Shown here piece by piece: positions 1-64,000 of a DNA stretch of 64,000 nucleotides (positions within the stretch are counted from its first letter, which is position 1; every line of letters starts with the position of its first letter). The notes under the pieces are model-generated. The model did not search any database. It was not told the origin of the DNA and worked only from the letters and a program-made list of their open reading frames with translations. The position numbers and the translations under genes were made by a program. The DNA lies in contig CP066691.1 of NCBI GenBank assembly GCA_016432485.1, forward strand, positions 77,466 to 141,465. The letters run 5' to 3'. The DNA is from Candidatus Niyogibacteria bacterium. GTDB lineage: Bacteria > Patescibacteriota > Minisyncoccia > HO2-45-28.

Positions 1-1164
1 CTTAATTTCGGGACGCTTGTCGGCCACGGCACTTTGAGGCGCGCTTCGGGTATGGACGTGTCGCGGGAAGCAAGTCCGAACGAACTTGAAAAAATGGCCT
101 ATTTGTTAAGCAGAGCTCTGCGGGAAGGAGCTTTAGGGATTTCAACCAGTTTGGGCCGCAGTTACGCTCTGGCCGCCGATGACAATGAAGTGGAAAGTCT
201 TTTATTTTTGATAAAAAAAGCGGGGAAGCTGGCAACGCACCATCTTGAAGATGAGGGAGGCGGCATTGTGGCGGCGGTTTCAAGAATTGTTTCTTTGAGC
301 CGCGCTTCCGGCGCAAGGAGCCACATTTCTCACTTTAAGGTTTTAGGCAAGAAATCCTGGCCGCAGCAAAAAAAAGCTTTAGAAATAATTGAGCGCGCGA
401 TAACCGGAGGAATGGAGATTACCGCGGATTTTTTTCCTTACACCGCGACCGGCTCCGATCTTTATCTTCTTTTACCGGAGTGGGCCATAATCGGGAAGCA
501 AAATGAAATACTTGGTCGTTTGTCCGATGCCGATATCAGAGAAAAAATTATAAACGCTTTAAAGCTCATGACTCTTCACTACGATAAAATAATCGCGGCT
601 TCAACTTTAAAAGACACTAATGTTGTCGGAAAAAGCCTGGAAGCCGCGGCTAAGGATGCCGGTTTAAGTCCGGAAGAAATGATTATTAATCTGCTTATAG
701 CCAATAATCTGCAGGTCAGTATTTTTAACGAAGTCATTTCGGAGGAAAATATGCTTGAACTGGCTTCCAAGGACTATACGGCTATATCTTCCGACGGTTT
801 TGGTCTTGGGGCGGGCCTCAAATCCCCGCAAAACAACCTTTCGCATCCAAGGTCGTTCGGCGCCTTCCCGCGGGCTTTGAGATGGCTTGTGAAGGAAAAG
901 GGGGTTTTGAGCTGGGAAGAGGCCATACGAAAGATGACCAGCTTGCCCGCGAAAATTTTGGGTATTGAAAAAAGAGGGCAGATTAAAGAGGACTTTTTCG
1001 CGGACATAGTACTTTTTGACCCCGAGACGATCACGGATGAAGCCGACTACAAAAATCCACATCGTTTTTCGAGGGGAGTGGAGCATCTTTTCATCAACGG
1101 ACAGGCCGTTTTATCCGGCGGAGAATTAACGGGAGAAAGACCGGGAAGAGTGATTATGAAATAA
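1..1164 (+). CDS. N-acyl-D-amino-acid deacylase (D-aminoacylase)-like amidohydrolase, C-terminal part; 5' end upstream of window
   Basis: Frame 1 is open from nt 1 to the stop at 1162-1164. The translation (…ADFFPYTATGSDLY…, …RGVEHLFINGQAVLSGGELTGERPGRVI) resembles the C-terminal half of D-aminoacylase-type amidohydrolases. Confidence 0.5.
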   Translation, partial: LNFGTLVGHGTLRRASGMDVSREASPNELEKMAYLLSRALREGALGISTSLGRSYALAADDNEVESLLFLIKKAGKLATHHLEDEGGGIVAAVSRIVSLSRASGARSHISHFKVLGKKSWPQQKKALEIIERAITGGMEITADFFPYTATGSDLYLLLPEWAIIGKQNEILGRLSDADIREKIINALKLMTLHYDKIIAASTLKDTNVVGKSLEAAAKDAGLSPEEMIINLLIANNLQVSIFNEVISEENMLELASKDYTAISSDGFGLGAGLKSPQNNLSHPRSFGAFPRALRWLVKEKGVLSWEEAIRKMTSLPAKILGIEKRGQIKEDFFADIVLFDPETITDEADYKNPHRFSRGVEHLFINGQAVLSGGELTGERPGRVIMK

Positions 1165-1194
1165 AGAAACCTTAAATCGGACAGGCATCTGTCC

Positions 1195-1320
1195 GATTTA
1201 ATAAAATCCCTTAACCCCCTTACTCCCATTTTCTCCCCTTAATCCCTTTTATCCCCTTACCCCCATTTTACTTCCCATTTTCCCCCTTTAGTCCCCCTCA
1301 CCCCTTTTACCGCAGTTGTT
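1195..1320. repeat. Degenerate ~9-10 nt periodic C/T-rich tract (plus strand almost G-free; minus strand carries >=11 runs of G3-G5 separated by A-rich spacers), G-quadruplex-capable
   Basis: Read directly: ttaaccccct tactcccatt ttctcccctt aatccctttt atccccttac ccccatttta cttcccattt tcccccttta gtccccctca cccc. The minus strand reads GGGGTAAAAGGGGTGAGGGGGACTAAAGGGGGAAAATGGG…. Confidence 0.7.
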
Positions 1321-1337
1321 AGAACAACCCGCTCAAA

Positions 1338-1375
1338 ACAACATTCTAACATTCTCAAGAATGTTGGAATGTTGT
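1338..1375. promoter_or_regulatory. 18-bp near-perfect inverted repeat (acaacattctaacattct / agaatgttggaatgttgt) with 2-nt spacer
   Basis: Seen in sequence. Lies in the intergenic region between the deacylase gene and the RM operon. Possible operator or cruciform. Confidence 0.5.
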
Positions 1376-1481
1376 AGGGCGGGGTTTTAGGTTGAAATCA
1401 GGCCAAAAATGCGGGAAAGTAAGGGGAAGATGAGTAAGTCATTCACGATTTATCCAAGGGGGACATCCGGCCTCCCAGAAA

Positions 1482-1511
1482 CCAAAATACCGCTTTCGGG
1501 CGGTATTTTGG
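1482..1511. terminator. 12-bp perfect stem hairpin (ccaaaataccgc-tttcgg-gcggtattttgg) followed by ttt; terminator or attenuator-like
   Basis: Seen in sequence. The short U-tract makes the terminator assignment tentative. Confidence 0.35.
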
Positions 1512-1548
1512 TTTATAATCCCAAATCAGCAATATTTAATAAGCATAT

Positions 1549-1584
1549 TTGACTTGCACCATATTGATGCATTATGATTATAGC
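1549..1584 (+). promoter_or_regulatory. Putative sigma70-like promoter (TTGACT 1549-1554, ~17-18 nt spacer, TtATGAT/TATAGC -10 candidates) feeding a leaderless start at 1585
   Basis: Hexamers read directly. The ORF-track start at 1549 is a TTG that coincides with the -35 box. Confidence 0.3.
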
Positions 1585-1893
1585 ATGTCATTAGAAGAAA
1601 TATCGGGATACAAGGCAATAAAGCGTCTCGCCGTGGAGCGACCAGATTGGCTTCCCATCGTTCGGGAGTGTCTCGCTTTTACGAAAGAATATAAAGCCGA
1701 TTTTGCAGGAGCTTGGATATACCAGCGCTTGCAAGAAAAAGGTGGGCCAAGATTTTCAAATCTCCGCCTACTCGTTAGTTTCGGTATCTTGAAAAAAGAG
1801 GGCACTTCCCGCGCCGGCCGCCGCGCCTATTATTCGTTTGTTGATCCAGTGGGCGTTGAAGAAGCATTAAAAGAACTTTCTCAAGAAATATGA
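1585..1893 (+). CDS. Hypothetical small protein (about 102 aa), first gene of the RM/OLD operon
   Basis: ORF MSLEEISGYKAIKRLAVERPDWLPIVRECLAF…; the first ATG after the putative promoter; its stop overlaps the next start (ATATGA at 1888-1893). No family recognised. Confidence 0.45.
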   Translation: MSLEEISGYKAIKRLAVERPDWLPIVRECLAFTKEYKADFAGAWIYQRLQEKGGPRFSNLRLLVSFGILKKEGTSRAGRRAYYSFVDPVGVEEALKELSQEI

Positions 1894-2369
1894 AAACCAT
1901 TTTTGGGATTATTTTTTTAATAACGATTGGGATGACTGGTTGGTGGTTTGGTTTTTTTGATTTTGTGCCCAAAATCGGCACCCCCTTTGGCGACTTTGTC
2001 AAAAATAAAAGCGGAGAACAAAGTGCCGTGGTAATAATCCCCACAGATCCAATTGATATAGCAGATATCATTGAGAGGATAGAAAACGGCAAGACGGATG
2101 AAGAAGTACAAGATTTGTTGGATATTTATAAAGACACTTTGGTAATGGGGGATGGCAAATATTCAAATAAATGGAGGTCTAATGAGAACGAGGGCCCCAA
2201 AATTGGGATAAAAGTTAACGGTAGAACAGTAAAATGTAATTTTAATCCAGATTGGCAAAAAAGAATTGAGCTGTCGCAATTGGGCGATACTATAAATTTT
2301 TTGGGAACATTCCGTTTTATTGAATCTTGGGGGCGATACTATGTAGAAGATTGTTCCTTAACCAAATAA
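1890..2369 (+). CDS. Hypothetical membrane-anchored protein (N-terminal TM helix, 159 aa)
   Basis: ORF MKTIFGIIFLITIGMTGWWFGFF…; translationally coupled to its neighbours. No recognisable domain. Confidence 0.45.
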   Translation: MKTIFGIIFLITIGMTGWWFGFFDFVPKIGTPFGDFVKNKSGEQSAVVIIPTDPIDIADIIERIENGKTDEEVQDLLDIYKDTLVMGDGKYSNKWRSNENEGPKIGIKVNGRTVKCNFNPDWQKRIELSQLGDTINFLGTFRFIESWGRYYVEDCSLTK

Positions 2370-2377
2370 ATATTTTC

Positions 2378-4642
2378 ATGGAACTATCAGACAACGAAAA
2401 AAGAGATATCGTGAAATATTTGGAAGCGGGAAAACCGCTTCCGGAAAAGTATCGTTTTTTGCTTTTTGATGATGATAGAGAAGTTGAGTTACTTTGGAAT
2501 GGTAAGACAAATGAGGTAACGAATGTTGTCTTACCTTTTCAAGTTATTGAGCAAATAGACGAGCCGAGGAGCGACGCAAAATTTGGCAATCAAAATTCTC
2601 TTTTTGACACCTCGGGACGACAAATAACCGGATGGACGAATAAATTGATTTGGGGAGACAATAAATTGATTCTCTCATCTCTTAAAAATGGACCGCTTCG
2701 CAAAGAAATAGAAGCGCAGGGCGGTTTGAAATTGATTTATATTGACCCGCCGTTTGATGTTGGGGCGGACTTTTCTATGGATATAAAAATTGGTGATGGT
2801 GAGGATGAAGAAAGTTTTACAAAAAAACCGTCAGTGATAGAAGAAATTGCCTATCGCGACACTTGGGGCAAAGGTGCGGATAGTTTTATTGCGATGATTT
2901 ATGAGCGATTGAAACTCATGCACGATTTGCTTGCCGCAGACGGAAGTATTTATGTGCATTGTGACTGGAGAGTGAATAGCTATATGAGGTTAGTTTTAGA
3001 TGAGATTTTTGGTAAGGATAACTTTAGAAATGAAATTGTTTGGAAAAGAACATACTCAACAAAAGCACAGAGTGTTGGTTATGGTAAAACGCATGAGCTT
3101 ATTTTGTTTTACGCAAAAAGTGAGACTACTAAATTAAAGCAACTTTACCAAAAACCAGCTGATGATTATGTAGATAAATATTTTAATAAAACAGATGAGA
3201 ATGGCAAAAAGTACCAATCTTTGAGTTTGACTCAGCAAGGACAGGGTCCCGCTAGATTTTTTGGGGACAGACTAATTGAACCACCCAATGGGATGCATTG
3301 GATTTGGGGGCAAGACCGAATAACAAAAGCTTTTCAGGAAGGTAGAATAGTTTTTACAAAAAACAATTTTCCGAGACTTAAGAAATATCTTGAAGAATGG
3401 AATGAACAAGGTCGTCCGGTTGATGGACTTTGGGTTGATGATGAAGTTGGACCATTAAACTCCTGGCACGGGGAATCGCTGGATTACCCTACACAAAAAC
3501 CGGAGTCAATGCTTGGGCGTATAATTCAATCCTCTTCAAATGAAGGCGATCTTGTTGCTGATTTCTTCTGCGGTTCGGGGACAACGCTTGCGGTTGCTGA
3601 AAAACTCGGCAGAAAATGGATTGGCTCTGACTTGGGGAAATTTGGCATACATACATCACGAAAGAGAATGATTGGCGTACAGCGAGAATTGAAAAAGGAA
3701 AGCAAAAATTTCAGGGCTTTTGAAATCTTAAATGTTGGTAGATACGAAAGAGAAAATTTCCTCGCGACAAATAACGACTTGCGAGCGGAAGAGAAATCAA
3801 AACAAGCCGATAGAAAAGAAAAAGAATTTGTAAAACTCATTCTCTCTGCGTACAAAGCGGAGCCGGTGGAATCTTTTGTAAATGTTATCGGCAAGAAAAG
3901 AGATCGACTTGTGGCGGTGGGACCCATCGATACTCCGGTTTCCTCAAAACTGGTGCAGGACATTGTAAACGAGTGTATAGAAAAAGGAATAACTAAAATT
4001 GATGTGCTTGGTTTCGATTATGAAATGGGGCTTGATTTTTCCCAGTATAAAGATCAGGGCATTGATATTGCTTTCAGAATAATTCCGAGAGAAGTTTTTG
4101 ACAGAAAAGCGGTAGAAAAGGGTCAAGTGAAGTTTTATGATGTGGCGTTTATTGAAGCGAAGCCGATTATCAAAGGGAGGGGAAGCGAAAAAGAAATTTC
4201 TATCGAACTTACCGACTTTTCCGTTTTCTACAATCAAGATGATTCCGGTGAAATAGCCGAGGCGCTTCGGCCCGGTGGTTCTAAGGTTGTAGTGGAAGAT
4301 GGACAAGTGGTGAAAATCACTAAAGACAAGAAAACTGAAGAAATTTCAAAAGAAGTTTTGACTAAAAAATGGAGCGACTGGATTGATTATTGGGCGGTGG
4401 ATTTTGATTTTGCAAGCAGAAAAGAAATCATCAAAATAATTGAGGATGGTGAAGAAAAAGAAGTTTGGACTGGCGACTATATTTTCGACAACGAATGGCA
4501 GAGTTTCCGCACGAAAAAGAACAGAAATCTTGACCTCGTCACTCCTCCCAAGGTGGCTACAAAAGGCAAGCATAAAATAGCCGTAAAGGTCGTGGATATT
4601 TTCGGAAATGACACGACAAAGGTAATAGAAGTAAATATATGA
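2378..4642 (+). CDS. mod: Type III-like restriction-modification methyltransferase (Mod; beta-class N6-adenine/N4-cytosine MTase)
   Basis: Motif IV LIYIDPPFDVGADF comes before motif I DFFCGSGTT, and FRNEIVWKR is present. This order is the beta-class arrangement used by Type III Mod. Start taken at MELSDNEKRD (ATG 2378) after the stop of the upstream ORF. Confidence 0.8.
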   Translation: MELSDNEKRDIVKYLEAGKPLPEKYRFLLFDDDREVELLWNGKTNEVTNVVLPFQVIEQIDEPRSDAKFGNQNSLFDTSGRQITGWTNKLIWGDNKLILSSLKNGPLRKEIEAQGGLKLIYIDPPFDVGADFSMDIKIGDGEDEESFTKKPSVIEEIAYRDTWGKGADSFIAMIYERLKLMHDLLAADGSIYVHCDWRVNSYMRLVLDEIFGKDNFRNEIVWKRTYSTKAQSVGYGKTHELILFYAKSETTKLKQLYQKPADDYVDKYFNKTDENGKKYQSLSLTQQGQGPARFFGDRLIEPPNGMHWIWGQDRITKAFQEGRIVFTKNNFPRLKKYLEEWNEQGRPVDGLWVDDEVGPLNSWHGESLDYPTQKPESMLGRIIQSSSNEGDLVADFFCGSGTTLAVAEKLGRKWIGSDLGKFGIHTSRKRMIGVQRELKKESKNFRAFEILNVGRYERENFLATNNDLRAEEKSKQADRKEKEFVKLILSAYKAEPVESFVNVIGKKRDRLVAVGPIDTPVSSKLVQDIVNECIEKGITKIDVLGFDYEMGLDFSQYKDQGIDIAFRIIPREVFDRKAVEKGQVKFYDVAFIEAKPIIKGRGSEKEISIELTDFSVFYNQDDSGEIAEALRPGGSKVVVEDGQVVKITKDKKTEEISKEVLTKKWSDWIDYWAVDFDFASRKEIIKIIEDGEEKEVWTGDYIFDNEWQSFRTKKNRNLDLVTPPKVATKGKHKIAVKVVDIFGNDTTKVIEVNI

Positions 4643-6288
4643 AGTTTATAAAAAAAATAGAGATTCATTCTTTTAGGTCATGTGAAAATATGCACATTGA
4701 AAATTGTGAAAATTTTAATGTTTTTTTGGGTCTCAACAATTCTGGCAAATCAAATATTCTACGTGCTTTAAATTTATTTTTTAACGGAGAAATTGAGCCG
4801 GGTTTCAAATTTCTTTTGGAAAGAGATGGTAATTTCCCTCCCAAGAAACGTAAAAAGAAAGAAGTTGAAATTAGTATTACTTTTGATACAAGAGAATTAA
4901 AAAAATTACCCCAGTTTAAAAAGGCTGTTGGAAACATTGTTGATGATTATGTAATTACAAAAGTATGGGGTTACCAAGGTTTTTCTGAGGGCCTAATTGT
5001 TGCTAAAGGAAAAGACCAGCTTGATAAGGCCCAAAACCTTCTAAAATTTATAAGATTTCGATATTTAGTTGCTCATCGAGACCCTGCAAAAATCATTATA
5101 GAATCAGAAAAGCGTATACGAAAGGAACTACTTAGAAGGTTTAATTCACGTATTAAAAAGTCGCAAATTTCTGGAGGACAAAATTCCATTACCGAGGTTT
5201 TAAAAATTCTCGAAGATGCTTCAAAGTCATTAATTGACCCAATCGCACTACCCGTTAAAAGCTTATCACCGGAAGTTAAAGACCTTATCCTTTTAACACC
5301 TAAAACATTTCAAGATCTAGTTATTTCCTTGGGATACGCCGTTCAATTAAAAAATGAAAAAATGATTTCCGAAGAATTACAGGGGTCAGGCTTCCAAAGC
5401 CATTTAATGTTTAGAGTTTTGTACTTTGCGGATACGGCGTATAGTTTAGATTTTGGTTGGAAAGGTATAACAATTTGGGCTATCGAAGAACCGGAATCTT
5501 TTCTCCATAAAAATTTAGAGATAGAATTAGGGAAATTTTTTAATGAAATTTCTGAAAAATTTCGTATACAAATTTTTTGCACGACACATAGTGATGTTTT
5601 CCCTCAATATGCAAAAATGTCTTATTTAGCAAAATTTGATGATCTAAAATACTCTCAACTACAATACGATGTATCAAAAAAAATTATTCATGAGTCCTCA
5701 AAATTGGGTATTTCTTCGTTTGTTCATACACTACATTTTCAACAGGGAGTGCCACTTGTTTTAGTAGAGGGTAAAACTGACAAGAAAGTTGTGAATAAAA
5801 CCTTAGAACTTTTAGGTGATGCTGAATTTTTCAGTATTTTTGATAATTTTGATTTGAATCTAGACTCTGGTGGTGTTTCTCAATTATTAAAATATTTACA
5901 AAACAACAAGTTAGTTATTGATAGTAGACAAAAACCCTTTTATATTATTTTAGATTGGAATGAAGAGAATAAAACAGTTAATCAATTTAAAAAGATTAGT
6001 AAAAATATTTTTCCATATAAGTTTGACGAGTCAAAATGTAATCCAAATCTTGACAATAGTTTTAGTGGTATAGAAAGATATTTAACAACAGACTTTATTA
6101 AGAATCCTGCAACAGAAAAGACATTTTCGTATCAAACTGATTCTGTAAATTCTTCTATTTTGTCAATGAAAAAGAGAGTATTGGACGATAATAAAGTTTT
6201 TTTAGCTGATTATTTTGTGAAAAATGCTAGTAAATTGGATTTAAAATTTTTAGAACCAGAAATTAAGAAAGCTTTACACTTAAGTTAA
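4639..6288 (+). CDS. OLD-family ATP-dependent endonuclease-like protein (N-terminal ABC-type ATPase, C-terminal Toprim-like domain)
   Basis: Walker A GLNNSGKSNILRAL, Walker B/D-loop ITIWAIEEPESFLH, H-loop CTTHSD, and a C-terminal PLVLVEGKTDKKVV Toprim-like EGxxD motif. Its ATG overlaps the mod stop (ATATGA). Very AT-rich. Confidence 0.6.
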   Translation: MKFIKKIEIHSFRSCENMHIENCENFNVFLGLNNSGKSNILRALNLFFNGEIEPGFKFLLERDGNFPPKKRKKKEVEISITFDTRELKKLPQFKKAVGNIVDDYVITKVWGYQGFSEGLIVAKGKDQLDKAQNLLKFIRFRYLVAHRDPAKIIIESEKRIRKELLRRFNSRIKKSQISGGQNSITEVLKILEDASKSLIDPIALPVKSLSPEVKDLILLTPKTFQDLVISLGYAVQLKNEKMISEELQGSGFQSHLMFRVLYFADTAYSLDFGWKGITIWAIEEPESFLHKNLEIELGKFFNEISEKFRIQIFCTTHSDVFPQYAKMSYLAKFDDLKYSQLQYDVSKKIIHESSKLGISSFVHTLHFQQGVPLVLVEGKTDKKVVNKTLELLGDAEFFSIFDNFDLNLDSGGVSQLLKYLQNNKLVIDSRQKPFYIILDWNEENKTVNQFKKISKNIFPYKFDESKCNPNLDNSFSGIERYLTTDFIKNPATEKTFSYQTDSVNSSILSMKKRVLDDNKVFLADYFVKNASKLDLKFLEPEIKKALHLS

Positions 6289-6295
6289 AAAGTTT

Positions 6296-8989
6296 ATGGC
6301 ACTACATAAAGACTTTCCAAAAAACCCATACGCGATACTTGACCCGAATATTCGGTGGTTTCCTGCTGACGAAGATTTGCGGGAAAAAGGAGCTATTCAA
6401 AAACTTTTACCTCCTCTTGTCGCGGGTTTGCGGGAAAAAGTAAAAGAATGGCGAGATAAAAATTACGAGGGGGCAAGTAATACTTCTAAATCACTTTTGA
6501 ACTGGTGGTTCAAGGAGGAACATATTTTATATGACCAACACGGAGTATCTTCTCATTTCAAATACTATTTCGCGCAAAGAGAAGCGCTGGAAACAGTCGT
6601 ATGGCTTTATGAGGTGGCGAAAGTAAAAGATAAATACGACCTCATTCGTTACAACTCTACCGGCGTATTAAGTCCGCAAATGTTTACTGAAGAGTGGCTT
6701 CGCTTTGTGATAAAAATGGCGACTGGTGCGGGTAAGACCAAAGTAATGAGTCTAGTTGTCGCATGGGCGTATTTTCATAAAAAGTATGAGGAAGGTTCAA
6801 ATTTGGCAAAGAACTTTCTTTTAATAACGCCGAATGTCATTGTTTTTGAAAGAATAAAGAATGATTTTGAAGGATTGAAGATATTTTTTAGCGATCCTGT
6901 TTTGCCGGATAACGGCTATCACGGACAAAACTGGCAGGATGATTTTCAGATGACTCTGCATTTACAGGATGATTTGCGCAATGTTTCTGACACTGGAAAT
7001 ATATTTTTGACTAACATCCACAGAGTTTTTGAGGGTGATGTGCGCGAAGCGAGTGCAGAAGATGAGGACACTTCTCGATACTTCTTAGGCGATAAACCAG
7101 TCACAAAAACAAGCGACTCTACTGTGGATTTGGGGATGATAGTAAGAGATATCGACGAGCTTATTGTAATCAATGATGAAGCTCACCATTTGCACGATGA
7201 TAAATCAGCTTGGGTTAAATCAATTACCGACATAGACAATCGGCTTAAACAGAAAGGCGCGGGGCTATCTTTACAGCTTGACTTTACGGCTACACCAAAA
7301 AAGAACGATGGCTCCATTTTTGTGCAAACAATTTCCGACTATCCGCTTGTTGAGGCAATTCACCAAAGAGTTGTTAAAAATCCGGTTGTGCCGGACGCGG
7401 CAAGCCGAGGAAAACTGAAAGAAAATCAAAACACACTATTTAGCGAGAGATACCGAGATTATATAAATCTTGGTATTGAAGAATGGAAAAAAACATACGA
7501 AGTATTAAAACCGATGGGTAAAAAATCCATTCTTTTTATTATGACAGACGATACAAGGAATTGTGATGAGGTGGCGGAGTATATTGAAACAAGTTTTAAA
7601 GAGTTGAAAGGGGCAGTTTTGACTATACACACAAACAAGAGCGGAGAAATTTCTGAAAGTGTGTCCGGTAAAAGTAAAGAGGAATTGGATGTGCTTCGCA
7701 AACAAGCGAATGAAATTGATAGTTGGGAAAGCCCGTTCAAAGTAATTATTTCCGTAATGATGTTGAAAGAGGGTTGGGATGTAAAAAATGTAACGACAAT
7801 CGTCGGGCTACGACCTTTCGCAGCCGATTCAAAAATTCTGCCCGAACAAACTCTCGGACGAGGACTCCGTAGGATGTTTTTTGGCAGAGATGATGTTGAG
7901 GAATATGTGAGTGTTGTCGGAACTCCCGCTTTTATGGACTTTGTTGAATCAATCAAGGGCGAGGGCGTTATTCTTGAAAAGAAAGCGATGGGAACGGGAG
8001 CCAAGCCGATAGCTCCGATGGTTATTGAGGTTGATAAGGATAATCCGAAAAAGGACATTGAGAAGCTTGATATTGAGATTCCGGTGATGTCCCCTAGAAT
8101 TCAGAGGGAGTATAAAAACCTAGCCGAGCTGGATGTTTCCAAATTTGGGAATAAAAAGGTCAAAGTAAAAACATTCTCCGAAGAAGAAAAACGAGAAATC
8201 GTGTTTAAGGATGTTGTTGATGAAAAAATCCATCACACAACGATACTTTCTGGCGACATTGAACCTGATTATCAAAGCGTTATCGGATTTTTTGCGCAGG
8301 CAATAATGCGAGAACTACGGCTTTTTGGTTGCTACGATATTTTATTCGGCAAGGTAAGAGAGTTTGTGCAAAATAATATGTTTGACAGTCCCGTGAATTT
8401 ATCAGACCTCAATACTCTGCGAAATTTATCCGAGGTGGAGTATATACGGCTTATAAAAGATTCTTTCAAGAAAGCCATTAACGATCTTACAGTCGAAGAC
8501 AAAGGAGACACAGAGATAAAGAACTACATCAAAATTAGCGAAGCACGTCCTTTTGTCGTTAATGATAAATCGTATTTAATACCCAAAAAGTCTGTTTTCA
8601 ATAAGATTGTTGGCGATAGCGATTTTGAGCTAGTATTTTCTGATTTTCTCGAAAATTGTGATGATGCGATTTCTTTCGCAAAGAATTTTCAAAATAAAGA
8701 AGCGAGCGCGCTTAGAATTGAGTATAAAAATTCGGAAGGATTTATTGCTACCTACTACCCCGATTTCTTTGTTAAGAAAGATGAAAAAACGGTTTATATT
8801 ATTGAAACGAAAGGACGAGAAGAAGATGACGACAAGCTAAAATTTGAAAGACTGCAAAAGTGGTGTGAGGATGTAAATGATCGACAAAATCGGGTCGTCT
8901 ATAAAGCACTTTATATCAAACAAGAAGAATGGAAAAAAGATAAATTCAAGAATTTTGATGAGGTTGTTAGGGTGTTTGATTTAAAATAA
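6296..8989 (+). CDS. res: Type III restriction enzyme Res subunit (SF2 DEAH helicase fused to a C-terminal PD-(D/E)XK nuclease)
   Basis: Walker A MATGAGKTKV, DEAH box VINDEAHHL, motif VI QTLGRGLRR, and a C-terminal nuclease motif YYPDFFVKKDEKTVYIIETKGRE. Confidence 0.85.
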   Translation: MALHKDFPKNPYAILDPNIRWFPADEDLREKGAIQKLLPPLVAGLREKVKEWRDKNYEGASNTSKSLLNWWFKEEHILYDQHGVSSHFKYYFAQREALETVVWLYEVAKVKDKYDLIRYNSTGVLSPQMFTEEWLRFVIKMATGAGKTKVMSLVVAWAYFHKKYEEGSNLAKNFLLITPNVIVFERIKNDFEGLKIFFSDPVLPDNGYHGQNWQDDFQMTLHLQDDLRNVSDTGNIFLTNIHRVFEGDVREASAEDEDTSRYFLGDKPVTKTSDSTVDLGMIVRDIDELIVINDEAHHLHDDKSAWVKSITDIDNRLKQKGAGLSLQLDFTATPKKNDGSIFVQTISDYPLVEAIHQRVVKNPVVPDAASRGKLKENQNTLFSERYRDYINLGIEEWKKTYEVLKPMGKKSILFIMTDDTRNCDEVAEYIETSFKELKGAVLTIHTNKSGEISESVSGKSKEELDVLRKQANEIDSWESPFKVIISVMMLKEGWDVKNVTTIVGLRPFAADSKILPEQTLGRGLRRMFFGRDDVEEYVSVVGTPAFMDFVESIKGEGVILEKKAMGTGAKPIAPMVIEVDKDNPKKDIEKLDIEIPVMSPRIQREYKNLAELDVSKFGNKKVKVKTFSEEEKREIVFKDVVDEKIHHTTILSGDIEPDYQSVIGFFAQAIMRELRLFGCYDILFGKVREFVQNNMFDSPVNLSDLNTLRNLSEVEYIRLIKDSFKKAINDLTVEDKGDTEIKNYIKISEARPFVVNDKSYLIPKKSVFNKIVGDSDFELVFSDFLENCDDAISFAKNFQNKEASALRIEYKNSEGFIATYYPDFFVKKDEKTVYIIETKGREEDDDKLKFERLQKWCEDVNDRQNRVVYKALYIKQEEWKKDKFKNFDEVVRVFDLK

Positions 8990-9031
8990 TTTATGGAACC
9001 CTGGCCAACAAAAAATTAAAAAAATAAATTT

Positions 9032-10264
9032 ATGCCAAAACAAAAGGAGATGTTGAATTTATTCAAGAAAATCAAGGCGGAATTTTTGGGGAAGAAAATC
9101 CTTTTGGTCGGCCTTGGATTGCAGGGCGGGGGAGAGGGTGTTGCGAAATTTCTTTTGAAAGCCGGATCTAAACTCACCATCACGGATTTACGTCCGAAAA
9201 AGGATTTCACCCGATTTTTAAAAAAGTTTGCCAAAAAAAGGGTAAAATTTATCTTCGGGCGTCATCGTTTTTCGGATTTTAAAGCATCCGATATCATCAT
9301 TAAAAATCCCGCCGTCTCCGAGGCCTCGCCTTTCATAAAATACGCCAGAAAAATCGGCAAGCCCGTTTTGACCGAAACCCAAATTTTTTTTGACCTCGTC
9401 CCCAGAGAAAAAATAATCGGCGTCACCGGCACCAAAGGCAAGACCACGACGGCCATGCTTCTGACACACCTGCTTAAAAGCCGTTTTAAAGTTGAACTGG
9501 TGGGAAATATTCCGGGGCGCTCGGCGCTTGAATCGCTTGCAGGTCTAAAAAAATTTCCCGACTTTTTTGTCTACGAACTTTCGAGTTTCAATCTGGAGGG
9601 GCTTCGCGTAAGCCCCAAATACGCGATTATCATCAACATTTTTCCCGACCATCTGAATCGTTATAAAAGTTTTAATGAATACAAAAAAGTTAAAAGCAAC
9701 ATTTTTAAATATCAAAAAAGGGGAGATTTTTTATGGTTTGAAAGAAAAAACAGCTTTTCTTCGGACATCGCCGGGAAAGTCGCCCTGTCTTTCGGGATAA
9801 GCGATAGAGAGGTAAAAAAACGCCTGAAATCCTTTAAGCCGGCCGAGGGACGCCTGGAGAATCTAGGAAAAATAAAAGGAGCGCTCCTGATAAACGATAC
9901 CACCTCCACTAACCCCGGCGCTACTCTTTTTGGCATAGCTCAAATTCAGAAACGCCTTAAGATTAAATCCCGGCGCGTTATTTTGATTGCCGGAGGAGAA
10001 AATAAAAAACTCAAATACGGCGAATTTTCAAAAAAAATCAAAGGGTTGAAGAAAGTTATTTTGATCCCTGGTTCCGCTTCAGACCTTATAAAAGGCAAGA
10101 ATATCTTGCGTGTTAAAACTCTTAAAGATGCGGTTAAAAAAGCGTTTGAAATCGCCAAGAAAGGAGATTCAATACTTTTTTCTCCCGCCTCCGCAAGTTT
10201 TAACGCTTTTAAAAATGAGTTTGAGCGCGGACGAGCTTTCAAAAAAATCGTAAAATCCCTATAA
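9032..10264 (+). CDS. murD: UDP-N-acetylmuramoylalanine--D-glutamate ligase
   Basis: GVTGTKGKTTTAML motif. Sits in the murD-ftsW-murG order. Confidence 0.85.
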   Translation: MPKQKEMLNLFKKIKAEFLGKKILLVGLGLQGGGEGVAKFLLKAGSKLTITDLRPKKDFTRFLKKFAKKRVKFIFGRHRFSDFKASDIIIKNPAVSEASPFIKYARKIGKPVLTETQIFFDLVPREKIIGVTGTKGKTTTAMLLTHLLKSRFKVELVGNIPGRSALESLAGLKKFPDFFVYELSSFNLEGLRVSPKYAIIINIFPDHLNRYKSFNEYKKVKSNIFKYQKRGDFLWFERKNSFSSDIAGKVALSFGISDREVKKRLKSFKPAEGRLENLGKIKGALLINDTTSTNPGATLFGIAQIQKRLKIKSRRVILIAGGENKKLKYGEFSKKIKGLKKVILIPGSASDLIKGKNILRVKTLKDAVKKAFEIAKKGDSILFSPASASFNAFKNEFERGRAFKKIVKSL

Positions 10265-10273
10265 TAAATTCAA

Positions 10274-11359
10274 ATGCCGAGAAAGCGGGATTCAATTCTT
10301 TTTGGTATAATTTTGGCTTTTGTCGCGGTTGGCGCGCTTGCTTTAATGTCGGCCTCGCTCGGGCTTTTTGAGGAAAGCTTATCTCCGTTCAAACTCATTT
10401 TACGTCAGCTCGTCTTGGGCCTCGGGCTGGGTTTTTTATTTTTTTATTTGGCCGATAAGGTTCACTACCGTTTTTGGCATAAAACCGCTTTTTGGATTTT
10501 TCTGGCCAGTTTAGCTCTGACTATTTTGGTGTTTGTGCCCGGCATAGGTTTTGAAAGCGGGGGAGCCAAGCGCTGGATAAGCTTCGGGCCTTTATTTATG
10601 CAGCCGTCAGAATTTTTAAAAATCGGCTTCGTAATATATCTGGCCGCCTGGCTTTCATCTCGCGGGCGAGAAGTCGGCTCAATGCAATTCGGAGCGGTTC
10701 CGATATTCGGAATGATACTCGCGATGTCCGCGATTTTTTTTAAACAGCCGGACTTGGGGACTCTGGGAGTGATTATCATCTCAAGTTTGCTTTTATTTTT
10801 TACCGCCGGCGGAAAATTAAAGCATCTTGGTCTGATGGGCGTTGTTATAATGGTTTTGCTGGCCGGGGCGTTTTATTTCAGGCCGTATTCTCTGGAGAGA
10901 ATACAGGTATTTTTAAACAGTGATTACGACCCGCAGGGCGCGGGTTACCAGGTGCGTCAGGCCTCCATCGCTTTTGGTTCCGGAGGAATTTTCGGCAAAG
11001 GTTTCGGCCAGGGACTGCAAAAATATAATTATCTTCCGGAGCCGACGGCGGATGCGATATTCGCGGTAATCGGAGAAGAATTCGGATTCGTCGGCGCCTC
11101 TTTTTTGGTGCTGCTTTTTATATTTTTTCTGTGGCGTTCAACCATTATTTTAAGGAGAACTCCTGATATTTTCGCTAGACTCCTTGGCTCCGGAATTGTT
11201 ATACTGATAGTTGTTCAGGCTTTTATAAATATGTCGGCTCTTACCGGTTTATTGCCGTTGACCGGCCTGACCCTTCCTTTTATGAGCCAGGGCGGATCGT
11301 CTTTGATCGCGCTGCTTGCGGCCGTCGGCGTTTTATCCAACATTTCAAAATATCGATAA
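10274..11359 (+). CDS. ftsW: FtsW/RodA/SpoVE family peptidoglycan glycosyltransferase (cell division)
   Basis: Polytopic membrane protein lying between murD and murG. Family motifs such as FGSGGIFGKGFGQG are present. Confidence 0.8.
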   Translation: MPRKRDSILFGIILAFVAVGALALMSASLGLFEESLSPFKLILRQLVLGLGLGFLFFYLADKVHYRFWHKTAFWIFLASLALTILVFVPGIGFESGGAKRWISFGPLFMQPSEFLKIGFVIYLAAWLSSRGREVGSMQFGAVPIFGMILAMSAIFFKQPDLGTLGVIIISSLLLFFTAGGKLKHLGLMGVVIMVLLAGAFYFRPYSLERIQVFLNSDYDPQGAGYQVRQASIAFGSGGIFGKGFGQGLQKYNYLPEPTADAIFAVIGEEFGFVGASFLVLLFIFFLWRSTIILRRTPDIFARLLGSGIVILIVVQAFINMSALTGLLPLTGLTLPFMSQGGSSLIALLAAVGVLSNISKYR

Positions 11360-11360
11360 T

Positions 11361-12491
11361 ATGAGAATTCTTTTGACCGGAGGGGGAACCGGAGGCCACT
11401 TTTTTCCGATAGTGGCCGTAATCCGCGCGCTTAAAAAAATGGCCGAATCCGAAAAATTTGTTGAAATGGAGCTAGTGTATCTTTCGGATAGTCCCTACGA
11501 CCTCGGCATTTTAAAAGAAGAGGGAGTGGAATTCATATCTGTTCCGGCTGGAAAAATCCGCCGTTACTTTTCCTTGTTTAATTTCACCGATTTATTTAAA
11601 ACCGCCTGGGGCATAATCCGCGCGATAATATACGTTTTTGGCAAGATGCCTGACGTTATTTTTGCTAAGGGAGGGTATGCCAGTTTTCCGGCCCTGATTG
11701 CGGCGAGGCTTTTTAAAATTCCGGTAATAATCCATGAATCGGATTCGGCGCCGGGCCGGGTTAACCGCTGGGCCGGATCTTTTGCCAAACGCATCGCTAT
11801 TTCGTTTCCGGAAAGCGCAAAATATTTTCCTTCCTCCAAAACGGCTTTAATCGGAAATCCGGTTCGGGAACGGATTTTGGGCGGGAACATTGAAGAGGCC
11901 CGGTCTATTTTTGGCTATGAAGATGTTCCGACCGTGCTGGTTCTTGGCGGTTCGCAGGGTTCTGCTAAATTAAACGATATTTTAATAGATATACTTCCCG
12001 AAATTTTAAAAGAAGCAAAAATTATCCATCAATGCGGTAAGAATAATTTTGACGATGTTTCCAAGAGGATCTCGGTGGTTTTGGGGCAGAATCAATTTAA
12101 AAACAGGTATAAACTTTTTGCCTTTTTAGATGAAAATATTTTGCGAAGCGCCGTTTTAGTGTCAAATTTAATTGTTTCGCGGGCGGGCGCCGGAGCGATA
12201 TATGAGATAGCCGCGTGGGGTAAGCCGTCTTTATTGATACCTCTTCATAATTCAGCCCAAGACCATCAGCGTCAAAATGCTTACGCTTACGCCCGAGCCG
12301 GCGGCGCTGCTCTGGTGGTTGAAGAAGAAAATCTGGCTCCGAATCTTCTTTTGGCTGAAATACGAAAATTATTAAGCGATAAGCCGCGGCTCGAAAGAAT
12401 GGCCCGGGCGGCTTCCAATTTCGCCAAAATTGACGCCGCCGAAATCCTGGCGCGCCAGATTATATTATTGGCTTTGGAACATGTAAGATAA
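11361..12491 (+). CDS. murG: UDP-GlcNAc--MurNAc-pentapeptide undecaprenol GlcNAc transferase
   Basis: MRILLTGGGTGGHFFPIVAV N-terminus. Start chosen at ATG 11361, just after the ftsW stop. Confidence 0.85.
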   Translation: MRILLTGGGTGGHFFPIVAVIRALKKMAESEKFVEMELVYLSDSPYDLGILKEEGVEFISVPAGKIRRYFSLFNFTDLFKTAWGIIRAIIYVFGKMPDVIFAKGGYASFPALIAARLFKIPVIIHESDSAPGRVNRWAGSFAKRIAISFPESAKYFPSSKTALIGNPVRERILGGNIEEARSIFGYEDVPTVLVLGGSQGSAKLNDILIDILPEILKEAKIIHQCGKNNFDDVSKRISVVLGQNQFKNRYKLFAFLDENILRSAVLVSNLIVSRAGAGAIYEIAAWGKPSLLIPLHNSAQDHQRQNAYAYARAGGAALVVEEENLAPNLLLAEIRKLLSDKPRLERMARAASNFAKIDAAEILARQIILLALEHVR

Positions 12492-12494
12492 ATT

Positions 12495-12539
12495 AACCTA
12501 ATTTCTAATTAACCTAATTCACCTAAAATATTCAATTTC
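12495..12539 (+). promoter_or_regulatory. Upstream region of gltX containing TAATTTCTAATTA and repeated AACCTAATT motifs
   Basis: taaattaacctaatttctaattaacctaattcacctaaaatattcaatttcATG. The TAATTTCTAATT 12-mer recurs at 15608 and 34143. Confidence 0.35.
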
Positions 12540-13979
12540 ATGATTCGCACTCGCATAGCGCCTTCTCCAACCGGAACTTTGCATTTGGGCACAGCTAGAT
12601 CCGCTCTTTTTAATTTTATTTTCGCGCGTCAGCGCCGCGGGAAGTTTATTTTAAGAATAGAGGACACTGATTTGGAACGATCCGATCCGGTTTTTGAAAA
12701 AGACATACAGGAAGGATTAAAGTGGCTCGGACTAAATTGGGACGAGTTTTATCGCCAGTCTGACCGATTAGACCTGTACGAAAATTATTTGAAAAAACTT
12801 TTGGAGCGCGGTTTGATTTTTTGGTGTCCTCATTCCGAAGAGGAATTGGCCGCTGAACGTCAAGAACAGGCGTTAAGAAAAGAAGTATTGCGCCACTTTT
12901 GTCCATATCGTGACGGTTCGGCCGACAGCCGGGGCGGTAAAAGCATTTTAAGGTTTAAAAATGATGTTAAGGAAACAATAGTTTTTAATGATTTAATCCG
13001 CGGGAAAATAAGTTTTGACGGCCAAATCCTGGGGGATTTTTCAGTGGCTAAAAATATGCGCAACCCTCTGTATAATTTCGCGGTGGTGGTGGATGATTAT
13101 GAAATGGCGATATCGCATGTCATACGAGGAGAAGACCATATTTCAAACACGCCCAGGCAGATTATTTTGCAGGACGCCCTGGATTTTAAACGTCCCGAAT
13201 ACGCTCATCTGCCTTTAATTTTGGGCCAAGACCGTTCAAAACTTTCCAAGCGCCATGGCGCTACGTCCGTACTGGAGTATAAAAAATCAGGATATCTGGC
13301 CGAGGCAATGATAAATTTTATGATTCTCTTGGGTTGGCATCCCGCATCTTTGTCTGCGGCAAAGGCGCGGGACAAGTCTCTGGAAAAAGAAAAGGAAGTT
13401 TTTACAACGGATGAAATTATTGAACAATTTTCATTGCAGCGCGTTCAAAAGGGCGGAGCCGTTTTTGATATTGATAAGCTTAATTGGCTGAACCATTTGT
13501 ACATAAAAAAAATGGAAATAAAAGACCTGGCTGAAATACTGAAACATTTTGCCGGAGAACTTGGCCAAAAAATTGAAGCTGATTTTGAAAAATGGTTAAA
13601 AATAACTTCTTTGATGCGGGATCGCCTGACCGTTTTAAACGAGGTAGGGGAGTCGGCCGAATATTTTTACAATGAACCGTATTATCCGAGAGAACTTCTT
13701 TTTTGGAAAGAAAATCAGCCCGCCGAAAATATTTTGCGACATTTAAAACATATCTACAAAACACTGTTAGATATCAAAAAATGGCAAAAAGAAAATCTTG
13801 AAAATAAACTTATGCCCTATGCCGATGAAGCCGGCCGGGGAGAAGTTTTATGGCCCTTGAGGGCGGCTCTTTCCGGAAAACGCGCGTCAGCCGGTCCGTT
13901 TGAGATTGCTGAAATTTTAGGCAAAAACGAATCGCTCAGGCGCGTTGAAAAAGCAATTAAAATTATTGAGCAAATATGA
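12540..13979 (+). CDS. gltX: Glutamyl-tRNA synthetase
   Basis: MIRTRIAPSPTGTLHLGTAR (HIGH motif) and KLSKRHG (KMSKS-like). Confidence 0.9.
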   Translation: MIRTRIAPSPTGTLHLGTARSALFNFIFARQRRGKFILRIEDTDLERSDPVFEKDIQEGLKWLGLNWDEFYRQSDRLDLYENYLKKLLERGLIFWCPHSEEELAAERQEQALRKEVLRHFCPYRDGSADSRGGKSILRFKNDVKETIVFNDLIRGKISFDGQILGDFSVAKNMRNPLYNFAVVVDDYEMAISHVIRGEDHISNTPRQIILQDALDFKRPEYAHLPLILGQDRSKLSKRHGATSVLEYKKSGYLAEAMINFMILLGWHPASLSAAKARDKSLEKEKEVFTTDEIIEQFSLQRVQKGGAVFDIDKLNWLNHLYIKKMEIKDLAEILKHFAGELGQKIEADFEKWLKITSLMRDRLTVLNEVGESAEYFYNEPYYPRELLFWKENQPAENILRHLKHIYKTLLDIKKWQKENLENKLMPYADEAGRGEVLWPLRAALSGKRASAGPFEIAEILGKNESLRRVEKAIKIIEQI

Positions 13980-15214
13980 ATTTACGGCTCGTTTTTTTAA
14001 TTCCGCTGGTTTTGGGGCCATTTATTGTTTTCGGGGCTGATCTTGACGAGTTGCGTTTCCAGATTTCCGAGAAAAATAAGCAGATAGCGGAGCTTGAAAA
14101 GGAAATTTCCGAATTTCAGCAGGAAATAGAAAAAACTTCCGAGGAAGCCGATTCGCTTAAAAATCAGATTAACGCTTTCACTGCCACGATTTCCAAATTA
14201 TCCAGGGAGATAAGCGTGGCCCAGAGAAAAATTGAGACGGCCGAACTTAGTCTGGAAGAACTTGGAATTCAGATTGCCGGCAAAGCTTCTTCCATAGATC
14301 AATTTAAAGATTCGCTCGCCGAAATTATCAGAAATATGGACGAATTGGAGTCCCAAAGTTTAGTGGAAATAATGCTGGCCCACGCTTCGCTGTCTAATTT
14401 TTTCAGCGACGTGGATTATATTGAAAATCTTAGCTCTGAAATGGAAATTCGCCTGGCCGAGTTGAAATCGGCTAAATCTGAGCTTGAATCCGAGAAGAAC
14501 AAAAAAGAAGAATTGCGCGCCCAGTTGCGGGACTTGCAATCCGAATTTAACGCGCGTAAGTCTATTGAAGAAAACGCGCGCCGTCAAAAAAACGACTTGC
14601 TAAAAATTACTCAAAATAAAGAAGCGGAATATCAGGAACTTTTGAAAGATCGCGAAGCTCAAAGAGAAGCCGTGCTGAATGAGATACAGGAAATAGAAGA
14701 CGAGTTGAGGAAGCTTATTGATCCGGAATCGCTTCCGGAGGCGCGCGAAGGTGTTCTTGCCTGGCCGATTAAAGGAGCCGTGCTTACTCAAAGCTACGGA
14801 GTTACTCCTTATTCAGAGATACTATATAACGGCAAACCGCATAATGGCATAGATATTCGGGCGCAGATTGGGACTCCGGTTTACGCGGCCGAAGACGGAA
14901 TAGTTATGAAAATAGGCGATACGGATGCTTTCCCCCGCTGTCTTTCATACGGGAAATGGGTTCTCATTAAACATCCGAATAATCTGGCAACCTTGTACGC
15001 GCATCTTTCTTTGATAAAGGTCAATAATAATGACATAATTAAAAGGGGAGAGCTTATGGGCTATTCCGGGGACACGGGATACGCGACAGGACCACACCTT
15101 CATTTTACGGTGTACGATGCCAATACGGTCGAATTCAGGCCTTCCAGCTTGCCTAAAAGCACCTGTAAGCTCCTGCCTTTTGGCGGCTATTTAAACCCCA
15201 TGGCTTATTTATAA
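13976..15214 (+). CDS. M23 family metallopeptidase with N-terminal coiled-coil (EnvC-like)
   Basis: Long coiled-coil N-terminus. C-terminal HNGIDI…GTPVYAAEDG…HLHF M23 motifs. Confidence 0.75.
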   Translation: MNLRLVFLIPLVLGPFIVFGADLDELRFQISEKNKQIAELEKEISEFQQEIEKTSEEADSLKNQINAFTATISKLSREISVAQRKIETAELSLEELGIQIAGKASSIDQFKDSLAEIIRNMDELESQSLVEIMLAHASLSNFFSDVDYIENLSSEMEIRLAELKSAKSELESEKNKKEELRAQLRDLQSEFNARKSIEENARRQKNDLLKITQNKEAEYQELLKDREAQREAVLNEIQEIEDELRKLIDPESLPEAREGVLAWPIKGAVLTQSYGVTPYSEILYNGKPHNGIDIRAQIGTPVYAAEDGIVMKIGDTDAFPRCLSYGKWVLIKHPNNLATLYAHLSLIKVNNNDIIKRGELMGYSGDTGYATGPHLHFTVYDANTVEFRPSSLPKSTCKLLPFGGYLNPMAYL

Positions 15215-15224
15215 TTTTTATATA

Positions 15225-15518
15225 ATGCCCGATAAAAAAAATAAAAAACAGGGTTTTATACAGTTGTTGGTCATTTTGGCGCTGGTAGTCATAATTTTAA
15301 GTTTGCTCGGGGTATCGCTGTCCGCACTTTTTCAGAACAAGGTTTTAAGAGAAAATTTCTCGTTTATCGGAAATATTTTTGACGCGATTTGGAATAGCTG
15401 GCTTGGACGCATAGTTAATGTCGTTTGGAATTTTGCCTATAATTTTTTCACGGATTTTATCTGGGGCGCTTTTATTGACGCGATGAACGCCATTAAGGCC
15501 GGCAAAAACCCTATTTAA
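15225..15518 (+). CDS. Hypothetical small membrane protein
   Basis: ORF with one TM helix. No similarity recognised. Confidence 0.3.
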   Translation: MPDKKNKKQGFIQLLVILALVVIILSLLGVSLSALFQNKVLRENFSFIGNIFDAIWNSWLGRIVNVVWNFAYNFFTDFIWGAFIDAMNAIKAGKNPI

Positions 15519-15589
15519 GTATAAATAGGTCGGAAAAGGTATCTTGGGCGACCTACTCTATATTGTCCCCCGTCAATTAGAGCTAACCA

Positions 15590-15652
15590 AATAAAATTAT
15601 TCTAATTTCTAATTGCTCTAATTATTCTAATCAATTAGAATAATTAGAAATT
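15590..15652. promoter_or_regulatory. Array of TTCTAATT/AATTAGAA 8-mers forming overlapping palindromes (includes the perfect IR ttattctaat-ca-attagaataa) immediately upstream of the nuclease gene
   Basis: taaaattattctaatttctaattgctctaattattctaatcaattagaataattagaaattATG, read directly. Confidence 0.5.
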
Positions 15653-16837
15653 ATGAGAATCTCATATTCGGCCATAGACACATATAAAACCTGCCCGCTT
15701 AAATATAAGTATTCCGAGATTGATAAGATTAAAGCTCCAAAATCTCGCGAGGCTGTTTTTGGAACGGCCCTGCATTCAGCGCTTCGGTTTATGTTTTTGC
15801 GCGATCCTCTGTACCCCGCTCTTGACGAAGTGATTAATTTTTATCGCGAAGAGTGGGCTAGAGTCCGCGAGAGAGTCAGCTGGCCGGACGCGGGGAGCGA
15901 AAAAATTTTAAACGAACACGGAATAAAAATTCTTGAAAAATTTTATAAGAAAAACCTGCCGTGGAATTTTAACGTTCTGGATCTGGAGTCAAGGTTTGAA
16001 CTGCCGATAAAAGACGAATCAACCGGCGAAACGCACACGCTTTCAGGGATTATTGACCGCATAGATAAGCCGGACGACGAAACTTACGAAATAGTGGATT
16101 ACAAAACAGGCAAACGGCTCCCCTCTCAGGAAACTCTTGACCGCAATCTTCAACTCTCCATTTATCATCTGGGACTTTTAAATCGCTGGCCGCATATTTC
16201 AGGCAAAAAAATCCGTTTAACTCTCAATTATCTTCCGCACGGCGAAAATATAAGTACTGAAAGATCTTTGGATGACCTGGAAAAAACTAAAAACAGCGTT
16301 CTTGAAACTATACGAGAAATTGAAAAACGTAAAAATAAAAATAATGATTTTGAGCCTTCCCCGTCCCCTCTTTGCGATTGGTGCGGATATAAGCCGATAT
16401 GTCCTGTCTGGAGACATTTATACGAGAAAGATAAATCCTCTGCTCCGGACGAAGAAAAGATAAAAGAGATAATCGCGGAATATTTTAAGCTGAAAGACGA
16501 ATCAAAAGATACTTCAAGCCGCGTCAAGGAATTGCAGGCGGAGCTGGCCGATTATATGCGCCAAAAAAATGTTTTGCGTCTTTTTGGCGAAGAGGGCTTT
16601 GTGTCAAAAACCATTAAAACAGTTAAAAAATATGATTTAGTAAAAGCTGAGGCTATTTTGCGCCCGATCGGAAAATGGCAGAATGTTCTTAAAGCCGATG
16701 AAAAAAAACTTGAAGAGCTTTTATCTTCCCTGCCTTTGGATACGGTCGGGAAGATAAACGAGGCCGCGACCATAAAAACATCTGAATTTTTGACGGCAAC
16801 CAGGAAAAAGATTCCAAACCCACTTTTCCCCGTTTAA
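15653..16837 (+). CDS. PD-(D/E)XK nuclease family protein (RecB/Cas4-like, with C-terminal Cys cluster)
   Basis: IIDRIDKPDDETYEIVDYKTGKR nuclease core and CDWCGYKPICP Cys motif. Confidence 0.65.
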   Translation: MRISYSAIDTYKTCPLKYKYSEIDKIKAPKSREAVFGTALHSALRFMFLRDPLYPALDEVINFYREEWARVRERVSWPDAGSEKILNEHGIKILEKFYKKNLPWNFNVLDLESRFELPIKDESTGETHTLSGIIDRIDKPDDETYEIVDYKTGKRLPSQETLDRNLQLSIYHLGLLNRWPHISGKKIRLTLNYLPHGENISTERSLDDLEKTKNSVLETIREIEKRKNKNNDFEPSPSPLCDWCGYKPICPVWRHLYEKDKSSAPDEEKIKEIIAEYFKLKDESKDTSSRVKELQAELADYMRQKNVLRLFGEEGFVSKTIKTVKKYDLVKAEAILRPIGKWQNVLKADEKKLEELLSSLPLDTVGKINEAATIKTSEFLTATRKKIPNPLFPV

Positions 16838-16911
16838 TCCACCATTTTACGTTTTTTTAACCTCTCGGCAGTTTGACCTTCTGCCATTTATTTTGCTAAA
16901 ATTTACCCATA

Positions 16912-18252
16912 ATGCCGGATATAGCCCGTATTCCTCCCCAAAATCTTGAAGCCGAGATGTCTGCGCTTGGCGCTTTGATGCTTGACGCTAATGCCGCGTT
17001 TAAAGTTATTGATTATCTGCGCCCCAAAGATTTTTATCGTCCGAATAATAAAACGATATACGAAACAATTCTCGAACTTATTGAGAAAAGAGAACCCGTT
17101 GATATGGTTTCGATCGCAAACCGCCTTCAGGAAAAAAACAATCTGGAAGCCGTCGGCGGGAAAGCCTATTTGACCGATCTTGTTAATTCAATTCCCACGG
17201 CCGCCAACATAGGCCATTACGCGGAAATCGTCCACAAAAAAGGCGTGATGCGTGAATTGTTGGAGGCTTCCCAGCATATAAACGATCTGGGATATAAAGA
17301 GGAAGAAAGCGTTGATTATCTGCTTGACGAAGCCGAGCGCAAAATTTTCTCCATTTCTCAAGCTTCTTTAAAACAGCGGTTCGTTTCTGTGGGGTCGGCT
17401 TTGGGTGAGGCTTGGGAGAGAATAGACCGCCTGCATAAAAATAAAGGAGAATTGCGCGGAGTGCCCACCGGTTTTGCCGATCTGGATAATATTCTTTCCG
17501 GGTTCCAGTCTTCTGATCTCATAGTTCTTGCCTCCAGGCCCTCGCTTGGAAAAACTTCTTTGGCTTTGGATATTGCCCGAAACGCCGCGACAAAGCATAA
17601 TGTTCCGGTAGGCATTTTTTCGCTTGAAATGTCGGCACAGGATTTGATTGACCGTTTTATCGTTGCCGATGCCGATATTGATTTATGGAAATTAAGAACC
17701 GGCCGGCTTTCCGAGGAAAGCGATGATTTCGCTAAAATCGGTTCGGCTCTTGAAAGGCTTTCCAAGGCCCCTATTTTTATTGATGACGAGGCCTCAAACA
17801 ATATTTTACAAATGCGGGCCATGGCCAGGCGTCTGCAGGCCGACAAAGGTCTCGGTTTAATAGTGGTTGATTACCTCCAGCTGATGCAGCCGAGAGTCCA
17901 AAGCGATAATATGGTTCAGCAGATAACCGAAATATCCCGTTCGCTTAAAGCTTTAGCCAAAGAATTGAACGTTCCGGTTTTGGCCTTGTCCCAGCTTTCA
18001 CGGGCCGTCGAACAGCGTCACCCGCCAGTCCCCCGTCTTTCGGATTTACGCGATTCGGGGAGTATAGAACAAGATGCGGACGTTGTTATGTTTATTTATC
18101 GCGAGGATAAATATAAGCAATCAAGCGAACGGCAAAATCAGGCCGATATTTTGATTCAAAAACATAGAAACGGTCCTTTGGGCCAAGTAACCCTTTATTT
18201 CAATCAGCATAAAACCAGTTTTTCAAGTTTTGCCAAGGGAGGGGGATATTAA
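16912..18252 (+). CDS. dnaB: Replicative DNA helicase
   Basis: N-terminal PPQNLEAEMSALGALML; Walker A SRPSLGKTSLAL; RecA-like C-terminal domain. Confidence 0.9.
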   Translation: MPDIARIPPQNLEAEMSALGALMLDANAAFKVIDYLRPKDFYRPNNKTIYETILELIEKREPVDMVSIANRLQEKNNLEAVGGKAYLTDLVNSIPTAANIGHYAEIVHKKGVMRELLEASQHINDLGYKEEESVDYLLDEAERKIFSISQASLKQRFVSVGSALGEAWERIDRLHKNKGELRGVPTGFADLDNILSGFQSSDLIVLASRPSLGKTSLALDIARNAATKHNVPVGIFSLEMSAQDLIDRFIVADADIDLWKLRTGRLSEESDDFAKIGSALERLSKAPIFIDDEASNNILQMRAMARRLQADKGLGLIVVDYLQLMQPRVQSDNMVQQITEISRSLKALAKELNVPVLALSQLSRAVEQRHPPVPRLSDLRDSGSIEQDADVVMFIYREDKYKQSSERQNQADILIQKHRNGPLGQVTLYFNQHKTSFSSFAKGGGY

Positions 18253-18256
18253 AATT

Positions 18257-18862
18257 ATGAGACCCCAAGTTGTTGAGAAATTAACCAGAATTTTTTCCAT
18301 GATGCCCGGTATAGGTCTTAGGCAGGCGTCTCGTTTTGCCTACTGGCTTGTGGATGCCGATAAATCCCTTGTAGAAGGCCTAAAATTGGCCCTAGACGAG
18401 CTGAAAAGCGTTAAAAGGTGCGATACCTGCTTTAGGGCCTATTCAGGGCAAAATTCCTGTTCCATATGCTTGGATGGCTTAAGGGACGATTCTAAGGTCG
18501 CGGTGGTTGAAAAAGACACGGATTTGGAGGCGATGGAAAAATCAGGGATTTATGACGGCCGTTACCATGTTTTGGGCGGGCTTTTATCAGTGCTTGACGC
18601 TCAAAGCCGAGATCGGCTGCGTCTGAAAGAGATTTTCAGCCGTATAAAGAAAGACGGTAGTATTCGGGAGGTTATTCTTGCTTTAAGCGTTACGCCCGAG
18701 GGCGAATTCAGTTCGCGTTACATTGAAAAAATTTTAGAGCCGCTGGCATCTTCCGGGCGCGAAATAAAAATAACGCGGCTCGGCCGCGGGCTTTCGTCCG
18801 GCGCCGAACTCGAATATTTAAATAAAGAAACGCTTAAAAACGCCTTAGAAAACAGGAAATGA
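18257..18862 (+). CDS. recR: Recombination protein RecR
   Basis: MMPGIGLRQASRFAYWL HhH, CxxC…CxxC zinc finger (CDTCFRAYSGQNSCSIC), Toprim. Confidence 0.85.
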   Translation: MRPQVVEKLTRIFSMMPGIGLRQASRFAYWLVDADKSLVEGLKLALDELKSVKRCDTCFRAYSGQNSCSICLDGLRDDSKVAVVEKDTDLEAMEKSGIYDGRYHVLGGLLSVLDAQSRDRLRLKEIFSRIKKDGSIREVILALSVTPEGEFSSRYIEKILEPLASSGREIKITRLGRGLSSGAELEYLNKETLKNALENRK

Positions 18863-19642
18863 TTTGTAAAATGTTTTGTCCCGGAAACGAAGGTCAATGT
18901 AATCCACGTTGCCGAATTTTTCTTTCGGAATATTATTTATGAATATGGCCAGATTTTCGCTTGCGCGGTCAAAATCCGTTTCAGCGTCGACTATAATTTT
19001 AAGCCCGTTTTCAGAATAAAGCCAAAATTCCGGCCCGGTCTTAATTTCAATATTTTTTATTGAAAATCCGCGGTCTTCTTCCAGGCGTCGGACGAAAGCA
19101 TTCAAATTTATAAAAATCTGCTCGTCCATTATTCTTGAACCTAATTCAAGAGCGATTTGGCGCTCATCTTTTATTTTTAACAGCAATTCTCCCAAAAAAA
19201 GAGGCGCCTCCTGGAAAATAATTCCTCCGCTGTCTATGTAAAAACATTTTTGACCGCACCAGACCGCCCAATTATCCCTCTCCCCTATTTGTATTTCCAC
19301 GGATCTCTGCCAGATTTTTCTGGATATTTCAATTTGATTTATGGCCGAGAATTGTTTTTTCAAATCCTCGGCGAGATTTTCAGCGCTGAAAAAAATAATG
19401 TTTTCTTTGGGCCACAAAGACAGAAACCCCCTGTTTAAAATTTGATTGACGTAATTTCTGACATCCTCAGCCGAAATTCGTTCGTTGCCGCGAACCTCTA
19501 TTTTTGTTATACGCAATATTTTGTTTTCGGCGTAAACGAAAATGACCAAAACCGTAATGAGCGCCGCGAGAGTAAATGCAAAACGCCTTAAAAAAAGCAG
19601 GCGTTTATGCCGCTTGAATTTGTGCGCTATTTCGTTAGGCAT
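18845..19642 (-). CDS. FtsQ/DivIB-like cell division protein (TM + POTRA)
   Basis: N-terminal TM helix followed by ITKIEVRGNERISAEDVRNYV, a POTRA-like segment. Confidence 0.55.
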   Translation of the reverse strand: MPNEIAHKFKRHKRLLFLRRFAFTLAALITVLVIFVYAENKILRITKIEVRGNERISAEDVRNYVNQILNRGFLSLWPKENIIFFSAENLAEDLKKQFSAINQIEISRKIWQRSVEIQIGERDNWAVWCGQKCFYIDSGGIIFQEAPLFLGELLLKIKDERQIALELGSRIMDEQIFINLNAFVRRLEEDRGFSIKNIEIKTGPEFWLYSENGLKIIVDAETDFDRASENLAIFINNIPKEKFGNVDYIDLRFRDKTFYKSFPVF

Positions 19643-19652
19643 GGATATAAAT

Positions 19653-20924
19653 TTATTCTTTGGGGTTTATTGAATCAAAACCGGTATATTTTTGTAAAAC
19701 TTTCGGCACTGCCACCGATCCGTCTCGGCGCTGATTATTTTCTAAAATAGAAATCAAAATTCTGGGGGTTGCGATGGCGGTGTTGTTGAGCGAATAGCAA
19801 AATTTTGTCTGATTGTTTCCTATTTTATAGCGTATGCCAAGCCGGCGCGTTTGAAAATCATGATAATAGGAAGATGAATGCGATTCGCGATAACGCCGTT
19901 CCGAAGGAATCCAGACCTCGATATCGTAAGTTTTGACATGCGCTCTGCCTATATCGCCTCCGCTAAGAGTAATAACTCGGTAAGGCAGATTTAGAGACTG
20001 GACCATTTCTTCCGCGTTTAAAGTCAATTCTTCGTGGAGTTTCACTGAATCCTGGTGGTCGGCGGCGCTCAAGATAAGCTGTTCTATTTTATAAAATTCG
20101 TGCAGCCGATATACGCCTTTTACGTCTTTGCCGTAAGAGCCGGCCTCTCTCCTGAAACACGGCGAAAAAGCAACATATTTTTTCGGTAATTCTTCTTCAG
20201 ACAGGATTTCGTCTGAATGCATGCCCATCATCGGAATTTCGGCGGTGGCCGAGAGATAAAGTTCGTCCTGCGTTTTATAAACATCTTCCCTAGATTGCGG
20301 AAAATGCCCCGACCCGTAAAAATTTTCTTCTTTTATCAGCGTTGGCGCGAGAATCGGCGTATATCCTTTGTTTCTGATTTTATCCAATACAAAAAGCCAA
20401 ATGGCCTGGGACAGCAAAACCGCTTCATTTTTTAGAAAATAACCTCTGAATCCGGAAACTTTGGTGCCTCTTTCAAGGTCAACCAAATCAAGCTTTTCCA
20501 TAAGGACGAGGTGGTTAAGGGGCTCAAAATCAAAGACTGGAATGTTTCCCCATTTTCGTTCTTCTCTGGCGTCCCTTTCATCAACGCCTTCGGGGACGGA
20601 GGGGTCGGGGATATTCGGGACGTCATACATCAGGCGGCGCCATTCTGAATCCAATTTTTTGAATTCATATTCTTTTTTAGAAAGTAAGTCCTTGAATTCC
20701 CGCAGATTTTTGATTGCCGATTCTTTTTCGCCCTCATCTTCTATGGTTGCTATGTGGTCGGAGGCTTTGTTTTGTTTGGCCCTAAGCTCCTCTGTTTCGG
20801 CCATTACCTTCCGTCTTTCCTCGTCTAAGGTCAGGAATCCGTCAATATCAAATTCAAGACGCTTTTTTCGCGCGGCCTGTTTTATTAAATCCGGGTTTTC
20901 GCGGATAAACTTGATGTCTAACAT
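19653..20924 (-). CDS. serS: Seryl-tRNA synthetase
   Basis: N-terminal coiled-coil arm (MLDIKFIRENPD…) and class II core motifs. Confidence 0.9.
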   Translation of the reverse strand: MLDIKFIRENPDLIKQAARKKRLEFDIDGFLTLDEERRKVMAETEELRAKQNKASDHIATIEDEGEKESAIKNLREFKDLLSKKEYEFKKLDSEWRRLMYDVPNIPDPSVPEGVDERDAREERKWGNIPVFDFEPLNHLVLMEKLDLVDLERGTKVSGFRGYFLKNEAVLLSQAIWLFVLDKIRNKGYTPILAPTLIKEENFYGSGHFPQSREDVYKTQDELYLSATAEIPMMGMHSDEILSEEELPKKYVAFSPCFRREAGSYGKDVKGVYRLHEFYKIEQLILSAADHQDSVKLHEELTLNAEEMVQSLNLPYRVITLSGGDIGRAHVKTYDIEVWIPSERRYRESHSSSYYHDFQTRRLGIRYKIGNNQTKFCYSLNNTAIATPRILISILENNQRRDGSVAVPKVLQKYTGFDSINPKE

Positions 20925-20933
20925 TTATTTAAA

Positions 20934-22085
20934 TTATACCAATTTTTTTAACGCAATTTCCATAGCCGCTTTGCGGGGGCTGATTTTTCTTCTTATGGAC
21001 GTTTTTAAGACCAAATCCACTCCGCCACCTACTTTTTCTTTGACCAATTTAAACATTTTTTCAGCATTGTATCCTTTATATTCGGAATATGAGGATATGA
21101 CCCCGCCGGCATTGGCAATGATATCGGGCACGATTAGAACTCCCCTTCTCCAAAGTTCTTCCTCAATGTTTTCGCGCATGGGAATATTCGCGCCCTCAAC
21201 TATTATTTTGGCTTTTATTGATTTTTTATTTGTGTCGTTGATAACATCCGTAACCGACGCCGGAATTAAAATATCAATTTTTAAAGCGAAAAAACTTTTG
21301 CGTGAAATCGGACGGCCCTTTTCGCATTCTTCAAGCGATTTTCCGCAGAACTTCACTTTTTTAATGTCATTTTCATTGAGTCCCCTATCGTTATATATCG
21401 CGCCGTGCCTGTCGGCTACCGCAATTATGCGGGCTCCCATAGCGCGTAAATGTTTGAAAGCGAAACTGCCTACGTTTCCGAACCCGTCAATCGCGACCGA
21501 AGCGTCTTTTATATTCAGGCCTCTTATTTTTGCGGCAATCCGCGCGGCTTCAGCCACTCCAAATCCCGTGCTGCCCAATTCATGCGGAAGTCCGCCGAGC
21601 TCGGCCGGCTTCCCGGTAGCCGATTTTTTGTCGCGCGCGGCTTCAACGAACCAGCGCATTTCCCTTTCGCCTGTATTTATGTCCGGCCCCGCGATATATT
21701 TTGAAATTAAAAATGGTTTAATCGCCCGAGCGAAGTTTTGAACAAATTTCTTTTTTAACGCTTTTTGCCCTTTTTTGGACAAAGTCCGACTTTGTCCACT
21801 TTGTCCGGATGGAGGCCAAACGATGCCGGCTTTGGCTCCCCCAAACGGCAAACCGGCCAATGCGTTTTTAAAAGTCATGGCGCGCGCGAGCCGAAAGACC
21901 TCTTCTTCCGAAACATCCGGCGTCATTCTTACGCCTCCCTTCCCCGGTCCGAGTTTCGTATTATCTATAACCAAAAATGCCCGCATATTTATTTTCGGGT
22001 CATAAATTTTAACTACATATTCCGGACCGATATTATCTTTCTCTGTTTTCATTTGAAATAATAAGTTTTTTAAATTCTTCGACAT
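20934..22085 (-). CDS. Glu/Leu/Phe/Val dehydrogenase family protein (Leu/Val-dehydrogenase-like); carries an in-frame 9-bp tandem repeat
   Basis: GPGKGGVRM and GGAKAGIV motifs. The SGQSGQS insert is encoded by (GGACAAAGT)n at 21777-21809. Confidence 0.75.
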   Translation of the reverse strand: MSKNLKNLLFQMKTEKDNIGPEYVVKIYDPKINMRAFLVIDNTKLGPGKGGVRMTPDVSEEEVFRLARAMTFKNALAGLPFGGAKAGIVWPPSGQSGQSRTLSKKGQKALKKKFVQNFARAIKPFLISKYIAGPDINTGEREMRWFVEAARDKKSATGKPAELGGLPHELGSTGFGVAEAARIAAKIRGLNIKDASVAIDGFGNVGSFAFKHLRAMGARIIAVADRHGAIYNDRGLNENDIKKVKFCGKSLEECEKGRPISRKSFFALKIDILIPASVTDVINDTNKKSIKAKIIVEGANIPMRENIEEELWRRGVLIVPDIIANAGGVISSYSEYKGYNAEKMFKLVKEKVGGGVDLVLKTSIRRKISPRKAAMEIALKKLV

Positions 22086-22124
22086 TTTTTATTGCTTCAA
22101 ACATGGCCATAAGCGTTTTGACTG

Positions 22125-24554
22125 TTATATTTTATGCCCGCCGAATACGGCGCGGAGCGTTGAAAGAATTTTTCCGGTAAATGACGGGCTCTTTTTTGAG
22201 CGTACACGGAAAAGATAAGACCTCTTGATAATTGGCGCGGGAACGCCGAGTTCTTTGGCGGTTTTTACCGTCCATTCTCCTTCTCCTGTTTGAGCCACCA
22301 CGCCAGACGCTTTTTTTAAGTCCTCTCCATACTTTTTGAATCCTTCCTCCAGCCACCCCGTAAGCCGCGAGGTAATAATGCTGTTTTGGTTGTACACACT
22401 CGCGACATCTTTAAGATGAAACTCAAACGGCGCCTTTTTTAATACTGAAAATCCTTCGGCCAGCGCCTGCATCATTCCGTACTCAATGCCGTTATGAATC
22501 ATTTTTGTAAAATGCCCGGCCCCAATTTTTCCCATATATCCGGAGGTCGTATCCGACATGGCGTCAAAAATCGGTTTGATTTTTTCATATATTTTTTTAT
22601 TTCCTCCCGCCATAATAGCAAATTTCCCAAGCTGAATGGAAGTCGGCCCGCCCGATACGCCAACATCAAGAAAATGAATTCCTTTTGCTCCCAATTTTAT
22701 TCCTCGGCGAACAGAGTCCTTATAGAAAGAGTTTCCTCCGTCAATTATTATATCCCCTTTCTTGAGTATCCGCGCGAGGCCTTCTTTTCCGAAAATGATT
22801 TCGTCTACGGGCTTTCCCGCGGGCCTGCCCGCCGTAGCTTTACTTTGCCCGTCCGAAGTCTTTGACGAAGGCGGGGCGGAGGCGGGAACCATAAGCCATA
22901 TAACGCGCGGAGTGGAAAGTTTCTTAACAAATTCCGGAATAGAATACGCGCCGATAATTCCATTTTTTTCAAGTTTTTTCGTAGTATCGGGAAAGTGGTC
23001 CATGCCGACAACGCGCCATCCTTTGGCTGAAAGTCGTATCGCGAGATTAGCGCCCATTTTCCCCAAACCGATAATACCGATCTCGCTCATGCGCGTTTCC
23101 GCGTTTTTATCCCTGACGCTCTGCGTATTTTGCAAGATTGCCGGCCGAGGAGTGGTCCCGGGCTTATATTTTGCGAGCGAAACGGTATTTTTATCCCACG
23201 CGCTTTCGATCGGATCGATAAATTTCCATAGCGCCGCCACCTCCCCGGGCGCTATAAAAAATGCCCGATTGCCTTCCATGGCTGCGTTGAAAATTTTTGC
23301 GTATTCTTCCACATATTGCGCCTTTTCTTTTTTTTCGTACAAAAAGAAAGAGAAGGCGCGCCTTTCAAGGGTTTGTTCAAAACCGGGTTTTTTCATCCAA
23401 AAGTAAATAATTATTTCATCATTTGGTTCAAGCCGAAAAACTATTTTATTTGGCTCGTGCGGTCCGACCTCGCAAAGATGACAAATAGCCGGATGTTTTA
23501 GCGTGAGCACTATTTCTTTACGCGCCTCGGCCATCCGTTTCCCCGCTTCCATGAATATCGGGATTCCTTTCCATCGAGGATAGCGGAGCTCGGTTTTGAG
23601 CGCAAAATATGTATCGGTGTTTGAGGCGGGACGAACTCCTTTAATATTCTCATAACCCCGATATTGCGCGCGATAGGTATTGTTTCGGACTGTTTCGGTT
23701 GTCCAGGGTGCTAAAGTTTCTAAAATTTTTGCGCGGTTTTGCCGGATAGAGTCCGCCTCTTTATTTTTAGGATATTCCATGGCAAGTACCGCAAGCATGA
23801 TTAAAAGATGATTTTGTCCGACATCGCGCAGCGCCCCGACAGCGTCGTAAAAACTCCCGCGCTCTTCCACGCCGATTGATTCATAAAGGCGAATATCAAT
23901 TCGCTCAATCATCGTATTATCCCACGCATTTTCAAAAAGGTTATTGGAAAATCTGAAATTTTCTATTCCCTGCAATATTTCTTTAAAAAGATAGTGGTCA
24001 ATTCTGTAAATCTGTTCCTCTTTGAAATATGAGGAAAGAAGCGACTGGAGCTTCCTCGCGCTTTCGGAGTCCTTTCCAAAAGGTTTTTCAATAAGCAGGC
24101 GGCTCCAGCCAAGATTTCCTCCGCAAGGAAGGTTTAATTTTACTGAGGCGAGATTCTTAAAAATTATCTCGTAAGATGACGGAGGAACGGCAAGATAAAA
24201 TAATTTATTGGCGCAAACACCCCAAGACGATTCGGCGCCCGCTATTTTTTCAAAAAGAATCCGAAAGGATTTTTTGTCCTCAAAAGTTCCGGCATGATAT
24301 GAAAATGTTTCAAAGAAACGCGAAAAATCTCTCTCTTTTATTGCCGCCCCTCCGCGCTTTATAAGGGTTTTACGGATAAATTTTTTAAATTCTTCGCGGG
24401 AAAGATTTCTTCGCGAAAATCCCATCACGGAAAAGCGGTCCGGAAAACGGCCTTGTCGGAAAAGGTGCCATAAAGAGGGAATAATTTTTTTAGCCGCAAG
24501 ATCGCCGGTCGCGCCGAATATGGTTAATATGGTCGGCGAATTTTTAATTATCAC
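22125..24554 (-). CDS. Glucose-6-phosphate dehydrogenase fused to a short-form 6-phosphogluconate dehydrogenase-like domain (zwf-gnd fusion)
   Basis: N-terminus has FGATGDLAAKK and RIDHYLFKE (G6PD). The C-terminal ~320 aa have IGLGKMGANLAIRL and the 6PGDH NAD-binding fold. One continuous ORF of 809 aa, including a ~24-aa palindromic-element insert at 22824-22886. Confidence 0.75.
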   Translation of the reverse strand: MIIKNSPTILTIFGATGDLAAKKIIPSLWHLFRQGRFPDRFSVMGFSRRNLSREEFKKFIRKTLIKRGGAAIKERDFSRFFETFSYHAGTFEDKKSFRILFEKIAGAESSWGVCANKLFYLAVPPSSYEIIFKNLASVKLNLPCGGNLGWSRLLIEKPFGKDSESARKLQSLLSSYFKEEQIYRIDHYLFKEILQGIENFRFSNNLFENAWDNTMIERIDIRLYESIGVEERGSFYDAVGALRDVGQNHLLIMLAVLAMEYPKNKEADSIRQNRAKILETLAPWTTETVRNNTYRAQYRGYENIKGVRPASNTDTYFALKTELRYPRWKGIPIFMEAGKRMAEARKEIVLTLKHPAICHLCEVGPHEPNKIVFRLEPNDEIIIYFWMKKPGFEQTLERRAFSFFLYEKKEKAQYVEEYAKIFNAAMEGNRAFFIAPGEVAALWKFIDPIESAWDKNTVSLAKYKPGTTPRPAILQNTQSVRDKNAETRMSEIGIIGLGKMGANLAIRLSAKGWRVVGMDHFPDTTKKLEKNGIIGAYSIPEFVKKLSTPRVIWLMVPASAPPSSKTSDGQSKATAGRPAGKPVDEIIFGKEGLARILKKGDIIIDGGNSFYKDSVRRGIKLGAKGIHFLDVGVSGGPTSIQLGKFAIMAGGNKKIYEKIKPIFDAMSDTTSGYMGKIGAGHFTKMIHNGIEYGMMQALAEGFSVLKKAPFEFHLKDVASVYNQNSIITSRLTGWLEEGFKKYGEDLKKASGVVAQTGEGEWTVKTAKELGVPAPIIKRSYLFRVRSKKSPSFTGKILSTLRAVFGGHKI

Positions 24555-24569
24555 GGTTTATATATTCTC

Positions 24570-25340
24570 CTAGAGATAATCCAATAAACGGTCATAATCT
24601 ATAAATTGAAAAATCTTATAACCGTAAGAAATAAGAAGGCCGATATTGCCAGAAACCAAAAGTATGCCGAGGAAAATAAGAAAGATGCCGCCGATTACGG
24701 AAACGATATTAAGATATTTAGATATATTTTGGACATAACGGGAGGCCGATCCAATGCCTGCGGCAATAAGTAAAAATGGTATCGCGAGTCCCGCCGAGAA
24801 AATAGTAAGCAATAATCCGCCCTGGAGCGCGCTGGTTGAGGTTGAGGCCAATAAGAGCACCGAGCCTAAGATCGGGCCAACGCACGGCGTCCACCCAAAC
24901 GCAAAAGCGCTGCCTAAAATGAACGAGTTGGACGCGCGCCCTCGTTTCAGCAAAGCGGGAGTCTTAATTTGAAATTCGCGCTGTAAAAAAGGCAATTTCA
25001 AAATATTGAGCATAAACAGTCCGAAGATGATAACGAAAATTCCGCCGATTCTTCCAAGCCATAATCTATAAGGAGCAAGAAACCTGGCGCCGACAAAACC
25101 GATGAGCGTTCCCATAACGATAAAAACCGCGCTAAACCCAAGCATAAAGAAAAAGCCGTTGAGAAAAATTTTCCATCGGGCCTGCTTGGCTTTAGCCGGG
25201 TCCTTGAGGTCTTCTAAAGAGGAGCCGCTGATGAAACCCAAATATCCCGGCACCAAAGGAAGGGTGCATGGGGCAAGAAATGTAAGAATGCCGGCAATAA
25301 AAGCCGGAACTATTAACGCGGCAATTGAAAGCTCAAGCAC
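24570..25340 (-). CDS. ccdA: Cytochrome c biogenesis/thiol-disulfide transporter CcdA/DsbD-family membrane protein
   Basis: TFLAPCTLPLVPGYLGFISG and a second conserved Cys (WTPCVGP). Confidence 0.75.
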   Translation of the reverse strand: MLELSIAALIVPAFIAGILTFLAPCTLPLVPGYLGFISGSSLEDLKDPAKAKQARWKIFLNGFFFMLGFSAVFIVMGTLIGFVGARFLAPYRLWLGRIGGIFVIIFGLFMLNILKLPFLQREFQIKTPALLKRGRASNSFILGSAFAFGWTPCVGPILGSVLLLASTSTSALQGGLLLTIFSAGLAIPFLLIAAGIGSASRYVQNISKYLNIVSVIGGIFLIFLGILLVSGNIGLLISYGYKIFQFIDYDRLLDYL

Positions 25341-25797
25341 GATGGTTTTTATAAAATTTTATAAGCGCTTTACGTTGAACGGGCTCTAAGTGAATCGAGG
25401 GTCTTTGTTTTTTAATAAATTTTTCTGCATTCGCCGGAGACATCCCGCGTGTTTTTATAAGATATGCCGCCATCATAGTGGGCGCTCTGCCGTGGCCGTT
25501 TTTGCAGTGCAGATATATCTTTTGCTTCATAGCGACCAAATTTTTAAGGGTCAAGACGCCGAATTCCAGTTGTTCCTGTTTGGGAGCGGTGTGGTTTTTG
25601 ACGGGAATCCACGCGTAAAAATAAGCCCCGAAAGGAGAATCAATCTTCTCTTCCTCAAGAGAAACATCGGCCATTATGCCCTTTTTCTTAAGTTCCCCGT
25701 TAAAATGCGTCTGACAGCACAAATTCGTGCCGATATAAATTCCGTCGGTGATATAGTTATATTCAAATTTAGGAGCTCCGTGTTTTTCTTTAGACAT
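25333..25797 (-). CDS. Dual-specificity/tyrosine phosphatase-like protein (HCxxGxxR)
   Basis: HCKNGHGRAPTMMAAYL catalytic loop. Confidence 0.6.
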   Translation of the reverse strand: MSKEKHGAPKFEYNYITDGIYIGTNLCCQTHFNGELKKKGIMADVSLEEEKIDSPFGAYFYAWIPVKNHTAPKQEQLEFGVLTLKNLVAMKQKIYLHCKNGHGRAPTMMAAYLIKTRGMSPANAEKFIKKQRPSIHLEPVQRKALIKFYKNHRA

Positions 25798-25821
25798 ATT
25801 TTTTACACATCTCCCGCTTTT

Positions 25822-26355
25822 TTATTTGTTAATCAGTTCTTCTATTTTACTTTTAATCTCATCCAATTTCATCGGTCCTCTCTTGTGAATAACTATGTTT
25901 TTTTCAGGGTCAACAAATATTGTTTCCGGCATTGAAAATCCGCCGATTGATTTATAAAAAGAATCAGATGGGTCGAGCAAGAAAACCAGCTGGTTGGTGG
26001 TTCCTTGCCGGTCGGTATATCCCTTTGCGACACCCAATGATTCGGCGCGGTCAATAGCGATAATCACGACTTTATCGCCAAACTCCTTTTGTGCTCTTGC
26101 GAAATCAGGAAGCTCTTCGCGGCAAAACGGACACCATGCCGCCCATGAGTTTATAACCAAAGGTTTGCCCGAAAAATCCGTGAGTCGAACGGTATTCCCG
26201 CCGTAATCCTGTAAAGCAAAATCGGGGGCTTTTTCGGATTGAGCCGTTTGAGCCGTTTGTTTTGATTCTTCGGGGGCGTTTTTCGCGCGAATTACAAGCC
26301 ATCCGACGCCCCCCAGAATCAAAAGCCCTATGATTATTGCGAATAATTTATTCAT
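25822..26355 (-). CDS. TlpA/ResA-like thiol:disulfide oxidoreductase (secreted, thioredoxin fold)
   Basis: WAAWCPFCREELP CxxC motif and an N-terminal signal/TM. Start set at MNKLFAII. Confidence 0.75.
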   Translation of the reverse strand: MNKLFAIIIGLLILGGVGWLVIRAKNAPEESKQTAQTAQSEKAPDFALQDYGGNTVRLTDFSGKPLVINSWAAWCPFCREELPDFARAQKEFGDKVVIIAIDRAESLGVAKGYTDRQGTTNQLVFLLDPSDSFYKSIGGFSMPETIFVDPEKNIVIHKRGPMKLDEIKSKIEELINK

Positions 26356-26369
26356 TTTTATTATCGCGG

Positions 26370-26531
26370 CTATTTGCAACCGCAGTCGCAATGGCCGCCT
26401 TCGTGGTGTTCGTGGCCGCAATGCTCGCATTTCTTATGCTCCACTGGATGATTGTGTTCTTTATGCTCATCACAAGGGCACTCGCAAGCCATGCATTTTT
26501 CGTGTTTTTCGTCGTGTGTATCTTCGTGCAT
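26370..26531 (-). CDS. Unannotated 53-aa Cys/His-rich putative metal-binding protein (MHEDTHDEKHEKCMACECPCDEHKEHNHPVEHKKCEHCGHEHHEGGHCDCGCK)
   Basis: Hand-translated from the minus strand; absent from the ORF track because it is under 60 aa. It has 10 Cys and 11 His in CxC/CxxC/HxxH patterns. It sits between the thioredoxin and tlpA genes on the same strand. The two plus-strand ORFs over it look spurious. Confidence 0.55.
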   Translation of the reverse strand: MHEDTHDEKHEKCMACECPCDEHKEHNHPVEHKKCEHCGHEHHEGGHCDCGCK

Positions 26532-26577
26532 ATTATTTTTTTTAATTAATTAATGATTTGTTTCGGGCAGCCCGACC

Positions 26578-26835
26578 TTATTTTGTGCCTGCCCATTCCT
26601 TTAATTCTTCATAGGGGGCCTCTCCGCAGATAAAGGCGTCAGAGTCGGTATTAATGAAAAACGGAACGCCGCCGCACCGGCCCTTATCATATTCTTTCAT
26701 CTTTTTTGCGTTTTCTTCGTTATGCCAAACTTCATATTTTTCAACTTTCAAACCGGCTTCTTTTTCCAGCCGCTCCACCAACGGCATCATCTTAATGCAG
26801 TGCGGACACTCTTTTCCGTAAAAATCTATAAGCAT
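26578..26835 (-). CDS. Thioredoxin/glutaredoxin-like protein (CPHC active site)
   Basis: FYGKECPHCIKMMP. Confidence 0.7.
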   Translation of the reverse strand: MLIDFYGKECPHCIKMMPLVERLEKEAGLKVEKYEVWHNEENAKKMKEYDKGRCGGVPFFINTDSDAFICGEAPYEELKEWAGTK

Positions 26836-26845
26836 AATTGATTTT

Positions 26846-27880
26846 TTATTTTAATAATTCTGTATCAGGGTGAGCGGCAACCCACGAAAACCAAAATGAG
26901 CCAAATGGGTTGATGCGCAGAAGCGTGCCATCAGTTTTTTTCTCGAAAATCCGCACGGCGTCAATTTCTTTTTCGTACTTCGCAATAATCGTTTTTCCCT
27001 CAAAGCTATCTTCAATTTCACCGACTTTTTTCACCGCCTCCGGCCAATATGCCTTAGCTTTTCCATTTATTACGATGCCGAGAACAAAGTCCTTATCGCT
27101 TAAGCGGTCATCTTTTTTACCAACTGGGAAATAAGTTCCCGGGGTGGTGTAGTAATCGCCGTACGGGTCCTGCCCGTAAAACCGCGTTGTTCCCGTATCT
27201 CGCGAGAGCACTTCTCCTGTCGGGTGGAGCTTCCGCCATTCGCCGAATCGAATCTGGTCTGACTGCAAAACGGCGAGATGCGTTCCGGTTTTTTCTCCGA
27301 CAATCGCTTCGCCCAAAATCTGCGACCACAATGAATCGGTTTTTCGGTCATACATTACCAAGTTTGAATTCCATAATTTACCCGAAGTGCCGAATTCCAC
27401 TCGTTCTCCCTCCACAACGGGGTCAAAAACTATTCCGGACAAGCATAGCGGGCAATAGGTTACAAGAACCCGTTTCCCATTTATGGTGTCATTTACAATC
27501 TCGTGCCAGACCAAAATTTGAAACGGATAAAAACGGCTGACATTGCCCATTTCAAGCGCAAGGCCTGGTTCGGCGTCCGATAACTGCTTCGATGCCTCAC
27601 CAACCGAAATAAATTTGGGATTATCAATGGAAGGAATCCCGTCTTTTGGCGGACCTCCGCCGAGGATAGAGTCCAGAGGAACGCTATGTTTTACGCCGTC
27701 AGTAACCATAATTTCTTTTTCTACTTCACTGCCGTTGTTTTGAATCATAATTATTTCTTTTTTAACCTCTCCACCTTGAGGCAAATTAAAGTCGTTTTTA
27801 AATATAACACGGGACAGAACAAGCGCGGCTACAACCGCAACCCCAACCACTATTATAATTGTAATTACCTTTAAATTCAT
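26846..27880 (-). CDS. DUF3179 family protein
   Basis: Conserved TYCPLC motif and an N-terminal TM. Start set at MNLKV to avoid overlap with the upstream gene. Confidence 0.55.
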   Translation of the reverse strand: MNLKVITIIIVVGVAVVAALVLSRVIFKNDFNLPQGGEVKKEIIMIQNNGSEVEKEIMVTDGVKHSVPLDSILGGGPPKDGIPSIDNPKFISVGEASKQLSDAEPGLALEMGNVSRFYPFQILVWHEIVNDTINGKRVLVTYCPLCLSGIVFDPVVEGERVEFGTSGKLWNSNLVMYDRKTDSLWSQILGEAIVGEKTGTHLAVLQSDQIRFGEWRKLHPTGEVLSRDTGTTRFYGQDPYGDYYTTPGTYFPVGKKDDRLSDKDFVLGIVINGKAKAYWPEAVKKVGEIEDSFEGKTIIAKYEKEIDAVRIFEKKTDGTLLRINPFGSFWFSWVAAHPDTELLK

Positions 27881-27884
27881 CTTT

Positions 27885-28418
27885 TTATTCAATAAGCGAG
27901 GCAACGTCTGATTCCCGAATGTCTCCGGGGATGGTGCGGACCAGATTACCGTTTATGTCTATCAAGAAATGCGTGTTGGTGTACTGAATGCCGAAAACAT
28001 TTGAGGCCCGGCTGAAAGGGTCAAGCGCTATCGGAAAATTTATTCCGCGAGATTCTATAAAATCCGCGACGGTTGACTCATTTTCGTGCAGATTAACTCC
28101 TATCACTTCCACTTTGTCTTTATATTTTTCATAAAAACGATTTAGATTCGGCATGTCTCTTCGGCAATTCGGGCACCACGAAGCCCAAAAATCAACCACC
28201 ACCGGCTTCTTGCCCCTAAACTCCGATAGCGTTATGGTTCCTCCGCCCAGCTTTTGCAGCTTAAAATCCGGCGCGGAGCTTTCTTGCAAAGCTGTTCCGG
28301 ACGCCCCCGAATGCACCGAGGCGCTTTGTGAGGCGGTATTGCCGCCATATGACCTCCCAAACGCTATCAGGCCGATTGCGGCAATAATCGCGCCTATAAT
28401 TAATATTTTGTTTCTCAT
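27885..28418 (-). CDS. TlpA-like thiol:disulfide oxidoreductase (redoxin)
   Basis: FWASWCPNCRRDMP. Confidence 0.75.
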   Translation of the reverse strand: MRNKILIIGAIIAAIGLIAFGRSYGGNTASQSASVHSGASGTALQESSAPDFKLQKLGGGTITLSEFRGKKPVVVDFWASWCPNCRRDMPNLNRFYEKYKDKVEVIGVNLHENESTVADFIESRGINFPIALDPFSRASNVFGIQYTNTHFLIDINGNLVRTIPGDIRESDVASLIE

Positions 28419-28433
28419 TTAGATTTAATAATT

Positions 28434-28745
28434 TTATTTAATAATTTGCATCAGCTGTTTGACCATGGAATTATCCTTTTTTAATTTATAACAAACCATT
28501 TGTCCCATTCTTGTTTTTTCGACCAGTTCAAGCATTTCCAGAACTCTCAACTGCTGGGATGCCGCGGATACCGTAATATCAAAAATGTTCGCCACATCGG
28601 TTACGCAAATATCGTGGTTCTCCGAAAGCAATTTGAAAATCCGAAATCTGCCAGGATCTCCCAGCGCGCCAAGAATGAGGGGCATCCGGTCCATATCGCT
28701 TGACAATTCTTTTTTTATCCTGTTTACCTGTTCTTTTGTAAGCAT
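28434..28745 (-). CDS. ArsR/SmtB-family transcriptional regulator (two-Cys type)
   Basis: wHTH VTDVANIFDITVSAASQQLRVLEMLELV. Cys in ICVTD and in C-terminal VCYK. Confidence 0.8.
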   Translation of the reverse strand: MLTKEQVNRIKKELSSDMDRMPLILGALGDPGRFRIFKLLSENHDICVTDVANIFDITVSAASQQLRVLEMLELVEKTRMGQMVCYKLKKDNSMVKQLMQIIK

Positions 28746-28803
28746 GTTAATTAAGTAATTGCATAATTACTTAATCCTACTCCCAAGAAACTTTTGTGTC
28801 AAC
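28746..28803 (-). promoter_or_regulatory. Promoter of the arsR-redoxin operon (minus strand: -35 TTGACA, 17-nt spacer, -10 TAGGAT) followed by an 11-bp inverted-repeat operator attaagtaatt-N4-aattacttaat that overlaps the start codon
   Basis: Read on the reverse complement of 28746-28803. Confidence 0.55.
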
Positions 28804-28835
28804 CCTGCCTGCCGGCAGACAGGTGTGGATAAGCC

Positions 28836-28861
28836 CCGCCACTTAAAAAGAGCGCCCGAAA
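28836..28861 (-). terminator. Rho-independent terminator after the aroE-like gene (stem agagcgc/gcgctct + T-tract on the minus strand)
   Basis: aaagagcgcccgaaaggagcgctct…, read in minus orientation, is followed by ttttaagt. Confidence 0.5.
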
Positions 28862-28877
28862 GGAGCGCTCTATAAAT

Positions 28878-29933
28878 TTAAGAACCCGCGGCTTGCTTCA
28901 TAACTTCGGCCACTTGTTCCTTGGTGATATTTTTTGCTTCCAAAACTTTTTGATTCACGAGCCAGAAGGCCTCTATTGCCTGATTCAAGACCATCGGTTT
29001 GCCGTCAAGCGTGGAAAACCCGGCCAATTTTGCCTCGCGAATGGTTGCGGTATCTTGATTGCGCAGCATTACATCCGAAATAATTGTTTCTCTATGCATA
29101 CTCTCCATAATTTGTTTTGCTTCTTTGAGATTATCGGCAATATGTTCGGGAGTTGCCGGCAACTCAATCGTTCCAAGAGCCGAATATTGGTCAAGGGGTG
29201 ATGTAGGATCATCGATTACGGAAATGACGAGGTCCGCATCGCGCACTTCATCCTGAATTAGTTCTCGTCCTCCAAACCGCGCGATATTTTTGCGGAAGTA
29301 AGTATTGACGCGCTCAGCTAAGTCCTCCGCTTTAGCCGCGGTTCTATTCAAAATCATAAGGTTGGCCCCTTCTTTAGCAAGAGCAAATGAGATTGCATTG
29401 GCAGTACCGCCGCCTCCTAAAATCACAACCTTTTTACCGCCTATTTGTTCTCCTCGCTCGCCTAATTTTTCTTTCACGCTTTGCGCATAACCAAGACCGT
29501 CTGTATTATAGCCCCTCAATATTCCGTTTTCTTCTTTAACCACAACATTTATGGCTTGCATCTCGCGCGCCAAAGGATCGACTTCGTCAATAATTTTCCA
29601 CGCGCGATCCTTAAATCCCACTCCCACGTCGCCACCAAGATACTTTCGGTCTTTTTTGAAAGAATTGAATATTACTTCAGAATTTTCCGGATCGCCGGCT
29701 AAACGAATGTTTCTGGTGTCAAAGCCGAAATGTTCATAGACGGCATTCCAAAGAAATGGCGTTCTTGCCTGGTAATCTTTATTGGCAATGCCAAGCGCAA
29801 ATTCCGGAAAATCAAGCATTTTGGGATTTTCTTTTGCATTTTCCCCGATTTTTACAATGCCCGATTCAATTAAAGTGTGCACTTGTTCCATATGTTGTTT
29901 TTCCTCCGGGTGTTCCATAGAAAATTTTATCAT
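28878..29933 (-). CDS. Shikimate/quinate dehydrogenase family protein (AroE-like)
   Basis: GYNTDGLG motif and GGGGTANAI Rossmann. Confidence 0.6.
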   Translation of the reverse strand: MIKFSMEHPEEKQHMEQVHTLIESGIVKIGENAKENPKMLDFPEFALGIANKDYQARTPFLWNAVYEHFGFDTRNIRLAGDPENSEVIFNSFKKDRKYLGGDVGVGFKDRAWKIIDEVDPLAREMQAINVVVKEENGILRGYNTDGLGYAQSVKEKLGERGEQIGGKKVVILGGGGTANAISFALAKEGANLMILNRTAAKAEDLAERVNTYFRKNIARFGGRELIQDEVRDADLVISVIDDPTSPLDQYSALGTIELPATPEHIADNLKEAKQIMESMHRETIISDVMLRNQDTATIREAKLAGFSTLDGKPMVLNQAIEAFWLVNQKVLEAKNITKEQVAEVMKQAAGS

Positions 29934-30328
29934 AGATACTCAAAATAAATAAGGCTTACCACATCATCGTCTTGAAATGGTTTTTGATAGATCCATTCCA
30001 GTTGTTTTTTGGCGCTATTTTTGTCTTGACAATCCGGCAGACAGAATTGCAAATCGCGCGTTGTCAATTTTTCTATCTTTTTAACAATAATCTTTTGAAT
30101 TCTGACTTTTTGCTGAAAGTCATCAAATATCGGCTGAATTCCCTTGTCTTCTTGTCCGGGCCGAATGATAATTCGCACTGTCGCTATCTCGCCTTCTTGC
30201 GCGCCTTTGGGTTCCGGATAAATCCTAGTCCCCGGGCGCAGCGCCACTCGAAGCGTCCTATTTTTAATGCGCTCTTTATATTGAGCGCGAAACCATAATT
30301 CATAAGGTTTTTTTCTTGCTCCCCTCAT
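29930..30328 (-). CDS. Hypothetical protein (possibly ASCH/PUA-like)
   Basis: ORF overlapping the aroE-like start by 4 nt. No firm family assignment. Confidence 0.35.
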   Translation of the reverse strand: MRGARKKPYELWFRAQYKERIKNRTLRVALRPGTRIYPEPKGAQEGEIATVRIIIRPGQEDKGIQPIFDDFQQKVRIQKIIVKKIEKLTTRDLQFCLPDCQDKNSAKKQLEWIYQKPFQDDDVVSLIYFEYL

Positions 30329-30389
30329 TTATAAAATAATATCACCATTTGAACATACATACAAATAGTGATATTTTAAAACGCGAAAA

Positions 30390-31184
30390 TCAATCCCATG
30401 CCTCTTTTTTAATCAGTTTAACGCCGGCCCCGCTCAACGCTTCTTGTGTGTCGTTCAGCATGGCTTTAAGTCCGCAGACATAAGCCGTGTATTGCTGAAT
30501 ACCGCCAACGATATCGGGAAAGTCGTTGCGAACTATAATGTCGTCTTTGTCGCGAATCACAAATCTGCCCCGGCCCCAATTCCAATCATCGTTTGCGTAT
30601 CTGGTTAGCGTCGGATAATATTTTATGTTGGGTAATCTTTTGGTAATATCCAACAATTCTTCGTGAAAGATAAGATGTTCTGTAGACCGGAAACTTCCCA
30701 ACAGCCAAACATCGGCATCCAAATTTTTGTCTTTGATGTATCTTACCATCCCGATAAACGGCGCGATACCGGTTCCTCCGCCTATAAACAAGAGTTTGCC
30801 TCCATCAATTTCCGCATCGTATAAAGTTATTTTTCCGTGCCTTACCCAATCTTTACTCGAGATCTCTATTAAATCCCTGCCGGAATCAATCTGCTGCAAT
30901 AGTTTGGAAACATGCGGTTCACGATCTTTCTCCACAATGGTTATTTCATAGAACGGCTGGGTGGGAGAGCTTGATAGAGAATAAGCGCGTATTTCCGTTT
31001 TATCGGACAAACTTTTAACCGTGCTGTCGGACTCTTCTTGAGATGCCGGCACGCGTATGTAAAGAAAGTCGCCCGGCCGATAGTCGGCTAACGCCTCGTT
31101 CTCCGGAACAAAACGAACGGCGCGCAGTTTCGGATTAAATTCAATTACTTCGGTGATTGTTGCCGGTACGACCTTAAGACCCAT
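30390..31184 (-). CDS. Ferredoxin-NADP+ reductase-like FAD/NAD(P)-binding oxidoreductase
   Basis: RAYS FAD-binding motif (EIRAYSLSS) and LLFIGGGTGIAPF NAD(P) motif. Confidence 0.7.
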   Translation of the reverse strand: MGLKVVPATITEVIEFNPKLRAVRFVPENEALADYRPGDFLYIRVPASQEESDSTVKSLSDKTEIRAYSLSSSPTQPFYEITIVEKDREPHVSKLLQQIDSGRDLIEISSKDWVRHGKITLYDAEIDGGKLLFIGGGTGIAPFIGMVRYIKDKNLDADVWLLGSFRSTEHLIFHEELLDITKRLPNIKYYPTLTRYANDDWNWGRGRFVIRDKDDIIVRNDFPDIVGGIQQYTAYVCGLKAMLNDTQEALSGAGVKLIKKEAWD

Positions 31185-31283
31185 GCTCGCCCCCCTTTTT
31201 GAAATGTCAAAAAACCACTTGAATACCTATTCAAATGATAATCCGAAAGCGAGAATTTGTCAAGCGTCTTAAAAATTTTAAAT

Positions 31284-31916
31284 TTATTTTGAAGCTCGCT
31301 CTCCAAGCGTGCCTCCGGGATGAAATTTGGCAAAATGTTCCTGCTTAAATCCTTTCATCTCCTGAAGTGCGCTTGATATCGCGTCCCCCAAGGCCGACTC
31401 AACTAGCGAGCTCGTGGTCGGAGCCAGATTAAAAGTGGTGCAGATTTTGCAGGCCTCTTCCCTGACATGGGTTAAAAGAATTATGTCCGCGAACTTCCCA
31501 AGCGCTGATTTTTCACCTGAGGTGATTGCTATAATCTTATTGCCGAATTTTTTTACAATATTCGCAAAATTAATAACCTCCGGCGTCCCGCCGCTATTAG
31601 AAATAATTATAATGACATCATCTTTCCCGAGCATGCCGAAATCGCCGTGGAGCGCCTCCACCGGATGGACGAAAAGACTGAAAGTGCCGGTGCTGGAAAG
31701 AGTGGCCGCGATTTTTCGCGCCACAATTCCGGATTTGCCTATGCCGGCAAGGACTATCTTTCCCTTCGCGCGATATAACAGCTCAACCGCTTTTACAAAA
31801 GACGAACCGAGTTTTTTCCCAACAACTTGAATCGCGCCCGACTCGTTCTTGAGGACTTCTTTCCCGATTTGTAAGACATTGATTTTGGGCTTTAATTTTA
31901 CAATTTTAGTCGGCAT
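31284..31916 (-). CDS. SIS-domain phosphosugar isomerase (KpsF/GutQ-like)
   Basis: KIVLAGIGKSGIVARKIAATL and VIIIISNSGGTPE. Confidence 0.7.
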   Translation of the reverse strand: MPTKIVKLKPKINVLQIGKEVLKNESGAIQVVGKKLGSSFVKAVELLYRAKGKIVLAGIGKSGIVARKIAATLSSTGTFSLFVHPVEALHGDFGMLGKDDVIIIISNSGGTPEVINFANIVKKFGNKIIAITSGEKSALGKFADIILLTHVREEACKICTTFNLAPTTSSLVESALGDAISSALQEMKGFKQEHFAKFHPGGTLGERASK

Positions 31917-31928
31917 ATTATTTTTTTA

Positions 31929-32441
31929 TCAAACCAGTCCCTTATTTTGCTTTAATTTATAAGTTGATATCAATATGAGAAACGCACCGATTGCGGCTAA
32001 CATAAAAGTCAGCGCAAACGGCCAATACATTAAACTTATCAGAACAAGATAAAGAGCGTAAGAAACATGGTCAATCGGCCGACGAGGAAAAATAATTTTT
32101 TTCTCAATAATCATTCTTTTCATAAGCATTACTGCGCCCCAGATTACACCCGGCAAATACAGTAAAGCAAAAATAATATATTCCGATTTTAAAAACATCA
32201 CGAAATAAACTCCGATAAAAAACGCGAGGTCGGCCACGGTATCCAACATTTTTCCCTTAACGCTTTCTACGCGCCAATGCCGAGCCAAATATCCGTCTAA
32301 ACGGTCGCCGACTGCCTGAAATATAATAAAACCCAGAAACAAACCGCTTGCTCCTATCCAAAAATAGGCCGCGGCCGGTACGGCCAATATCAACCTCGCT
32401 AAACTAATGGTGTTGGGAATATATTTTTTAACTTTGTTCAC
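31929..32441 (-). CDS. CDP-alcohol phosphatidyltransferase family protein
   Basis: GDRLDGYLAR…G…DTVAD motif. Confidence 0.7.
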   Translation of the reverse strand: MNKVKKYIPNTISLARLILAVPAAAYFWIGASGLFLGFIIFQAVGDRLDGYLARHWRVESVKGKMLDTVADLAFFIGVYFVMFLKSEYIIFALLYLPGVIWGAVMLMKRMIIEKKIIFPRRPIDHVSYALYLVLISLMYWPFALTFMLAAIGAFLILISTYKLKQNKGLV

Positions 32442-33874
32442 CGGATGTAATACAAAATCTTTAACAATTTTTTAACAAACGGCGTAAGACGGCCGGCCAT
32501 ATGTTCACTGGCGGCTTTTCGATTGATTCGAGAAGCGACAGGATAGGGATATATTTTATCAAACAGGGCGTTAATTTTCAGTCCGGCGCTGTTGGCCAAG
32601 ATTAATTCCTGGACCATTTCTCCGGCATTTTTAGCTGCCATAGTGCCGCCGAGAATTTTTTTGTCAGAAGATAAAAACAGCTTAAGCATTCCGTCCGTGG
32701 ACTCGTCCACAATCGCGCGGTCGTCGTTTTTAAAAGATTTTCTTATCGTAGAATACTTTATCCGTTTTTTGTCTAAATCTTTCTCGCTTAGCCCGAATGT
32801 TGCTATCTCCGGGTCGGTATAAGTAACCCAGGACATTTTGTCGGTTTCCAATCTTTTCTTAAATGGCGAGAAAAAGTTCTTTAAAACAAGTTTTGCGTGC
32901 AATTCCGCCGCGTGGGTAAATTGGTGTTGTCCGGCAACATCGCCCACCAAGTAAATATTTTTATTTGTGGTTTTAAGATAAGAATCAACTTTTATTTTTC
33001 CGTTATCCATTTCAACGCCGGCTTTTTCAAGATTCAGCCCCTCTGTATTTAAAGATCTGCCCATAGCGACAAGCAGAGCGTCAAATTCCAAACTGATTTC
33101 TTTGCCGGTTCCGTCTTTAATAACAATTTTATTCCTATCCACAATCTTTTCCGGCCGGCTGTTCATATAAAACCTCATACCGTCCTCAGAGAGCTGTTTA
33201 AAAATAAAATCGGAAACTTCAGGATCTTCTTTATTTAAAATTGAATCGCCCCGAACCACGACCGAAACGTCTGAACCAAGATATTTAAAGGCCTGGCCGA
33301 GTTCCATTCCAATAGGACCGCTGCCAATAACCACCATTTTTTTAGGAAAGAAATTAATGTCAAAGATTGTTTCATTGGTAAATATGTTTGACGCGTCTTT
33401 GACCCCGGGAATATCCAGCTGTTTTGGGCGCGATCCGGTGGCTATTATAATTTTTCTGGCCTCATATTCTTCTCCGCCAAGAACAACGGCATTAGAAGAA
33501 ATAAATTTAGCCAAACCCAACTTAACGGTAATCCCTTTTTTACTAAGGGCTCGAAAATTTTCATCTTCTCTGATAATGCCCTGCTTTTCTTTTATGTACG
33601 CCGTGACCTTGCCGATATCAACTGCGCCGTTTGTTTTAAGCCCGAATCTCTCAACACCCTTTCCGTTTTTTATAATTCTTGCAACATGAATAAGCGCTTT
33701 TGACGGGACACAACCAAAATTCAAGCAATCGCCGCCGATGTTTCTGTCGCTTTTATCAATTAGAAGCGTCTTGAAACCGGCTTTATTCATAAATGAAGCA
33801 ACATTAAGACCGCCTGAACCAGCGCCAATAACAATAATATCAAAGGTTTTGTTTATAAATTCCCGCACGGGCAA
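32438..33874 (-). CDS. Class I pyridine nucleotide-disulfide oxidoreductase (dihydrolipoyl dehydrogenase/MerA-like)
   Basis: IVIGAGSGG FAD motif and redox-active GGDCLNFGCVPSK. No C-terminal Cys pair. Confidence 0.75.
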   Translation of the reverse strand: MPVREFINKTFDIIVIGAGSGGLNVASFMNKAGFKTLLIDKSDRNIGGDCLNFGCVPSKALIHVARIIKNGKGVERFGLKTNGAVDIGKVTAYIKEKQGIIREDENFRALSKKGITVKLGLAKFISSNAVVLGGEEYEARKIIIATGSRPKQLDIPGVKDASNIFTNETIFDINFFPKKMVVIGSGPIGMELGQAFKYLGSDVSVVVRGDSILNKEDPEVSDFIFKQLSEDGMRFYMNSRPEKIVDRNKIVIKDGTGKEISLEFDALLVAMGRSLNTEGLNLEKAGVEMDNGKIKVDSYLKTTNKNIYLVGDVAGQHQFTHAAELHAKLVLKNFFSPFKKRLETDKMSWVTYTDPEIATFGLSEKDLDKKRIKYSTIRKSFKNDDRAIVDESTDGMLKLFLSSDKKILGGTMAAKNAGEMVQELILANSAGLKINALFDKIYPYPVASRINRKAASEHMAGRLTPFVKKLLKILYYIR

Positions 33875-33877
33875 ATT

Positions 33878-34120
33878 TTATTTTACTCCCAACAAAACAT
33901 CAACTTTTTCTTTGTCAAACCCGACAATTATTTTACCGTCTATTTCCACCGTTGGCGTGGAGAGAAGCCCGCCGTTTTTGGCAATCATTTCTTCTCTTGC
34001 TTTCGCGTCTTCGCCCACATCCTTATTTTCATACCCAAATCCTTTTTCCTGAAGATACGCCTTCAGCATTTTGCAGGAAGGACAGGTGGAAGTTGAGTAA
34101 ATAGTTATTTTGTGTTCCAT
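33878..34120 (-). CDS. Glutaredoxin-like protein (NrdH/Grx, CPSC)
   Basis: ITIYSTSTCPSCKMLK. Paralog of the gene at 37864-38100. Confidence 0.75.
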   Translation of the reverse strand: MEHKITIYSTSTCPSCKMLKAYLQEKGFGYENKDVGEDAKAREEMIAKNGGLLSTPTVEIDGKIIVGFDKEKVDVLLGVK

Positions 34121-34182
34121 AAAATTATATTGATAAGTTTTTAATTTCTAATTGTCGTTAGTTATTTCAGCTCTTCCGGCAT
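34121..34182 (-). promoter_or_regulatory. Upstream region of the glutaredoxin gene containing TAATTTCTAATTG (same 13-mer as at 15608)
   Basis: …gtttttaatttctaattgtcgttagtt…. Confidence 0.3.
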
Positions 34183-34863
34183 TTAGCTCATAGTCGCCTC
34201 TGTGCCGCCCCTGGTACCCACTCTGGCAAAATGCTTCTCCTGAAAAGCTAAGAGTTCGTCCTTGTGGTTTTTTATCAGCATGGCGTAATTCATTAAATTT
34301 CTGGCCGTAACGGCAATCATGGCTTTGGTGGCTTTGTTTTGACGGCGTTTATCCGCGTCTCCATTCATCCCGCCGCCGACTTCGCCCACCCAATACACCG
34401 CGGCTTCGGGCGGTATTACAAATCCAAGCCACTGCAAAAAATTAGACAGATTACCGACGATATGTTGCACACCATCCTCATGTCCCGTTATGACGATACC
34501 GGCCACTTTATGGTAGAGGTCTGATTTGTTGGTCATAACATACGACTCGTCAAAATGAGTCATTCGTTCTATAACGCGCTGAATCAAACTGGATTGCCCG
34601 CCCCACCAAATGGGCGTGGCAAAAATCACGATGTCCGCTTCGCGGATCGCATTAGCCAGACGGGGCCAATCGTCGCCGTCGGACATTTTTTCTAACAAGC
34701 CGACGGGTAAATTCAGATTGGCAAGACGGATTTTCTCTGTGGATATGTCATATTCGTTAAAATGCCTGAACAGGTCGTCAATCAGTTCGTCGGTATTGGA
34801 GGGTTCGTCGCCGGTTTTCAGCGTTCCCAAAAGCGCTAACGCCTTTATATTAAATTTTTTCAT
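34183..34863 (-). CDS. Flavodoxin-like NAD(P)H-dependent FMN reductase family protein
   Basis: IVIFATPIWWGGQSSL motif. Confidence 0.6.
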   Translation of the reverse strand: MKKFNIKALALLGTLKTGDEPSNTDELIDDLFRHFNEYDISTEKIRLANLNLPVGLLEKMSDGDDWPRLANAIREADIVIFATPIWWGGQSSLIQRVIERMTHFDESYVMTNKSDLYHKVAGIVITGHEDGVQHIVGNLSNFLQWLGFVIPPEAAVYWVGEVGGGMNGDADKRRQNKATKAMIAVTARNLMNYAMLIKNHKDELLAFQEKHFARVGTRGGTEATMS

Positions 34864-35289
34864 CTAGATTAATTTTTTAACCTCTTCTTCTAATTGGCCT
34901 TCGACTCCAGGACCAAGAATATTAAAAACAATGTCGCCGTTTTTATCAATTAAGTAATACGCCGGCCAATTTTCCACTTTGTACGCTTTCCAATTTTGCC
35001 TTGCGTTATCGGTAAGCACCGGAAAATCCACTTTCAAAACTTTCATTTGTTTCTTGAGGGCTTCGATGTCCCGCTCAAAAGTTGTTTCCGGAGAATGAAC
35101 ACCAAGCACTATCAACCCCCTGTCTTTGTATTTCTTTTCAATCTCCATAATGCCAGGCAAATCCTGCTGGCACCAAGAGCACATAAAAGTCCAGAATTTA
35201 ATTAAAACCACTTTGCCTTTCAGGTCGGCGAGTTTAAGCGGCTCTGAATTGAGCCATTTTTCGCCATCGGTTATAAATTCCGGCGCCCT
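34864..35289 (-). CDS. Thioredoxin-fold redoxin (AhpC/TSA/TlpA-like, CSWC)
   Basis: KFWTFMCSWCQQDLP. Start set at MRAPEF, 7 nt downstream of the merA-like stop. The longer ORF-track start would overlap merA by ~100 nt. Confidence 0.65.
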   Translation of the reverse strand, partial: RAPEFITDGEKWLNSEPLKLADLKGKVVLIKFWTFMCSWCQQDLPGIMEIEKKYKDRGLIVLGVHSPETTFERDIEALKKQMKVLKVDFPVLTDNARQNWKAYKVENWPAYYLIDKNGDIVFNILGPGVEGQLEEEVKKLI

Positions 35290-35296
35290 CATATAT

Positions 35297-36823
35297 TTAT
35301 TCCGTACAGCAGGAAAGTTTGTTGACATCCTTTCGGAATGACTGCGCGACCCATTTGATTGATTCGGCCATAGTGGGAAAGATAAATGTATTTTCAATTA
35401 TATCATCTAATTTCATACGATGCTTGATAATGAAACTGGCAACGGAAATGATTTCATCGGCTCTGGCGCCCGCCATATGGATACCGACGACTTCCTCGGT
35501 TTTTGAATCAATTACCATTTTAATTAAGCCGTCCGCCGCTTCTAGAATATGCGCCTTTGGCACAAGTTCCAAACTCAAGGTGCGGCAGCTGCATACTAGC
35601 CCCGTTTGCTTGACGATTTGAGCGTCAGTCAGGCCGACGCTCGCCAGCGGCGGGTCGGTGAAGATGGCGTGGGGTGCCGCCCGGAAATCAACTTTGATGC
35701 CCTTATTTTCCAAAAGATTAGACGCGGCAACAAAACCCTCTCTGCCCGCGACGGTTTCCAGTTTAAGATTAACCTCTTCGCCCGACTGATCCACCACATC
35801 GCCGGCGGCAAATATGTGAGGTAGGTCTGTTTGTAGAAATTCATTGGTTGCGACTCCGCCTCTTTCGCCGACACGAACACCGATATGCTCAAGATTTAAT
35901 GATTGGGTATTGGCTCTTACTCCTGATGCAACCAGTATTTTTTCTGCCTCAATAATAATTTCTTTCTTGCCCGCCGTAGCTTTACTGCGTCCTTCCGTAG
36001 CCTTTGGCGAAGGAGGAGCGGAGGCGGGGTCGCCAACCTCGACAGTTGCTTTAATAAGATTGCCGTTATGCTCAACACCCTTGGTTTTAGCGGAAGTATA
36101 AATGGTTGTGCCCTCTTTTTCTAGTTTCTTTTTCAGAAAATCTGAAAGCTCCGGCTCTTCGCGGTCGGCTATTTTGTCCGCATACTGCAAAACCGTAACC
36201 TTCGTTCCGAAACGATTGTAAATTTGGGAAAATTCAAGACCCAACGGCCCCCCGCCCAAAATAATCATTGATTTCGGCAACTCCTTCAAACTCAAGGCCT
36301 CGATATTGGTGAGATACGCGACTTTATCCAGCCCATCAATCGGAGGAATAAAAGTGGAAGAACCGGTTGAAATCAAAAATTTTTCTCCCGTAATTTTCTC
36401 CCCGCCCGCCGTAGCTTTAGCGGAGGCGGGGCCATTTATTTCAACCGTGTGCTCGTCAATAAATTTCGCGTCTCCTTCTTTAAGAGTTACATAAACCAGA
36501 AATTTAAGAGTTCCGGCATACGCCTTTCCCTGAAGTTTGCGGATTAGCGCGTCTTTGGATTCAACGACTTTTTTAAAATCCAAATCCGGCACACTGCCGG
36601 CTACGCCGTCATACTTGCTGTAACGCGCGTTCCAATAGGATTCGGCCACAGTAAGCAATCTTTTTGACGGCATACATCCGACATTAATGCAGGTTCCGCC
36701 CAAAGGAACTTTTCCGCCCGATATCATTAAAGTTTTAATCTTCAAAGAATCCGCCTTGATGGCAGCCGCGAAACCCGCGGCTCCGCCCCCGATGATGATA
36801 AACTGATAGTCGTAATTTTTCAT
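35297..36823 (-). CDS. Mercuric reductase-like pyridine nucleotide-disulfide oxidoreductase (no NmerA domain) carrying two in-frame palindromic-element insertions
   Basis: GGTCINVGCMPSK active site and a C-terminal vicinal Cys pair …KLSCCTE, which is a MerA hallmark. Inserts PASAKATAGG (36402-36432) and ASAPPSPKATEGRSKATAGKK (35969-36029). Confidence 0.65.
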   Translation of the reverse strand: MKNYDYQFIIIGGGAAGFAAAIKADSLKIKTLMISGGKVPLGGTCINVGCMPSKRLLTVAESYWNARYSKYDGVAGSVPDLDFKKVVESKDALIRKLQGKAYAGTLKFLVYVTLKEGDAKFIDEHTVEINGPASAKATAGGEKITGEKFLISTGSSTFIPPIDGLDKVAYLTNIEALSLKELPKSMIILGGGPLGLEFSQIYNRFGTKVTVLQYADKIADREEPELSDFLKKKLEKEGTTIYTSAKTKGVEHNGNLIKATVEVGDPASAPPSPKATEGRSKATAGKKEIIIEAEKILVASGVRANTQSLNLEHIGVRVGERGGVATNEFLQTDLPHIFAAGDVVDQSGEEVNLKLETVAGREGFVAASNLLENKGIKVDFRAAPHAIFTDPPLASVGLTDAQIVKQTGLVCSCRTLSLELVPKAHILEAADGLIKMVIDSKTEEVVGIHMAGARADEIISVASFIIKHRMKLDDIIENTFIFPTMAESIKWVAQSFRKDVNKLSCCTE

Positions 36824-37182
36824 ACTTTTAATCGCCCCTTAAGAATTTGCACCAAGGGAGTTTTCCTTAATTTATAATACACATTGCGGAAATCTCGACG
36901 GCGCTCCACAATGTCCGCTTTTTGTAATTTTTTAAGGGTGTGTGAGACGGCAGAAATGGAAATGCCGACCACCTCGGCAATGTCTCCGACGGACAGTTCC
37001 TTGTGCCGGCACAAAAGATAACAAATTTTCAGACGCGTCGGGTCGCCGACCATATTAAATTCCCGCGCGCAGGCAATAATGGCGTTTTTATCGTTAAGTT
37101 CCTTTTTGAGATTATTTTTATTCCTACTTGAGCTCACGTTCAAATGATAACAAAATAAATATAAAAGTACAACAAGCATCAA
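36820..37182 (-). CDS. ArsR/SmtB-family metalloregulator (CxC in alpha-helix: KICYLLC); start uncertain, may be at MVGDP (37053)
   Basis: wHTH SVGDIAEVVGISISAVSHTLKKL. Overlaps the merA-like start by 4 nt. The N-terminal 43 codons of the ORF contain promoter-like AT-rich sequence. Confidence 0.6.
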   Translation of the reverse strand: MMLVVLLYLFCYHLNVSSSRNKNNLKKELNDKNAIIACAREFNMVGDPTRLKICYLLCRHKELSVGDIAEVVGISISAVSHTLKKLQKADIVERRRDFRNVYYKLRKTPLVQILKGRLKV

Positions 37183-37249
37183 AACTTAGACCCCAATACA
37201 AAAGCCGGGCAAGCTCGGCTTTTTATAAAAATATTCTTAACCTATAGGT

Positions 37250-37837
37250 CTAATTTTGGTGGTATTTGCTTGGTAAATTTTTCCGTCCCCACAGCATTGT
37301 CTCGGCCATCCAGATAAGTTCTTCCAAAAATTCATCAGCGCGTTGATTATACGCGTCGTCTTTCAATTTACCGTCGCTATCAAAAGTATTTTGAACTTGC
37401 GGAAAATTCAGATTGGAGAAAGTGACCGCCAGCCCCAGTTCTCTTACCACCGGAACAAGCGACTCAACGGCCCTGGTTCCTCCCCAGGGACCCGCTGAAA
37501 CACCCACAAGTCCGACTGCCTTATGCACATATTCCCGAAGCACGACATCCAAGAGCGATTTAAGCGTCCCGGGATAAGCGTGATTATATTCCGGAACAAC
37601 AACAACAAGCCCGTCGGCCTTTATTATCGCGTCGCGATATTCGGAGAATTTTCCCTTATCTTTAAGTGCTTGTCCGTAATCATTTGTCGGAAAGTTAAAG
37701 TCGCGGACATCAAAAAGTTTTGTCTCAATCTTTTCATGCCCGTTCATCCTGTCATATAAAAACTTGGCGACATTTTCGCTTTGCCTGCCTTCCCGGTTTG
37801 TTCCAAGAATTACCGGTATAAATAATTTTTCCGTCAT
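37250..37837 (-). CDS. NAD(P)H-dependent FMN reductase / flavodoxin-like protein
   Basis: GLVVVVPEYNHAYPGTLKSLLD. Confidence 0.6.
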   Translation of the reverse strand: MTEKLFIPVILGTNREGRQSENVAKFLYDRMNGHEKIETKLFDVRDFNFPTNDYGQALKDKGKFSEYRDAIIKADGLVVVVPEYNHAYPGTLKSLLDVVLREYVHKAVGLVGVSAGPWGGTRAVESLVPVVRELGLAVTFSNLNFPQVQNTFDSDGKLKDDAYNQRADEFLEELIWMAETMLWGRKNLPSKYHQN

Positions 37838-37863
37838 ATATTTGAGTTTTATTATTTATTAAA

Positions 37864-38100
37864 TTATTTAATTCCCAAAAGGCCGGAGAGCCGTTCTTTG
37901 TCAAAGCCGACCGTGAGTTCGCCGTCGATATCCGTCACAGGCACGCCCATTTGTCCCGACTTTTTAATCATTTCCTCGCGCGCCGCGGCGTCCGAAGCAA
38001 CGTCTTTTTCGGAATATTCAATATTATTTTCCTTGAAGAACGCCTTAGTCATCTTGCAGTAGACGCACGAAGGGGTGGTATAAATTGTTACATTTTTCAT
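37864..38100 (-). CDS. Glutaredoxin-like protein (CVYC)
   Basis: VTIYTTPSCVYCKMTK. Confidence 0.75.
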   Translation of the reverse strand: MKNVTIYTTPSCVYCKMTKAFFKENNIEYSEKDVASDAAAREEMIKKSGQMGVPVTDIDGELTVGFDKERLSGLLGIK

Positions 38101-38122
38101 AATTTTTATTTATTTTTTTAAT

Positions 38123-38404
38123 TTAACTTATAATTTTTAGAATCGATTTTACGACTGAATCGTTTCTTTTGACTTTATAGCATATTTTTTGGCCCATTCT
38201 TTCCCTTTTAACGAGCCCCGCCATTTCCAGAATCCTGAATTGCTGGGAGACCGCTGGAACCGATATTTTAAGGGCGGAGGCGATTTCCGAAACGCAAAAA
38301 TCCTTCTTTTTGGCAATCAGCTCAAGTATGCGAAACCTGCTCGGATCGCCCAATACATTGAAAATAAGCCGGGTTTTTTCTTTTTTTGCCTTATATTTAG
38401 CCAT
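38123..38404 (-). CDS. ArsR-family regulator (paralog of 28434-28745, two-Cys type)
   Basis: GDPSRFRILELI…FCVSEIASALKISVPAVSQQFRILEMAGLV…KICYK. Confidence 0.8.
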   Translation of the reverse strand: MAKYKAKKEKTRLIFNVLGDPSRFRILELIAKKKDFCVSEIASALKISVPAVSQQFRILEMAGLVKRERMGQKICYKVKRNDSVVKSILKIIS

Positions 38405-38470
38405 AGAATATTAAACATTTAAGCAACTACTTAAAGTATACTCCGAGATAAAAGCGGTGTCAACCCCGTT
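38405..38470 (-). promoter_or_regulatory. Promoter of the second arsR operon (minus strand: -35 TTGACA, 17 nt, -10 TATACT) with a ttaag…cttaa operator-like sequence
   Basis: Reverse complement reads cggggTTGACAccgcttttatctcggagTATACTttaagtagttgcttaaatg…ATG. It shares the GGGTTGACAC block with the arsR1 promoter. Confidence 0.5.
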
Positions 38471-38517
38471 TTAGAAAGACCTGTGTATAACTTCCCCTCT
38501 TTTATCTCTGCCCCGTC

Positions 38518-39048
38518 CTATATCCCGCCGCTTGCTCCCGGTATTTTCTCCGGGCCTCTGTTGCTGTAGCGTTTAATAAAATCTTCAATGCGTTGGACGG
38601 GCAGAATGTTATTTTCGATATTAAAAGTATCCAATCGGCCCCAGGCGGCAAGAGCTATGTCGGCATCGTTAGTTTCCCGCGGTTCTATGATGACTTTAGC
38701 GGCTCCGAACTCCTTTAATTGGTTTTTTATTTCGTCCGTAACGCGCGGATGGTAGGCAATCCAAACATCGCCATGCTCAAGATTATGGATAATATGCTGA
38801 TCGGCTATTGATTCGGCGCGAAATCCGGAGCGCGCGGTTTGTCCGTAGTGAGGCCCCGATGTGGGCGGATTTGAAGTATATTCCGGAAGCGGGCCGCCTA
38901 CGGCTATGTGGCTTATATTTTCCATAATAGGAATTTGTCGGCTAAAATCCTCGCCTTCGGGAGTGGCATTTTGTACCAAAAGATATAAACCGAAACTTAT
39001 GGCGGCAATAACAGCAATGATTATAATGTAAAATTTTAATTTGCGCAT
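38518..39048 (-). CDS. DUF3105-like secreted/membrane-anchored protein
   Basis: N-terminal TM. PPTSGPHYG and HNLEHGDVWIAY motifs. Confidence 0.45.
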   Translation of the reverse strand: MRKLKFYIIIIAVIAAISFGLYLLVQNATPEGEDFSRQIPIMENISHIAVGGPLPEYTSNPPTSGPHYGQTARSGFRAESIADQHIIHNLEHGDVWIAYHPRVTDEIKNQLKEFGAAKVIIEPRETNDADIALAAWGRLDTFNIENNILPVQRIEDFIKRYSNRGPEKIPGASGGI

Positions 39049-39096
39049 AAATTATATCGCATTTATTTAACAATAGTTTTTCGACTTAATTATATT

Positions 39097-39525
39097 TTAT
39101 TGGTTTTTTGAATATTCCGCAAGAAGTTTTGAGCTTGAGCGTATTTTTCCGCTTCGGCCGACGTTAAAAACCATTTTCACTCCAAGCTTTTTGCATATTT
39201 TAGCTTCGGGTATTGACGCTTCGTTTTTTCGGTCTCCGCCATTGGCAAATATATCCGGCTTGAATTTTTCTATCGCCTCCCCCACATCATTTCTGTCGCT
39301 TTGAAGCACATAAACATCATCAACATATCTTATGCTTTTTATCAGTTCGGCCCGGTCGTTTTGATTCATAAAAAATTTTCCTTTTTTGCGGACAAGCCAG
39401 TCATCGCAGTTTAAAACCACAAGAAGTTTTCCGCCAAGTTCTTTGGCTTCTTTGAACATCTCAAGATGGCCAACATGTATTGGGTCAAATCCGCCGGAAA
39501 CCATGACCACGCGCCCTTCTCGCAT
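39097..39525 (-). CDS. Cytidylyltransferase-like nucleotidyltransferase (HxGH; RfaE-domain-II/TagD-like)
   Basis: VVMVSGGFDPIHVGHLEMF. The ORF-track N-terminal extension (to 39627) runs into a tRNA gene and is rejected. Confidence 0.65.
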   Translation of the reverse strand: MREGRVVMVSGGFDPIHVGHLEMFKEAKELGGKLLVVLNCDDWLVRKKGKFFMNQNDRAELIKSIRYVDDVYVLQSDRNDVGEAIEKFKPDIFANGGDRKNEASIPEAKICKKLGVKMVFNVGRSGKIRSSSKLLAEYSKNQ

Positions 39526-39570
39526 ATATAAATCGTAATTAATCTCCTTTTTTCCGTCAAACTTGTTTTT

Positions 39571-39641
39571 TGGACCGTGGGAGAATCGAACTCCCGTCTC
39601 CCGGATGCAAACCGGGTGCATTGCCACTGTGCTAACGGCCC
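39571..39641 (-). tRNA. tRNA-Ala (anticodon TGC)
   Basis: Minus strand: GGGCCGT-TA-GCAC…TGCA-CCCGG-TTTGCAT-CCGGG-AGAC-GGGAG-TTCGATT-CTCCC-ACGGTCC-A. It has the G3:U70 Ala identity pair and the UGC anticodon. No encoded CCA. Confidence 0.8.
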
Positions 39642-39725
39642 CCTTTCACAGTTTAAAATTTATAATATAATAAAAACGGTGTTTTCTCAAGCCCTTTAAT
39701 CTATTTCAGCCAATGGAGGCGGCCG

Positions 39726-40436
39726 ATGACGGACAAAAATCCGCCGCCCCTCCGGCGGCGTATATTCTTATATCCGGGTAAAAATTCCAGAAAGGTCTGT
39801 TTCTTTACTCTTACGGCGCTTTGGGTTTTCTTTTTTTGGATGTGGGGGCCTCTGGGGCCGTTTAATCTCGGGGCGGCGGATAATGTTCTTTTTTCATCCA
39901 AGTGGTGGTTTGACACATTGGGACACGCTATTGCCGGAATTATGCTCATTTTTTCCTTCCTGTATATTTACCGAACTCCCCAGCGCGTTCTTGAACTTGA
40001 ACGGGATGAACAAAAACATGAAATTCTGATACTCTCCGCCAAAATCACGGTTTTCGCGATAGCCGTATTATGGGAAGTTTTTGAGATGGCTGTTGACTGG
40101 TATATAAATGACTATACCTTTGCCGAGTTCAAGCACAATATGCAAAAAGGGGGCGCGGACACCACCCTTGATATTGTCGCGACAGGATTTTGCGGCTGGC
40201 TGACGGCCGGGTGCTACGGGCTATATAAAAAAAGATTCAGGATCAGGCATCTGAATGAACATTTTGAAATAGACAAAAAAATAGAATTAATTCAGGCCTT
40301 AACCGGCGAAGTTTTGGATGATTTACGGGTCTTACGCAAAGAAGACCGCAAAGAACGAATGGTAAAATTAAAAAGGAATGCGAGAAAACTAATGAAATTT
40401 TTTAAAAAGAAAAGCCGCTCAATGGGCCGCCCCTAA
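39726..40436 (+). CDS. Hypothetical integral membrane protein
   Basis: ORF with several hydrophobic helices. Start uncertain. Confidence 0.4.
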   Translation: MTDKNPPPLRRRIFLYPGKNSRKVCFFTLTALWVFFFWMWGPLGPFNLGAADNVLFSSKWWFDTLGHAIAGIMLIFSFLYIYRTPQRVLELERDEQKHEILILSAKITVFAIAVLWEVFEMAVDWYINDYTFAEFKHNMQKGGADTTLDIVATGFCGWLTAGCYGLYKKRFRIRHLNEHFEIDKKIELIQALTGEVLDDLRVLRKEDRKERMVKLKRNARKLMKFFKKKSRSMGRP

Positions 40437-41437
40437 AGGACGGCTTTTTTCATGGCAAGTTCCAATAAATGGTCAATCAGTTGATGAAATTCAAGACCGG
40501 CGGCTTCCAGCGCTTTCGGGCAAAGACATTCGCCGGCAAGTCCGGGAAGCGTGTTTAATTCCAAAAAATATATCTTGTTTCCGGAAACTATGAAGTCCGA
40601 GCGCGAATAATGCCGGCAGCCGAGGGCATTATGCGCGATAACGGCAAGAGTTTTTAATTTGCGCGCTGTTTCATCATTAAACCTTCCTGGGCATATTTCC
40701 TGCGTAGAGCCGTCATATTTACATTCATAGTCAAAAAATTCTTTTCCTGTCGGTGGAATAATTTCCACAATCGGAAAAGCGTAGTGAGGTTGCTGCCGAA
40801 AATTATCTACAACCGCGCAAGTTGCCTCGCGTCCCTTGATGAAAGGTTCAACCAGTGCCGTTTTATCGCGTCTAAGCGCGTCAGAGATGCCGGTAATCAG
40901 GTCATAGACGGTGCGGCATACGCTTACGCCTATTGACGACCCACAGCCTGCTGGTTTTACAATTAGCGGTAGGCCGAATTGGCGGATAGCTTCTGCGGAT
41001 TTGCTTTTTATGTCATCTGAAGTTTTTACCGCGATATAAGGCATAACGGGCATAGCGGAAAGCCGGAGCACTTCTCTTGCAAGGTGTTTCTGCATGGCAA
41101 GGGATGAGGCCAGCGAGTCCGAGCCGGTGTAAGGAACGTTGTGCGCTTCAAAGATTTTCTGCGCGGTTCCGTCTTCGCCGTATTCGCCGTGCAGAGCGTT
41201 AAATATAACATCAATGGATTTAAAAATTTTATGCGGCTCGCCTTGTTTTCCGTATAAATGCCAGACGCCGGTTTTATCAATGAAAATATCAACTGGTTCG
41301 TACTTGTCCTGAGCTTGCTTGCCGTGAGCTTGTCGAATCAGTCGAAGGGTTTTAAGCACAGTCTCCCCTGTTTTCAGGGAAACCTCGTATTCCGATGAAG
41401 GCCCTCCGCGCAAAACTCCGACTTTGATTTTAGCCAT
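40433..41437 (-). CDS. ddl: D-alanine--D-alanine ligase
   Basis: MAKIKVGVLRGGPSSEYEVSLKTG N-terminus and ATP-grasp core. Start at MAKIK rather than the extended ORF. Confidence 0.85.
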   Translation of the reverse strand: MAKIKVGVLRGGPSSEYEVSLKTGETVLKTLRLIRQAHGKQAQDKYEPVDIFIDKTGVWHLYGKQGEPHKIFKSIDVIFNALHGEYGEDGTAQKIFEAHNVPYTGSDSLASSLAMQKHLAREVLRLSAMPVMPYIAVKTSDDIKSKSAEAIRQFGLPLIVKPAGCGSSIGVSVCRTVYDLITGISDALRRDKTALVEPFIKGREATCAVVDNFRQQPHYAFPIVEIIPPTGKEFFDYECKYDGSTQEICPGRFNDETARKLKTLAVIAHNALGCRHYSRSDFIVSGNKIYFLELNTLPGLAGECLCPKALEAAGLEFHQLIDHLLELAMKKAVL

Positions 41438-41485
41438 TAACTTTATTATACTGTAATAAGATTGAAGGCAAAATAGGAGACGCCG

Positions 41486-42313
41486 ATGCTCACAAGGCTT
41501 GATTTTTATGGTGGGCTTGAACAGCTCCGCGGTTTTAACAGTTTTCCGGCGCCGCATTTTTTTACAACATTGCAAGCCGGCAATATGTCTTCGGAATGGG
41601 GAGACGAGGAAGAGGTTTATGACAATTTTAAAAATTTTCTTCGTCAGGTGATGCCCCGTAGACCTAAGCCGGTTTTAATGCTCCCCGAGCATTCGCATAA
41701 AATTACTATTTTATCACCTCATCAGTCTTCCGCTTGGAATATCAAATGCGACGGCTTACTCACAGCGTCTCCACATATCGCGCTGGTGATGAAACCGGCG
41801 GATTGTCTTCCGGTCTTGATGACAACAGCCGACCGAAAATTTGTCGGTTTGATTCATGCCGGCTGGCGCGGGACAAATGAAGAAATTGCCAGCAAAGCCG
41901 TAGAATTAGCCGTTAGCGCTTACAAAGTTAAACCCGAAGAAATTTTTATCGGAATCGGACCCGGGATTCATGAGTGTTGTTATGATGATGAAGAATTGGC
42001 TCGTAAACTTTTATCGGATGAACGTTGGCGGCCGTTTATCAGCGGGGGTCCGCTCGGAGCGCGCATTGATTTGCTTGATTTTAACGTAAGACAGCTTTTG
42101 GGCGCCGGAGTTAAGCGTGAACATATAAAAGTCGCCGAAAATTGTACCTGCCATTCGCGGGAAAAAAATGAATATTTGTTTTTTTCTCATCACCGCGTGA
42201 AAAGGCAAAGCGAAGAAAAAGCGCGTTTGGAAAAAGAGGGTCGGTTTGAAGAAGCTGAAAAAATCATTCCGGAACCCGAAGGTCGACATGCCGCAGTCGT
42301 TTCAATGATTTAA
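41486..42313 (+). CDS. pgeF: YfiH/PgeF-family laccase-domain protein (peptidoglycan editing factor)
   Basis: HIALVMKPADCLPVL…GLIHAGWRGT…GIGPGIHECCYD. The start may lie downstream. Confidence 0.7.
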   Translation: MLTRLDFYGGLEQLRGFNSFPAPHFFTTLQAGNMSSEWGDEEEVYDNFKNFLRQVMPRRPKPVLMLPEHSHKITILSPHQSSAWNIKCDGLLTASPHIALVMKPADCLPVLMTTADRKFVGLIHAGWRGTNEEIASKAVELAVSAYKVKPEEIFIGIGPGIHECCYDDEELARKLLSDERWRPFISGGPLGARIDLLDFNVRQLLGAGVKREHIKVAENCTCHSREKNEYLFFSHHRVKRQSEEKARLEKEGRFEEAEKIIPEPEGRHAAVVSMI

Positions 42314-42352
42314 GGATTTAGATTTAAGAGCATAATCTAATATCAGCGGTCG

Positions 42353-42380
42353 CTTGTATTAGATTATCATAAAAAATCCC
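42353..42380. terminator. Bidirectional rho-independent terminator (tcccgac-gcgtt-gtcggga flanked by A/T tracts) between convergent genes
   Basis: aaaaaatcccgacgcgttgtcgggactttactttttag. Confidence 0.55.
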
Positions 42381-42397
42381 GACGCGTTGTCGGGACT

Positions 42398-43120
42398 TTA
42401 CTTTTTAGCCGCGATTTTGTCTTTGATGGCATTGAACACCGCCTCAATTGTTTTATCAAACATTTGGGGCTTTGAAAGTTCAGTTGAGTCAATCAAGATA
42501 ACCGGTTTTCCGGCGCCTTTCATTTCCTCATAACTTTGGCTGAAAATTTCAACTAGTTCACCCGTGGTTTTTAAATCAGTATAGCTCCCCTCTTTTGATT
42601 CAATGATTGTCGGCGCGTCAAGTTTCGCCCGCCTCTTTGCTTCTTCTGGCGAGCAGATTACATACAGGCATAGATCAATAAAGTCAAGTATTAGCGTATT
42701 GGTGAAGAATTTTTGAAATTCAGCCATTTCTTTTTTGCTTAGGTTGCCCCTGCGTTGCCAGAAAATCATCCATCCATGAGCGTCATAAAGCGCGCGGTCA
42801 AGCAAAACGACATCGTGGTCCCGGCCGGTTGCCGCGCTTGAAACATTAATAAGCCCATAAGCGCCGGTAGTCAGGTTATAAAGCGGCGTTTTTCGCGATA
42901 AAGCCCTGAAAACCTCGGCGCCTTCTTGAGGTCTATACACTTTGAAGGCGCTATGTCTGAAAATGGAATCCACGCCGTTAATCAGCGTAGTTTTGCCCGA
43001 GTTAGGCGAACCTGTAAGCTCTATAATGAGCGGTCTTGGGATTTCCTCGCGCAAGTTTCTTTTCAGAAATTCGCGCATTTCCTGTAAAAGTTTTTCAAAT
43101 TCTTTAGTTTGATTGGCCAC
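42398..43120 (-). CDS. P-loop nucleotide/nucleoside kinase-like protein
   Basis: Walker A ELTGSPNSGKTTL and VLLDRAL. Confidence 0.4.
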   Translation of the reverse strand: MANQTKEFEKLLQEMREFLKRNLREEIPRPLIIELTGSPNSGKTTLINGVDSIFRHSAFKVYRPQEGAEVFRALSRKTPLYNLTTGAYGLINVSSAATGRDHDVVLLDRALYDAHGWMIFWQRRGNLSKKEMAEFQKFFTNTLILDFIDLCLYVICSPEEAKRRAKLDAPTIIESKEGSYTDLKTTGELVEIFSQSYEEMKGAGKPVILIDSTELSKPQMFDKTIEAVFNAIKDKIAAKK

Positions 43121-43165
43121 TTCAAACTCCTTGTAAAAAAATTTTTATCTGACTAAAATGCTAAC

Positions 43166-43744
43166 ATGTTAAAAATGACCAAAATAGGTCTTGATTTAGA
43201 TGGCGTCATAATTGATCATACGTCAAGCCGGATTAAAAAGGCCCGCGAGCTTGGCTATGACGTCAAGCCTCGCGAAACTTCGACGCATATCATAAAAAAA
43301 CTTTTATCGCCGGAACATTATAAAGAACTTCAGATGTACGTTTATGGTCCGGCTTCACTTTTGGCGCCCACAATGGAGAGGGCGGCTGAACAGATTAAAA
43401 AGCTTGCGTCTAAAAACGAACTTTTCATAATTTCCCGCCGCAATATTTATGATGAAGGGGATAAGTTAGGCTTAAAATGGCTTGAATCTAACGGTTTATT
43501 TGATTTTATACCAAAAGATAAAATTATTTTCGTGCCTCACGACGAAAAGGGGGCAAAAAATGTTGCTGCCAAAAAACTGGGTATTGAAATTTATCTAGAC
43601 GACCAATTAAAAATTCTTGAAGAAATTCCGGATGTCAAAACCCGCGTTCTTTTTGACCAGCACAATATCTCTTCTCCTCCGCCTCCCTACGCCAAAGTGG
43701 TAAACTGGCTGGAGTTTGCCGATTTTGTATCCAAATTCTCCTAA
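43166..43744 (+). CDS. HAD-superfamily hydrolase (5'(3')-deoxyribonucleotidase-like)
   Basis: N-terminal IGLDLDGVIIDH (DxDxV/T motif). Confidence 0.55.
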   Translation: MLKMTKIGLDLDGVIIDHTSSRIKKARELGYDVKPRETSTHIIKKLLSPEHYKELQMYVYGPASLLAPTMERAAEQIKKLASKNELFIISRRNIYDEGDKLGLKWLESNGLFDFIPKDKIIFVPHDEKGAKNVAAKKLGIEIYLDDQLKILEEIPDVKTRVLFDQHNISSPPPPYAKVVNWLEFADFVSKFS

Positions 43745-43880
43745 AAAACTAAACACCGAGTGTCTAGTAAAAATTGATAAAAAATAAAACCCCGCTTTAT
43801 AAAATACTCTTATCCTTGACGTCAACCCCATAAGCAAAGCAGAATTTAACTAAAGAACCTTGTTTTATGGGGGCTTCGAA

Positions 43881-44492
43881 ATGCTGCGAATAGCTATTTT
43901 GGGAGCGACCGGCGTCGGTAAGGACACCCTTTGCCGTCTGCTTGCCAACGATCTGGCGCGATATTCTCTCGCTCGGAAAAAGCTGGTTAAAATCCGAGAA
44001 ATTCAGGAGTACTCGGTTTTGTGGACGGATAAAACCGGCGGAACAAAAGAATTTTTTGAACAATTTTGGATTTATCAGATGCAAAGGGAATGGGACCATG
44101 ATTTTGACTCGCGCTCAAACGATGACTTTTGCGCGGTTATTTTACGAGCACCCGCTCCACTGGCATACTTTTTTGCTCTCGCTTTCGCCGATATTAAAGA
44201 CGAAAAGCATCGCGAGGCCCTTGCCGACCTCTACAAAGAGGCGTTGGGCGAACTTTTGAAATACGATCTGATATTTTTCCTTCCCATTGAATTTAATGTG
44301 CCAGAGGGAGACCGTTTGCGTAAAAAAGATTTCCGTTTTAATGTTAACGCGTCAATCAGGTCATTTCTTCCCCTGCATAAAATACCTTTTATTGAAATAC
44401 GCGGCACGGAAACTGAAAGAGCCAAAAAAGTTGCAAGAGCAGTTAAAGATATGTTTAAAGCCAAAGTCGCCCAAGAGACGCAAAAATCTTAA
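43881..44492 (+). CDS. P-loop NTPase, hypothetical
   Basis: MLRIAILGATGVGKDTL Walker A. Confidence 0.4.
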   Translation: MLRIAILGATGVGKDTLCRLLANDLARYSLARKKLVKIREIQEYSVLWTDKTGGTKEFFEQFWIYQMQREWDHDFDSRSNDDFCAVILRAPAPLAYFFALAFADIKDEKHREALADLYKEALGELLKYDLIFFLPIEFNVPEGDRLRKKDFRFNVNASIRSFLPLHKIPFIEIRGTETERAKKVARAVKDMFKAKVAQETQKS

Positions 44493-44494
44493 AA

Positions 44495-44520
44495 GTCCCG
44501 CTGTTGTCGGGACTTTTGTT
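44495..44520 (+). terminator. Rho-independent terminator (agtcccg-ctgttg-tcgggact + tttgtttt)
   Basis: Seen in sequence. The stem is related to the one at 42353. Confidence 0.5.
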
Positions 44521-44551
44521 TTGAGTGAAAAAATGTATAATAAATAATTAA

Positions 44552-44664
44552 GGGCGTATAGCTCAGTGGGTCAAAAGCGTTTAAATAGCTTTTGACGGGC
44601 GATTACAATAATTTAAATATAAATTTAGGTCGCCCAGGGAGAGCGCAGTCCTGACCCCAGTACC
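44552..44664 (+). other. tRNA-like 5' fragment (GGGCGTATAGCTCAGTGGGT…GGAGAGCGCAGTCCTGACCCCAGTACC) interrupted by two AT-rich hairpins; not a complete tRNA
   Basis: tRNA-like acceptor/D-arm sequence, but no complete cloverleaf can be folded. Its 3' end, CCCCAGTACC, is complementary to GGTACGGGG at 44781-44789. Confidence 0.35.
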
Positions 44665-44673
44665 AAAAAATTT

Positions 44674-44747
44674 GCGGCTATAGCTCAGTTGGTTAGAGCG
44701 CGTCACTGATAATGACGAGGTCCTTGGTTCGAGTCCAAGTAGCCGCA
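44674..44747 (+). tRNA. tRNA-Ile (anticodon GAT)
   Basis: GCGGCTA-TA-GCTC-AGTTGGTTA-GAGC-G-CGTCA-CTGATAA-TGACG-AGGTC-CTTGG-TTCGAGT-CCAAG-TAGCCGC-A. A perfect cloverleaf. Confidence 0.9.
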
Positions 44748-44780
44748 CTAAATGTAGAGCAAATTTTTGGTACGGGGCAA

Positions 44781-44820
44781 GTAATGACGAGGCCGGAGGT
44801 TCGATCCCTCCCATGCCCAC
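44781..44820 (+). other. tRNA 3'-half-like fragment with T-arm, acceptor 3' strand and encoded CCA (…TGACGAGGCC-GGAGG-TTCGATC-CCTCC-CATGCCC-A-CCA)
   Basis: The T-arm carries compensatory changes relative to tRNA-Ile. No matching 5' half lies adjacent. Acceptor pairing with 44552-44558 is partial. Confidence 0.35.
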
Positions 44821-44828
44821 CAGAATAG

Positions 44829-44911
44829 AACTCAAAGGGTTTTGAGAGACCGAATTGTGGGCGGCGCAAAGCGCCGCCCACCAAATGGCTCTCAAAAAGC
44901 CGTTGAGTTTT
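44829..44911 (+). other. Cluster of three nested hairpins, including the 11-bp GC stem gtgggcggcgc-aaa-gcgccgcccac, directly after the tRNA region
   Basis: ctcaaagggttttgagag / gtgggcggcgcaaagcgccgcccac / ctctcaaaaagccgttgag, read directly. Confidence 0.5.
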
Positions 44912-44949
44912 ATCATGGTGTATTTATACGACCAAGCTCGAACCTATTT

Positions 44950-45420
44950 TAGCAGAAATTTCTGACACTGACGAACGCCCCGCCGCCCGCCTCCGCTAAC
45001 GCTCCGGCGGCAACCTCGCAGAAAAATATCCTCCGCAATTCTTTTTTTGCGCGCGCCCGATTTTTTCCTAAACAAGGAAGAGGATATTTTCTGCTCGGTT
45101 CCGCCCTCCAAGTATTTGGGCGGAGCGGCGGGGCTTCCATTCGCTTGGACGGCGCGGAATTCCCCCCTTGAACCCCCCTTCCGCCGCGCCCGAGCCGAAG
45201 CGAAGCCCCGTCGCCTGCTCTTTTAAGAGCAGAAGCCAGCAAAAAAGTTTTCTTCACCTTTTAGAAGAAAAAATTTATGGCGCGCGAAAATCAAAAATTG
45301 AGAAGAAAACTTTTTTGCTGGCTGGCGAGCGTCAGCGAGCGGCGGCGGGGCGAAGCGTCAGGCGTTCCGTTCAAAATAGGTTCGGATTATTTTCAGAGTA
45401 CTCCACAAGACTCCAAAATT
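44950..45420. repeat. GC-rich block containing several degenerate copies of the CCGCC…GGCGG palindromic element family
   Basis: For example, ccccgccgcccgcctccgctaacgctccggcgg (44988-45010) is approximately the reverse complement of the 36402 copy. ggagcggcggggc is repeated at 45122 and 45333. The ORFs predicted here (44949..45257, 45168..45437) look spurious. Confidence 0.5.
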
Positions 45421-45493
45421 ATCGACTTTACATTTAGAACTTTGCCGACTAGACTGGTTAATAGTTCTGAATATAGGGTCGTGGAGGGTTATT

Positions 45494-45805
45494 ATGCCTA
45501 AAGCCGATGTGGTTCTTGAAATCGATTTTGACGTTAACAGTCCGGAAAAAAGTGTAATAAGAACTAACGCCAAAAAAGAAAAACTTGGAGAGACACTTGA
45601 AGCGTGGCTGTCTTGCCAGTTTGGACTGGGTGAAGATGAGAGCGAGTTAGACAAAAAGGATATATATAAAATAAAAATCCAATTGGATTTAAGCGACGAC
45701 TCTTTCTATACCAACAGCGATACGGGGAATAAGGGACTTACTTGCGGAATTATTATATGCGTACTCGATAACTTGAGCCGGATTGAAGTTGTTGATCTTT
45801 CATAA
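45494..45805 (+). CDS. Hypothetical protein
   Basis: ORF only. Confidence 0.3.
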   Translation: MPKADVVLEIDFDVNSPEKSVIRTNAKKEKLGETLEAWLSCQFGLGEDESELDKKDIYKIKIQLDLSDDSFYTNSDTGNKGLTCGIIICVLDNLSRIEVVDLS

Positions 45806-45903
45806 ATCTGAAAGATAAAAAGTTAAGGCCGACGCATGTCGGTCTTTTTCTTTTAAATTTGTTGTCCTATGATATTTATGGGTGTTCTTACGGGAGGTCG
45901 GCC

Positions 45904-46701
45904 ATGGATTTACAAAAAATTATATTGACTCGATTGGATGAATATTTATTCGTGAATTTGGCAAATCCTCCGGTAAACGCGTTAAGTCGCGAGGTAATTG
46001 AAGAACTTCACGCAATGCTTGATTACGCTCAGAAAGAAGATTCAATACGGCAAATATTCATTGGCCACGGCGGAAAATTTTTCAGCGCCGGAGCCGACCT
46101 TGAGGAGTTACGCGAAGTGATTATGTCTGCGGATTGTTATATTAAAGCGGGAATGTTTTCCCGCCGCGGACAGATGCTTACTATGCGTATTGCCCGTTTT
46201 CCCAAAAAAATTATCGCGACCGTTAATGGGTATTGTCTTGGAGGAGGGCTTGAACTTGCGCTGGCATGCCATGAACAAATTTTTTTAAGTCAAGCTAAAA
46301 TTGGCTTGCCCGAAGCAACTCTTGGAATTATCCCCGGCTGGGGCGGTACGGCGTTAGCGCCCTTGAGGATTAAAGGCGCGCATAAATCGTTTCTTTCACG
46401 CGCTCAGATCGCGGCTCCCAGCGCGCTTTCTGACGGCGATATAAAAACAGAAACAAAAACTCCATCGCCTCTCGCGTTGAAATGGACAGAACTTCTGATG
46501 ACATTTGCCGCGCGTAGACATAAAGCGCTTGAATGCGACCTTGAATATCATTTCGCGATGGAAGCCGCGATATTCGCTTTTCTTTGCTCGGAAAGCGACG
46601 CGCGCGAAGGCCTAAGCGCGTTTTTTGAAAAAAGAAAGACTAATTTCAGCGCGGCTTCTCCGTCAACCGCGTTTGACCATATGGTCAAAATTTTTCGATA
46701 G
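45904..46701 (+). CDS. Enoyl-CoA hydratase/isomerase (crotonase) family protein
   Basis: FSAGADLEEL and GYCLGGGLELALACHEQIF…GIIPGWGGT. Confidence 0.75.
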   Translation: MDLQKIILTRLDEYLFVNLANPPVNALSREVIEELHAMLDYAQKEDSIRQIFIGHGGKFFSAGADLEELREVIMSADCYIKAGMFSRRGQMLTMRIARFPKKIIATVNGYCLGGGLELALACHEQIFLSQAKIGLPEATLGIIPGWGGTALAPLRIKGAHKSFLSRAQIAAPSALSDGDIKTETKTPSPLALKWTELLMTFAARRHKALECDLEYHFAMEAAIFAFLCSESDAREGLSAFFEKRKTNFSAASPSTAFDHMVKIFR

Positions 46702-46738
46702 TCTTGTGGATTGGATATGACAGAAAAAAGAAACGCGC

Positions 46739-47299
46739 CTAAGGCGCGTTTTTGAACTCTCTCCAGCGATCTGCCGTAAGTTCGTATCGTACAAAATCCA
46801 ACCATTGGCCCTTCCAAAAATACTCGTTTTTAAGAACGCCTACTTCACAATAGCCGAATTTTTCCGTGACATGGCGCATTCTTGCGTTATCAACACGGAA
46901 GTTCATATAAACCTTGTTCAATTTCAGATATTCAAAAACCCACTTATGCAGAATTTCCAACATTTCCTGAGCGTATCCTTTTCCGGTAAAATCTTTGTTT
47001 ATAATCATAATTCCCACACGGGCATTTCTGTTTATATCATCAATATCATGAATTCCAACCGTCCCGATTAAAACGTCTTTTTCGAGCGTTTCAGCGACAA
47101 ACACGAATTCTCGATACGGTCTTTTTGTCACGGCTTCTATCCACGCAGCTTCCCGCTCCAATGACGGCGCGCCGTCGGAAAAGAATACTAAATTGGATGC
47201 TATTCCAGGATTGTCCCCGAGAAGGGTTATAATAGGTAAAGCGTCTTTTATTTGAATCTGTCTTAACCTGATTCTTTTACCAGGAAGAAATTTGGCCAT
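46739..47299 (-). CDS. GNAT-family N-acetyltransferase (RimJ/RimL-like)
   Basis: GNAT core (…IGIMIINKDFTGKGYAQEML…). Confidence 0.7.
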   Translation of the reverse strand: MAKFLPGKRIRLRQIQIKDALPIITLLGDNPGIASNLVFFSDGAPSLEREAAWIEAVTKRPYREFVFVAETLEKDVLIGTVGIHDIDDINRNARVGIMIINKDFTGKGYAQEMLEILHKWVFEYLKLNKVYMNFRVDNARMRHVTEKFGYCEVGVLKNEYFWKGQWLDFVRYELTADRWREFKNAP

Positions 47300-47374
47300 G
47301 TCGTTTTCTCTCCCGTGAATTTTACAAAACCATTATTTATATAGCATATCTATATTTAGACGTCAAATTCAAAA

Positions 47375-47407
47375 ATCCCCCGCCAACTGCGGGGGATTTT
47401 TGATTAA
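47375..47407 (-). terminator. Rho-independent terminator of the SWIB gene (aaaaatcccccgc-caact-gcgggggattttt)
   Basis: Perfect 8-bp GC stem flanked by A/T tracts on both sides. Confidence 0.65.
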
Positions 47408-47460
47408 GAAAATTTTCCTACTTGGCACGCCGAAGCGAATTTTAATTCGCGAAGGCAGGC

Positions 47461-47760
47461 CTAACTCATATGTTTTGAGACGAGTTTGGTCATCTCAAAC
47501 ATGTTGACTTCTCCTTTGCCGTCAAATAGCGGCCGGAGTTTGTCGTCGGCTTTGATGTTTCTTTTATTCTGGGGATTTTGCAGGTCGTGCTTTTTTATGT
47601 ACTCCCAGATTTTCTTAACGACCTCTCCTCTTGACATTGGGCCTTTACCGACAACGGCCTCGAGTTCCGAGGAAAGATTTAACGGCTTTAGTAAAGCCGG
47701 ATTTGCTTTTCTTACCATAGACTTTTGGATTAGATTAGTTATTAACATAATTCGACGCAC
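47461..47760 (-). CDS. SWIB/MDM2-domain protein
   Basis: …GKGPMSRGEVVKKIWEYIKKHDLQNPQNKRNIKADDKLRPLF…. Confidence 0.65.
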   Translation of the reverse strand: MRRIMLITNLIQKSMVRKANPALLKPLNLSSELEAVVGKGPMSRGEVVKKIWEYIKKHDLQNPQNKRNIKADDKLRPLFDGKGEVNMFEMTKLVSKHMS

Positions 47761-47804
47761 TTACATTATAGCATATTGAGCTTTATTTTGTCCCGTTCCC
47801 TTGT

Positions 47805-47832
47805 CCGCCATAGCTTTAGCGACGGCGGAGCC
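47805..47832. repeat. Copy of the palindromic element (gtccgccatagctttagcgacggcggag) in the 16S 3' trailer
   Basis: Same CCGCC-[AG]TAGCTTTAGCG-GGCGG architecture as the in-gene copies. Confidence 0.5.
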
Positions 47833-48140
47833 CCGATTTAAGGCTCTATGGGCGATACCTTATCCGCCAATGAGGCGGAAACGACCTTGCTAACAGCTAA
47901 AAGCTATAAGCTAAAAGCTGTGTTAGCTAAGTAAATAATCCACGACCAGCTTCCGCTAGCCGTGCCTTGTTACGACTTAGTCCCTGTCACCGAGCTCACC
48001 TTAGCCGAGCACCACTTTTACAACTATTGTTCTTACAAAAGAACGAGTTATGCAGTGCTACTTGGCGCTTATATTACAAGCGCTTTTCGCAAAAGTGGTG
48101 CTCGGTTTCGGGTGTTCCCGGCTTCCTTGACTTGACGGGC

Positions 48141-49122
48141 GGTATTATGGTCTAATATCTTTTCAAATATTTAGCCATGCACCACTGGGCAAGCAGTTTT
48201 CCTGCACCCTAGCGGTTTTCGTAGGTTCGGGCTTTTTTGCCTCGAGCCCTGATTTCTTCGCGTATTTTGATAATTTTCTTAAATCCTTTGTCCGTTAAAT
48301 GCTCTTTCTGTTTTACTTTCAAAACAATTGTTTTGAATCTTTTGTAGACCTCCGCCTTTTTTGCCTGTAAAGGACATTTATCAAGAAACGGAAAAAGAAA
48401 TTCTGTTAAATCCTTGTTGTTTGTAATTTTATATTTTACATGCGGATACCATCCATACCTTTCGTATGAAAGATCATAAATTCGTCCGCACCCAATTGTG
48501 ATTAAGATTCGTTCCAATATTTCTCTGTCATCGGCCCGAACTTCTATTTCAAACTCCGGCCTTATTTCAAGGCCGCGTTTAAGAGTTTTGTGTCTGCCAA
48601 TGCTTACTGAAAACGATCCCTCACCGTCAATAAAACCCGCAACATAGTTAGGATCAAGTTTTTTCCTACGAATTCGTTCCTTCCCAAACGGCGCTTTTAA
48701 TAAGCAGTTTTTGTGGTCGTCATTTTCAGACGACTTTCGTTTGGTACTACGAACTTTGCTGACTTCTTGCGTTGTTTTTGGACGATTGCTCGTTTTCATA
48801 CCTCGAGGTTATTATACCACGAGGACAACGCAAGATCTCCCACGGTAACCCATATATCTGTGTGTATCTATCTCGATGCCACTACACGCGTTATGCATTT
48901 TTTGCGGCGGGATTCTTCCTGTACTCGAGGAATCTCCCGCATAACGCGCCACAAACTGGCATTCAAGCTAAATACTGCTAATTTCACCCTTCGCCACGGC
49001 TCCTCGCGGAGACGGGCTGTGATTTTGCTTCGTTTCTACCGCAAAGAAACGGCTGGACTTCCGAGCGCATAAAACGTTATGTGCTTCGGTCACCAGCTAG
49101 ATACACGGATCGCATGGCGACC
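48141..49122 (-). mobile_element. ~1 kb intron in 16S (E. coli position ~1390-1400) encoding a LAGLIDADG homing endonuclease; probable group I intron
   Basis: The conserved GTACAC|ACCGCCCGTC block is split by ~980 nt containing a sense-strand ORF. Confidence 0.75.
48209..48799 (-). CDS. LAGLIDADG homing endonuclease (intron-encoded)
   Basis: YVAGFIDGEGSF motif. Same strand as the rRNA. Confidence 0.8.
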   Translation of the reverse strand: MKTSNRPKTTQEVSKVRSTKRKSSENDDHKNCLLKAPFGKERIRRKKLDPNYVAGFIDGEGSFSVSIGRHKTLKRGLEIRPEFEIEVRADDREILERILITIGCGRIYDLSYERYGWYPHVKYKITNNKDLTEFLFPFLDKCPLQAKKAEVYKRFKTIVLKVKQKEHLTDKGFKKIIKIREEIRARGKKARTYENR

Positions 49123-49630
49123 CGAGTACAAGACTCGAGAACGTATTCACCGCGGCGTTCTGATCCGCGATTACTAGCGATTCCGGCTTCACGAGGTCAG
49201 GTTGCAGACCTCGATCCGAATTGGGGCCGGCTTTGATGGGATTAGCTCCGCCTTACGGCTTGGCGACCCTTTGAACCGGCCATTGTAGCACGTGTGTAGC
49301 CCAGGGCATCAGAGGGCCATGCTGACTTGGCGTCATCCCCACCTTCCTCCCCGCCCTCTAAGCTCTACTTTAAATCCTCTTTACAAACTTATTGTGTTGA
49401 AGATTTACAACGACCGACGCGGTCATTGTTAAAGCATAGAGGGCGGGGCAGTTTCGCCTGACATATATAACAGGCAATGGGGGTTGCGCTCGTTACCCCA
49501 CTGAAGGGAACAACTCAAGCCACGAGCTGACGACAGCCATGCAGCGCCTGTCCAGCCGTCCTTGTGAGAAAACCTGCCTTTCGGCAAATTGTCGTCTGGA
49601 TTTCAAGCCCTGGTGAGGTTCTTCGCTTAC

Positions 49631-49665
<35 letters not shown>

Positions 49666-49676
49666 AGTCCCCGTCT

Positions 49677-49718
<42 letters not shown>

Positions 49719-49813
49719 GAGGCTTAACGCGTTAGCTTCGACACTCAAAGGGTCGATACTTCGAATATCTAGCCTCCATCGTTTAGGGCGCGGAGTACAA
49801 GGGTATCTACATC

Positions 49814-50200
49814 ATTGTTACTTAAACCGAACTTATTAATCATCGGTTAAGGAGCGAACATTTCTGCCGCTCTCTCCGTGTTACCACGAAGATCGGACTA
49901 TATCATCCCGCCAACATCTATAAAGTTGTGGCGGGCTCGGCGTATAGTCTCTACGGGGTTACTGGAAACTTATACTTGTATTTAGGCAATATATATTTTT
50001 TAACTGCAAACCACAATTTTTTAATTATCGTATATTTGCCATAAACACACGTATAAGTTTCCAGAACTTCCCTCGGTATTTTCCGTTTTTTAAAAACGGA
50101 TTTCTACCGATATAGCCGAGTTTGCATTCCATTGTCGCCAATGGAAGGGACTAGCAGCCAACTTTAATTATATCAATAAAGTTGGATACCCATGCCAATC
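49814..50200 (-). mobile_element. ~390-nt ORF-less intervening sequence in 16S (E. coli position ~790-800); probable intron
   Basis: GGGTATCTAATCC…CGCTTTCG is interrupted. No ORF longer than 60 aa on the rRNA strand. Confidence 0.55.
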
Positions 50201-51042
50201 CTTTTCCATACCCGCGCTTTCGTGTTTCAGAGTCAGGAACGCGCCAGTAGACTGCCTTCGCCTTTGGTGTTCCCCTGGATATCAATGGATTTCACTCCTA
50301 CACCCAGAGTTCCGTCTACCTCTCGCGTCCTCCGAGTTCAATGGTATCCCCTGCATTTTCGCCGTTGGGCGGCGATATTTAACAAAAGACTCATTAAACC
50401 TCCTACACACCCTTTACGCCCAGTAAATCCGGATAACGCTTGGGCTCCTCGTATTACCGCGGCTGCTGGCACGAGGTTAGCAAGCCCTTATTCATGGGAT
50501 ACTGTCACTTGCGTTCATCTCCCATAAAAGCAGTTTACGTCCCGAAGGATTTCTTCCTGCACGCGGCGTCGCTCGATCAGGCTTTCGCCCATTGTCGAAT
50601 ATTCTCGACTGCTGCCACCCGTAGGTGTATGGCCCGTGTCGCAGTGCCATTGGTGGGGGGCGAGCTCTCACTCCCCCTAGCCGTCATAGCCTTGGTAGGC
50701 TTTTACCCTGCCAACAAGCTGATAGCCCGCAGACCTTTCCCAGAGCGTCTTACGACTTTACCCTCACGGGAACTATCGGGAATTAGCCCCGCTTTCGCGG
50801 GGTTATGCCCGTCTCTGGGGTAAGTATCTACGTATTACTACCCCGTCTGCCACTCGCCAACGCTTCGCGTTGGAAGCACGAAATCCTAAATCCGAAATAC
50901 GAAACAAACTCAAAATTACAATACTCAAATTCCAAATGTTTTTAGTTTAGAATTTCGAGTTTGGATATTGTTTCGGATTTCGATATTCGAATTTCGAATT
51001 TCCAGTGCGAAGCACTGGCTCGTACGACTTGCATGCCTTATC

Positions 51043-51145
<103 letters not shown>

Positions 51146-51249
51146 TGAACGGGACAAAATAAAACTCACATGTTTTCCATACGAAATAAAAAACTTTAGT
51201 TTTTATAAATTTCGTATGGGATGCGTATAATGTGTATTAAATTTTCAAG

Positions 51250-51310
51250 GTTCTTGGGGGTTTCTATGAAAAGAAACCCGCGGCTGCCTTCTTTTTCCAA
51301 AGACAGCCGC
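51250..51310. terminator. Bidirectional terminator hairpin (ccgcggctg…cagccgcgg, T-tracts on both strands) between the gtrA-like gene and the rRNA promoter region
   Basis: aaacccgcggctgccttctttttccaaagacagccgcggacttcttttt. Confidence 0.5.
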
Positions 51311-51428
51311 GGACTTCTTTTTAACTTTTCAATTTATTTCGTTTATCTACTTACGGGCCACATATTTCAATCTATTAACTAATAGTAATTTTCTATTAAG
51401 TCGATAATGATTCCATTATATCCATCCT

Positions 51429-52061
51429 TTAAACGCTGTCAAGTCCTCTATTCACAGGGTTGTTTGGGACTTTAAACACTATAAATTTGTATCCCAAAAA
51501 GTTCCAAATTAGACTGGCTCCAACGCCCGCGGCGGCCCCGACATTAGCCCATAGAGTTGGCGTCAGTCCCAATTGCGCGGGAATAAAATTTACCACCAAA
51601 GAAGCAATGCCAACATTTACGATAATACCAATAACGCTGACCAAAAGAAACTGGGCGTATTCTTTTCCGGCGGCCCTTTCTCCGCCTTCGGCAAAGAAAA
51701 CCCAAAAGCGGTTCCAGACATAGCTATTTATATTGGCAACGATAAAACTCACGGTTTTAAAGAGCGAGAAATAAAGGCCGGACGGGATGCCCGTTATAAA
51801 AATTAAAAAGTTCAAAACGCCGAAATCAATGGCGGTATTTAGAAATCCGACTTCCGCAAATTTCGTCAACTGCCAAAGCCATAAAAAACGCCGTCTTAAA
51901 AAATGAACCAGCCATACTCCTAAAACAAAAATAGCCGGCCAAATAACAATGAATAAAAATTCCCCGTAGGGAATTTTTATTCCCAGATTGCGTACGGTGG
52001 GAATAAGAAGTGCTCCCGTAATCAATCCTGCGATAATCGCGAAAAAATAATCTTTTTTCAT
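51429..52061 (-). CDS. GtrA-family membrane protein
   Basis: Four TM helices and a GtrA-like pattern. Start set at MKKDYFF. Confidence 0.55.
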   Translation of the reverse strand: MKKDYFFAIIAGLITGALLIPTVRNLGIKIPYGEFLFIVIWPAIFVLGVWLVHFLRRRFLWLWQLTKFAEVGFLNTAIDFGVLNFLIFITGIPSGLYFSLFKTVSFIVANINSYVWNRFWVFFAEGGERAAGKEYAQFLLVSVIGIIVNVGIASLVVNFIPAQLGLTPTLWANVGAAAGVGASLIWNFLGYKFIVFKVPNNPVNRGLDSV

Positions 52062-52062
52062 T

Positions 52063-54480
52063 TTAAAATTGAGGATAGCGTTTTTTAATTTCGGCTTCAA
52101 TTTCGGCAATGGGACGGCCGTATTTATTGGCGGATAATTTTTTGAGTAATACAGCGCTTGTTTCATTGCCCGTCTCCCTGGGCATAATTTTTATGTTAAA
52201 GGGTTTAATGGTCTGTCCGCGCACCAAAAGTTTGAGATAGCAGTTGAAGTTTTCAATGTTCATTAAATCTCTGGCTCCAAAAACCGGTTCAAATTGCTTC
52301 TCCATAAATTCCGCGTCATCCGCTCCGATTCTGAAAGAAGCGATTGAGCCGACGTTCCCGAAAACGGAAAGCCGTATGGGCTCGGTCAGCTGTCCTATAA
52401 ATTGGTGCGCCATCGTGAGGTCTAGGCGGTATTTTCTGGCTTCTGAAAGAATGGTGGCTATTGAAGGGGTTGTCACGTTTTGAAACTCGTCAAGATAGAG
52501 ATAAAAATCCCGTCTTTTCTCCTCCGGTATATTAACGCGGGAAAAGGCAGCCATCATAATTTTTCCGACTATTATCAATCCCAATAGCGACGAATTTGTC
52601 TCTCCTATTCTTCCTTTTGATAAATTAACGATTAAAATTTTTCCGCTGTCCATAATTTCTCGGAATTTCAGCGACGACTTTTCCTGCAAAAGAACGGGCC
52701 TCATAAATTCATTGCTTAAAAAGGCGTCAAACTTGGAGGTGATATAAGGCGTCATATTTGCAAGCGCCGCTTCTCCTCCGGCTTTTTCGGCTACATCGCG
52801 CCAGAAAGCGTTGATCACCGGATTTCTGGAACGGGAGAGTTTTAATCTGCGAAATTCCGGATCGGACATAACCCGTTCTATTTCAAAAAGCGTATTGCCG
52901 GAAGGCGGGTCTTCCATTACTAAGAGCGTTGAATTTCTAAAATAAGTTTCAAACATCGGGCCCAGCGCCTCCGGAACGTCCGCGTAAAGTTTGCGGAATA
53001 TCTCCAAAAGCTCGTTGACTATGAAAGTTTTTTGTTCGGGATAGGCCGGGTCATATTCCAAAAAATTAAGGCCCATAGGTCTGGATGTGTTTGCGGGGTC
53101 AAAATATACGACATCTCCTAAGCGATTTTCCGGAATATAACCAAGCGCTGTTTCGGCCATATCGCCATGCGGGTCAATAACGCATAAGCCCTCTCCGGAT
53201 TCAATATCTTGTTTTATCATATTTTGCAGGAAAGTCGTTTTGCCGGTGCCGGTCTGTCCTATTATATATAGGTGTCTGCGCCTGTCGTCTTTAGACAGTC
53301 TGATTGGCGCGCTTTCGCCTCGGTAAATATTTTCTCCCAAAAGAATTCCTTCCGTAGGCAGTCCGGGCGGCGCGGGCGCGTCTTTAGCTTTGAGAAATTT
53401 CAGTTTCGGAGCAGTCGTAATAACGGACGGAAAATGATATACGCTTGTCAGTTCTCGGCTGTTTAGCGCCATAGTTTTCGCCGCGTCCGGCGTCCTAAAA
53501 GAGAAACGATATATAAAATTATTTAAATCCCTTGGTTTAATTTTTTTGAAAACAAAACTGTTTCCCCTTGTCTCGGCAAATTGAATAAAGGCGCTGGCCA
53601 ATTCCTGAAGAATTCTTTCGGCTTCCTCCGGTTCTGAAGCCGAAGTTACAAGGCGTATGTTGACGCTAAATACCGGGAAAGCGGCTTTTTCTTCAAGAAG
53701 TTTGGCGGTTTCTTCGTCAACTACGGCCGGGCCGTCTTTTTTGGGCCCTTCTCCCCTGCCCGTTAATAAAAATTTGATGGTCTCTTTCGTTTTGTTTAAT
53801 CCTTCGCCGGTTTGGATTTTTTTACCTTCGCGAACGGACTTAATGGCGCCCTTCAGCTTTTTGATAAAATTTTTGGGTCCGCGGCTGACTATTATTTGAA
53901 GCGCGGCTCCCTCGCCTTCTTTTTTAAGTTTGGCAAAAGCGTTGGCAATAACTTCAAGAGGGTCGGCGTCAAGCCGCTGATAGGTTCGTATGGATAAAAG
54001 CGGAGAAACGGCTAAAGAAAAATAACCTCCGGCGCTCGCGCCCTCGGCATTAAAAATATTATAATCCTCTTTTTTTTCCTCAATTTTGGCGTAGGGGTAT
54101 AAACCCTGCAGATGTTTTTCAAAAAGCCGCGCCTTTTTCCTTGGAACCGCCGCATAAAAAACGGCTTCTTCTCCGGCTGAAGGCAGGGCCAGCTCCAGAG
54201 CAAAACCGGAACGGCCGAACCATCGGTCTTCAAAAATAGCGGCCAGTCCCGCGTAAAATTGCTCCATAGTTGAAATCAGGTCCTTGAAAGAAAGATTTTC
54301 TTTTGGGGGTTGGCCGCCAAAAGGCAGAGTCACTTCATAGAGAGCGAATTCAAGAGAAGATAAAATCTCGCGCCGCTTTTTAATCCTTCTTATAAAAAAA
54401 AATAAAGCGCCGCCCAGGATTAAAAACAAAGCCGCGCCGATATATATAAAGAAAAGCTGTTGGAAAGTGAGAAGAATCAT
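52063..54480 (-). CDS. VirB4/TraC-like (DUF87-type) membrane-anchored P-loop ATPase of a type IV secretion/pilus-like system
   Basis: N-terminal TM; Walker A IIGQTGTGKTTFL; DPHGD; Walker B FYLYLDEFQNV. Confidence 0.45.
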   Translation of the reverse strand: MILLTFQQLFFIYIGAALFLILGGALFFFIRRIKKRREILSSLEFALYEVTLPFGGQPPKENLSFKDLISTMEQFYAGLAAIFEDRWFGRSGFALELALPSAGEEAVFYAAVPRKKARLFEKHLQGLYPYAKIEEKKEDYNIFNAEGASAGGYFSLAVSPLLSIRTYQRLDADPLEVIANAFAKLKKEGEGAALQIIVSRGPKNFIKKLKGAIKSVREGKKIQTGEGLNKTKETIKFLLTGRGEGPKKDGPAVVDEETAKLLEEKAAFPVFSVNIRLVTSASEPEEAERILQELASAFIQFAETRGNSFVFKKIKPRDLNNFIYRFSFRTPDAAKTMALNSRELTSVYHFPSVITTAPKLKFLKAKDAPAPPGLPTEGILLGENIYRGESAPIRLSKDDRRRHLYIIGQTGTGKTTFLQNMIKQDIESGEGLCVIDPHGDMAETALGYIPENRLGDVVYFDPANTSRPMGLNFLEYDPAYPEQKTFIVNELLEIFRKLYADVPEALGPMFETYFRNSTLLVMEDPPSGNTLFEIERVMSDPEFRRLKLSRSRNPVINAFWRDVAEKAGGEAALANMTPYITSKFDAFLSNEFMRPVLLQEKSSLKFREIMDSGKILIVNLSKGRIGETNSSLLGLIIVGKIMMAAFSRVNIPEEKRRDFYLYLDEFQNVTTPSIATILSEARKYRLDLTMAHQFIGQLTEPIRLSVFGNVGSIASFRIGADDAEFMEKQFEPVFGARDLMNIENFNCYLKLLVRGQTIKPFNIKIMPRETGNETSAVLLKKLSANKYGRPIAEIEAEIKKRYPQF

Positions 54481-54878
54481 TTTTTTCTTGCGGCGAGTTC
54501 AAGCGCCAGCCGGTCGTGAAAATCATCCAGAAGATGCGGATTTTTCAGATGTCTGGCCACTTCAACCGCGTAAATTATTCCGTTTTTTTGGGCAATATTT
54601 AAAAGTTCGCCGATTTGTTTGGCGTGCGGTTCGTTTTGAAGAATTTGAGCCGCTTTTTTGGTTTCATCGCTTGAGGCGTCTGCGGAAGTGGTCGGAGTTT
54701 GAGCGGTGTATTCTTTAATCACTTCTTTGGCCGTTTCTTCTTCTTTAAACTCCGTGCCGGATTCGGTCAGTTCTTTTTTCTTTTCGGCCAGTGCCCCTTC
54801 TAATTTTCTTATTTCTTCTTGAATTATATTCGGAGATTCTATTTCAGTCATTGATTTTATAATATTCCATATTGCCAA
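54477..54878 (-). CDS. Hypothetical coiled-coil protein
   Basis: ORF overlapping the ATPase gene by 4 nt. Confidence 0.4.
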   Translation of the reverse strand: MAIWNIIKSMTEIESPNIIQEEIRKLEGALAEKKKELTESGTEFKEEETAKEVIKEYTAQTPTTSADASSDETKKAAQILQNEPHAKQIGELLNIAQKNGIIYAVEVARHLKNPHLLDDFHDRLALELAARKK

Positions 54879-54898
54879 TTATAACAAAATAACAAGAT

Positions 54899-56536
54899 TT
54901 GGGATATGATATAAATATGCACAATTCCAGGAAAGCCGTTTTTATAGCCGTGGTTATTTTTTTAATCGCCGTTTTTTTCAGATTTTGGATGTTGGGAAGT
55001 TCTCCCCCGGGGCTTTATCCGGACGAAGCAATGAACGGCAATAATGCTTTGTACGCCGGGAAAATCGGCAACTTCTCGGCTTTTTATTCTGAAAATAATG
55101 GCCGTGAGGGGCTTTTTATGAATATAATTGCGGCTTCTCTTTGGTTTTTCGGCAATGAACCCTGGGCAATTCGGCTGGTTTCGGCGATTTTCGGGGCGCT
55201 GACGGTTTTGGGTGTTTTTTATCTGGGACGCGAACTTTTCCGCTCCGTTTCTTACGGTAAAAAATTAGTCGGAATTTCGGCGGGCGAAATAATAGCTCTT
55301 TCGGCGTCCTTTTTTATGGCCGTAAGCTTTTGGCACATTAATTTTTCACGCATCGGCTTTCGGGCGATAATGGCGCCGTTCTTTTTGGTCTGGGGACTAT
55401 ATTTTTTGTGGCTTGTTTTTAGAGATAACCTTTCGGAAAAAAACAAATACCTGACGGTGCTGGCCGGCGGATTTATTTTTGGGCTCGGCGCCAATTCTTA
55501 CATTGCTTATCGCGTCGCTCCCCTTCTTCTTATAGCGCCGTTTTTAAAAATGGCGAAACTGCGTTTTGGTTATAAAAAAATCGCCGTGTTTTTGGCCGCG
55601 GCTCTAATCGCTTTTTTGCCGCTGGGTCTGTATTATTTGCAAAATCCGGGTGATTTTTTGGGCAGAACAAGCCAGATTTCAATTTTTTCAGAAATTTCTC
55701 CGGTCAAATCTTTAGCGCTGAATTCATTGAAAACTTTAGGCGCCCTGTGGTTTTCGGGCGACCAAAATCCCCGCCATAATTTGCCGGAAGCCGCGCTTCT
55801 TTGGTGGCCGGTCGGAATATTATTCGCCGTCGGACTTATTTTCAGTATCGGAAAATATCGCAGAGAATATTCGGCAGGGTTTTTTTGGCTTTGGATAGCG
55901 GTTTCCTTGGCGCCGGCGGCTTTTTCTTCGGAGGGCGTTCCGCACGCTTTACGTTCAATTATGATGCTGCCGGCGATAATGTATTTTGCCGCTATTGGTT
56001 TTTGGGAAATTTTGTCCCGGATTGCCGGCTGGCTCGATTCGCGTCTTGAATATTTTCCGAAACTTATATTTTTAATCGCGGCCTTTTTTGCCTCTAACAT
56101 TATCATAACTTACTCCGATTATTTTACGCGCTGGACGAACTTACGAGAAACCTATTTCGCCTTTAACGCCAATTATGTTGAAATCGGCCGATGGCTCAAC
56201 CGTCAGCCCGAGGACATAAAAAAATATGTGGTGGTTAACGCCGCGGGCGTTCCGGTCTCCGCGCCCGACGATTACGGCTCAAAATCTGTCCCAATGCCGT
56301 CCCAAACCGTTATGTTTTTAACCGATACCTGGCCTCAAAGCGAAAGAACGAAAAAGAACTTTTATTATATTTCGCCCCAGGATTTAGATTTGATTGATTG
56401 CAAGGTTCGCTGTCTGATAATCCCTCTTGAAAACGACCCGAAGTTAAATTCCAGGATAAGATTGATCGCGGACGCACCAAGATTAAGCGTGCGGCCCGGC
56501 TTCATTTTGTTTTACAAAGGGATGGATATAAAATAA
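54899..56536 (+). CDS. Family 39/83 glycosyltransferase (ArnT/PMT-like, lipid-carrier dependent)
   Basis: Polytopic membrane protein with the PMT_2-like N-terminal pattern (…YPDEAMNGNNAL…). Confidence 0.6.
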   Translation: MGYDINMHNSRKAVFIAVVIFLIAVFFRFWMLGSSPPGLYPDEAMNGNNALYAGKIGNFSAFYSENNGREGLFMNIIAASLWFFGNEPWAIRLVSAIFGALTVLGVFYLGRELFRSVSYGKKLVGISAGEIIALSASFFMAVSFWHINFSRIGFRAIMAPFFLVWGLYFLWLVFRDNLSEKNKYLTVLAGGFIFGLGANSYIAYRVAPLLLIAPFLKMAKLRFGYKKIAVFLAAALIAFLPLGLYYLQNPGDFLGRTSQISIFSEISPVKSLALNSLKTLGALWFSGDQNPRHNLPEAALLWWPVGILFAVGLIFSIGKYRREYSAGFFWLWIAVSLAPAAFSSEGVPHALRSIMMLPAIMYFAAIGFWEILSRIAGWLDSRLEYFPKLIFLIAAFFASNIIITYSDYFTRWTNLRETYFAFNANYVEIGRWLNRQPEDIKKYVVVNAAGVPVSAPDDYGSKSVPMPSQTVMFLTDTWPQSERTKKNFYYISPQDLDLIDCKVRCLIIPLENDPKLNSRIRLIADAPRLSVRPGFILFYKGMDIK

Positions 56537-56546
56537 AGAAAATAAG

Positions 56547-58406
56547 ATGACTAATCGCCGCGTTTCAAATATTATCGCTTTTCTGATGCTCGTGGTTATG
56601 TTCGTTTTGATGTTTTTTTCTTCTCTGAATGATTCTGCGGTTATGGACGAGCTGGCCCATATTCCGGCGGGCTATTCTTATCTTACTCAAAAAGATTACC
56701 GGCTTAATCCGGAACATCCGCCCTTGATAAAAGATTTGGCCGCCTTTCCGCTGTTATTTTTGAATCTTAATTTTCCAACCGATGTCCGGGCTTGGACCGA
56801 AGACATAAACGGCCAATGGGATATGGGGCGCATTTTTCTTTACGAATCGGGAAATAATCCGGACCGGATTCTTTTTTGGTCAAGACTGCCGATGATGCTT
56901 TTGGCGCTGCTCTTTGGCTGGCTGATTTTCAGCTGGTCGCGGCGCATTTATGGTGATAAAGTCGGACTGCTTACTCTTCTTTTTTTCAGCTTTTCGCCGA
57001 CATTCATAGCTCATTCCAGATACGTGACCACCGACCTGGCCGCGTCTTTCGGTTTTTTTATAGCCATAGTTTCTTTCGTGCGTTATCTTGAATTGCCGGA
57101 CATAAAGCGCTTAATTATTGTCGGCGCATCCTTGGGAATAGCGCTTCTTTTAAAGTTTTCTCTGGTTATTTTAATTCCCCTATTCGTTATTATAGGTGTG
57201 CTGTGGGTTTTTCTTTCCAGGCTTGATATTTTGCGTTTCGCCGAAAACAATTACAAGCGCCTGAAACTTCTTTTGGCCGGATGGCTCGGCTTATTTTTAA
57301 GGCTCGCCGTTATTTTTGCCATCGCGGGTTTGATAATCATTTTAGTTTATCAATTCCATGTTTGGAATTATCCGCAAGAGCGCCAGATCAATGATTCGGC
57401 TTTCATTTTAAGTTCCTTCGGCTTCAGGTCTGCGGTTGATCTGACTTTGTTCATGGCGGAAAAACCGATTTTAAAGGCTCTGGCTGAATATTTCCTGGGG
57501 CTTTTGATGGTTATTCAGCGCGCGGCTGGCGGAAACACCACTTATTTTTTGGGAGAGGTCGCGTCAAGCGGCTGGTGGTATTATTTCCCGATCGCCTACA
57601 TATTGAAGGAACCGCTGGCGTTTTTGTTTCTTGCGGCCATTTCTGTTTTTGTTGCCATAAAATCACTTCGCCAAAGTTGTGAGAAATCGTTTGGTATCGC
57701 TCTTGAGTGGATGCGCGATAATTTTTTTCTGACAGCAAGCTTTATATTCATTGCCGTTTATTGGCTGCAATCAATGCAAAGCACCTTAAATATAGGCGTG
57801 CGCCATGTTTTGCCGACGTTCCCGTTTATTTATCTTCTGGTGTCCCGCGAATTAATGCGCTGGACCAGGTCCTATTCTTTTAATGAACCGAGGAGTTTCG
57901 GCGAATGGATTTTTTCCGTTTATGAACGCTATGTGAAATCACTGCCGCGGTATTTTTTGATAAGCTTTCTTTTATTTTGGATGATTTTAAGCGCGTTTAA
58001 CTCTTTCCCGAATTATCTTTCTTACTATAACGGACTGGCTGGCGGAACAAAGCAGGGCTATAAGTACATAACGGATTCAAATTATGATTGGGGACAGGAT
58101 TTAAAGCGCCTGGGCGATTTCATAGAAAAAAATAAAATAGAAAAAATAGCCGTGGATTATTTCGGCGGAGGGTCTCTTGAATACTCTCTCAAAGAAAAAT
58201 TCGTGCCTTGGCAATCGGCTCTGGGAAAACCGAATATTAAAACCGGAGACCCCGAATGGTTTGCCGTATCAGCCACGATTCGACAGGGCGCCTTCGGTCA
58301 GCCGGTCAAAGGTTTTGTAAAAAAACCGGAAGATTCTTATGTCTGGCTTCAGGGCGTTGAACCGGTGGCCCGCGCGGGACAATCTATTTTTATCTATAAA
58401 TTTTAG
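56547..58406 (+). CDS. Family 39/83 glycosyltransferase (second paralog)
   Basis: MDELAHIPAGYSY…PPLIKDLAAFPL, polytopic. Confidence 0.6.
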   Translation: MTNRRVSNIIAFLMLVVMFVLMFFSSLNDSAVMDELAHIPAGYSYLTQKDYRLNPEHPPLIKDLAAFPLLFLNLNFPTDVRAWTEDINGQWDMGRIFLYESGNNPDRILFWSRLPMMLLALLFGWLIFSWSRRIYGDKVGLLTLLFFSFSPTFIAHSRYVTTDLAASFGFFIAIVSFVRYLELPDIKRLIIVGASLGIALLLKFSLVILIPLFVIIGVLWVFLSRLDILRFAENNYKRLKLLLAGWLGLFLRLAVIFAIAGLIIILVYQFHVWNYPQERQINDSAFILSSFGFRSAVDLTLFMAEKPILKALAEYFLGLLMVIQRAAGGNTTYFLGEVASSGWWYYFPIAYILKEPLAFLFLAAISVFVAIKSLRQSCEKSFGIALEWMRDNFFLTASFIFIAVYWLQSMQSTLNIGVRHVLPTFPFIYLLVSRELMRWTRSYSFNEPRSFGEWIFSVYERYVKSLPRYFLISFLLFWMILSAFNSFPNYLSYYNGLAGGTKQGYKYITDSNYDWGQDLKRLGDFIEKNKIEKIAVDYFGGGSLEYSLKEKFVPWQSALGKPNIKTGDPEWFAVSATIRQGAFGQPVKGFVKKPEDSYVWLQGVEPVARAGQSIFIYKF

Positions 58407-58424
58407 CCCCCGAAAGACGGTTTT

Positions 58425-58748
58425 TTACTTGCCAAAATTTATATCCTTAATTAAGAGTTCGCTGAAATGCTGGCGGTGGCCTCTTTTGGTGCGCGCCCGG
58501 GTTTTTGATTTGTAACGAAAAACTATCACCTTTTTGGCTCTTTTTACGCCCAAAAACTCGGCTTTGACTTCGGCTCCCGCCACCTTAGGACGGCCCACTT
58601 CTATTTTTGAACCGTCGCCGTATAAGAGCACATCGCCAAATTTAATTTCGTTCCCTTTTTCGGGGGCCTCAATTTTTTCCGTTTTTATTTTTTTGCCCGG
58701 CTCCACAAAATATTGTTTTCCGGCGATTCTGACTATCGCGAATTTCAT
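58425..58748 (-). CDS. rplU: 50S ribosomal protein L21
   Basis: MKFAIVRIAGKQYFVEPG…. Confidence 0.85.
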   Translation of the reverse strand: MKFAIVRIAGKQYFVEPGKKIKTEKIEAPEKGNEIKFGDVLLYGDGSKIEVGRPKVAGAEVKAEFLGVKRAKKVIVFRYKSKTRARTKRGHRQHFSELLIKDINFGK

Positions 58749-58759
58749 ATTATAAAATT

Positions 58760-59797
58760 TTATTCCTCGGCGTCCGGTTTGTCAATGGCTATGGGTTCAA
58801 AATCCGAGGACTCCCCGGTTATTTTCAAAAGGTCCTTATCAATTTTTTTGAATTCCGCCGACGATTTATCGTACATATTAACCGCCGTCAAAAGATGGCC
58901 GCCGAGTTTTTGGTGAAAGGTTTGATAGCTTATCAGATGCTTGGTGAGATTTCTGACCCTTTCGCCGATCATTTTCGCGGCTTCCTCGATTTTTAAAGCC
59001 CTTAATCCCTGAAGCACTGTTTGAAGGTAAGCGAGAAAGGTAGTGGGAGAGACGATTATCACTTTTTTCTGTCCGGCGGCGTATTCCACGAGATTCACGG
59101 TGTTCGCTTTTATAGAGCCGACTTTATTTATTAAAAGATCGTAGTAGACGGCTTCAGACGGTATGAACATAAAAGCGAATTCCAGCGTGCCTTCTTCCGG
59201 ACGGATATATTTTGAGGTTTCCTCCACTCTTATTTTAAGGTCGTTGTAAAAAGAATTTTCATAGCGCTGTCTTTCATCCGCGGTGGAGGCCTCCAGAATG
59301 CGATTATAGTTTTCTAAACTGAATTTGGAATCAATCGGTATCAAGCCCTGTTTGGTCTTGATTATGGCATCCACCCTGCTTCCGTCCCGAAATTCGTATT
59401 GCAATTCAAAAGTGCCCGGAGGCATGACATTTTTCAAAACGGTCTCAAGATAGTATTCTCCCAGAACTCCGCGCTGTTTGGGGTTTTTCAGAATATCCTG
59501 CAAGTTTCTCAGTTGATCGGTAACGCTCATCACTTGTTTTTGCCCCTCGCTCACCTTGGTCAGTTCTTTGGTTATGTCCTGAATGAGTTTCGCGCTTTGA
59601 TTTAATTGATCTCGCATGGCTTTGGTTGAATCGCCCATCTCGCCTCTTAACGCTCGCGTAAGTTCGTTTATCTGATTTTGCAATACCAAAACCGCGCCGT
59701 CGTTCTTGCCCGCGCGCTTAAAAATAAAAACCGCAATCGCTCCGAGCACTGCCCCCGCAAGAATCGCGATAACGCCAATTAAGACCGTCTGGCTCAT
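58760..59797 (-). CDS. rmuC: DNA recombination protein RmuC
   Basis: N-terminal TM plus coiled-coil. VDAIIKTKQGLIPIDSKFSLENY RmuC core. Confidence 0.75.
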   Translation of the reverse strand: MSQTVLIGVIAILAGAVLGAIAVFIFKRAGKNDGAVLVLQNQINELTRALRGEMGDSTKAMRDQLNQSAKLIQDITKELTKVSEGQKQVMSVTDQLRNLQDILKNPKQRGVLGEYYLETVLKNVMPPGTFELQYEFRDGSRVDAIIKTKQGLIPIDSKFSLENYNRILEASTADERQRYENSFYNDLKIRVEETSKYIRPEEGTLEFAFMFIPSEAVYYDLLINKVGSIKANTVNLVEYAAGQKKVIIVSPTTFLAYLQTVLQGLRALKIEEAAKMIGERVRNLTKHLISYQTFHQKLGGHLLTAVNMYDKSSAEFKKIDKDLLKITGESSDFEPIAIDKPDAEE

Positions 59798-59802
59798 TTG
59801 AT

Positions 59803-60771
59803 TTATTTTAAACCGTTTTTAAACCAAAATTCCAGAAATATGAATATCGCGTATACCGCTATCAAAAATACGCCTTCGCGCCCGGAAATAAAAGTTCGGC
59901 TGTAGACGAAAATATTGAAAAGCAAAAAGGCGACAATAAAGGCGCTGGCCACGAAAAAGAACTGGCTAAGCCCGCTTATGGTTATCGGGCGTATTACGCT
60001 CACCACGCCTATGATGAAAGCCGAATTAAAAGCTATTGACCCCAGCGAATTGCCGACGGCCATTGAACCGTGTTTGGCGAGCGCGGCGCGTATGCCGAAA
60101 GCCATTTCCGGAAGAGTGGTGCCTAGAGCTACGAATACGGCTCCGAATGAAAAAATCGTAAAAGTTGCCATCGCGGCTATTTTGGTCCCCGTCCAGACTA
60201 AAGCGGCCGAACTTGCGAGGAGTACCGTAACAGCGGCAAAGAAAATTATAATATCGCGCGCGGTTCCGGTAACCGCGGCAATTCCTTTAGGCCGGTGATT
60301 GACTGTTTTGGTAAAATATTCTTTTTCGCCCAGGACATGCCAGATATATATGAAAAAAGAGATGAGCAATATCGCGCCGTCGGCCCTTGAAATTACGCCG
60401 TCCGCGCCAAGCAATAGAGGAAATAGCGAGATGATAAAAATAAGCCAGAAGTTGACCCGCGAAATCTTGCTTTCAAGTTCCACCCCCTTATGTATCAGAG
60501 ACGCTATGCCTATTACCAAGGTTATATTCAAAAGGTTTGCTCCGAAAATGTTTCCGAGCGACAAACTCGGCGCGTTGCTGACCGCCGAACTTATTCCGAC
60601 GAAAAGCTCGGATATGGAAGTGGCAAAACTCATCAAAATGAACGCGACCATATACTCCGAAAAACGCAGAAGTCTGGCAATGCCGGTCAGAGATTTAACC
60701 AAGGCCGAACTTGACTTTACCAAAAACAGAAATGATGCGAGGAATATGATTATCAGCCAGATTGGGTTCAT
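59803..60771 (-). CDS. Ca2+/Na+ antiporter (CaCA family)
   Basis: Two alpha-repeat motifs (GNIFGANLLNITLVIG / GNSLGSIAFNSAFIIG). Confidence 0.75.
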   Translation of the reverse strand: MNPIWLIIIFLASFLFLVKSSSALVKSLTGIARLLRFSEYMVAFILMSFATSISELFVGISSAVSNAPSLSLGNIFGANLLNITLVIGIASLIHKGVELESKISRVNFWLIFIISLFPLLLGADGVISRADGAILLISFFIYIWHVLGEKEYFTKTVNHRPKGIAAVTGTARDIIIFFAAVTVLLASSAALVWTGTKIAAMATFTIFSFGAVFVALGTTLPEMAFGIRAALAKHGSMAVGNSLGSIAFNSAFIIGVVSVIRPITISGLSQFFFVASAFIVAFLLFNIFVYSRTFISGREGVFLIAVYAIFIFLEFWFKNGLK

Positions 60772-63437
60772 AATTCCATATTATATTTATGACGGCGGCG
60801 AATAAAGAGGTATTTGGCCGTTTCTATGAGAGTCAGGTTGAAAAGACCGATTAAAACAAGCACCCCCAGGTCAAAAGGCGTTAATTTCACAACCTGAAGC
60901 AGACCGGCAATCGGTCCGAAATATAAAGCCCCGACAAGCAAAATAAGACTTATGGCGAAAGCAAAAAGCAAATAAGGATTGCTGAAAATATTTATATGCC
61001 AGAGGGATTTGCGCAGGCTTTTAAAAGAAAAAGCGAAAAAAAGAGCGTCAAGCGAAATGCCGACAAACATAATGGTTCTCAATTCTTCCAAAGGCAGTCC
61101 GTAATTATAAAGGAGTAAAAATAAAATTAAGAGAAATAAAGAAGTGATAATTCCGACCCCCAGTATTATATAAAGCATTTCTTTGTTTAAAATTCGGCGG
61201 GAGGAATTCGTCCGCGGATTTCTTTTTAAAACGTCGTTTTCTTTGGGTTCAAACGCGAAGGCAAAATTCATAAAGCCCTCTTGCACTATATTGGCCCAGA
61301 GAATTTGCGCGGGCAGTATCGGTAGAGGCAGACCGAAAACCAAAGCTCCGGAAATAAGAACTATCTCGCTGAAATTTGCGGCCAATAAATACGTGATTAT
61401 CTTGCGCAAATTATCCAGAATTACCCTCCCCTCTTCTATCGCGTGGAAAATAAGACCAAAGTTGTCGTCAGTCAAAACTATTCCCGAGGATTCTTTGGCT
61501 ACATCCGTTCCCGACCCCAGCGCTATGCCTATATCGGCTCTATGCAGCGCCGGAGCGTCGTTTACGCCGTCGCCGGTCATAGCCACCACTTCGTCAAGCG
61601 ACTGCCACGCGCCGACAATCGCTGATTTTTGATGCGGAAGAACACGGGCAAAAATAGCGACATCCGGCACGATTTCTCTAAGTTCTTTTTCAGACATATT
61701 TTCTATTTGTCTGCCTTCAACAATTTTTACTTTGGACCAATCGTCAACCAGCCCGGCCGATTCAGCTATGGATTTCGCGGTGGAAGCATGATCTCCGGTC
61801 AGCAAAACTATTTTTATACCGGCCTCTTTCGCGCCTTTTATGGTTTTTTGGACATCCGGCCTTAAGGGGTCGCTGAAACTGATGAGTCCGAGAAACACTG
61901 TTTTTTCAAACATATGGTCTTTTTGCCTCGCGATTTCCGACCAGTGATCCCGACGATAAGCTGCCGCCAGCACTCTTTCTCCTCGCCCCGCGGATTCAAG
62001 ATATATGGATGTTAATTTTTCTTTAAGTTCTTTGGTAAACGGTCCGGGCGCGCCGCCGGTAAATATTTCCGCGGACATTTCTATCAGTGTTTCCGGCGCG
62101 CCGGCGATATAAATTGCGGTTTCGTTTCCTGATTTATGCAAGGAGGCGCTGTATTTTCTTTCGGCTTCAAACGGAATAAAATCAATCCTCGGCTCGCTTT
62201 CCAAAAGTTCGCCCGGGTTTAATCCCGCCTGTATTCCGGCCTCAAGCAATGCTTTGTCTGTTGATCTCCCCTGAACGCGCCACTGATTTCGCGGGTCATC
62301 GGGATTTTCAATGAACGCCGCCGAAGCCATTATTGCTCCCTTCAGCGTTTCAAAAACGCCCCCGGAAAGATCCATATCAGTCTTGGTCGCTATTTTATCG
62401 CAAGTAGCTATTTCCACCGCCTCCATTTTCGCCTGGGTCAGAGTTCCGGTTTTATCGGTCAAAATAATACTTGTCGAACCAAGAGTTTCGGCGGCGGCAA
62501 GTTTTCGCGTAAGTCCTCCTCTACGCATAATTCTGTACATTCCCACGGCAAGCACCACGGTTACCGCGACCGGCAGTCCCTCGGGAATAATTGAAACCGC
62601 GACGGCCACGGATATAAAAAACATTTCTCCGAAATTATGCCCGCGAATAATTCCCAAAATAAAAATGGCTAAAATAACGAGGGCCGCAAACGCGCCTATC
62701 AACATTGCTATTTTTTTAATGCCTTTTTGAAAGGGCGTGGGCGATTCTTTAACCTCTTTTACCAATTTCGCTATTTTCCCGAGTTCTGTTTTTTCGCCTG
62801 TTGAAACTATGACTGCCTTGCCCCAGCCTTCGCTGACCGAAGTTCCCATCCAAATCATTGAGTTTCTTTCGGTCAAAACGGTTTTTTCATCCACGCCCTC
62901 CGGATTTTTGGCAACTGCCGCCCATTCTCCCGTCAGAATTGCCTCATTGGCTTCCAGGGCTTTTGATTCAATAATTCTTGAATCTGCCGGAATGCGGTCG
63001 CCGGATTGGACCAGTATGATATCCCCAGGCACGAGCATTGCGGTATCAATTTTTTGTTTGCGTCCGCTTCTGATAACCGTAGCGCTGGTTTTCGTCGCCA
63101 GTCTTAACTGGTCAAAAGCCAGCGAGGCGCGCCCTTCCTGAATGGCGCCGACAACGGTATTAATGGCAACCGCGATAAAAATAACGGCGGCATCGGCCTT
63201 GTTTTCAAGTAATAACGAAATAAAACCCGCGATAATAAGTATAAAAACCAGCGGGCTTTTAATTTGAGCCGATATTATTTTATAGAGTCGGAATGACGGG
63301 CGTTTTTCAAAATCATTGGGGCCGAATTTTTCAAGACGCGCCTTTGCTTCGGCCGTCTGTAAACCGTGTTCTGTGTCGGTTTCCAAAGCCGCCGCGGTTT
63401 CTTTTGGGCTGATCGCATGCCAAATTTTTTCCTGCAT
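60768..63437 (-). CDS. P-type cation-transporting ATPase (Ca2+/Mg2+ type IIA/IIB-like)
   Basis: DKTGTLT, TGDHASTAKSIA, MTGDGVNDAPAL. Confidence 0.85.
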   Translation of the reverse strand: MQEKIWHAISPKETAAALETDTEHGLQTAEAKARLEKFGPNDFEKRPSFRLYKIISAQIKSPLVFILIIAGFISLLLENKADAAVIFIAVAINTVVGAIQEGRASLAFDQLRLATKTSATVIRSGRKQKIDTAMLVPGDIILVQSGDRIPADSRIIESKALEANEAILTGEWAAVAKNPEGVDEKTVLTERNSMIWMGTSVSEGWGKAVIVSTGEKTELGKIAKLVKEVKESPTPFQKGIKKIAMLIGAFAALVILAIFILGIIRGHNFGEMFFISVAVAVSIIPEGLPVAVTVVLAVGMYRIMRRGGLTRKLAAAETLGSTSIILTDKTGTLTQAKMEAVEIATCDKIATKTDMDLSGGVFETLKGAIMASAAFIENPDDPRNQWRVQGRSTDKALLEAGIQAGLNPGELLESEPRIDFIPFEAERKYSASLHKSGNETAIYIAGAPETLIEMSAEIFTGGAPGPFTKELKEKLTSIYLESAGRGERVLAAAYRRDHWSEIARQKDHMFEKTVFLGLISFSDPLRPDVQKTIKGAKEAGIKIVLLTGDHASTAKSIAESAGLVDDWSKVKIVEGRQIENMSEKELREIVPDVAIFARVLPHQKSAIVGAWQSLDEVVAMTGDGVNDAPALHRADIGIALGSGTDVAKESSGIVLTDDNFGLIFHAIEEGRVILDNLRKIITYLLAANFSEIVLISGALVFGLPLPILPAQILWANIVQEGFMNFAFAFEPKENDVLKRNPRTNSSRRILNKEMLYIILGVGIITSLFLLILFLLLYNYGLPLEELRTIMFVGISLDALFFAFSFKSLRKSLWHINIFSNPYLLFAFAISLILLVGALYFGPIAGLLQVVKLTPFDLGVLVLIGLFNLTLIETAKYLFIRRRHKYNMEL

Positions 63438-63482
63438 TGTCTTATTTTAACAATTTTAACTCAATTCGATAATCGCATTTAA

Positions 63483-64000
63483 TCAGTTTCTTATTTTCCC
63501 AGCCAGTTTCCGGGCAAATTGCCAAAGGTCTCCCGCGCCCATGGTTATTATCAGCCGTTTGCCTTTGCCGCCGGCAAGCGTTTTTTCAGATGGCAGGCCT
63601 TTAAAGCAATTTTTATTATTTTTTTTAACGGCCCCGTAGAGCATTTCATCCATACCCTCTCCCCCTTCTATGTTTTCTCTTGCCGAAGAATAAGTGGGAA
63701 CTAGAAATATCTCGTCGGCGTCCTTAAAAGCGGCGGCGAATTCGGAGAGAAGAGCTTTGGTGCGGCTGAAAGTGTGCGGCTGAAAAATAGCCGTAATTTT
63801 ATGGCGCGGCCAGCGCGCTCTCACTGCTTTTAATGTCGCTGAGATCTCGGCCGGATGATGGGCGTAGTCATCCATTATCACCATATTGCCGCTTTGAGCG
63901 TAAATTTCCATTCGTCGGCGAACTCCCCGAAATTCAAGCAGCCCCTTTTTAATATTTTCATCGCTTATGTTCAATTCTTGAGTCGCCGCCAAAACCAATG
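63483..64000 (-). CDS. murC: UDP-N-acetylmuramate--L-alanine ligase, C-terminal domain; N-terminus beyond window end
   Basis: DDYAHHPAEI motif and the Mur ligase C-terminal domain. The ORF is open to the window edge. Confidence 0.7.
   Translation of the reverse strand, partial: LVLAATQELNISDENIKKGLLEFRGVRRRMEIYAQSGNMVIMDDYAHHPAEISATLKAVRARWPRHKITAIFQPHTFSRTKALLSEFAAAFKDADEIFLVPTYSSARENIEGGEGMDEMLYGAVKKNNKNCFKGLPSEKTLAGGKGKRLIITMGAGDLWQFARKLAGKIRN

What the first reader, a model, noticed from the sequence alone, without database searches (positions are those of the whole stretch)
44950..45420. GC-rich block next to the tRNA cluster holding several decayed copies of the palindromic element; predicted ORFs here are probably artefacts
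The block contains ccgcccgcctccgctaacgctccggcgg (reverse-orientation core), repeated ggagcggcggggc, and a reverse-strand reading that again gives …NSAPSKRMEAPP… In a ~35-45% GC genome this ~450-nt GC island is conspicuous. It may be a source or sink locus for the element family, or a decayed integration site adjacent to tRNAs.
Basis: seen in the sequence. Interest (0 to 1): 0.5.

Follow-up and report, generated by a model that had tools for sequence, protein, structure and literature searches.

The report
Gene-less relic of a mobile element
The GC-rich block is not a gene. It is the empty non-coding frame of a mobile element that sits beside tRNA genes in many ultra-small (CPR) bacteria, and its two mirror-image halves are copies of a conserved, strongly folded ~220-base module absent from the RNA family library and from my literature searches.

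Summary
The block is real: 53% GC against 43% for the window, with folding z-scores of -11 and -10. It is not a pile of decayed small palindromes. It is two inverted copies of one ~220-nt structured module: an A-type copy on the minus strand (44973-45190) and a diverged B-type copy on the plus strand (45148-45355), fused at a single hairpin.

The module has a 12-13-bp hairpin with a fixed G-rich loop, followed by a four-way junction. About 80 loci from CPR genomes and metagenomes carry it. In at least 16 loci, two inverted copies flank 1.6-4.3 kb of variable cargo that usually starts with an XRE-type regulator gene. In 17 loci a large serine recombinase gene lies just outside a module, within its own perfect inverted repeats, one arm touching the 3' end of a tRNA gene where the contig reaches that far.

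The window keeps every non-coding part: a tRNA-like 3' fragment, fused recombinase repeat arms (44818-44920), outer extensions and both modules. It has no recombinase, regulator or cargo. Relatives lack the block at this locus. The ORFs are artefacts. What the module does is unresolved.

The parts
44775..44822 (+). tRNA-like 3' fragment (acceptor stem plus T-arm, ending CCCACCA). It occupies the position that the 3' end of an intact tRNA gene has in related loci.
   Evidence: Rfam tRNA partial match, 26.1 bits, below the gathering score. Its 3' half shares TAATGACGAGG with the true tRNA-Ile at 44674-44748. In related loci the recombinase repeat arm starts in the last 5-6 nt of a tRNA.
44818..44920 (.). 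Palindrome made of the two inverted-repeat arms that flank the serine recombinase gene in intact relatives (arms 44818-44867 and 44871-44920). Here they are fused, with no gene between them.
   Evidence: Self reverse-complement, 78.5% over 107 nt. The arm at 44857-44920 matches both recombinase-flanking arms of L041 (3692-3755 and 5463-5526). Coordinates.
44921..44976 (-). Outer extension of the A-type module, with an outward-facing sigma-70-like promoter motif that is weak in this copy.
   Evidence: 92% identical to L041 as part of a 290-nt match. A promoter-like site TCGTCA-17-TAAAAT lies on the minus strand. In 29 of 73 distinct extensions the motif is TCGAAA-N17-TATAAT or similar at 10 of 12 matches, against 1% of shuffles.
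44973..45190 (-). A-type module. P0 hairpin 45147-45191 with G-rich loop 45160-45178. Four-way junction: P1 45125-45134 with 44977-44986, P2 45101-45123, P3 45012-45100, P4 44985-45011.
   Evidence: Covariance model 235 bits, nhmmer 241 bits, single-sequence fold, coordinates.
45148..45355 (+). B-type (diverged) module that shares the single P0 hairpin. P1 45205-45215 with 45341-45351, P2 45216-45231, P3 45234-45323, P4 45325-45340.
   Evidence: Covariance model 104.5 bits. It aligns with the B-type modules of L003, L029, L066 and L096 and folds to the same four-way junction. Coordinates.
45352..45384 (+). Outer extension of the B-type module. It pairs with 44939-44969 in the whole-block fold.
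   Evidence: Inverted repeat I21, alignment with other B-type extensions. Similarity to the native upstream region of the 103-aa gene in relatives starts only near 45425.

Best explanation
Window 44775-45385 is the gene-less frame of an integrative mobile element family found beside tRNA genes in CPR/Patescibacteria.

Shown. Intact members have this order: tRNA 3' end, then a large serine recombinase gene inside its own perfect inverted repeats, then a short extension with an outward sigma-70-like promoter motif, then a ~220-nt structured module. After that come an XRE-type regulator gene and 1.6-4.3 kb of variable cargo, and finally a second module in inverted orientation. The window keeps the tRNA-like 3' end, the two recombinase repeat arms fused into a palindrome, both extensions and both modules (A-type inverted, B-type direct) joined at one hairpin. 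The recombinase, regulator and cargo are missing.

Inferred. The genes were most likely lost by deletions between inverted repeats. The block is now probably inert, apart from possibly acting as a two-way transcription barrier between the tRNA cluster and the next gene.

Inferred. The module acts in cis as a folded nucleic acid. Its stems co-vary while its loops stay fixed, and it is far better conserved than the adjacent recombinase gene. The promoter motif directly behind it points at the recombinase gene, or at a tRNA gene in L096. Whether the fold works as RNA, as single-stranded DNA or as an extruded cruciform is not resolved.
For: 1. Anatomy. The block is 62% self reverse-complementary over 375 nt. 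nhmmer and the covariance model resolve it into an A-type module on the minus strand (241 and 235 bits) and a B-type module on the plus strand (123 and 104.5 bits), with outer ends pointing outward.

2. Family. A 22-mer from the block finds 29 stretches in genome contigs, of which about 20 carry more than a 22-35-nt match (nearly all from CPR lineages), and 77 stretches in metagenome contigs, but none in viral contigs. At least 16 loci have a pair of modules, minus-orientation copy on the left and plus-orientation copy on the right, flanking cargo.

3. Associations. A recombinase gene lies within 700 nt outside a module's outer end in 17 loci. In the eight rec-bearing loci with a neighbouring tRNA that I examined, perfect or near-perfect repeats (46-155 nt) flank it, and one arm overlaps the last 5-6 nt of tRNA-Ser or tRNA-Glu. 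An XRE-type HTH gene sits just inside a module.

4. Closest intact relative. L041 is 92-93% identical to window 45143->44857. Its repeat arms, which flank a recombinase gene and end beside a tRNA-like 3' end at the contig edge (read by eye), are the two arms of the window palindrome.

5. No genes here. tblastn finds no recombinase or HTH homologue in the window.

6. Not native to the locus. Four relatives whose 103-aa neighbour protein is 60-71% identical have no module (nhmmer, E up to 1). They carry a tRNA-Gly about 105 nt upstream of that gene instead, or about 1.1 kb upstream in L111, where an insert flanked by direct repeats intervenes.

7. The fold is under selection. On 63 distinct copies, 96.7% of cells pair (87.2% in shuffles, at most 63% with slid partners). 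31 of 51 pairs show changes on both sides (16.8 in shuffles, 0 of 500 reach it). All 12 P0 pairs co-vary. At least six unrelated P0 stems carry the same G-rich loop.

8. Constraint. Where the recombinase proteins are below 70% identical (48 locus pairs, mean 48%), the adjacent modules are 85% identical in nucleotides.
Against: No target-site duplication and no direct repeat of the tRNA end was found on the right side of the block, so integration at this exact site is inferred from architecture, not shown.

The back-to-back, cargo-less arrangement is unique among the ~106 loci retrieved, so it cannot be checked against a second example.

The left half of the junction rests on one assembly. The independent Logan contig L001 is identical but starts at 45160, in the P0 loop.

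Only 64 kb of a contig of about 837 kb was searched, so a recombinase elsewhere in the genome could still act on this copy.

G-U and A-C counts in the helices are nearly balanced once one column is set aside (79 against 44 in all), so the analysis does not show that the module works as RNA.

The covariation alignment was fitted to the model's own structure.
Confidence: 0.75

Rival explanations
1. The whole ~450-nt block is a stand-alone, highly structured non-coding RNA gene transcribed downstream of the tRNA cluster.
For: Extreme predicted stability on both strands. The helices are conserved and co-vary. It lies after a tRNA and a terminator-like hairpin. The sense strand of single modules folds 5.7 kcal/mol better on average, in 39 of 40 copies.
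Against: In every other locus the two halves are separate units 1.6-4.3 kb apart. The fused form is unique and is absent from relatives at this locus. No Rfam family matches. No convincing promoter reads into the block. G-U and A-C counts show little strand bias.
Confidence: 0.1
2. One reading: the block is an accumulation of several decayed copies of the small (~25-60 nt) palindromic element that also sits inside genes of this genome, so it is a source or sink locus for that family.
For: Helix P4 of the A-type module (44987-45010) matches the element at 36406 in 23 of 25 positions. The 24-nt degenerate pattern occurs 3 times in the window against 0.01 expected. The covariance model picks up 36406-36429 as a partial match to model positions 182-205.
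Against: Only that one stretch matches. A blastn of the block against the window finds no other significant similarity. The rest of the block is accounted for by the ~220-nt module found in about 80 other loci.
Confidence: 0.07
3. The block encodes one or more small proteins, for example the 102-aa minus-strand ORF 44949-45257.
For: 29 database 'proteins' match that ORF, with E-values down to 6e-18.
Against: Those entries read the same DNA in different frames (P0001-P0007 against P0009-P0014). ORFs are called on both strands of the same stretch. Indels are not multiples of three. There is no Pfam hit. Four overlapping ORFs compete inside the block. The conservation pattern is that of paired helices.
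Confidence: 0.02
4. The fused palindrome is an assembly artefact: a collapse or fold-back chimera at inverted repeats that skipped a real cargo region.
For: The independent Logan contig breaks exactly in the P0 loop, at 45160. Many related contigs end inside modules.
Against: The two arms are only about 62-66% identical and belong to different subtypes (A and B), so this is not a fold-back copy. The sequence shared in inverted orientation is only the ~13-bp P0 stem, too short to mis-join at usual k-mer sizes (inference). The right half is identical in the second assembly.
Confidence: 0.04

Closest known systems
MITE-like non-autonomous elements of bacteria, such as Correia elements of Neisseria and Rickettsia palindromic elements (comparison from my own knowledge)
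   Same: Short, non-coding and bounded by inverted ends. Strongly self-complementary. Related to larger, gene-carrying elements with the same ends. The ends carry outward-facing promoter-like motifs. Gene callers mis-call them as ORFs.
   Different: This is a single copy, not a dispersed family. No second cargo-less pair appears among ~106 loci. No target-site duplication was found. The parent element uses a serine recombinase beside tRNA genes, not a DDE transposase. The 'ends' are ~220-nt multi-helix modules with co-varying stems rather than simple terminal repeats.
tRNA-associated integrative elements and genomic islands, including those with large serine recombinases such as the tycheposons of Prochlorococcus (a preprint on novel integrative elements in Prochlorococcus, which I take from memory to be the tycheposon paper, was listed but not read; the comparison is from my own knowledge)
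   Same: The element lies at the 3' end of tRNA genes. In L066 and L109, short direct repeats of the tRNA end delimit islands of about 4-6 kb. The recombinase gene lies next to the tRNA. Cargo is variable and includes restriction-modification genes. Recombinase-less derivatives exist.
   Different: The recombinase gene is itself enclosed by 46-155-nt perfect inverted repeats and occurs in both orientations. The cargo is bracketed by inverted, structured modules. I know of no report of either feature for such islands.
Invertible DNA segments of the Hin/Gin/Cin type (from my own knowledge)
   Same: A serine recombinase lies next to a segment bounded by inverted repeats. The recombinase cassette is seen in both orientations relative to a fixed outside promoter motif (14 standard, 3 flipped).
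   Different: The known sites are ~26 bp, not 46-338 bp. Those recombinases are small, not ~500-aa large serine recombinases. No evidence of inversion within one population was available here.
Structured non-coding RNAs encoded beside mobile-element recombinase genes, such as IS110 bridge RNA and the omega RNA of IscB/TnpB (from my own knowledge)
   Same: A conserved multi-helix non-coding region lies immediately upstream of a recombinase gene and is better conserved than the protein.
   Different: No sequence or Rfam match. The enzyme class is different. The conserved promoter motif lies downstream of the module, so the module need not be part of the recombinase transcript. There is no evidence for guide-target pairing.
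Single-strand origins (ssoA type) of rolling-circle plasmids and the terminal hairpins of parvoviruses (from my own knowledge)
   Same: Folded elements of 150-300 nt with co-varying stems and fixed loops. Inverted copies would place one functional copy on each strand.
   Different: No Rep or relaxase gene was seen in the cargo examined. No sequence similarity was tested or found.

Membership tests
Module-bounded, tRNA-associated serine-recombinase elements of CPR bacteria (family defined here) | Two copies of the ~220-nt module in inverted orientation with outer ends pointing outward | tested here: met
   A-type 45190->44973 and B-type 45148-45355. Same polarity as all module pairs in other loci.
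Module-bounded, tRNA-associated serine-recombinase elements of CPR bacteria (family defined here) | Repeat arm starting in the last nucleotides (CACCA) of a tRNA 3' end, on the outer side of a module extension | tested here: met
   Palindrome 44818-44920 begins inside ...CCCACCA of the tRNA-like fragment. It is homologous to the L041 arms.
Module-bounded, tRNA-associated serine-recombinase elements of CPR bacteria (family defined here) | Large serine recombinase gene between the repeat arms | tested here: not met
   No tblastn match in the 64-kb window at E up to 1e-5. The arms are separated by 3 nt.
Module-bounded, tRNA-associated serine-recombinase elements of CPR bacteria (family defined here) | XRE-type regulator gene and cargo between the modules | tested here: not met
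   The modules share one P0 hairpin with nothing between them. No HTH match in the window.
MITE (miniature inverted-repeat transposable element) | Terminal inverted repeats and no coding capacity | tested here: met
MITE (miniature inverted-repeat transposable element) | Flanking target-site duplication | tested here: not met
   By inspection of the sequence on either side of 44939 and 45385, no direct repeat. A self-BLAST of 44540-44930 finds only the palindrome.
MITE (miniature inverted-repeat transposable element) | Many dispersed copies in the genome | tested here: not met
   One copy in the window. No other cargo-less pair in ~106 loci. The rest of the ~837-kb contig could not be read.
tRNA-integrated genomic island (as mapped by the Islander approach) | Intact tRNA gene at one end and a displaced direct-repeat fragment of it at the other end | tested here: inconclusive
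   A tRNA-like 3' fragment lies on the left, but no direct repeat lies on the right. The defining pattern is present in relatives L066 and L109.
Any Rfam 15 RNA family | Covariance-model match at or near the gathering score | tested here: not met
   Only microRNA-like hairpin noise far below threshold in the block. No match to modules in nine related loci.
Protein-coding gene | One reading frame preserved across homologues; a known domain | tested here: not met
   Frame-shifted 'homologues', anchor spacing mod 3 = 22/18/12, no Pfam hit.
Small palindromic element of this genome (copies at 36406 and 47805, longer forms at 22826 and 35968) | Core CCGCCnnAGCnTTAGCGnnGGCGG | tested here: met
   One copy, at 44987-45010, which is helix P4 of the A-type module. 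'Several copies' is not met.

The most novel reading that the evidence does not exclude
The ~220-nt module (a hairpin with an invariant G-rich loop, GGAGGGGG-UU-GGGGGGAGGAA, followed by a four-way junction) is a new class of functional folded RNA or single-stranded DNA. It would work together with the large serine recombinases of CPR mobile elements, for example by controlling recombinase expression or by taking part in synapsis or target choice at tRNA genes. Under this reading the window's fused pair is a minimal substrate that a recombinase supplied in trans could still move.
Probability: 0.2. Interest if true: 0.8.

Novelty: new variant of a known kind. Interest (0 to 1): 0.55.

Why it matters
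For this genome, three or four predicted ORFs should be removed. A conspicuous GC-rich palindrome is explained as a mobile-element scar beside a tRNA hotspot.

More broadly, following this block uncovered an element family that I found neither in Rfam 15 nor in three full-text literature searches. CPR bacteria have tiny genomes and few recognised routes of gene exchange. Here, variable cargo is bracketed by a conserved structured module and linked to a large serine recombinase in an apparently invertible cassette at tRNA genes. The cargo includes restriction-modification genes, sigma factor plus protease, surface proteins and nucleotide-metabolism genes.

The module is better conserved than the recombinase and shows clear helix covariation. 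That makes it a concrete candidate for a new cis-acting RNA or DNA structure in recombination or its control. It can be tested with existing metatranscriptomes and with in vitro recombination assays.

Tried and rejected
- **Rfam.** Gathering thresholds on the whole window, permissive thresholds on 44450-45520, and permissive scans of nine related loci gave nothing relevant.
- **Phage and viral collections.** Distant BLAST against phage records gave only chance 25-nt hits. A viral-contig scan gave zero matches.
- **Protein reading.** Rejected.
- **Exact look-up of flanking proteins.** It found only the same genome; L001 is identical.
- **Synteny through the 103-aa neighbour.** Gene order is not conserved. 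The search was still useful, because relatives have a tRNA-Gly and no module upstream of that gene.
- **Plain MAFFT plus RNAalifold on whole modules.** It failed because stem registers were misaligned. I replaced it with anchored cores, per-hairpin analysis and a covariance-model alignment.
- **Strand assignment from G-U against A-C counts.** Inconclusive: 79 against 44, mostly from one column at the P3 tip. The sense strand folds better, but that may reflect loop content.
- **tRNA-like reading of the four-way junction.** The P2 loop ...UUGGA resembles a D-loop, but B-type modules lack it, so I dropped the idea.
- **Promoter reading into the module from the regulator side.** The intergenic regions are too variable to call.
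- **ARAGORN with intron search.** It did not call the split outer tRNA.
- **Literature.** Three full-text searches found no description of these elements.

Full report
**1. What is in the sequence**

The quoted strings are present at the stated places. The minus-strand ORF 44949-45257 reads ...NSAPSKRMEAPP.... GC is 53.3% for 44950-45420 against 43.2% for the window (z = 2.4, top 1.4% of same-size windows). It peaks at 67% in 45100-45230, and AT-rich hairpin arms lie between the GC-rich stems.

The region folds far better than shuffled controls on both strands: -217 and -229 kcal/mol, z = -11.3 and -10.1. A BLAST of the block against the window shows that it is 62% self reverse-complementary over 375 nt, centred near 45167. 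Apart from itself, it shares only one 25-nt stretch (44986-45010) with the rest of the window.

That stretch belongs to a small palindrome family, CCGCCnnAGCnTTAGCGnnGGCGG, with 3 copies where 0.01 are expected. So the block is not a heap of those small elements.

**2. Context**

The window comes from a CPR bacterium. The 16S rRNA gene at 49012-51088 is 2077 nt long and carries a group I intron. One source names the neighbouring 103-aa protein as from Candidatus Niyogibacteria, and its longest contig is 836,981 nt.

To the left of the block lie a true tRNA-Ile (44674-44748), pieces of a second tRNA-Ile-like gene, and an 88-nt hairpin. To the right lie a 103-aa gene and an enoyl-CoA hydratase gene. 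No Rfam family matches the block, even at E up to 10.

**3. Finding relatives**

I searched the large protein collection with the artefactual 102-aa ORF. It returned 29 'hypothetical proteins' from CPR metagenomes. Their sequences show the same DNA read in different frames that merge into one shared stretch...RRIFFCEVAAGALAEAGGGA.

Their contigs (L002-L004) place the homologous DNA between a divergent XRE-type HTH gene and a serine recombinase gene. A 58-nt stretch is identical between the window and L003.

A 22-mer from that stretch found 29 stretches in species-representative genomes. About 20 of these share more than a 22-35-nt match with the block; nearly all are from CPR lineages, and one is labelled Bacteroidia (L011). 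The rest come mostly from unrelated phyla. The same 22-mer found 77 stretches in metagenome contigs and none in viral contigs.

**4. The repeat unit**

Iterated nhmmer and a covariance model define a module of about 220 nt. It has two parts:

- **P0:** a 12-13-bp hairpin with a G-rich loop, consensus GGAGGGGG-TT-GGGGGGAGGAA.
- **A four-way junction:** closing helix P1, a short hairpin P2, a long AT-rich hairpin P3 with a GCGCGC-containing tip, and a small hairpin P4 with symmetric purine internal loops.

The window holds an A-type copy on the minus strand (44973-45190, 235 bits) and a diverged B-type copy on the plus strand (45148-45355, 104.5 bits). The B-type copy aligns with the B-type modules of L003, L029, L066 and L096. 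The two copies share a single P0 hairpin, whose loop orientation is that of the A-type copy.

**5. The fold is under selection**

I counted pairs on 63 distinct copies aligned to the model.

| Measure | Observed | Shuffled | Slid partners |
|---|---|---|---|
| Cells forming a standard pair | 96.7% | 87.2% | at most 63% |
| Pairs changed on both sides (of 51) | 31 | 16.8 ± 1.7 (0 of 500 reach 31) | at most 15 |
| Covariation score | 0.268 | 0.109 | at most 0.075 |

All 12 P0 pairs co-vary. At least six unrelated P0 stem sequences carry the same loop. B-type modules keep the junction through compensatory changes in P2 and P3. One caveat applies: this alignment was fitted to the model's own structure.

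The module is also much better conserved than the adjacent gene. In the 48 locus pairs whose recombinases are below 70% identical (mean 48%), the modules are 85% identical in nucleotides.

The strand on which the fold acts is not settled. The sense strand folds 5.7 kcal/mol better on average, in 39 of 40 copies. However, G-U and A-C counts are 79 and 44, close to parity once one column is removed.

**6. The element around the module**

- **Pairs.** In at least 16 loci two modules flank 1.6-4.3 kb, always with outer ends pointing outward.
- **Regulator.** An XRE-type HTH gene sits just inside one module and is transcribed inward.
- **Cargo.** It is highly variable: a type IIG restriction-modification enzyme, a methyltransferase with an HNH nuclease, a sigma-70 factor with a trypsin-PDZ protease, a NosD-like beta-helix protein, a DUF2339 membrane protein, and dCMP deaminase with other nucleotide-metabolism genes.
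- **Promoter motif.** Directly outside the junction lies a short extension with an outward sigma-70-like motif. It is TCGAAA-N17-TATAAT or similar at 10 of 12 matches in 29 of 73 distinct extensions, against 1% of shuffles.
- **Recombinase.** Beyond the extension, in 17 loci, lies a large serine recombinase gene. In the eight rec-bearing loci with a neighbouring tRNA that I examined, it is enclosed by its own repeats (46-155 nt; 100% identical in seven, 98% in L003), and the far arm overlaps the last 5-6 nt of tRNA-Ser or tRNA-Glu.
- **Orientation.** The cassette follows the promoter motif's direction in 14 loci and is flipped in 3.
- **Island limits.** In L066 and L109, direct repeats of the tRNA 3' end delimit islands of about 6 and 4 kb.
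- **Promoter use in L096.** There the promoter motif sits 14 nt upstream of a tRNA-Thr gene.

**7. How the window maps onto this**

L041 is an intact relative. It is 92-93% identical to window 45143->44857, which covers the A-type module, its extension and one repeat arm. In L041 that arm and its partner flank a recombinase gene, and the far arm ends beside what looks like a tRNA 3' end at the contig edge (read by eye).

In the window the two arms are fused as the palindrome 44818-44920. It starts inside the ...CCCACCA end of the tRNA-like fragment 44775-44822. The window has no recombinase or HTH homologue.

Every non-coding part of the element is therefore present in the expected order, and every gene is missing. 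No other cargo-less pair exists among the retrieved loci. I therefore read this as a one-off deletion derivative, not a proliferating MITE.

**8. The locus in relatives**

Orthologues of the 103-aa gene (60-71% identical) in four other CPR genomes have no module (nhmmer, E up to 1). In L112-L115 a tRNA-Gly lies about 105 nt upstream of the gene. In L111 a ~900-nt insert flanked by direct repeats separates the tRNA-Gly from the gene. Similarity to the window begins only near 45425, at the gene's own promoter. The block is therefore a lineage-specific insertion at a tRNA-flank hotspot.

**9. The ORFs**

Four overlapping ORFs compete inside the block, and none has a Pfam match. Homologous 'proteins' are frame-shifted versions of one another and are called on both strands. 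The distance between two conserved anchors ranges from 94 to 103 nt (one outlier of 64), with remainders mod 3 of 22, 18 and 12. These are not genes.

**10. Mechanism: what is shown and what is inferred**

Shown: the architecture, the associations, the covariation, the conservation and the promoter motif.

Inferred:

- The element integrates at tRNA 3' ends through its serine recombinase.
- The recombinase cassette can invert relative to a fixed outside promoter.
- The module acts in cis as a folded nucleic acid. Possible roles are a structured leader or insulator in outward transcripts, or a recombination accessory site.
- The window's copy lost its genes by deletion between inverted repeats and is now inert, apart from possibly blocking transcription in both directions.

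I put 0.75 on the relic reading and about 0.2 on the module being a new functional RNA or single-stranded DNA partner of these recombinases.

**11. Comparison with known systems**

The comparisons in this section rest on my own knowledge. The block behaves like a MITE-type remnant, but it fails the multicopy and target-duplication criteria. The parent family resembles tRNA-associated islands with large serine recombinases. It differs in its structured inverted modules and in its repeat-enclosed recombinase gene found in both orientations. I found no description of either feature in Rfam or in three full-text literature searches.

I classify the finding as a new variant of a known kind.

Noticed in passing
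window 44552-44822: A second tRNA-Ile-like gene is split into pieces (44552-44570, 44637-44654, 44775-44822). It has a 66-nt insert in the D-loop. In the anticodon loop (CTGA|TAA) a second insert carries the intact tRNA-Ile(GAU) gene (44674-44748), enclosed by an ~18-20-bp stem (44655-44674 with 44760-44777). It is either a pseudogene disrupted by a tRNA-carrying insert or an unusual nested or split tRNA. ARAGORN with intron search does not call it.
   Followed up: partly
window 22826-22886, 35968-36028, 36406-36433, 47805-47832: Small GC-rich palindromic elements with core CCGCCnnAGCnTTAGCGnnGGCGG. From the surrounding sequence, the copies at 22826, 35968 and 36406 appear to lie inside coding regions, like Rickettsia palindromic elements, but I did not list the ORFs there. 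The core equals helix P4 of the A-type module.
   Followed up: partly
window 49012-51088 (minus strand): The 16S rRNA gene is 2077 nt long, with a group I intron (49874-50189, 54.5 bits) and a further ~145-nt insertion near the 5' end. No 23S rRNA gene follows it within the window.
   Followed up: no
L005, L007, L014, L020, L024, L028, L030, L032 (positions): The exact 22-mer GCCGGAGCGTTAGCGGAGGCGG also occurs in Gamma- and Alphaproteobacteria, Flavobacteriales, Actinomycetota and Bradymonadales MAGs with no further similarity to the module. My estimate of chance matches is about 0.07 for the whole collection. In the two Alphaproteobacteria MAGs (L024, L030) and the Parasphingorhabdus MAG (L020) it sits beside CCCTCTCCC...GGGAGAGGG-type repeats.
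   Followed up: partly
L021:1764-1808 and downstream: A Spirochaetia chromosome carries helix P4, the P1 3' strand and an outer extension of the second sequence type (as in L008 and L023), about 300 nt upstream of a tRNA-Val gene. This is either a partial module outside CPR or contamination.
   Followed up: no
L096:14-88, 4249-4323, 8285-8357: Three tRNA-Thr genes lie in direct orientation about 4 kb apart: two near-identical copies plus a third, 78% identical. They bracket module-bounded cargo, which looks like a tandem array of elements. The module's outward promoter motif lies 14 nt upstream of the second tRNA-Thr gene.
   Followed up: partly
L111:2786-3990: In a relative of the window's organism, a ~900-nt insert follows tRNA-Gly(GCC). 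It is bounded by direct repeats of about 90 nt that include the tRNA 3' end. This is another small integrated element at the equivalent hotspot, unrelated to the module.
   Followed up: no
L085, L038, L029, L083 (between the HTH gene and P0; sequences): A conserved ~50-nt insert...AAGGGAG...TTGCCCGCGCAnGGGAGnGGTGGGGCAAGGGCAA..., forms a hairpin-like motif in some elements only. It has no Rfam match.
   Followed up: partly
L001:1 (= window 45160): The independent Logan assembly of the same organism breaks exactly in the C-rich/G-rich loop of P0. Many metagenome contigs likewise end inside modules, so these modules are frequent assembly break points.
   Followed up: partly

Follow-up and report, generated by a model that had tools for sequence, protein, structure and literature searches.

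Shine-Dalgarno (SD) pairing is the textbook way in which bacterial ribosomes locate start codons. The system closest to the one described here is that of the Parcubacteria: in a survey of this group, the motif CCTCCT was detected in only 48% of the 16S genes, and the formation of SD helices was judged improbable by its authors (Tsurumaki et al. 2022, RNA 28:1041, PMC9297842). The survey also describes rRNAs bearing insertions, a protein bS21 that is often absent and a short bS1 (PMC9297842). The window analysed here (the whole 64-kb stretch of DNA) probably comes from the same clade and displays the same feature. As far as the accessible text of that survey goes, it scored the presence or absence of the motif and did not cover the replacement tails, the covariation of leaders or the route of initiation. 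A second study has defined a class of SD-scarce genomes devoid of CCUCC, with SD-type pairing in 2-7% of genes, which contains Candidatus Campbellbacteria and Wolfebacteria (both Parcubacteria), SR1 and Peribacter (PLoS One 2024, PMC10783764). The window resembles this class by the absence of CCUCC, the small number of SD genes and a tail common to close relatives; the class also includes endosymbionts, Flavobacteriia and Nanoarchaeia, and no mechanism specific to Parcubacteria was given for it (PMC10783764).

Loss of the anti-SD is recurrent in reduced genomes (Nikolaeva 2020, PMC7782861). In the small genomes of reduced endosymbionts and mitochondria, CCUCC has repeatedly disappeared along with ribosomal proteins (Lim 2012, PMC3457768; Nikolaeva 2020, PMC7782861). 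These losses concern scattered terminal lineages, whereas in Parcubacteria the loss extends over a clade that is large, ancient and free-standing, and in which many different tails have arisen. The Bacteroidetes, studied through the ribosome of Flavobacterium johnsoniae, likewise have few SDs, A-rich starts and a small set of genes that keep an SD (PMC7797042). With few exceptions, however, they keep a canonical anti-SD that is occluded inside the ribosome (PMC7797042), whereas the 16S of the window is without it. A sequestered anti-SD of the Bacteroidetes type was not found in the window, CCUCC being absent from the 16S 3' end, and since the sequence itself is gone the regulatory logic of the Bacteroidetes cannot apply.

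Leaderless-rich bacteria that have been well studied, for example Actinobacteria and Deinococcus, as far as is known keep a canonical anti-SD and use SDs on their leadered genes. In leaderless-rich bacteria, a -10-like motif at a fixed short distance from the start replaces the SD (Zheng et al. 2011, PMC3160421), and the same is seen here; unlike in those bacteria, the leaderless signature coexists here with a missing anti-SD.

The window is probably another member of the published CCUCC-less, SD-poor Parcubacteria, and as the loss is already published for the clade it adds no new phenomenon. It adds to the survey of Parcubacteria one genome and a set of observations on leaderless starts, coupling and retained SDs. 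The sequence-only reading of this DNA had described the loss as rare in bacteria, which is right across bacteria as a whole; in the Parcubacteria the loss is common and was already on record in the survey (48%, PMC9297842). From the sequence data presented below, we consider it likely that the 16S of this probable member of the Parcubacteria (Paceibacteria), a gene of the single-copy type, has truly lost its anti-SD, and that initiation is leaderless, coupled or dependent on A-rich leaders. With its anti-SD lost, the ribosome would be unable to choose starts by SD pairing.

The interrupted 16S rRNA gene and its 3' end

The whole 16S rRNA gene is located at 47928..51088 on the minus strand (3161 nt, for an exon length of ~1530 nt). 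Its 5' end at 51088 was given by the Rfam model SSU_rRNA_bacteria (1206.6 bits) and its 3' end by alignments. The model reported a 3' end at 49012, which we reject as a forced misalignment with non-canonical pairs, where the last ~130 model positions lie on unrelated sequence. This end is misplaced because a 980-nt LAGLIDADG insertion precedes the true 3' exon, and on the minus strand the 16S 3' domain picks up ~1 kb beyond it. We also discarded a global alignment in which extending a gap cost very little; it scattered the E. coli 3' domain across the insertion, and an exon-only alignment was used instead.

L132, a metagenome relative whose 16S is free of insertions (91.4% identity over 1540 nt), was taken as the reference that defines five insertions in the gene. 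The largest (48144..49123, minus strand, 980 nt) lies between E. coli positions 1397 and 1398, is absent from L132 and contains an ORF of 196 aa for a LAGLIDADG homing endonuclease (48209..48799, minus strand; Pfam LAGLIDADG_1, E 2.6e-21). It differs from a group I intron both by its ribozyme core, of which none was detected with Rfam Intron_gpI (E up to 1), and by its terminal residue, its 3' end being ...CCAUAAU, i.e. AAU instead of the terminal G. The 388-nt insertion (49810..50197, minus strand), located after E. coli U788 and also absent from L132, is a group I intron: it has the core (Rfam Intron_gpI at 49874..50189, 54.5 bits for a threshold of 50), and at its junctions GGAU/... and ...GAUG/, U is the last base of the 5' exon and G that of the intron. 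The three others, delimited by comparison with L132, are a hairpin expansion of ~133 nt in the helix 6 region (50866..51015, minus strand; a 145-nt insert in the Rfam alignment, inverted repeat I1), an expansion of ~48 nt (49376..49430, minus strand; Rfam model position ~1157, inverted repeat I7) and a 78-nt expansion of helix 44 (48013..48090, minus strand; inverted repeat I12, 15-nt perfect arms). Insertions in the rRNA fit the CPR. Automated rRNA annotation cuts such intron-laden CPR 16S genes short of their true tail, which can bias surveys of the anti-SD.

Past the 980-nt insertion, the 3' domain is composed, in this order, of ACCGCCCGUCA, the expanded h44, the universal GUCGUAACAAGG, h45 and the tail GGAUUAUUUACUUA. 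The segment 47942..47976 (minus strand) holds helix 45, CACGGCUAGC-GGAA-GCUGGUCGU(G), with the universal GUCGUAACAAGG just 5' of it, and is predicted to form a 10-bp hairpin with a GGAA loop. Within this segment, h45 with its tetraloop corresponds to 47964..47942 and the universal GTCGTAACAAGG to 47976..47965 (minus strand), the closing G of h45 being the first base of the tail. In this register, anchored by h45 and GGAU, the tail GGAUUAUUUACUUA occupies 47941..47928 (minus-strand reading GGATTATTTACTTA). In the exon-only alignment it is matched exactly, at each of the positions 1529-1542, with the E. coli tail GGAUCACCUCCUUA. UUUAC is found at positions 1535-1539 in place of the anti-SD CCUCC, which is absent once the 3' end is correctly placed. 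The sequence-only reading had announced this absence and had located the 3' exon correctly, down to its coordinates, where the Rfam model failed (the range 47928-47945 that it gave covers the tail plus 4 nt of h45). Its statement that every C of CACCUCC is replaced is true for four of the five C's (C1533U, C1535U, C1536U and C1538A), but C1539 is kept.

The gene is flanked by a pre-16S processing stem (inverted repeat I4), with a 22-nt 3' arm at 47777..47798 and a 5' arm at 51147..51168 (both minus strand) that are 95% complementary. As this inverted repeat brackets the 16S gene, the primary transcript should extend at least ~150 nt beyond the tail. The precursor 3' trailer of 129 nt (47799..47927, minus strand) contains three predicted hairpins (z = -3.85) and is not conserved in relatives. 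A CCUCC-bearing 3' end further downstream, a possibility raised by the sequence-only reading, was looked for: no CCUCC is present in the trailer, and no CCTCC within 345 nt 3' of the tail. Nor does another part of the precursor supply a surrogate CCUCC: the sole copy between the arms of the processing stem is inside the h27 stem, and L132 has none.

A metagenome scan for the tail type retrieved four further close lineages on independent contigs, with an identical h45. The sequence GGATTATTTACT is identical in the window and in L123, L124, L126 and L129, with a divergence that starts immediately after it; GGAUUAUUUACU is common to the window and all four close lineages, and similarity is nil from the next base onward. 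Conservation through position 1540, followed at once by divergence, places the limit of selective constraint at the tail, at the E. coli-like position, and the mature 16S 3' end most likely lies there too, close to its customary location.

The 16S gene is unusually interrupted, with its five insertions, and is unlinked to any 23S gene, so a decaying pseudogene, a misassembly or a chimera has to be weighed, the real 16S tail then being a normal one. We judge such an artefact extremely improbable: the bacterial SSU model gives the exons 1206 bits, h44, h45 and the GGAA loop are intact, the 22-nt processing stem flanks the gene, several samples yielded independent metagenome contigs with this very tail, and CCUCC-less tails exist in at least 120 species representatives.

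Tails of related genomes and their pairing with mRNA

The latter number comes from a scan in which each species was represented by one genome; 16S tails without C at positions 1535 and 1536 were sought, and at least 120 loci had one. Nearly all the matches listed are MAGs of Patescibacteria/Parcubacteria, to which is added the cultured Minisyncoccus archaeiphilus, with the tail GGAUCAUUUAUUUA. A comparison with the tails of related CPR genomes had been suggested by the sequence-only reading; CCUCC is missing from at least 120 species representatives, and 56 distinct 14-nt tails are counted among the 120 that were listed. Among the matches listed, the best 16S matches to the window are MAGs of Yonathbacteria, Harrisonbacteria and Taylorbacteria (77-88% over exon segments), and GGATTATTT is found in Yonath-, Taylor- and Harrisonbacteria loci. 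The variant tail of the window is typical of its lineage, as separate metagenome contigs of the four other lineages also contain GGATTATTTACT. Most CPR lineages are reported to be devoid of Era, the protein by which GAUCACCUCC is normally read (PMC10582724). Losses of uL1, bS21 and Era have been reported for the group; in the 64-kb window, no gene for any of the three was found, nor their usual neighbours.

The sequence-only reading had viewed the 16S tail as co-evolved with the start regions. Under this explanation the altered tail would be a replacement anti-SD that pairs with an A/U-rich element GUAAAUAA, the complement of UUAUUUAC. Several observations go in this direction. The tail is kept among close relatives, and by eye TAAATAA or AAATAA (complementary to the tail) can be recognized in many upstream regions of the window. 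Tail-complementary 5-mers occur in 32 of 63 upstream regions, against 25.2 +/- 3.4 in shuffles, and the longest complementary run has a mean of 4.47 nt at -20..-1 versus 3.80 at -60..-41. The enrichment of the tail complement in the window is nevertheless marginal: duplexes with its own tail have a mean dG of -2.3 kcal/mol, close to the -2.1 kcal/mol of control positions, and the E. coli start regions display a similar apparent enrichment for the tail of the window (3.68 versus 3.35). Furthermore, genomes with other tails are enriched in these A/T-rich k-mers close to their starts, where the k-mers correspond to -10 boxes at -7.

Since the tails vary between genomes, pairing with the own tail could be compared with pairing with the tails of other genomes, after removal of row and column effects. 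This covariation test detected no covariation of the upstream sequences with the own tail (91 genomes, 371 genes; residual 0.038, null sd 0.048). In a spike-in control, a complementary 6-mer introduced in 5-10% of genes brings the statistic to ~0.22, so a usage of that order would be detected across the 91 genomes. The co-evolved A/U-rich SD is rejected on these grounds, in the window, with its dG near control, and across the CCUCC-less genomes, and we hold a replacement anti-SD to be very improbable. The conservation of the tail within families is probably due to assembly or 3'-end processing, rather than to mRNA pairing.

Initiation signals at start codons

The gene set of the window comprises 63 genes predicted with a codon-usage score, whose starts were refined against the neighbouring genes; as they come from a home-made ORF/codon-score caller, some starts will be wrong. 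The names that the sequence-only reading had given to murD, ftsW, gltX, dnaB, mod and serS were all recovered with NCBIfam. For the SD percentages of the window and of E. coli, the ORFs that start with ATG were taken from a simpler gene prediction made beforehand (30 and 37 genes, respectively). In the window, GGAG, GAGG or AGGA is present at -20..-1 in 13% of these genes, versus 10% at -60..-41, and the dG with the canonical tail is -3.2 versus -3.1 kcal/mol at control positions. The same pipeline applied to E. coli gave 59% versus 8%, with dG of -6.4 versus -3.0 kcal/mol, and the annotated genes of the B. anthracis plasmid pXO1 (33% GC) gave 62% versus 11%. Among the matches listed, the 355 pooled genes of CCUCC-less relatives contain SD 4-mers in 12.1% of cases, versus 11.3% in the control, and no G peak is visible in them at -12..-7. 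SD motifs are at background level in the window and in the pooled 8-kb loci of its relatives. The claim that the starts of the window lack SD motifs is statistically true, by motif counts and by free energy alike, with six genes between 39.7 and 47.3 kb as exceptions.

An unbiased k-mer analysis of the start regions of the relatives identified the A/T-rich motifs as -10 boxes. TATAAT-like hexamers end at -7 in 34-38 cases and at -8 in 20-22 cases, against ~5 per position elsewhere. In the subset selected by the hexamer, the TGn of an extended -10 element, which is outside the selection rule, is represented by T in 63% and G in 55% of sequences. A -35 element was also considered for these promoters and rejected: it is not enriched (17%, against 15% in shuffles), in keeping with promoters of the extended -10 type. 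Of the genes of the relatives that are preceded by a gap of 40 nt or more, 19% displayed the -10 signature, against 1-4% when control offsets were used, and 32 of 96 loci contributed to it; no -10 box at -7 was found in the controls (E. coli 0/52, pXO1 0/37). With a -10 box that ends 7 nt before the AUG, transcription is expected to begin at the A of this codon, and the mRNA would be leaderless. Judged from position and sequence, the pile-up of -10 boxes 7 nt upstream of the AUG would represent the signature of leaderless mRNAs, strong in the relatives and modest in the window.

In the window this signature concerns 7 of 63 starts. One of these putative leaderless starts is that of NT5C, with a TAAAAT -10 box 7 nt before the ATG at 43166 (43145..43168, plus strand); its orthologue in L129 displays TAGAAT at a similar distance. 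The other leaderless-type starts are located at 63437 (minus strand), 54917 (plus), 54851 (minus), 30328 (minus), 15653 (plus) and 58748 (minus), where 54851 and 54917 form a divergent pair with the signature on both sides. The frequent overlap of start and stop codons, already remarked in the sequence-only reading, is real: ten gene pairs overlap, eight of them over 4 nt and the other two over 8 nt. Counting these, 25 of the 63 starts overlap an upstream same-strand stop or lie no more than 10 nt from it. The remaining 31 of the 63 starts belong neither to the coupled nor to the leaderless class. The start regions are A-rich at -11..-3, and the MFE of the region -30..+30 is -6.1 kcal/mol, versus -10.0 kcal/mol inside genes.

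From these traces, three routes of initiation may be proposed. Genes at the head of a transcript would often be translated leaderless from an extended -10 promoter (TGnTATAAT). Operon-internal genes would start through termination-reinitiation or coupling, a route put forward because 40% of the starts overlap the preceding stop or sit at most 10 nt from it. The remaining leadered genes may use A-rich, weakly structured start regions. The SD-independent initiation that the sequence-only reading had proposed (leaderless, coupled or A-rich) largely holds in this form, and all three modes leave traces in the sequence; its leaderless part is modest in the window (7/63). In the searchable literature, we found no published report of leaderless initiation in Parcubacteria.

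Retained SD motifs and implications of the loss

The sequence-only reading had overlooked a minority of genes with strong canonical SDs. Six genes of the window have a textbook SD and form a block (39726..47299) between tRNA-Ala (39571-39641) and the 16S 3' end. Their starts are at 39726 (plus strand, GGAGG +6), 41486 (plus, AGGAG +6), 43120 (minus, AAGGAG +7), 45494 (plus, GGAGG +6), 45904 (plus, GGAGG +6) and 47299 (minus, GGGAGAG +8). The same pattern is observed in the loci of the same-tail relatives L124, L128, L129 and L132, and the orthologues of the genes of the block in L124, L129 and L132 also possess an SD. In all, ~5-10% of genes keep canonical SD motifs at the correct spacing. When the CCUCC-less loci are pooled, the ends of GGAGG/AGGAG peak at -10..-5 (33 occurrences, versus ~1 per position elsewhere), and this peak is due to 25 genes from 21 of 113 loci with any tail type. 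Orthologues at 41-61% protein identity retain the SD (PgeF, GNAT, the 142-aa gene at 63.9 kb and AAA_28), and the orthologues of non-SD genes are likewise SD-free.

The SD-bearing ORFs are not spurious ORFs of 23S or 16S genes, as masking with the E. coli rRNA removed none of the 25 and many are real by Pfam. Those with a Pfam match are real genes, mostly accessory: purC, a purQ-like amidotransferase, agmatine deiminase, a permease, NUDIX, HAD, GNAT, HtrA and PgeF. The SD block was also considered as a compositionally foreign island, and this was discarded, its GC (0.42-0.46) and codon score not being distinct from the window; from these values, a horizontal origin is neither shown nor excluded. 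The retained SDs are not readable by the tail, with which they pair at -1.0 to -1.8 kcal/mol, against -6.9 to -10.7 kcal/mol with the canonical tail. Correctly spaced SDs that are kept by orthologues are unexplained by a ribosome without an anti-SD. The motifs may have been acquired horizontally and be decaying slowly, the genome may have a second rRNA copy, or the motifs may have a reader or a function other than pairing with the 16S. If their retention reflects selection, these SDs might be read by something other than the tail (a second rRNA copy, a protein or another RNA), which we regard as unlikely; otherwise the retained motif would serve a function unrelated to initiation.

The presence of these motifs, in 25 genes and with their retention by orthologues, is also what would be expected if, beyond the window, the genome had a further 16S gene or some other source of CCUCC that supplied canonical ribosomes able to read the SD-bearing minority. 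CPR genomes generally carry a single rRNA gene set. No second 16S copy is present in the 64-kb window, the precursor offers no surrogate CCUCC, and all the close relatives were recovered with a CCUCC-less tail, although the search pattern required that tail. In its accessible text, the description paper of Minisyncoccus gives no rRNA copy number. On balance a canonical second source is very improbable, and a true loss of the anti-SD, with initiation by leaderless, coupled or A-rich starts, is the reading that we retain.

The Parcubacteria appear as a large bacterial radiation that has dropped SD pairing, of which the window is a clean and well-anchored example. This leads to testable predictions: leaderless transcripts from a -10 box at 7 nt, reinitiation within operons, and no replacement pairing. 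Two points deserve further attention, the leaderless signature and the minority of genes that retain an SD, and the latter is the single element with the potential for something new.

Start codon regions and sequence following the 16S tail

Extended -10 boxes (TGnTATAAT) ending exactly 7-8 nt 5' of the start codon were detected in the pooled 16S-bearing loci of related genomes and metagenome contigs (L001-L132) and in the window. In the window, -10 boxes of this type precede the starts at 43166(+), 63437(-), 54917(+), 54851(-), 30328(-), 15653(+) and 58748(-). This signature was not found in the control genomes, E. coli and B. anthracis pXO1. Judged from its position in the sequence, a -10 box located 7-8 nt before the start codon is a signature of leaderless mRNAs, and no report of such a signature in Parcubacteria was found in the literature searched.

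Canonical Shine-Dalgarno (SD) motifs (GGAGG, AGGAG or AAGGAGG, with a spacing of 5-9 nt) are carried by a minority of genes in the genomes whose 16S tail lacks CCUCC. Genes with such motifs are present in the window (39726-47299), in the related loci L124, L128, L129 and L132 and in 21 of the 113 pooled loci, and the motifs are kept in orthologues sharing 41-61% protein identity. No segment able to pair with these retained motifs was found in the 16S precursor.

The sequence immediately 3' of GGAUUA is palindromic in many related genomes (e.g. UUCCAAUUGGA and UUCAAAUUGAA; loci L047, L112, L038, L061, L063 and others). In L112, the post-tail sequence is able to fold back and to pair with GGAUU. 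A precursor hairpin may sequester the 16S tail.

Genomic environment of the 16S gene

No 23S or 5S gene is found within the 64-kb window, and any 23S is present in only 10 of 131 related loci. The usual rRNA spacer tRNAs, tRNA-Ile(GAU) and tRNA-Ala(UGC), are localized 3.2 kb (44674-44748, +) and 8.3 kb (39571-39641, -) past the 16S 3' end. These two tRNA genes are carried by opposite strands and are separated by protein genes. From this layout, the rRNA operon looks broken up.

Directly beyond the 16S processing stem, an ORF of 95-99 aa (47461-47760, -) aligns with the C-terminal part of the models for topoisomerase III and for the "topoisomerase I/SWI domain fusion". Its position beside the 16S is conserved in relatives, where it displays 82-91% protein identity, whereas the other neighbouring proteins reach only 41-66%. 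An 805-aa protein (52063-54480, -), encoded roughly 1 kb before the 5' end of the 16S gene, weakly resembles VirD4/TraD conjugative coupling proteins.

Other genes of the window

A single ORF (22125-24554, -) comprises a glucose-6-phosphate dehydrogenase (residues 1-425) and a 6-phosphogluconate dehydrogenase-like domain (residues 535-765), and looks like a zwf-gnd fusion. Thiol-redox genes are densely clustered at 24570-38404 (-), with four ResA/thioredoxin-like proteins, two glutaredoxin-like proteins, two MerA/dihydrolipoyl-dehydrogenase-like flavoproteins, one DsbD-like membrane protein and three ArsR-family regulators. The block 2378-8989 (+), whose GC content is 0.34-0.39 versus ~0.44 elsewhere, encodes an adenine methyltransferase, a retron Eco8/OLD effector-like ATPase and a BPTD_3080-family restriction endonuclease; genes 1 and 2 share a 4-nt overlap and gene 3 begins 7 nt past gene 2. 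This block is probably an acquired defence island.

Insertion in the 16S gene and automated annotation

The 16S gene (47928-51088, -) is interrupted between E. coli positions 1397 and 1398 by a 980-nt insertion (48144-49123, -) containing a LAGLIDADG endonuclease gene. Neither a group I nor a group II core is detectable in this insertion, and its last base is not G. Because of the insertion, the Rfam gathering-threshold annotation ends the gene early, at 49012. Surveys built on such annotations would misread the tails of intron-bearing CPR 16S genes.
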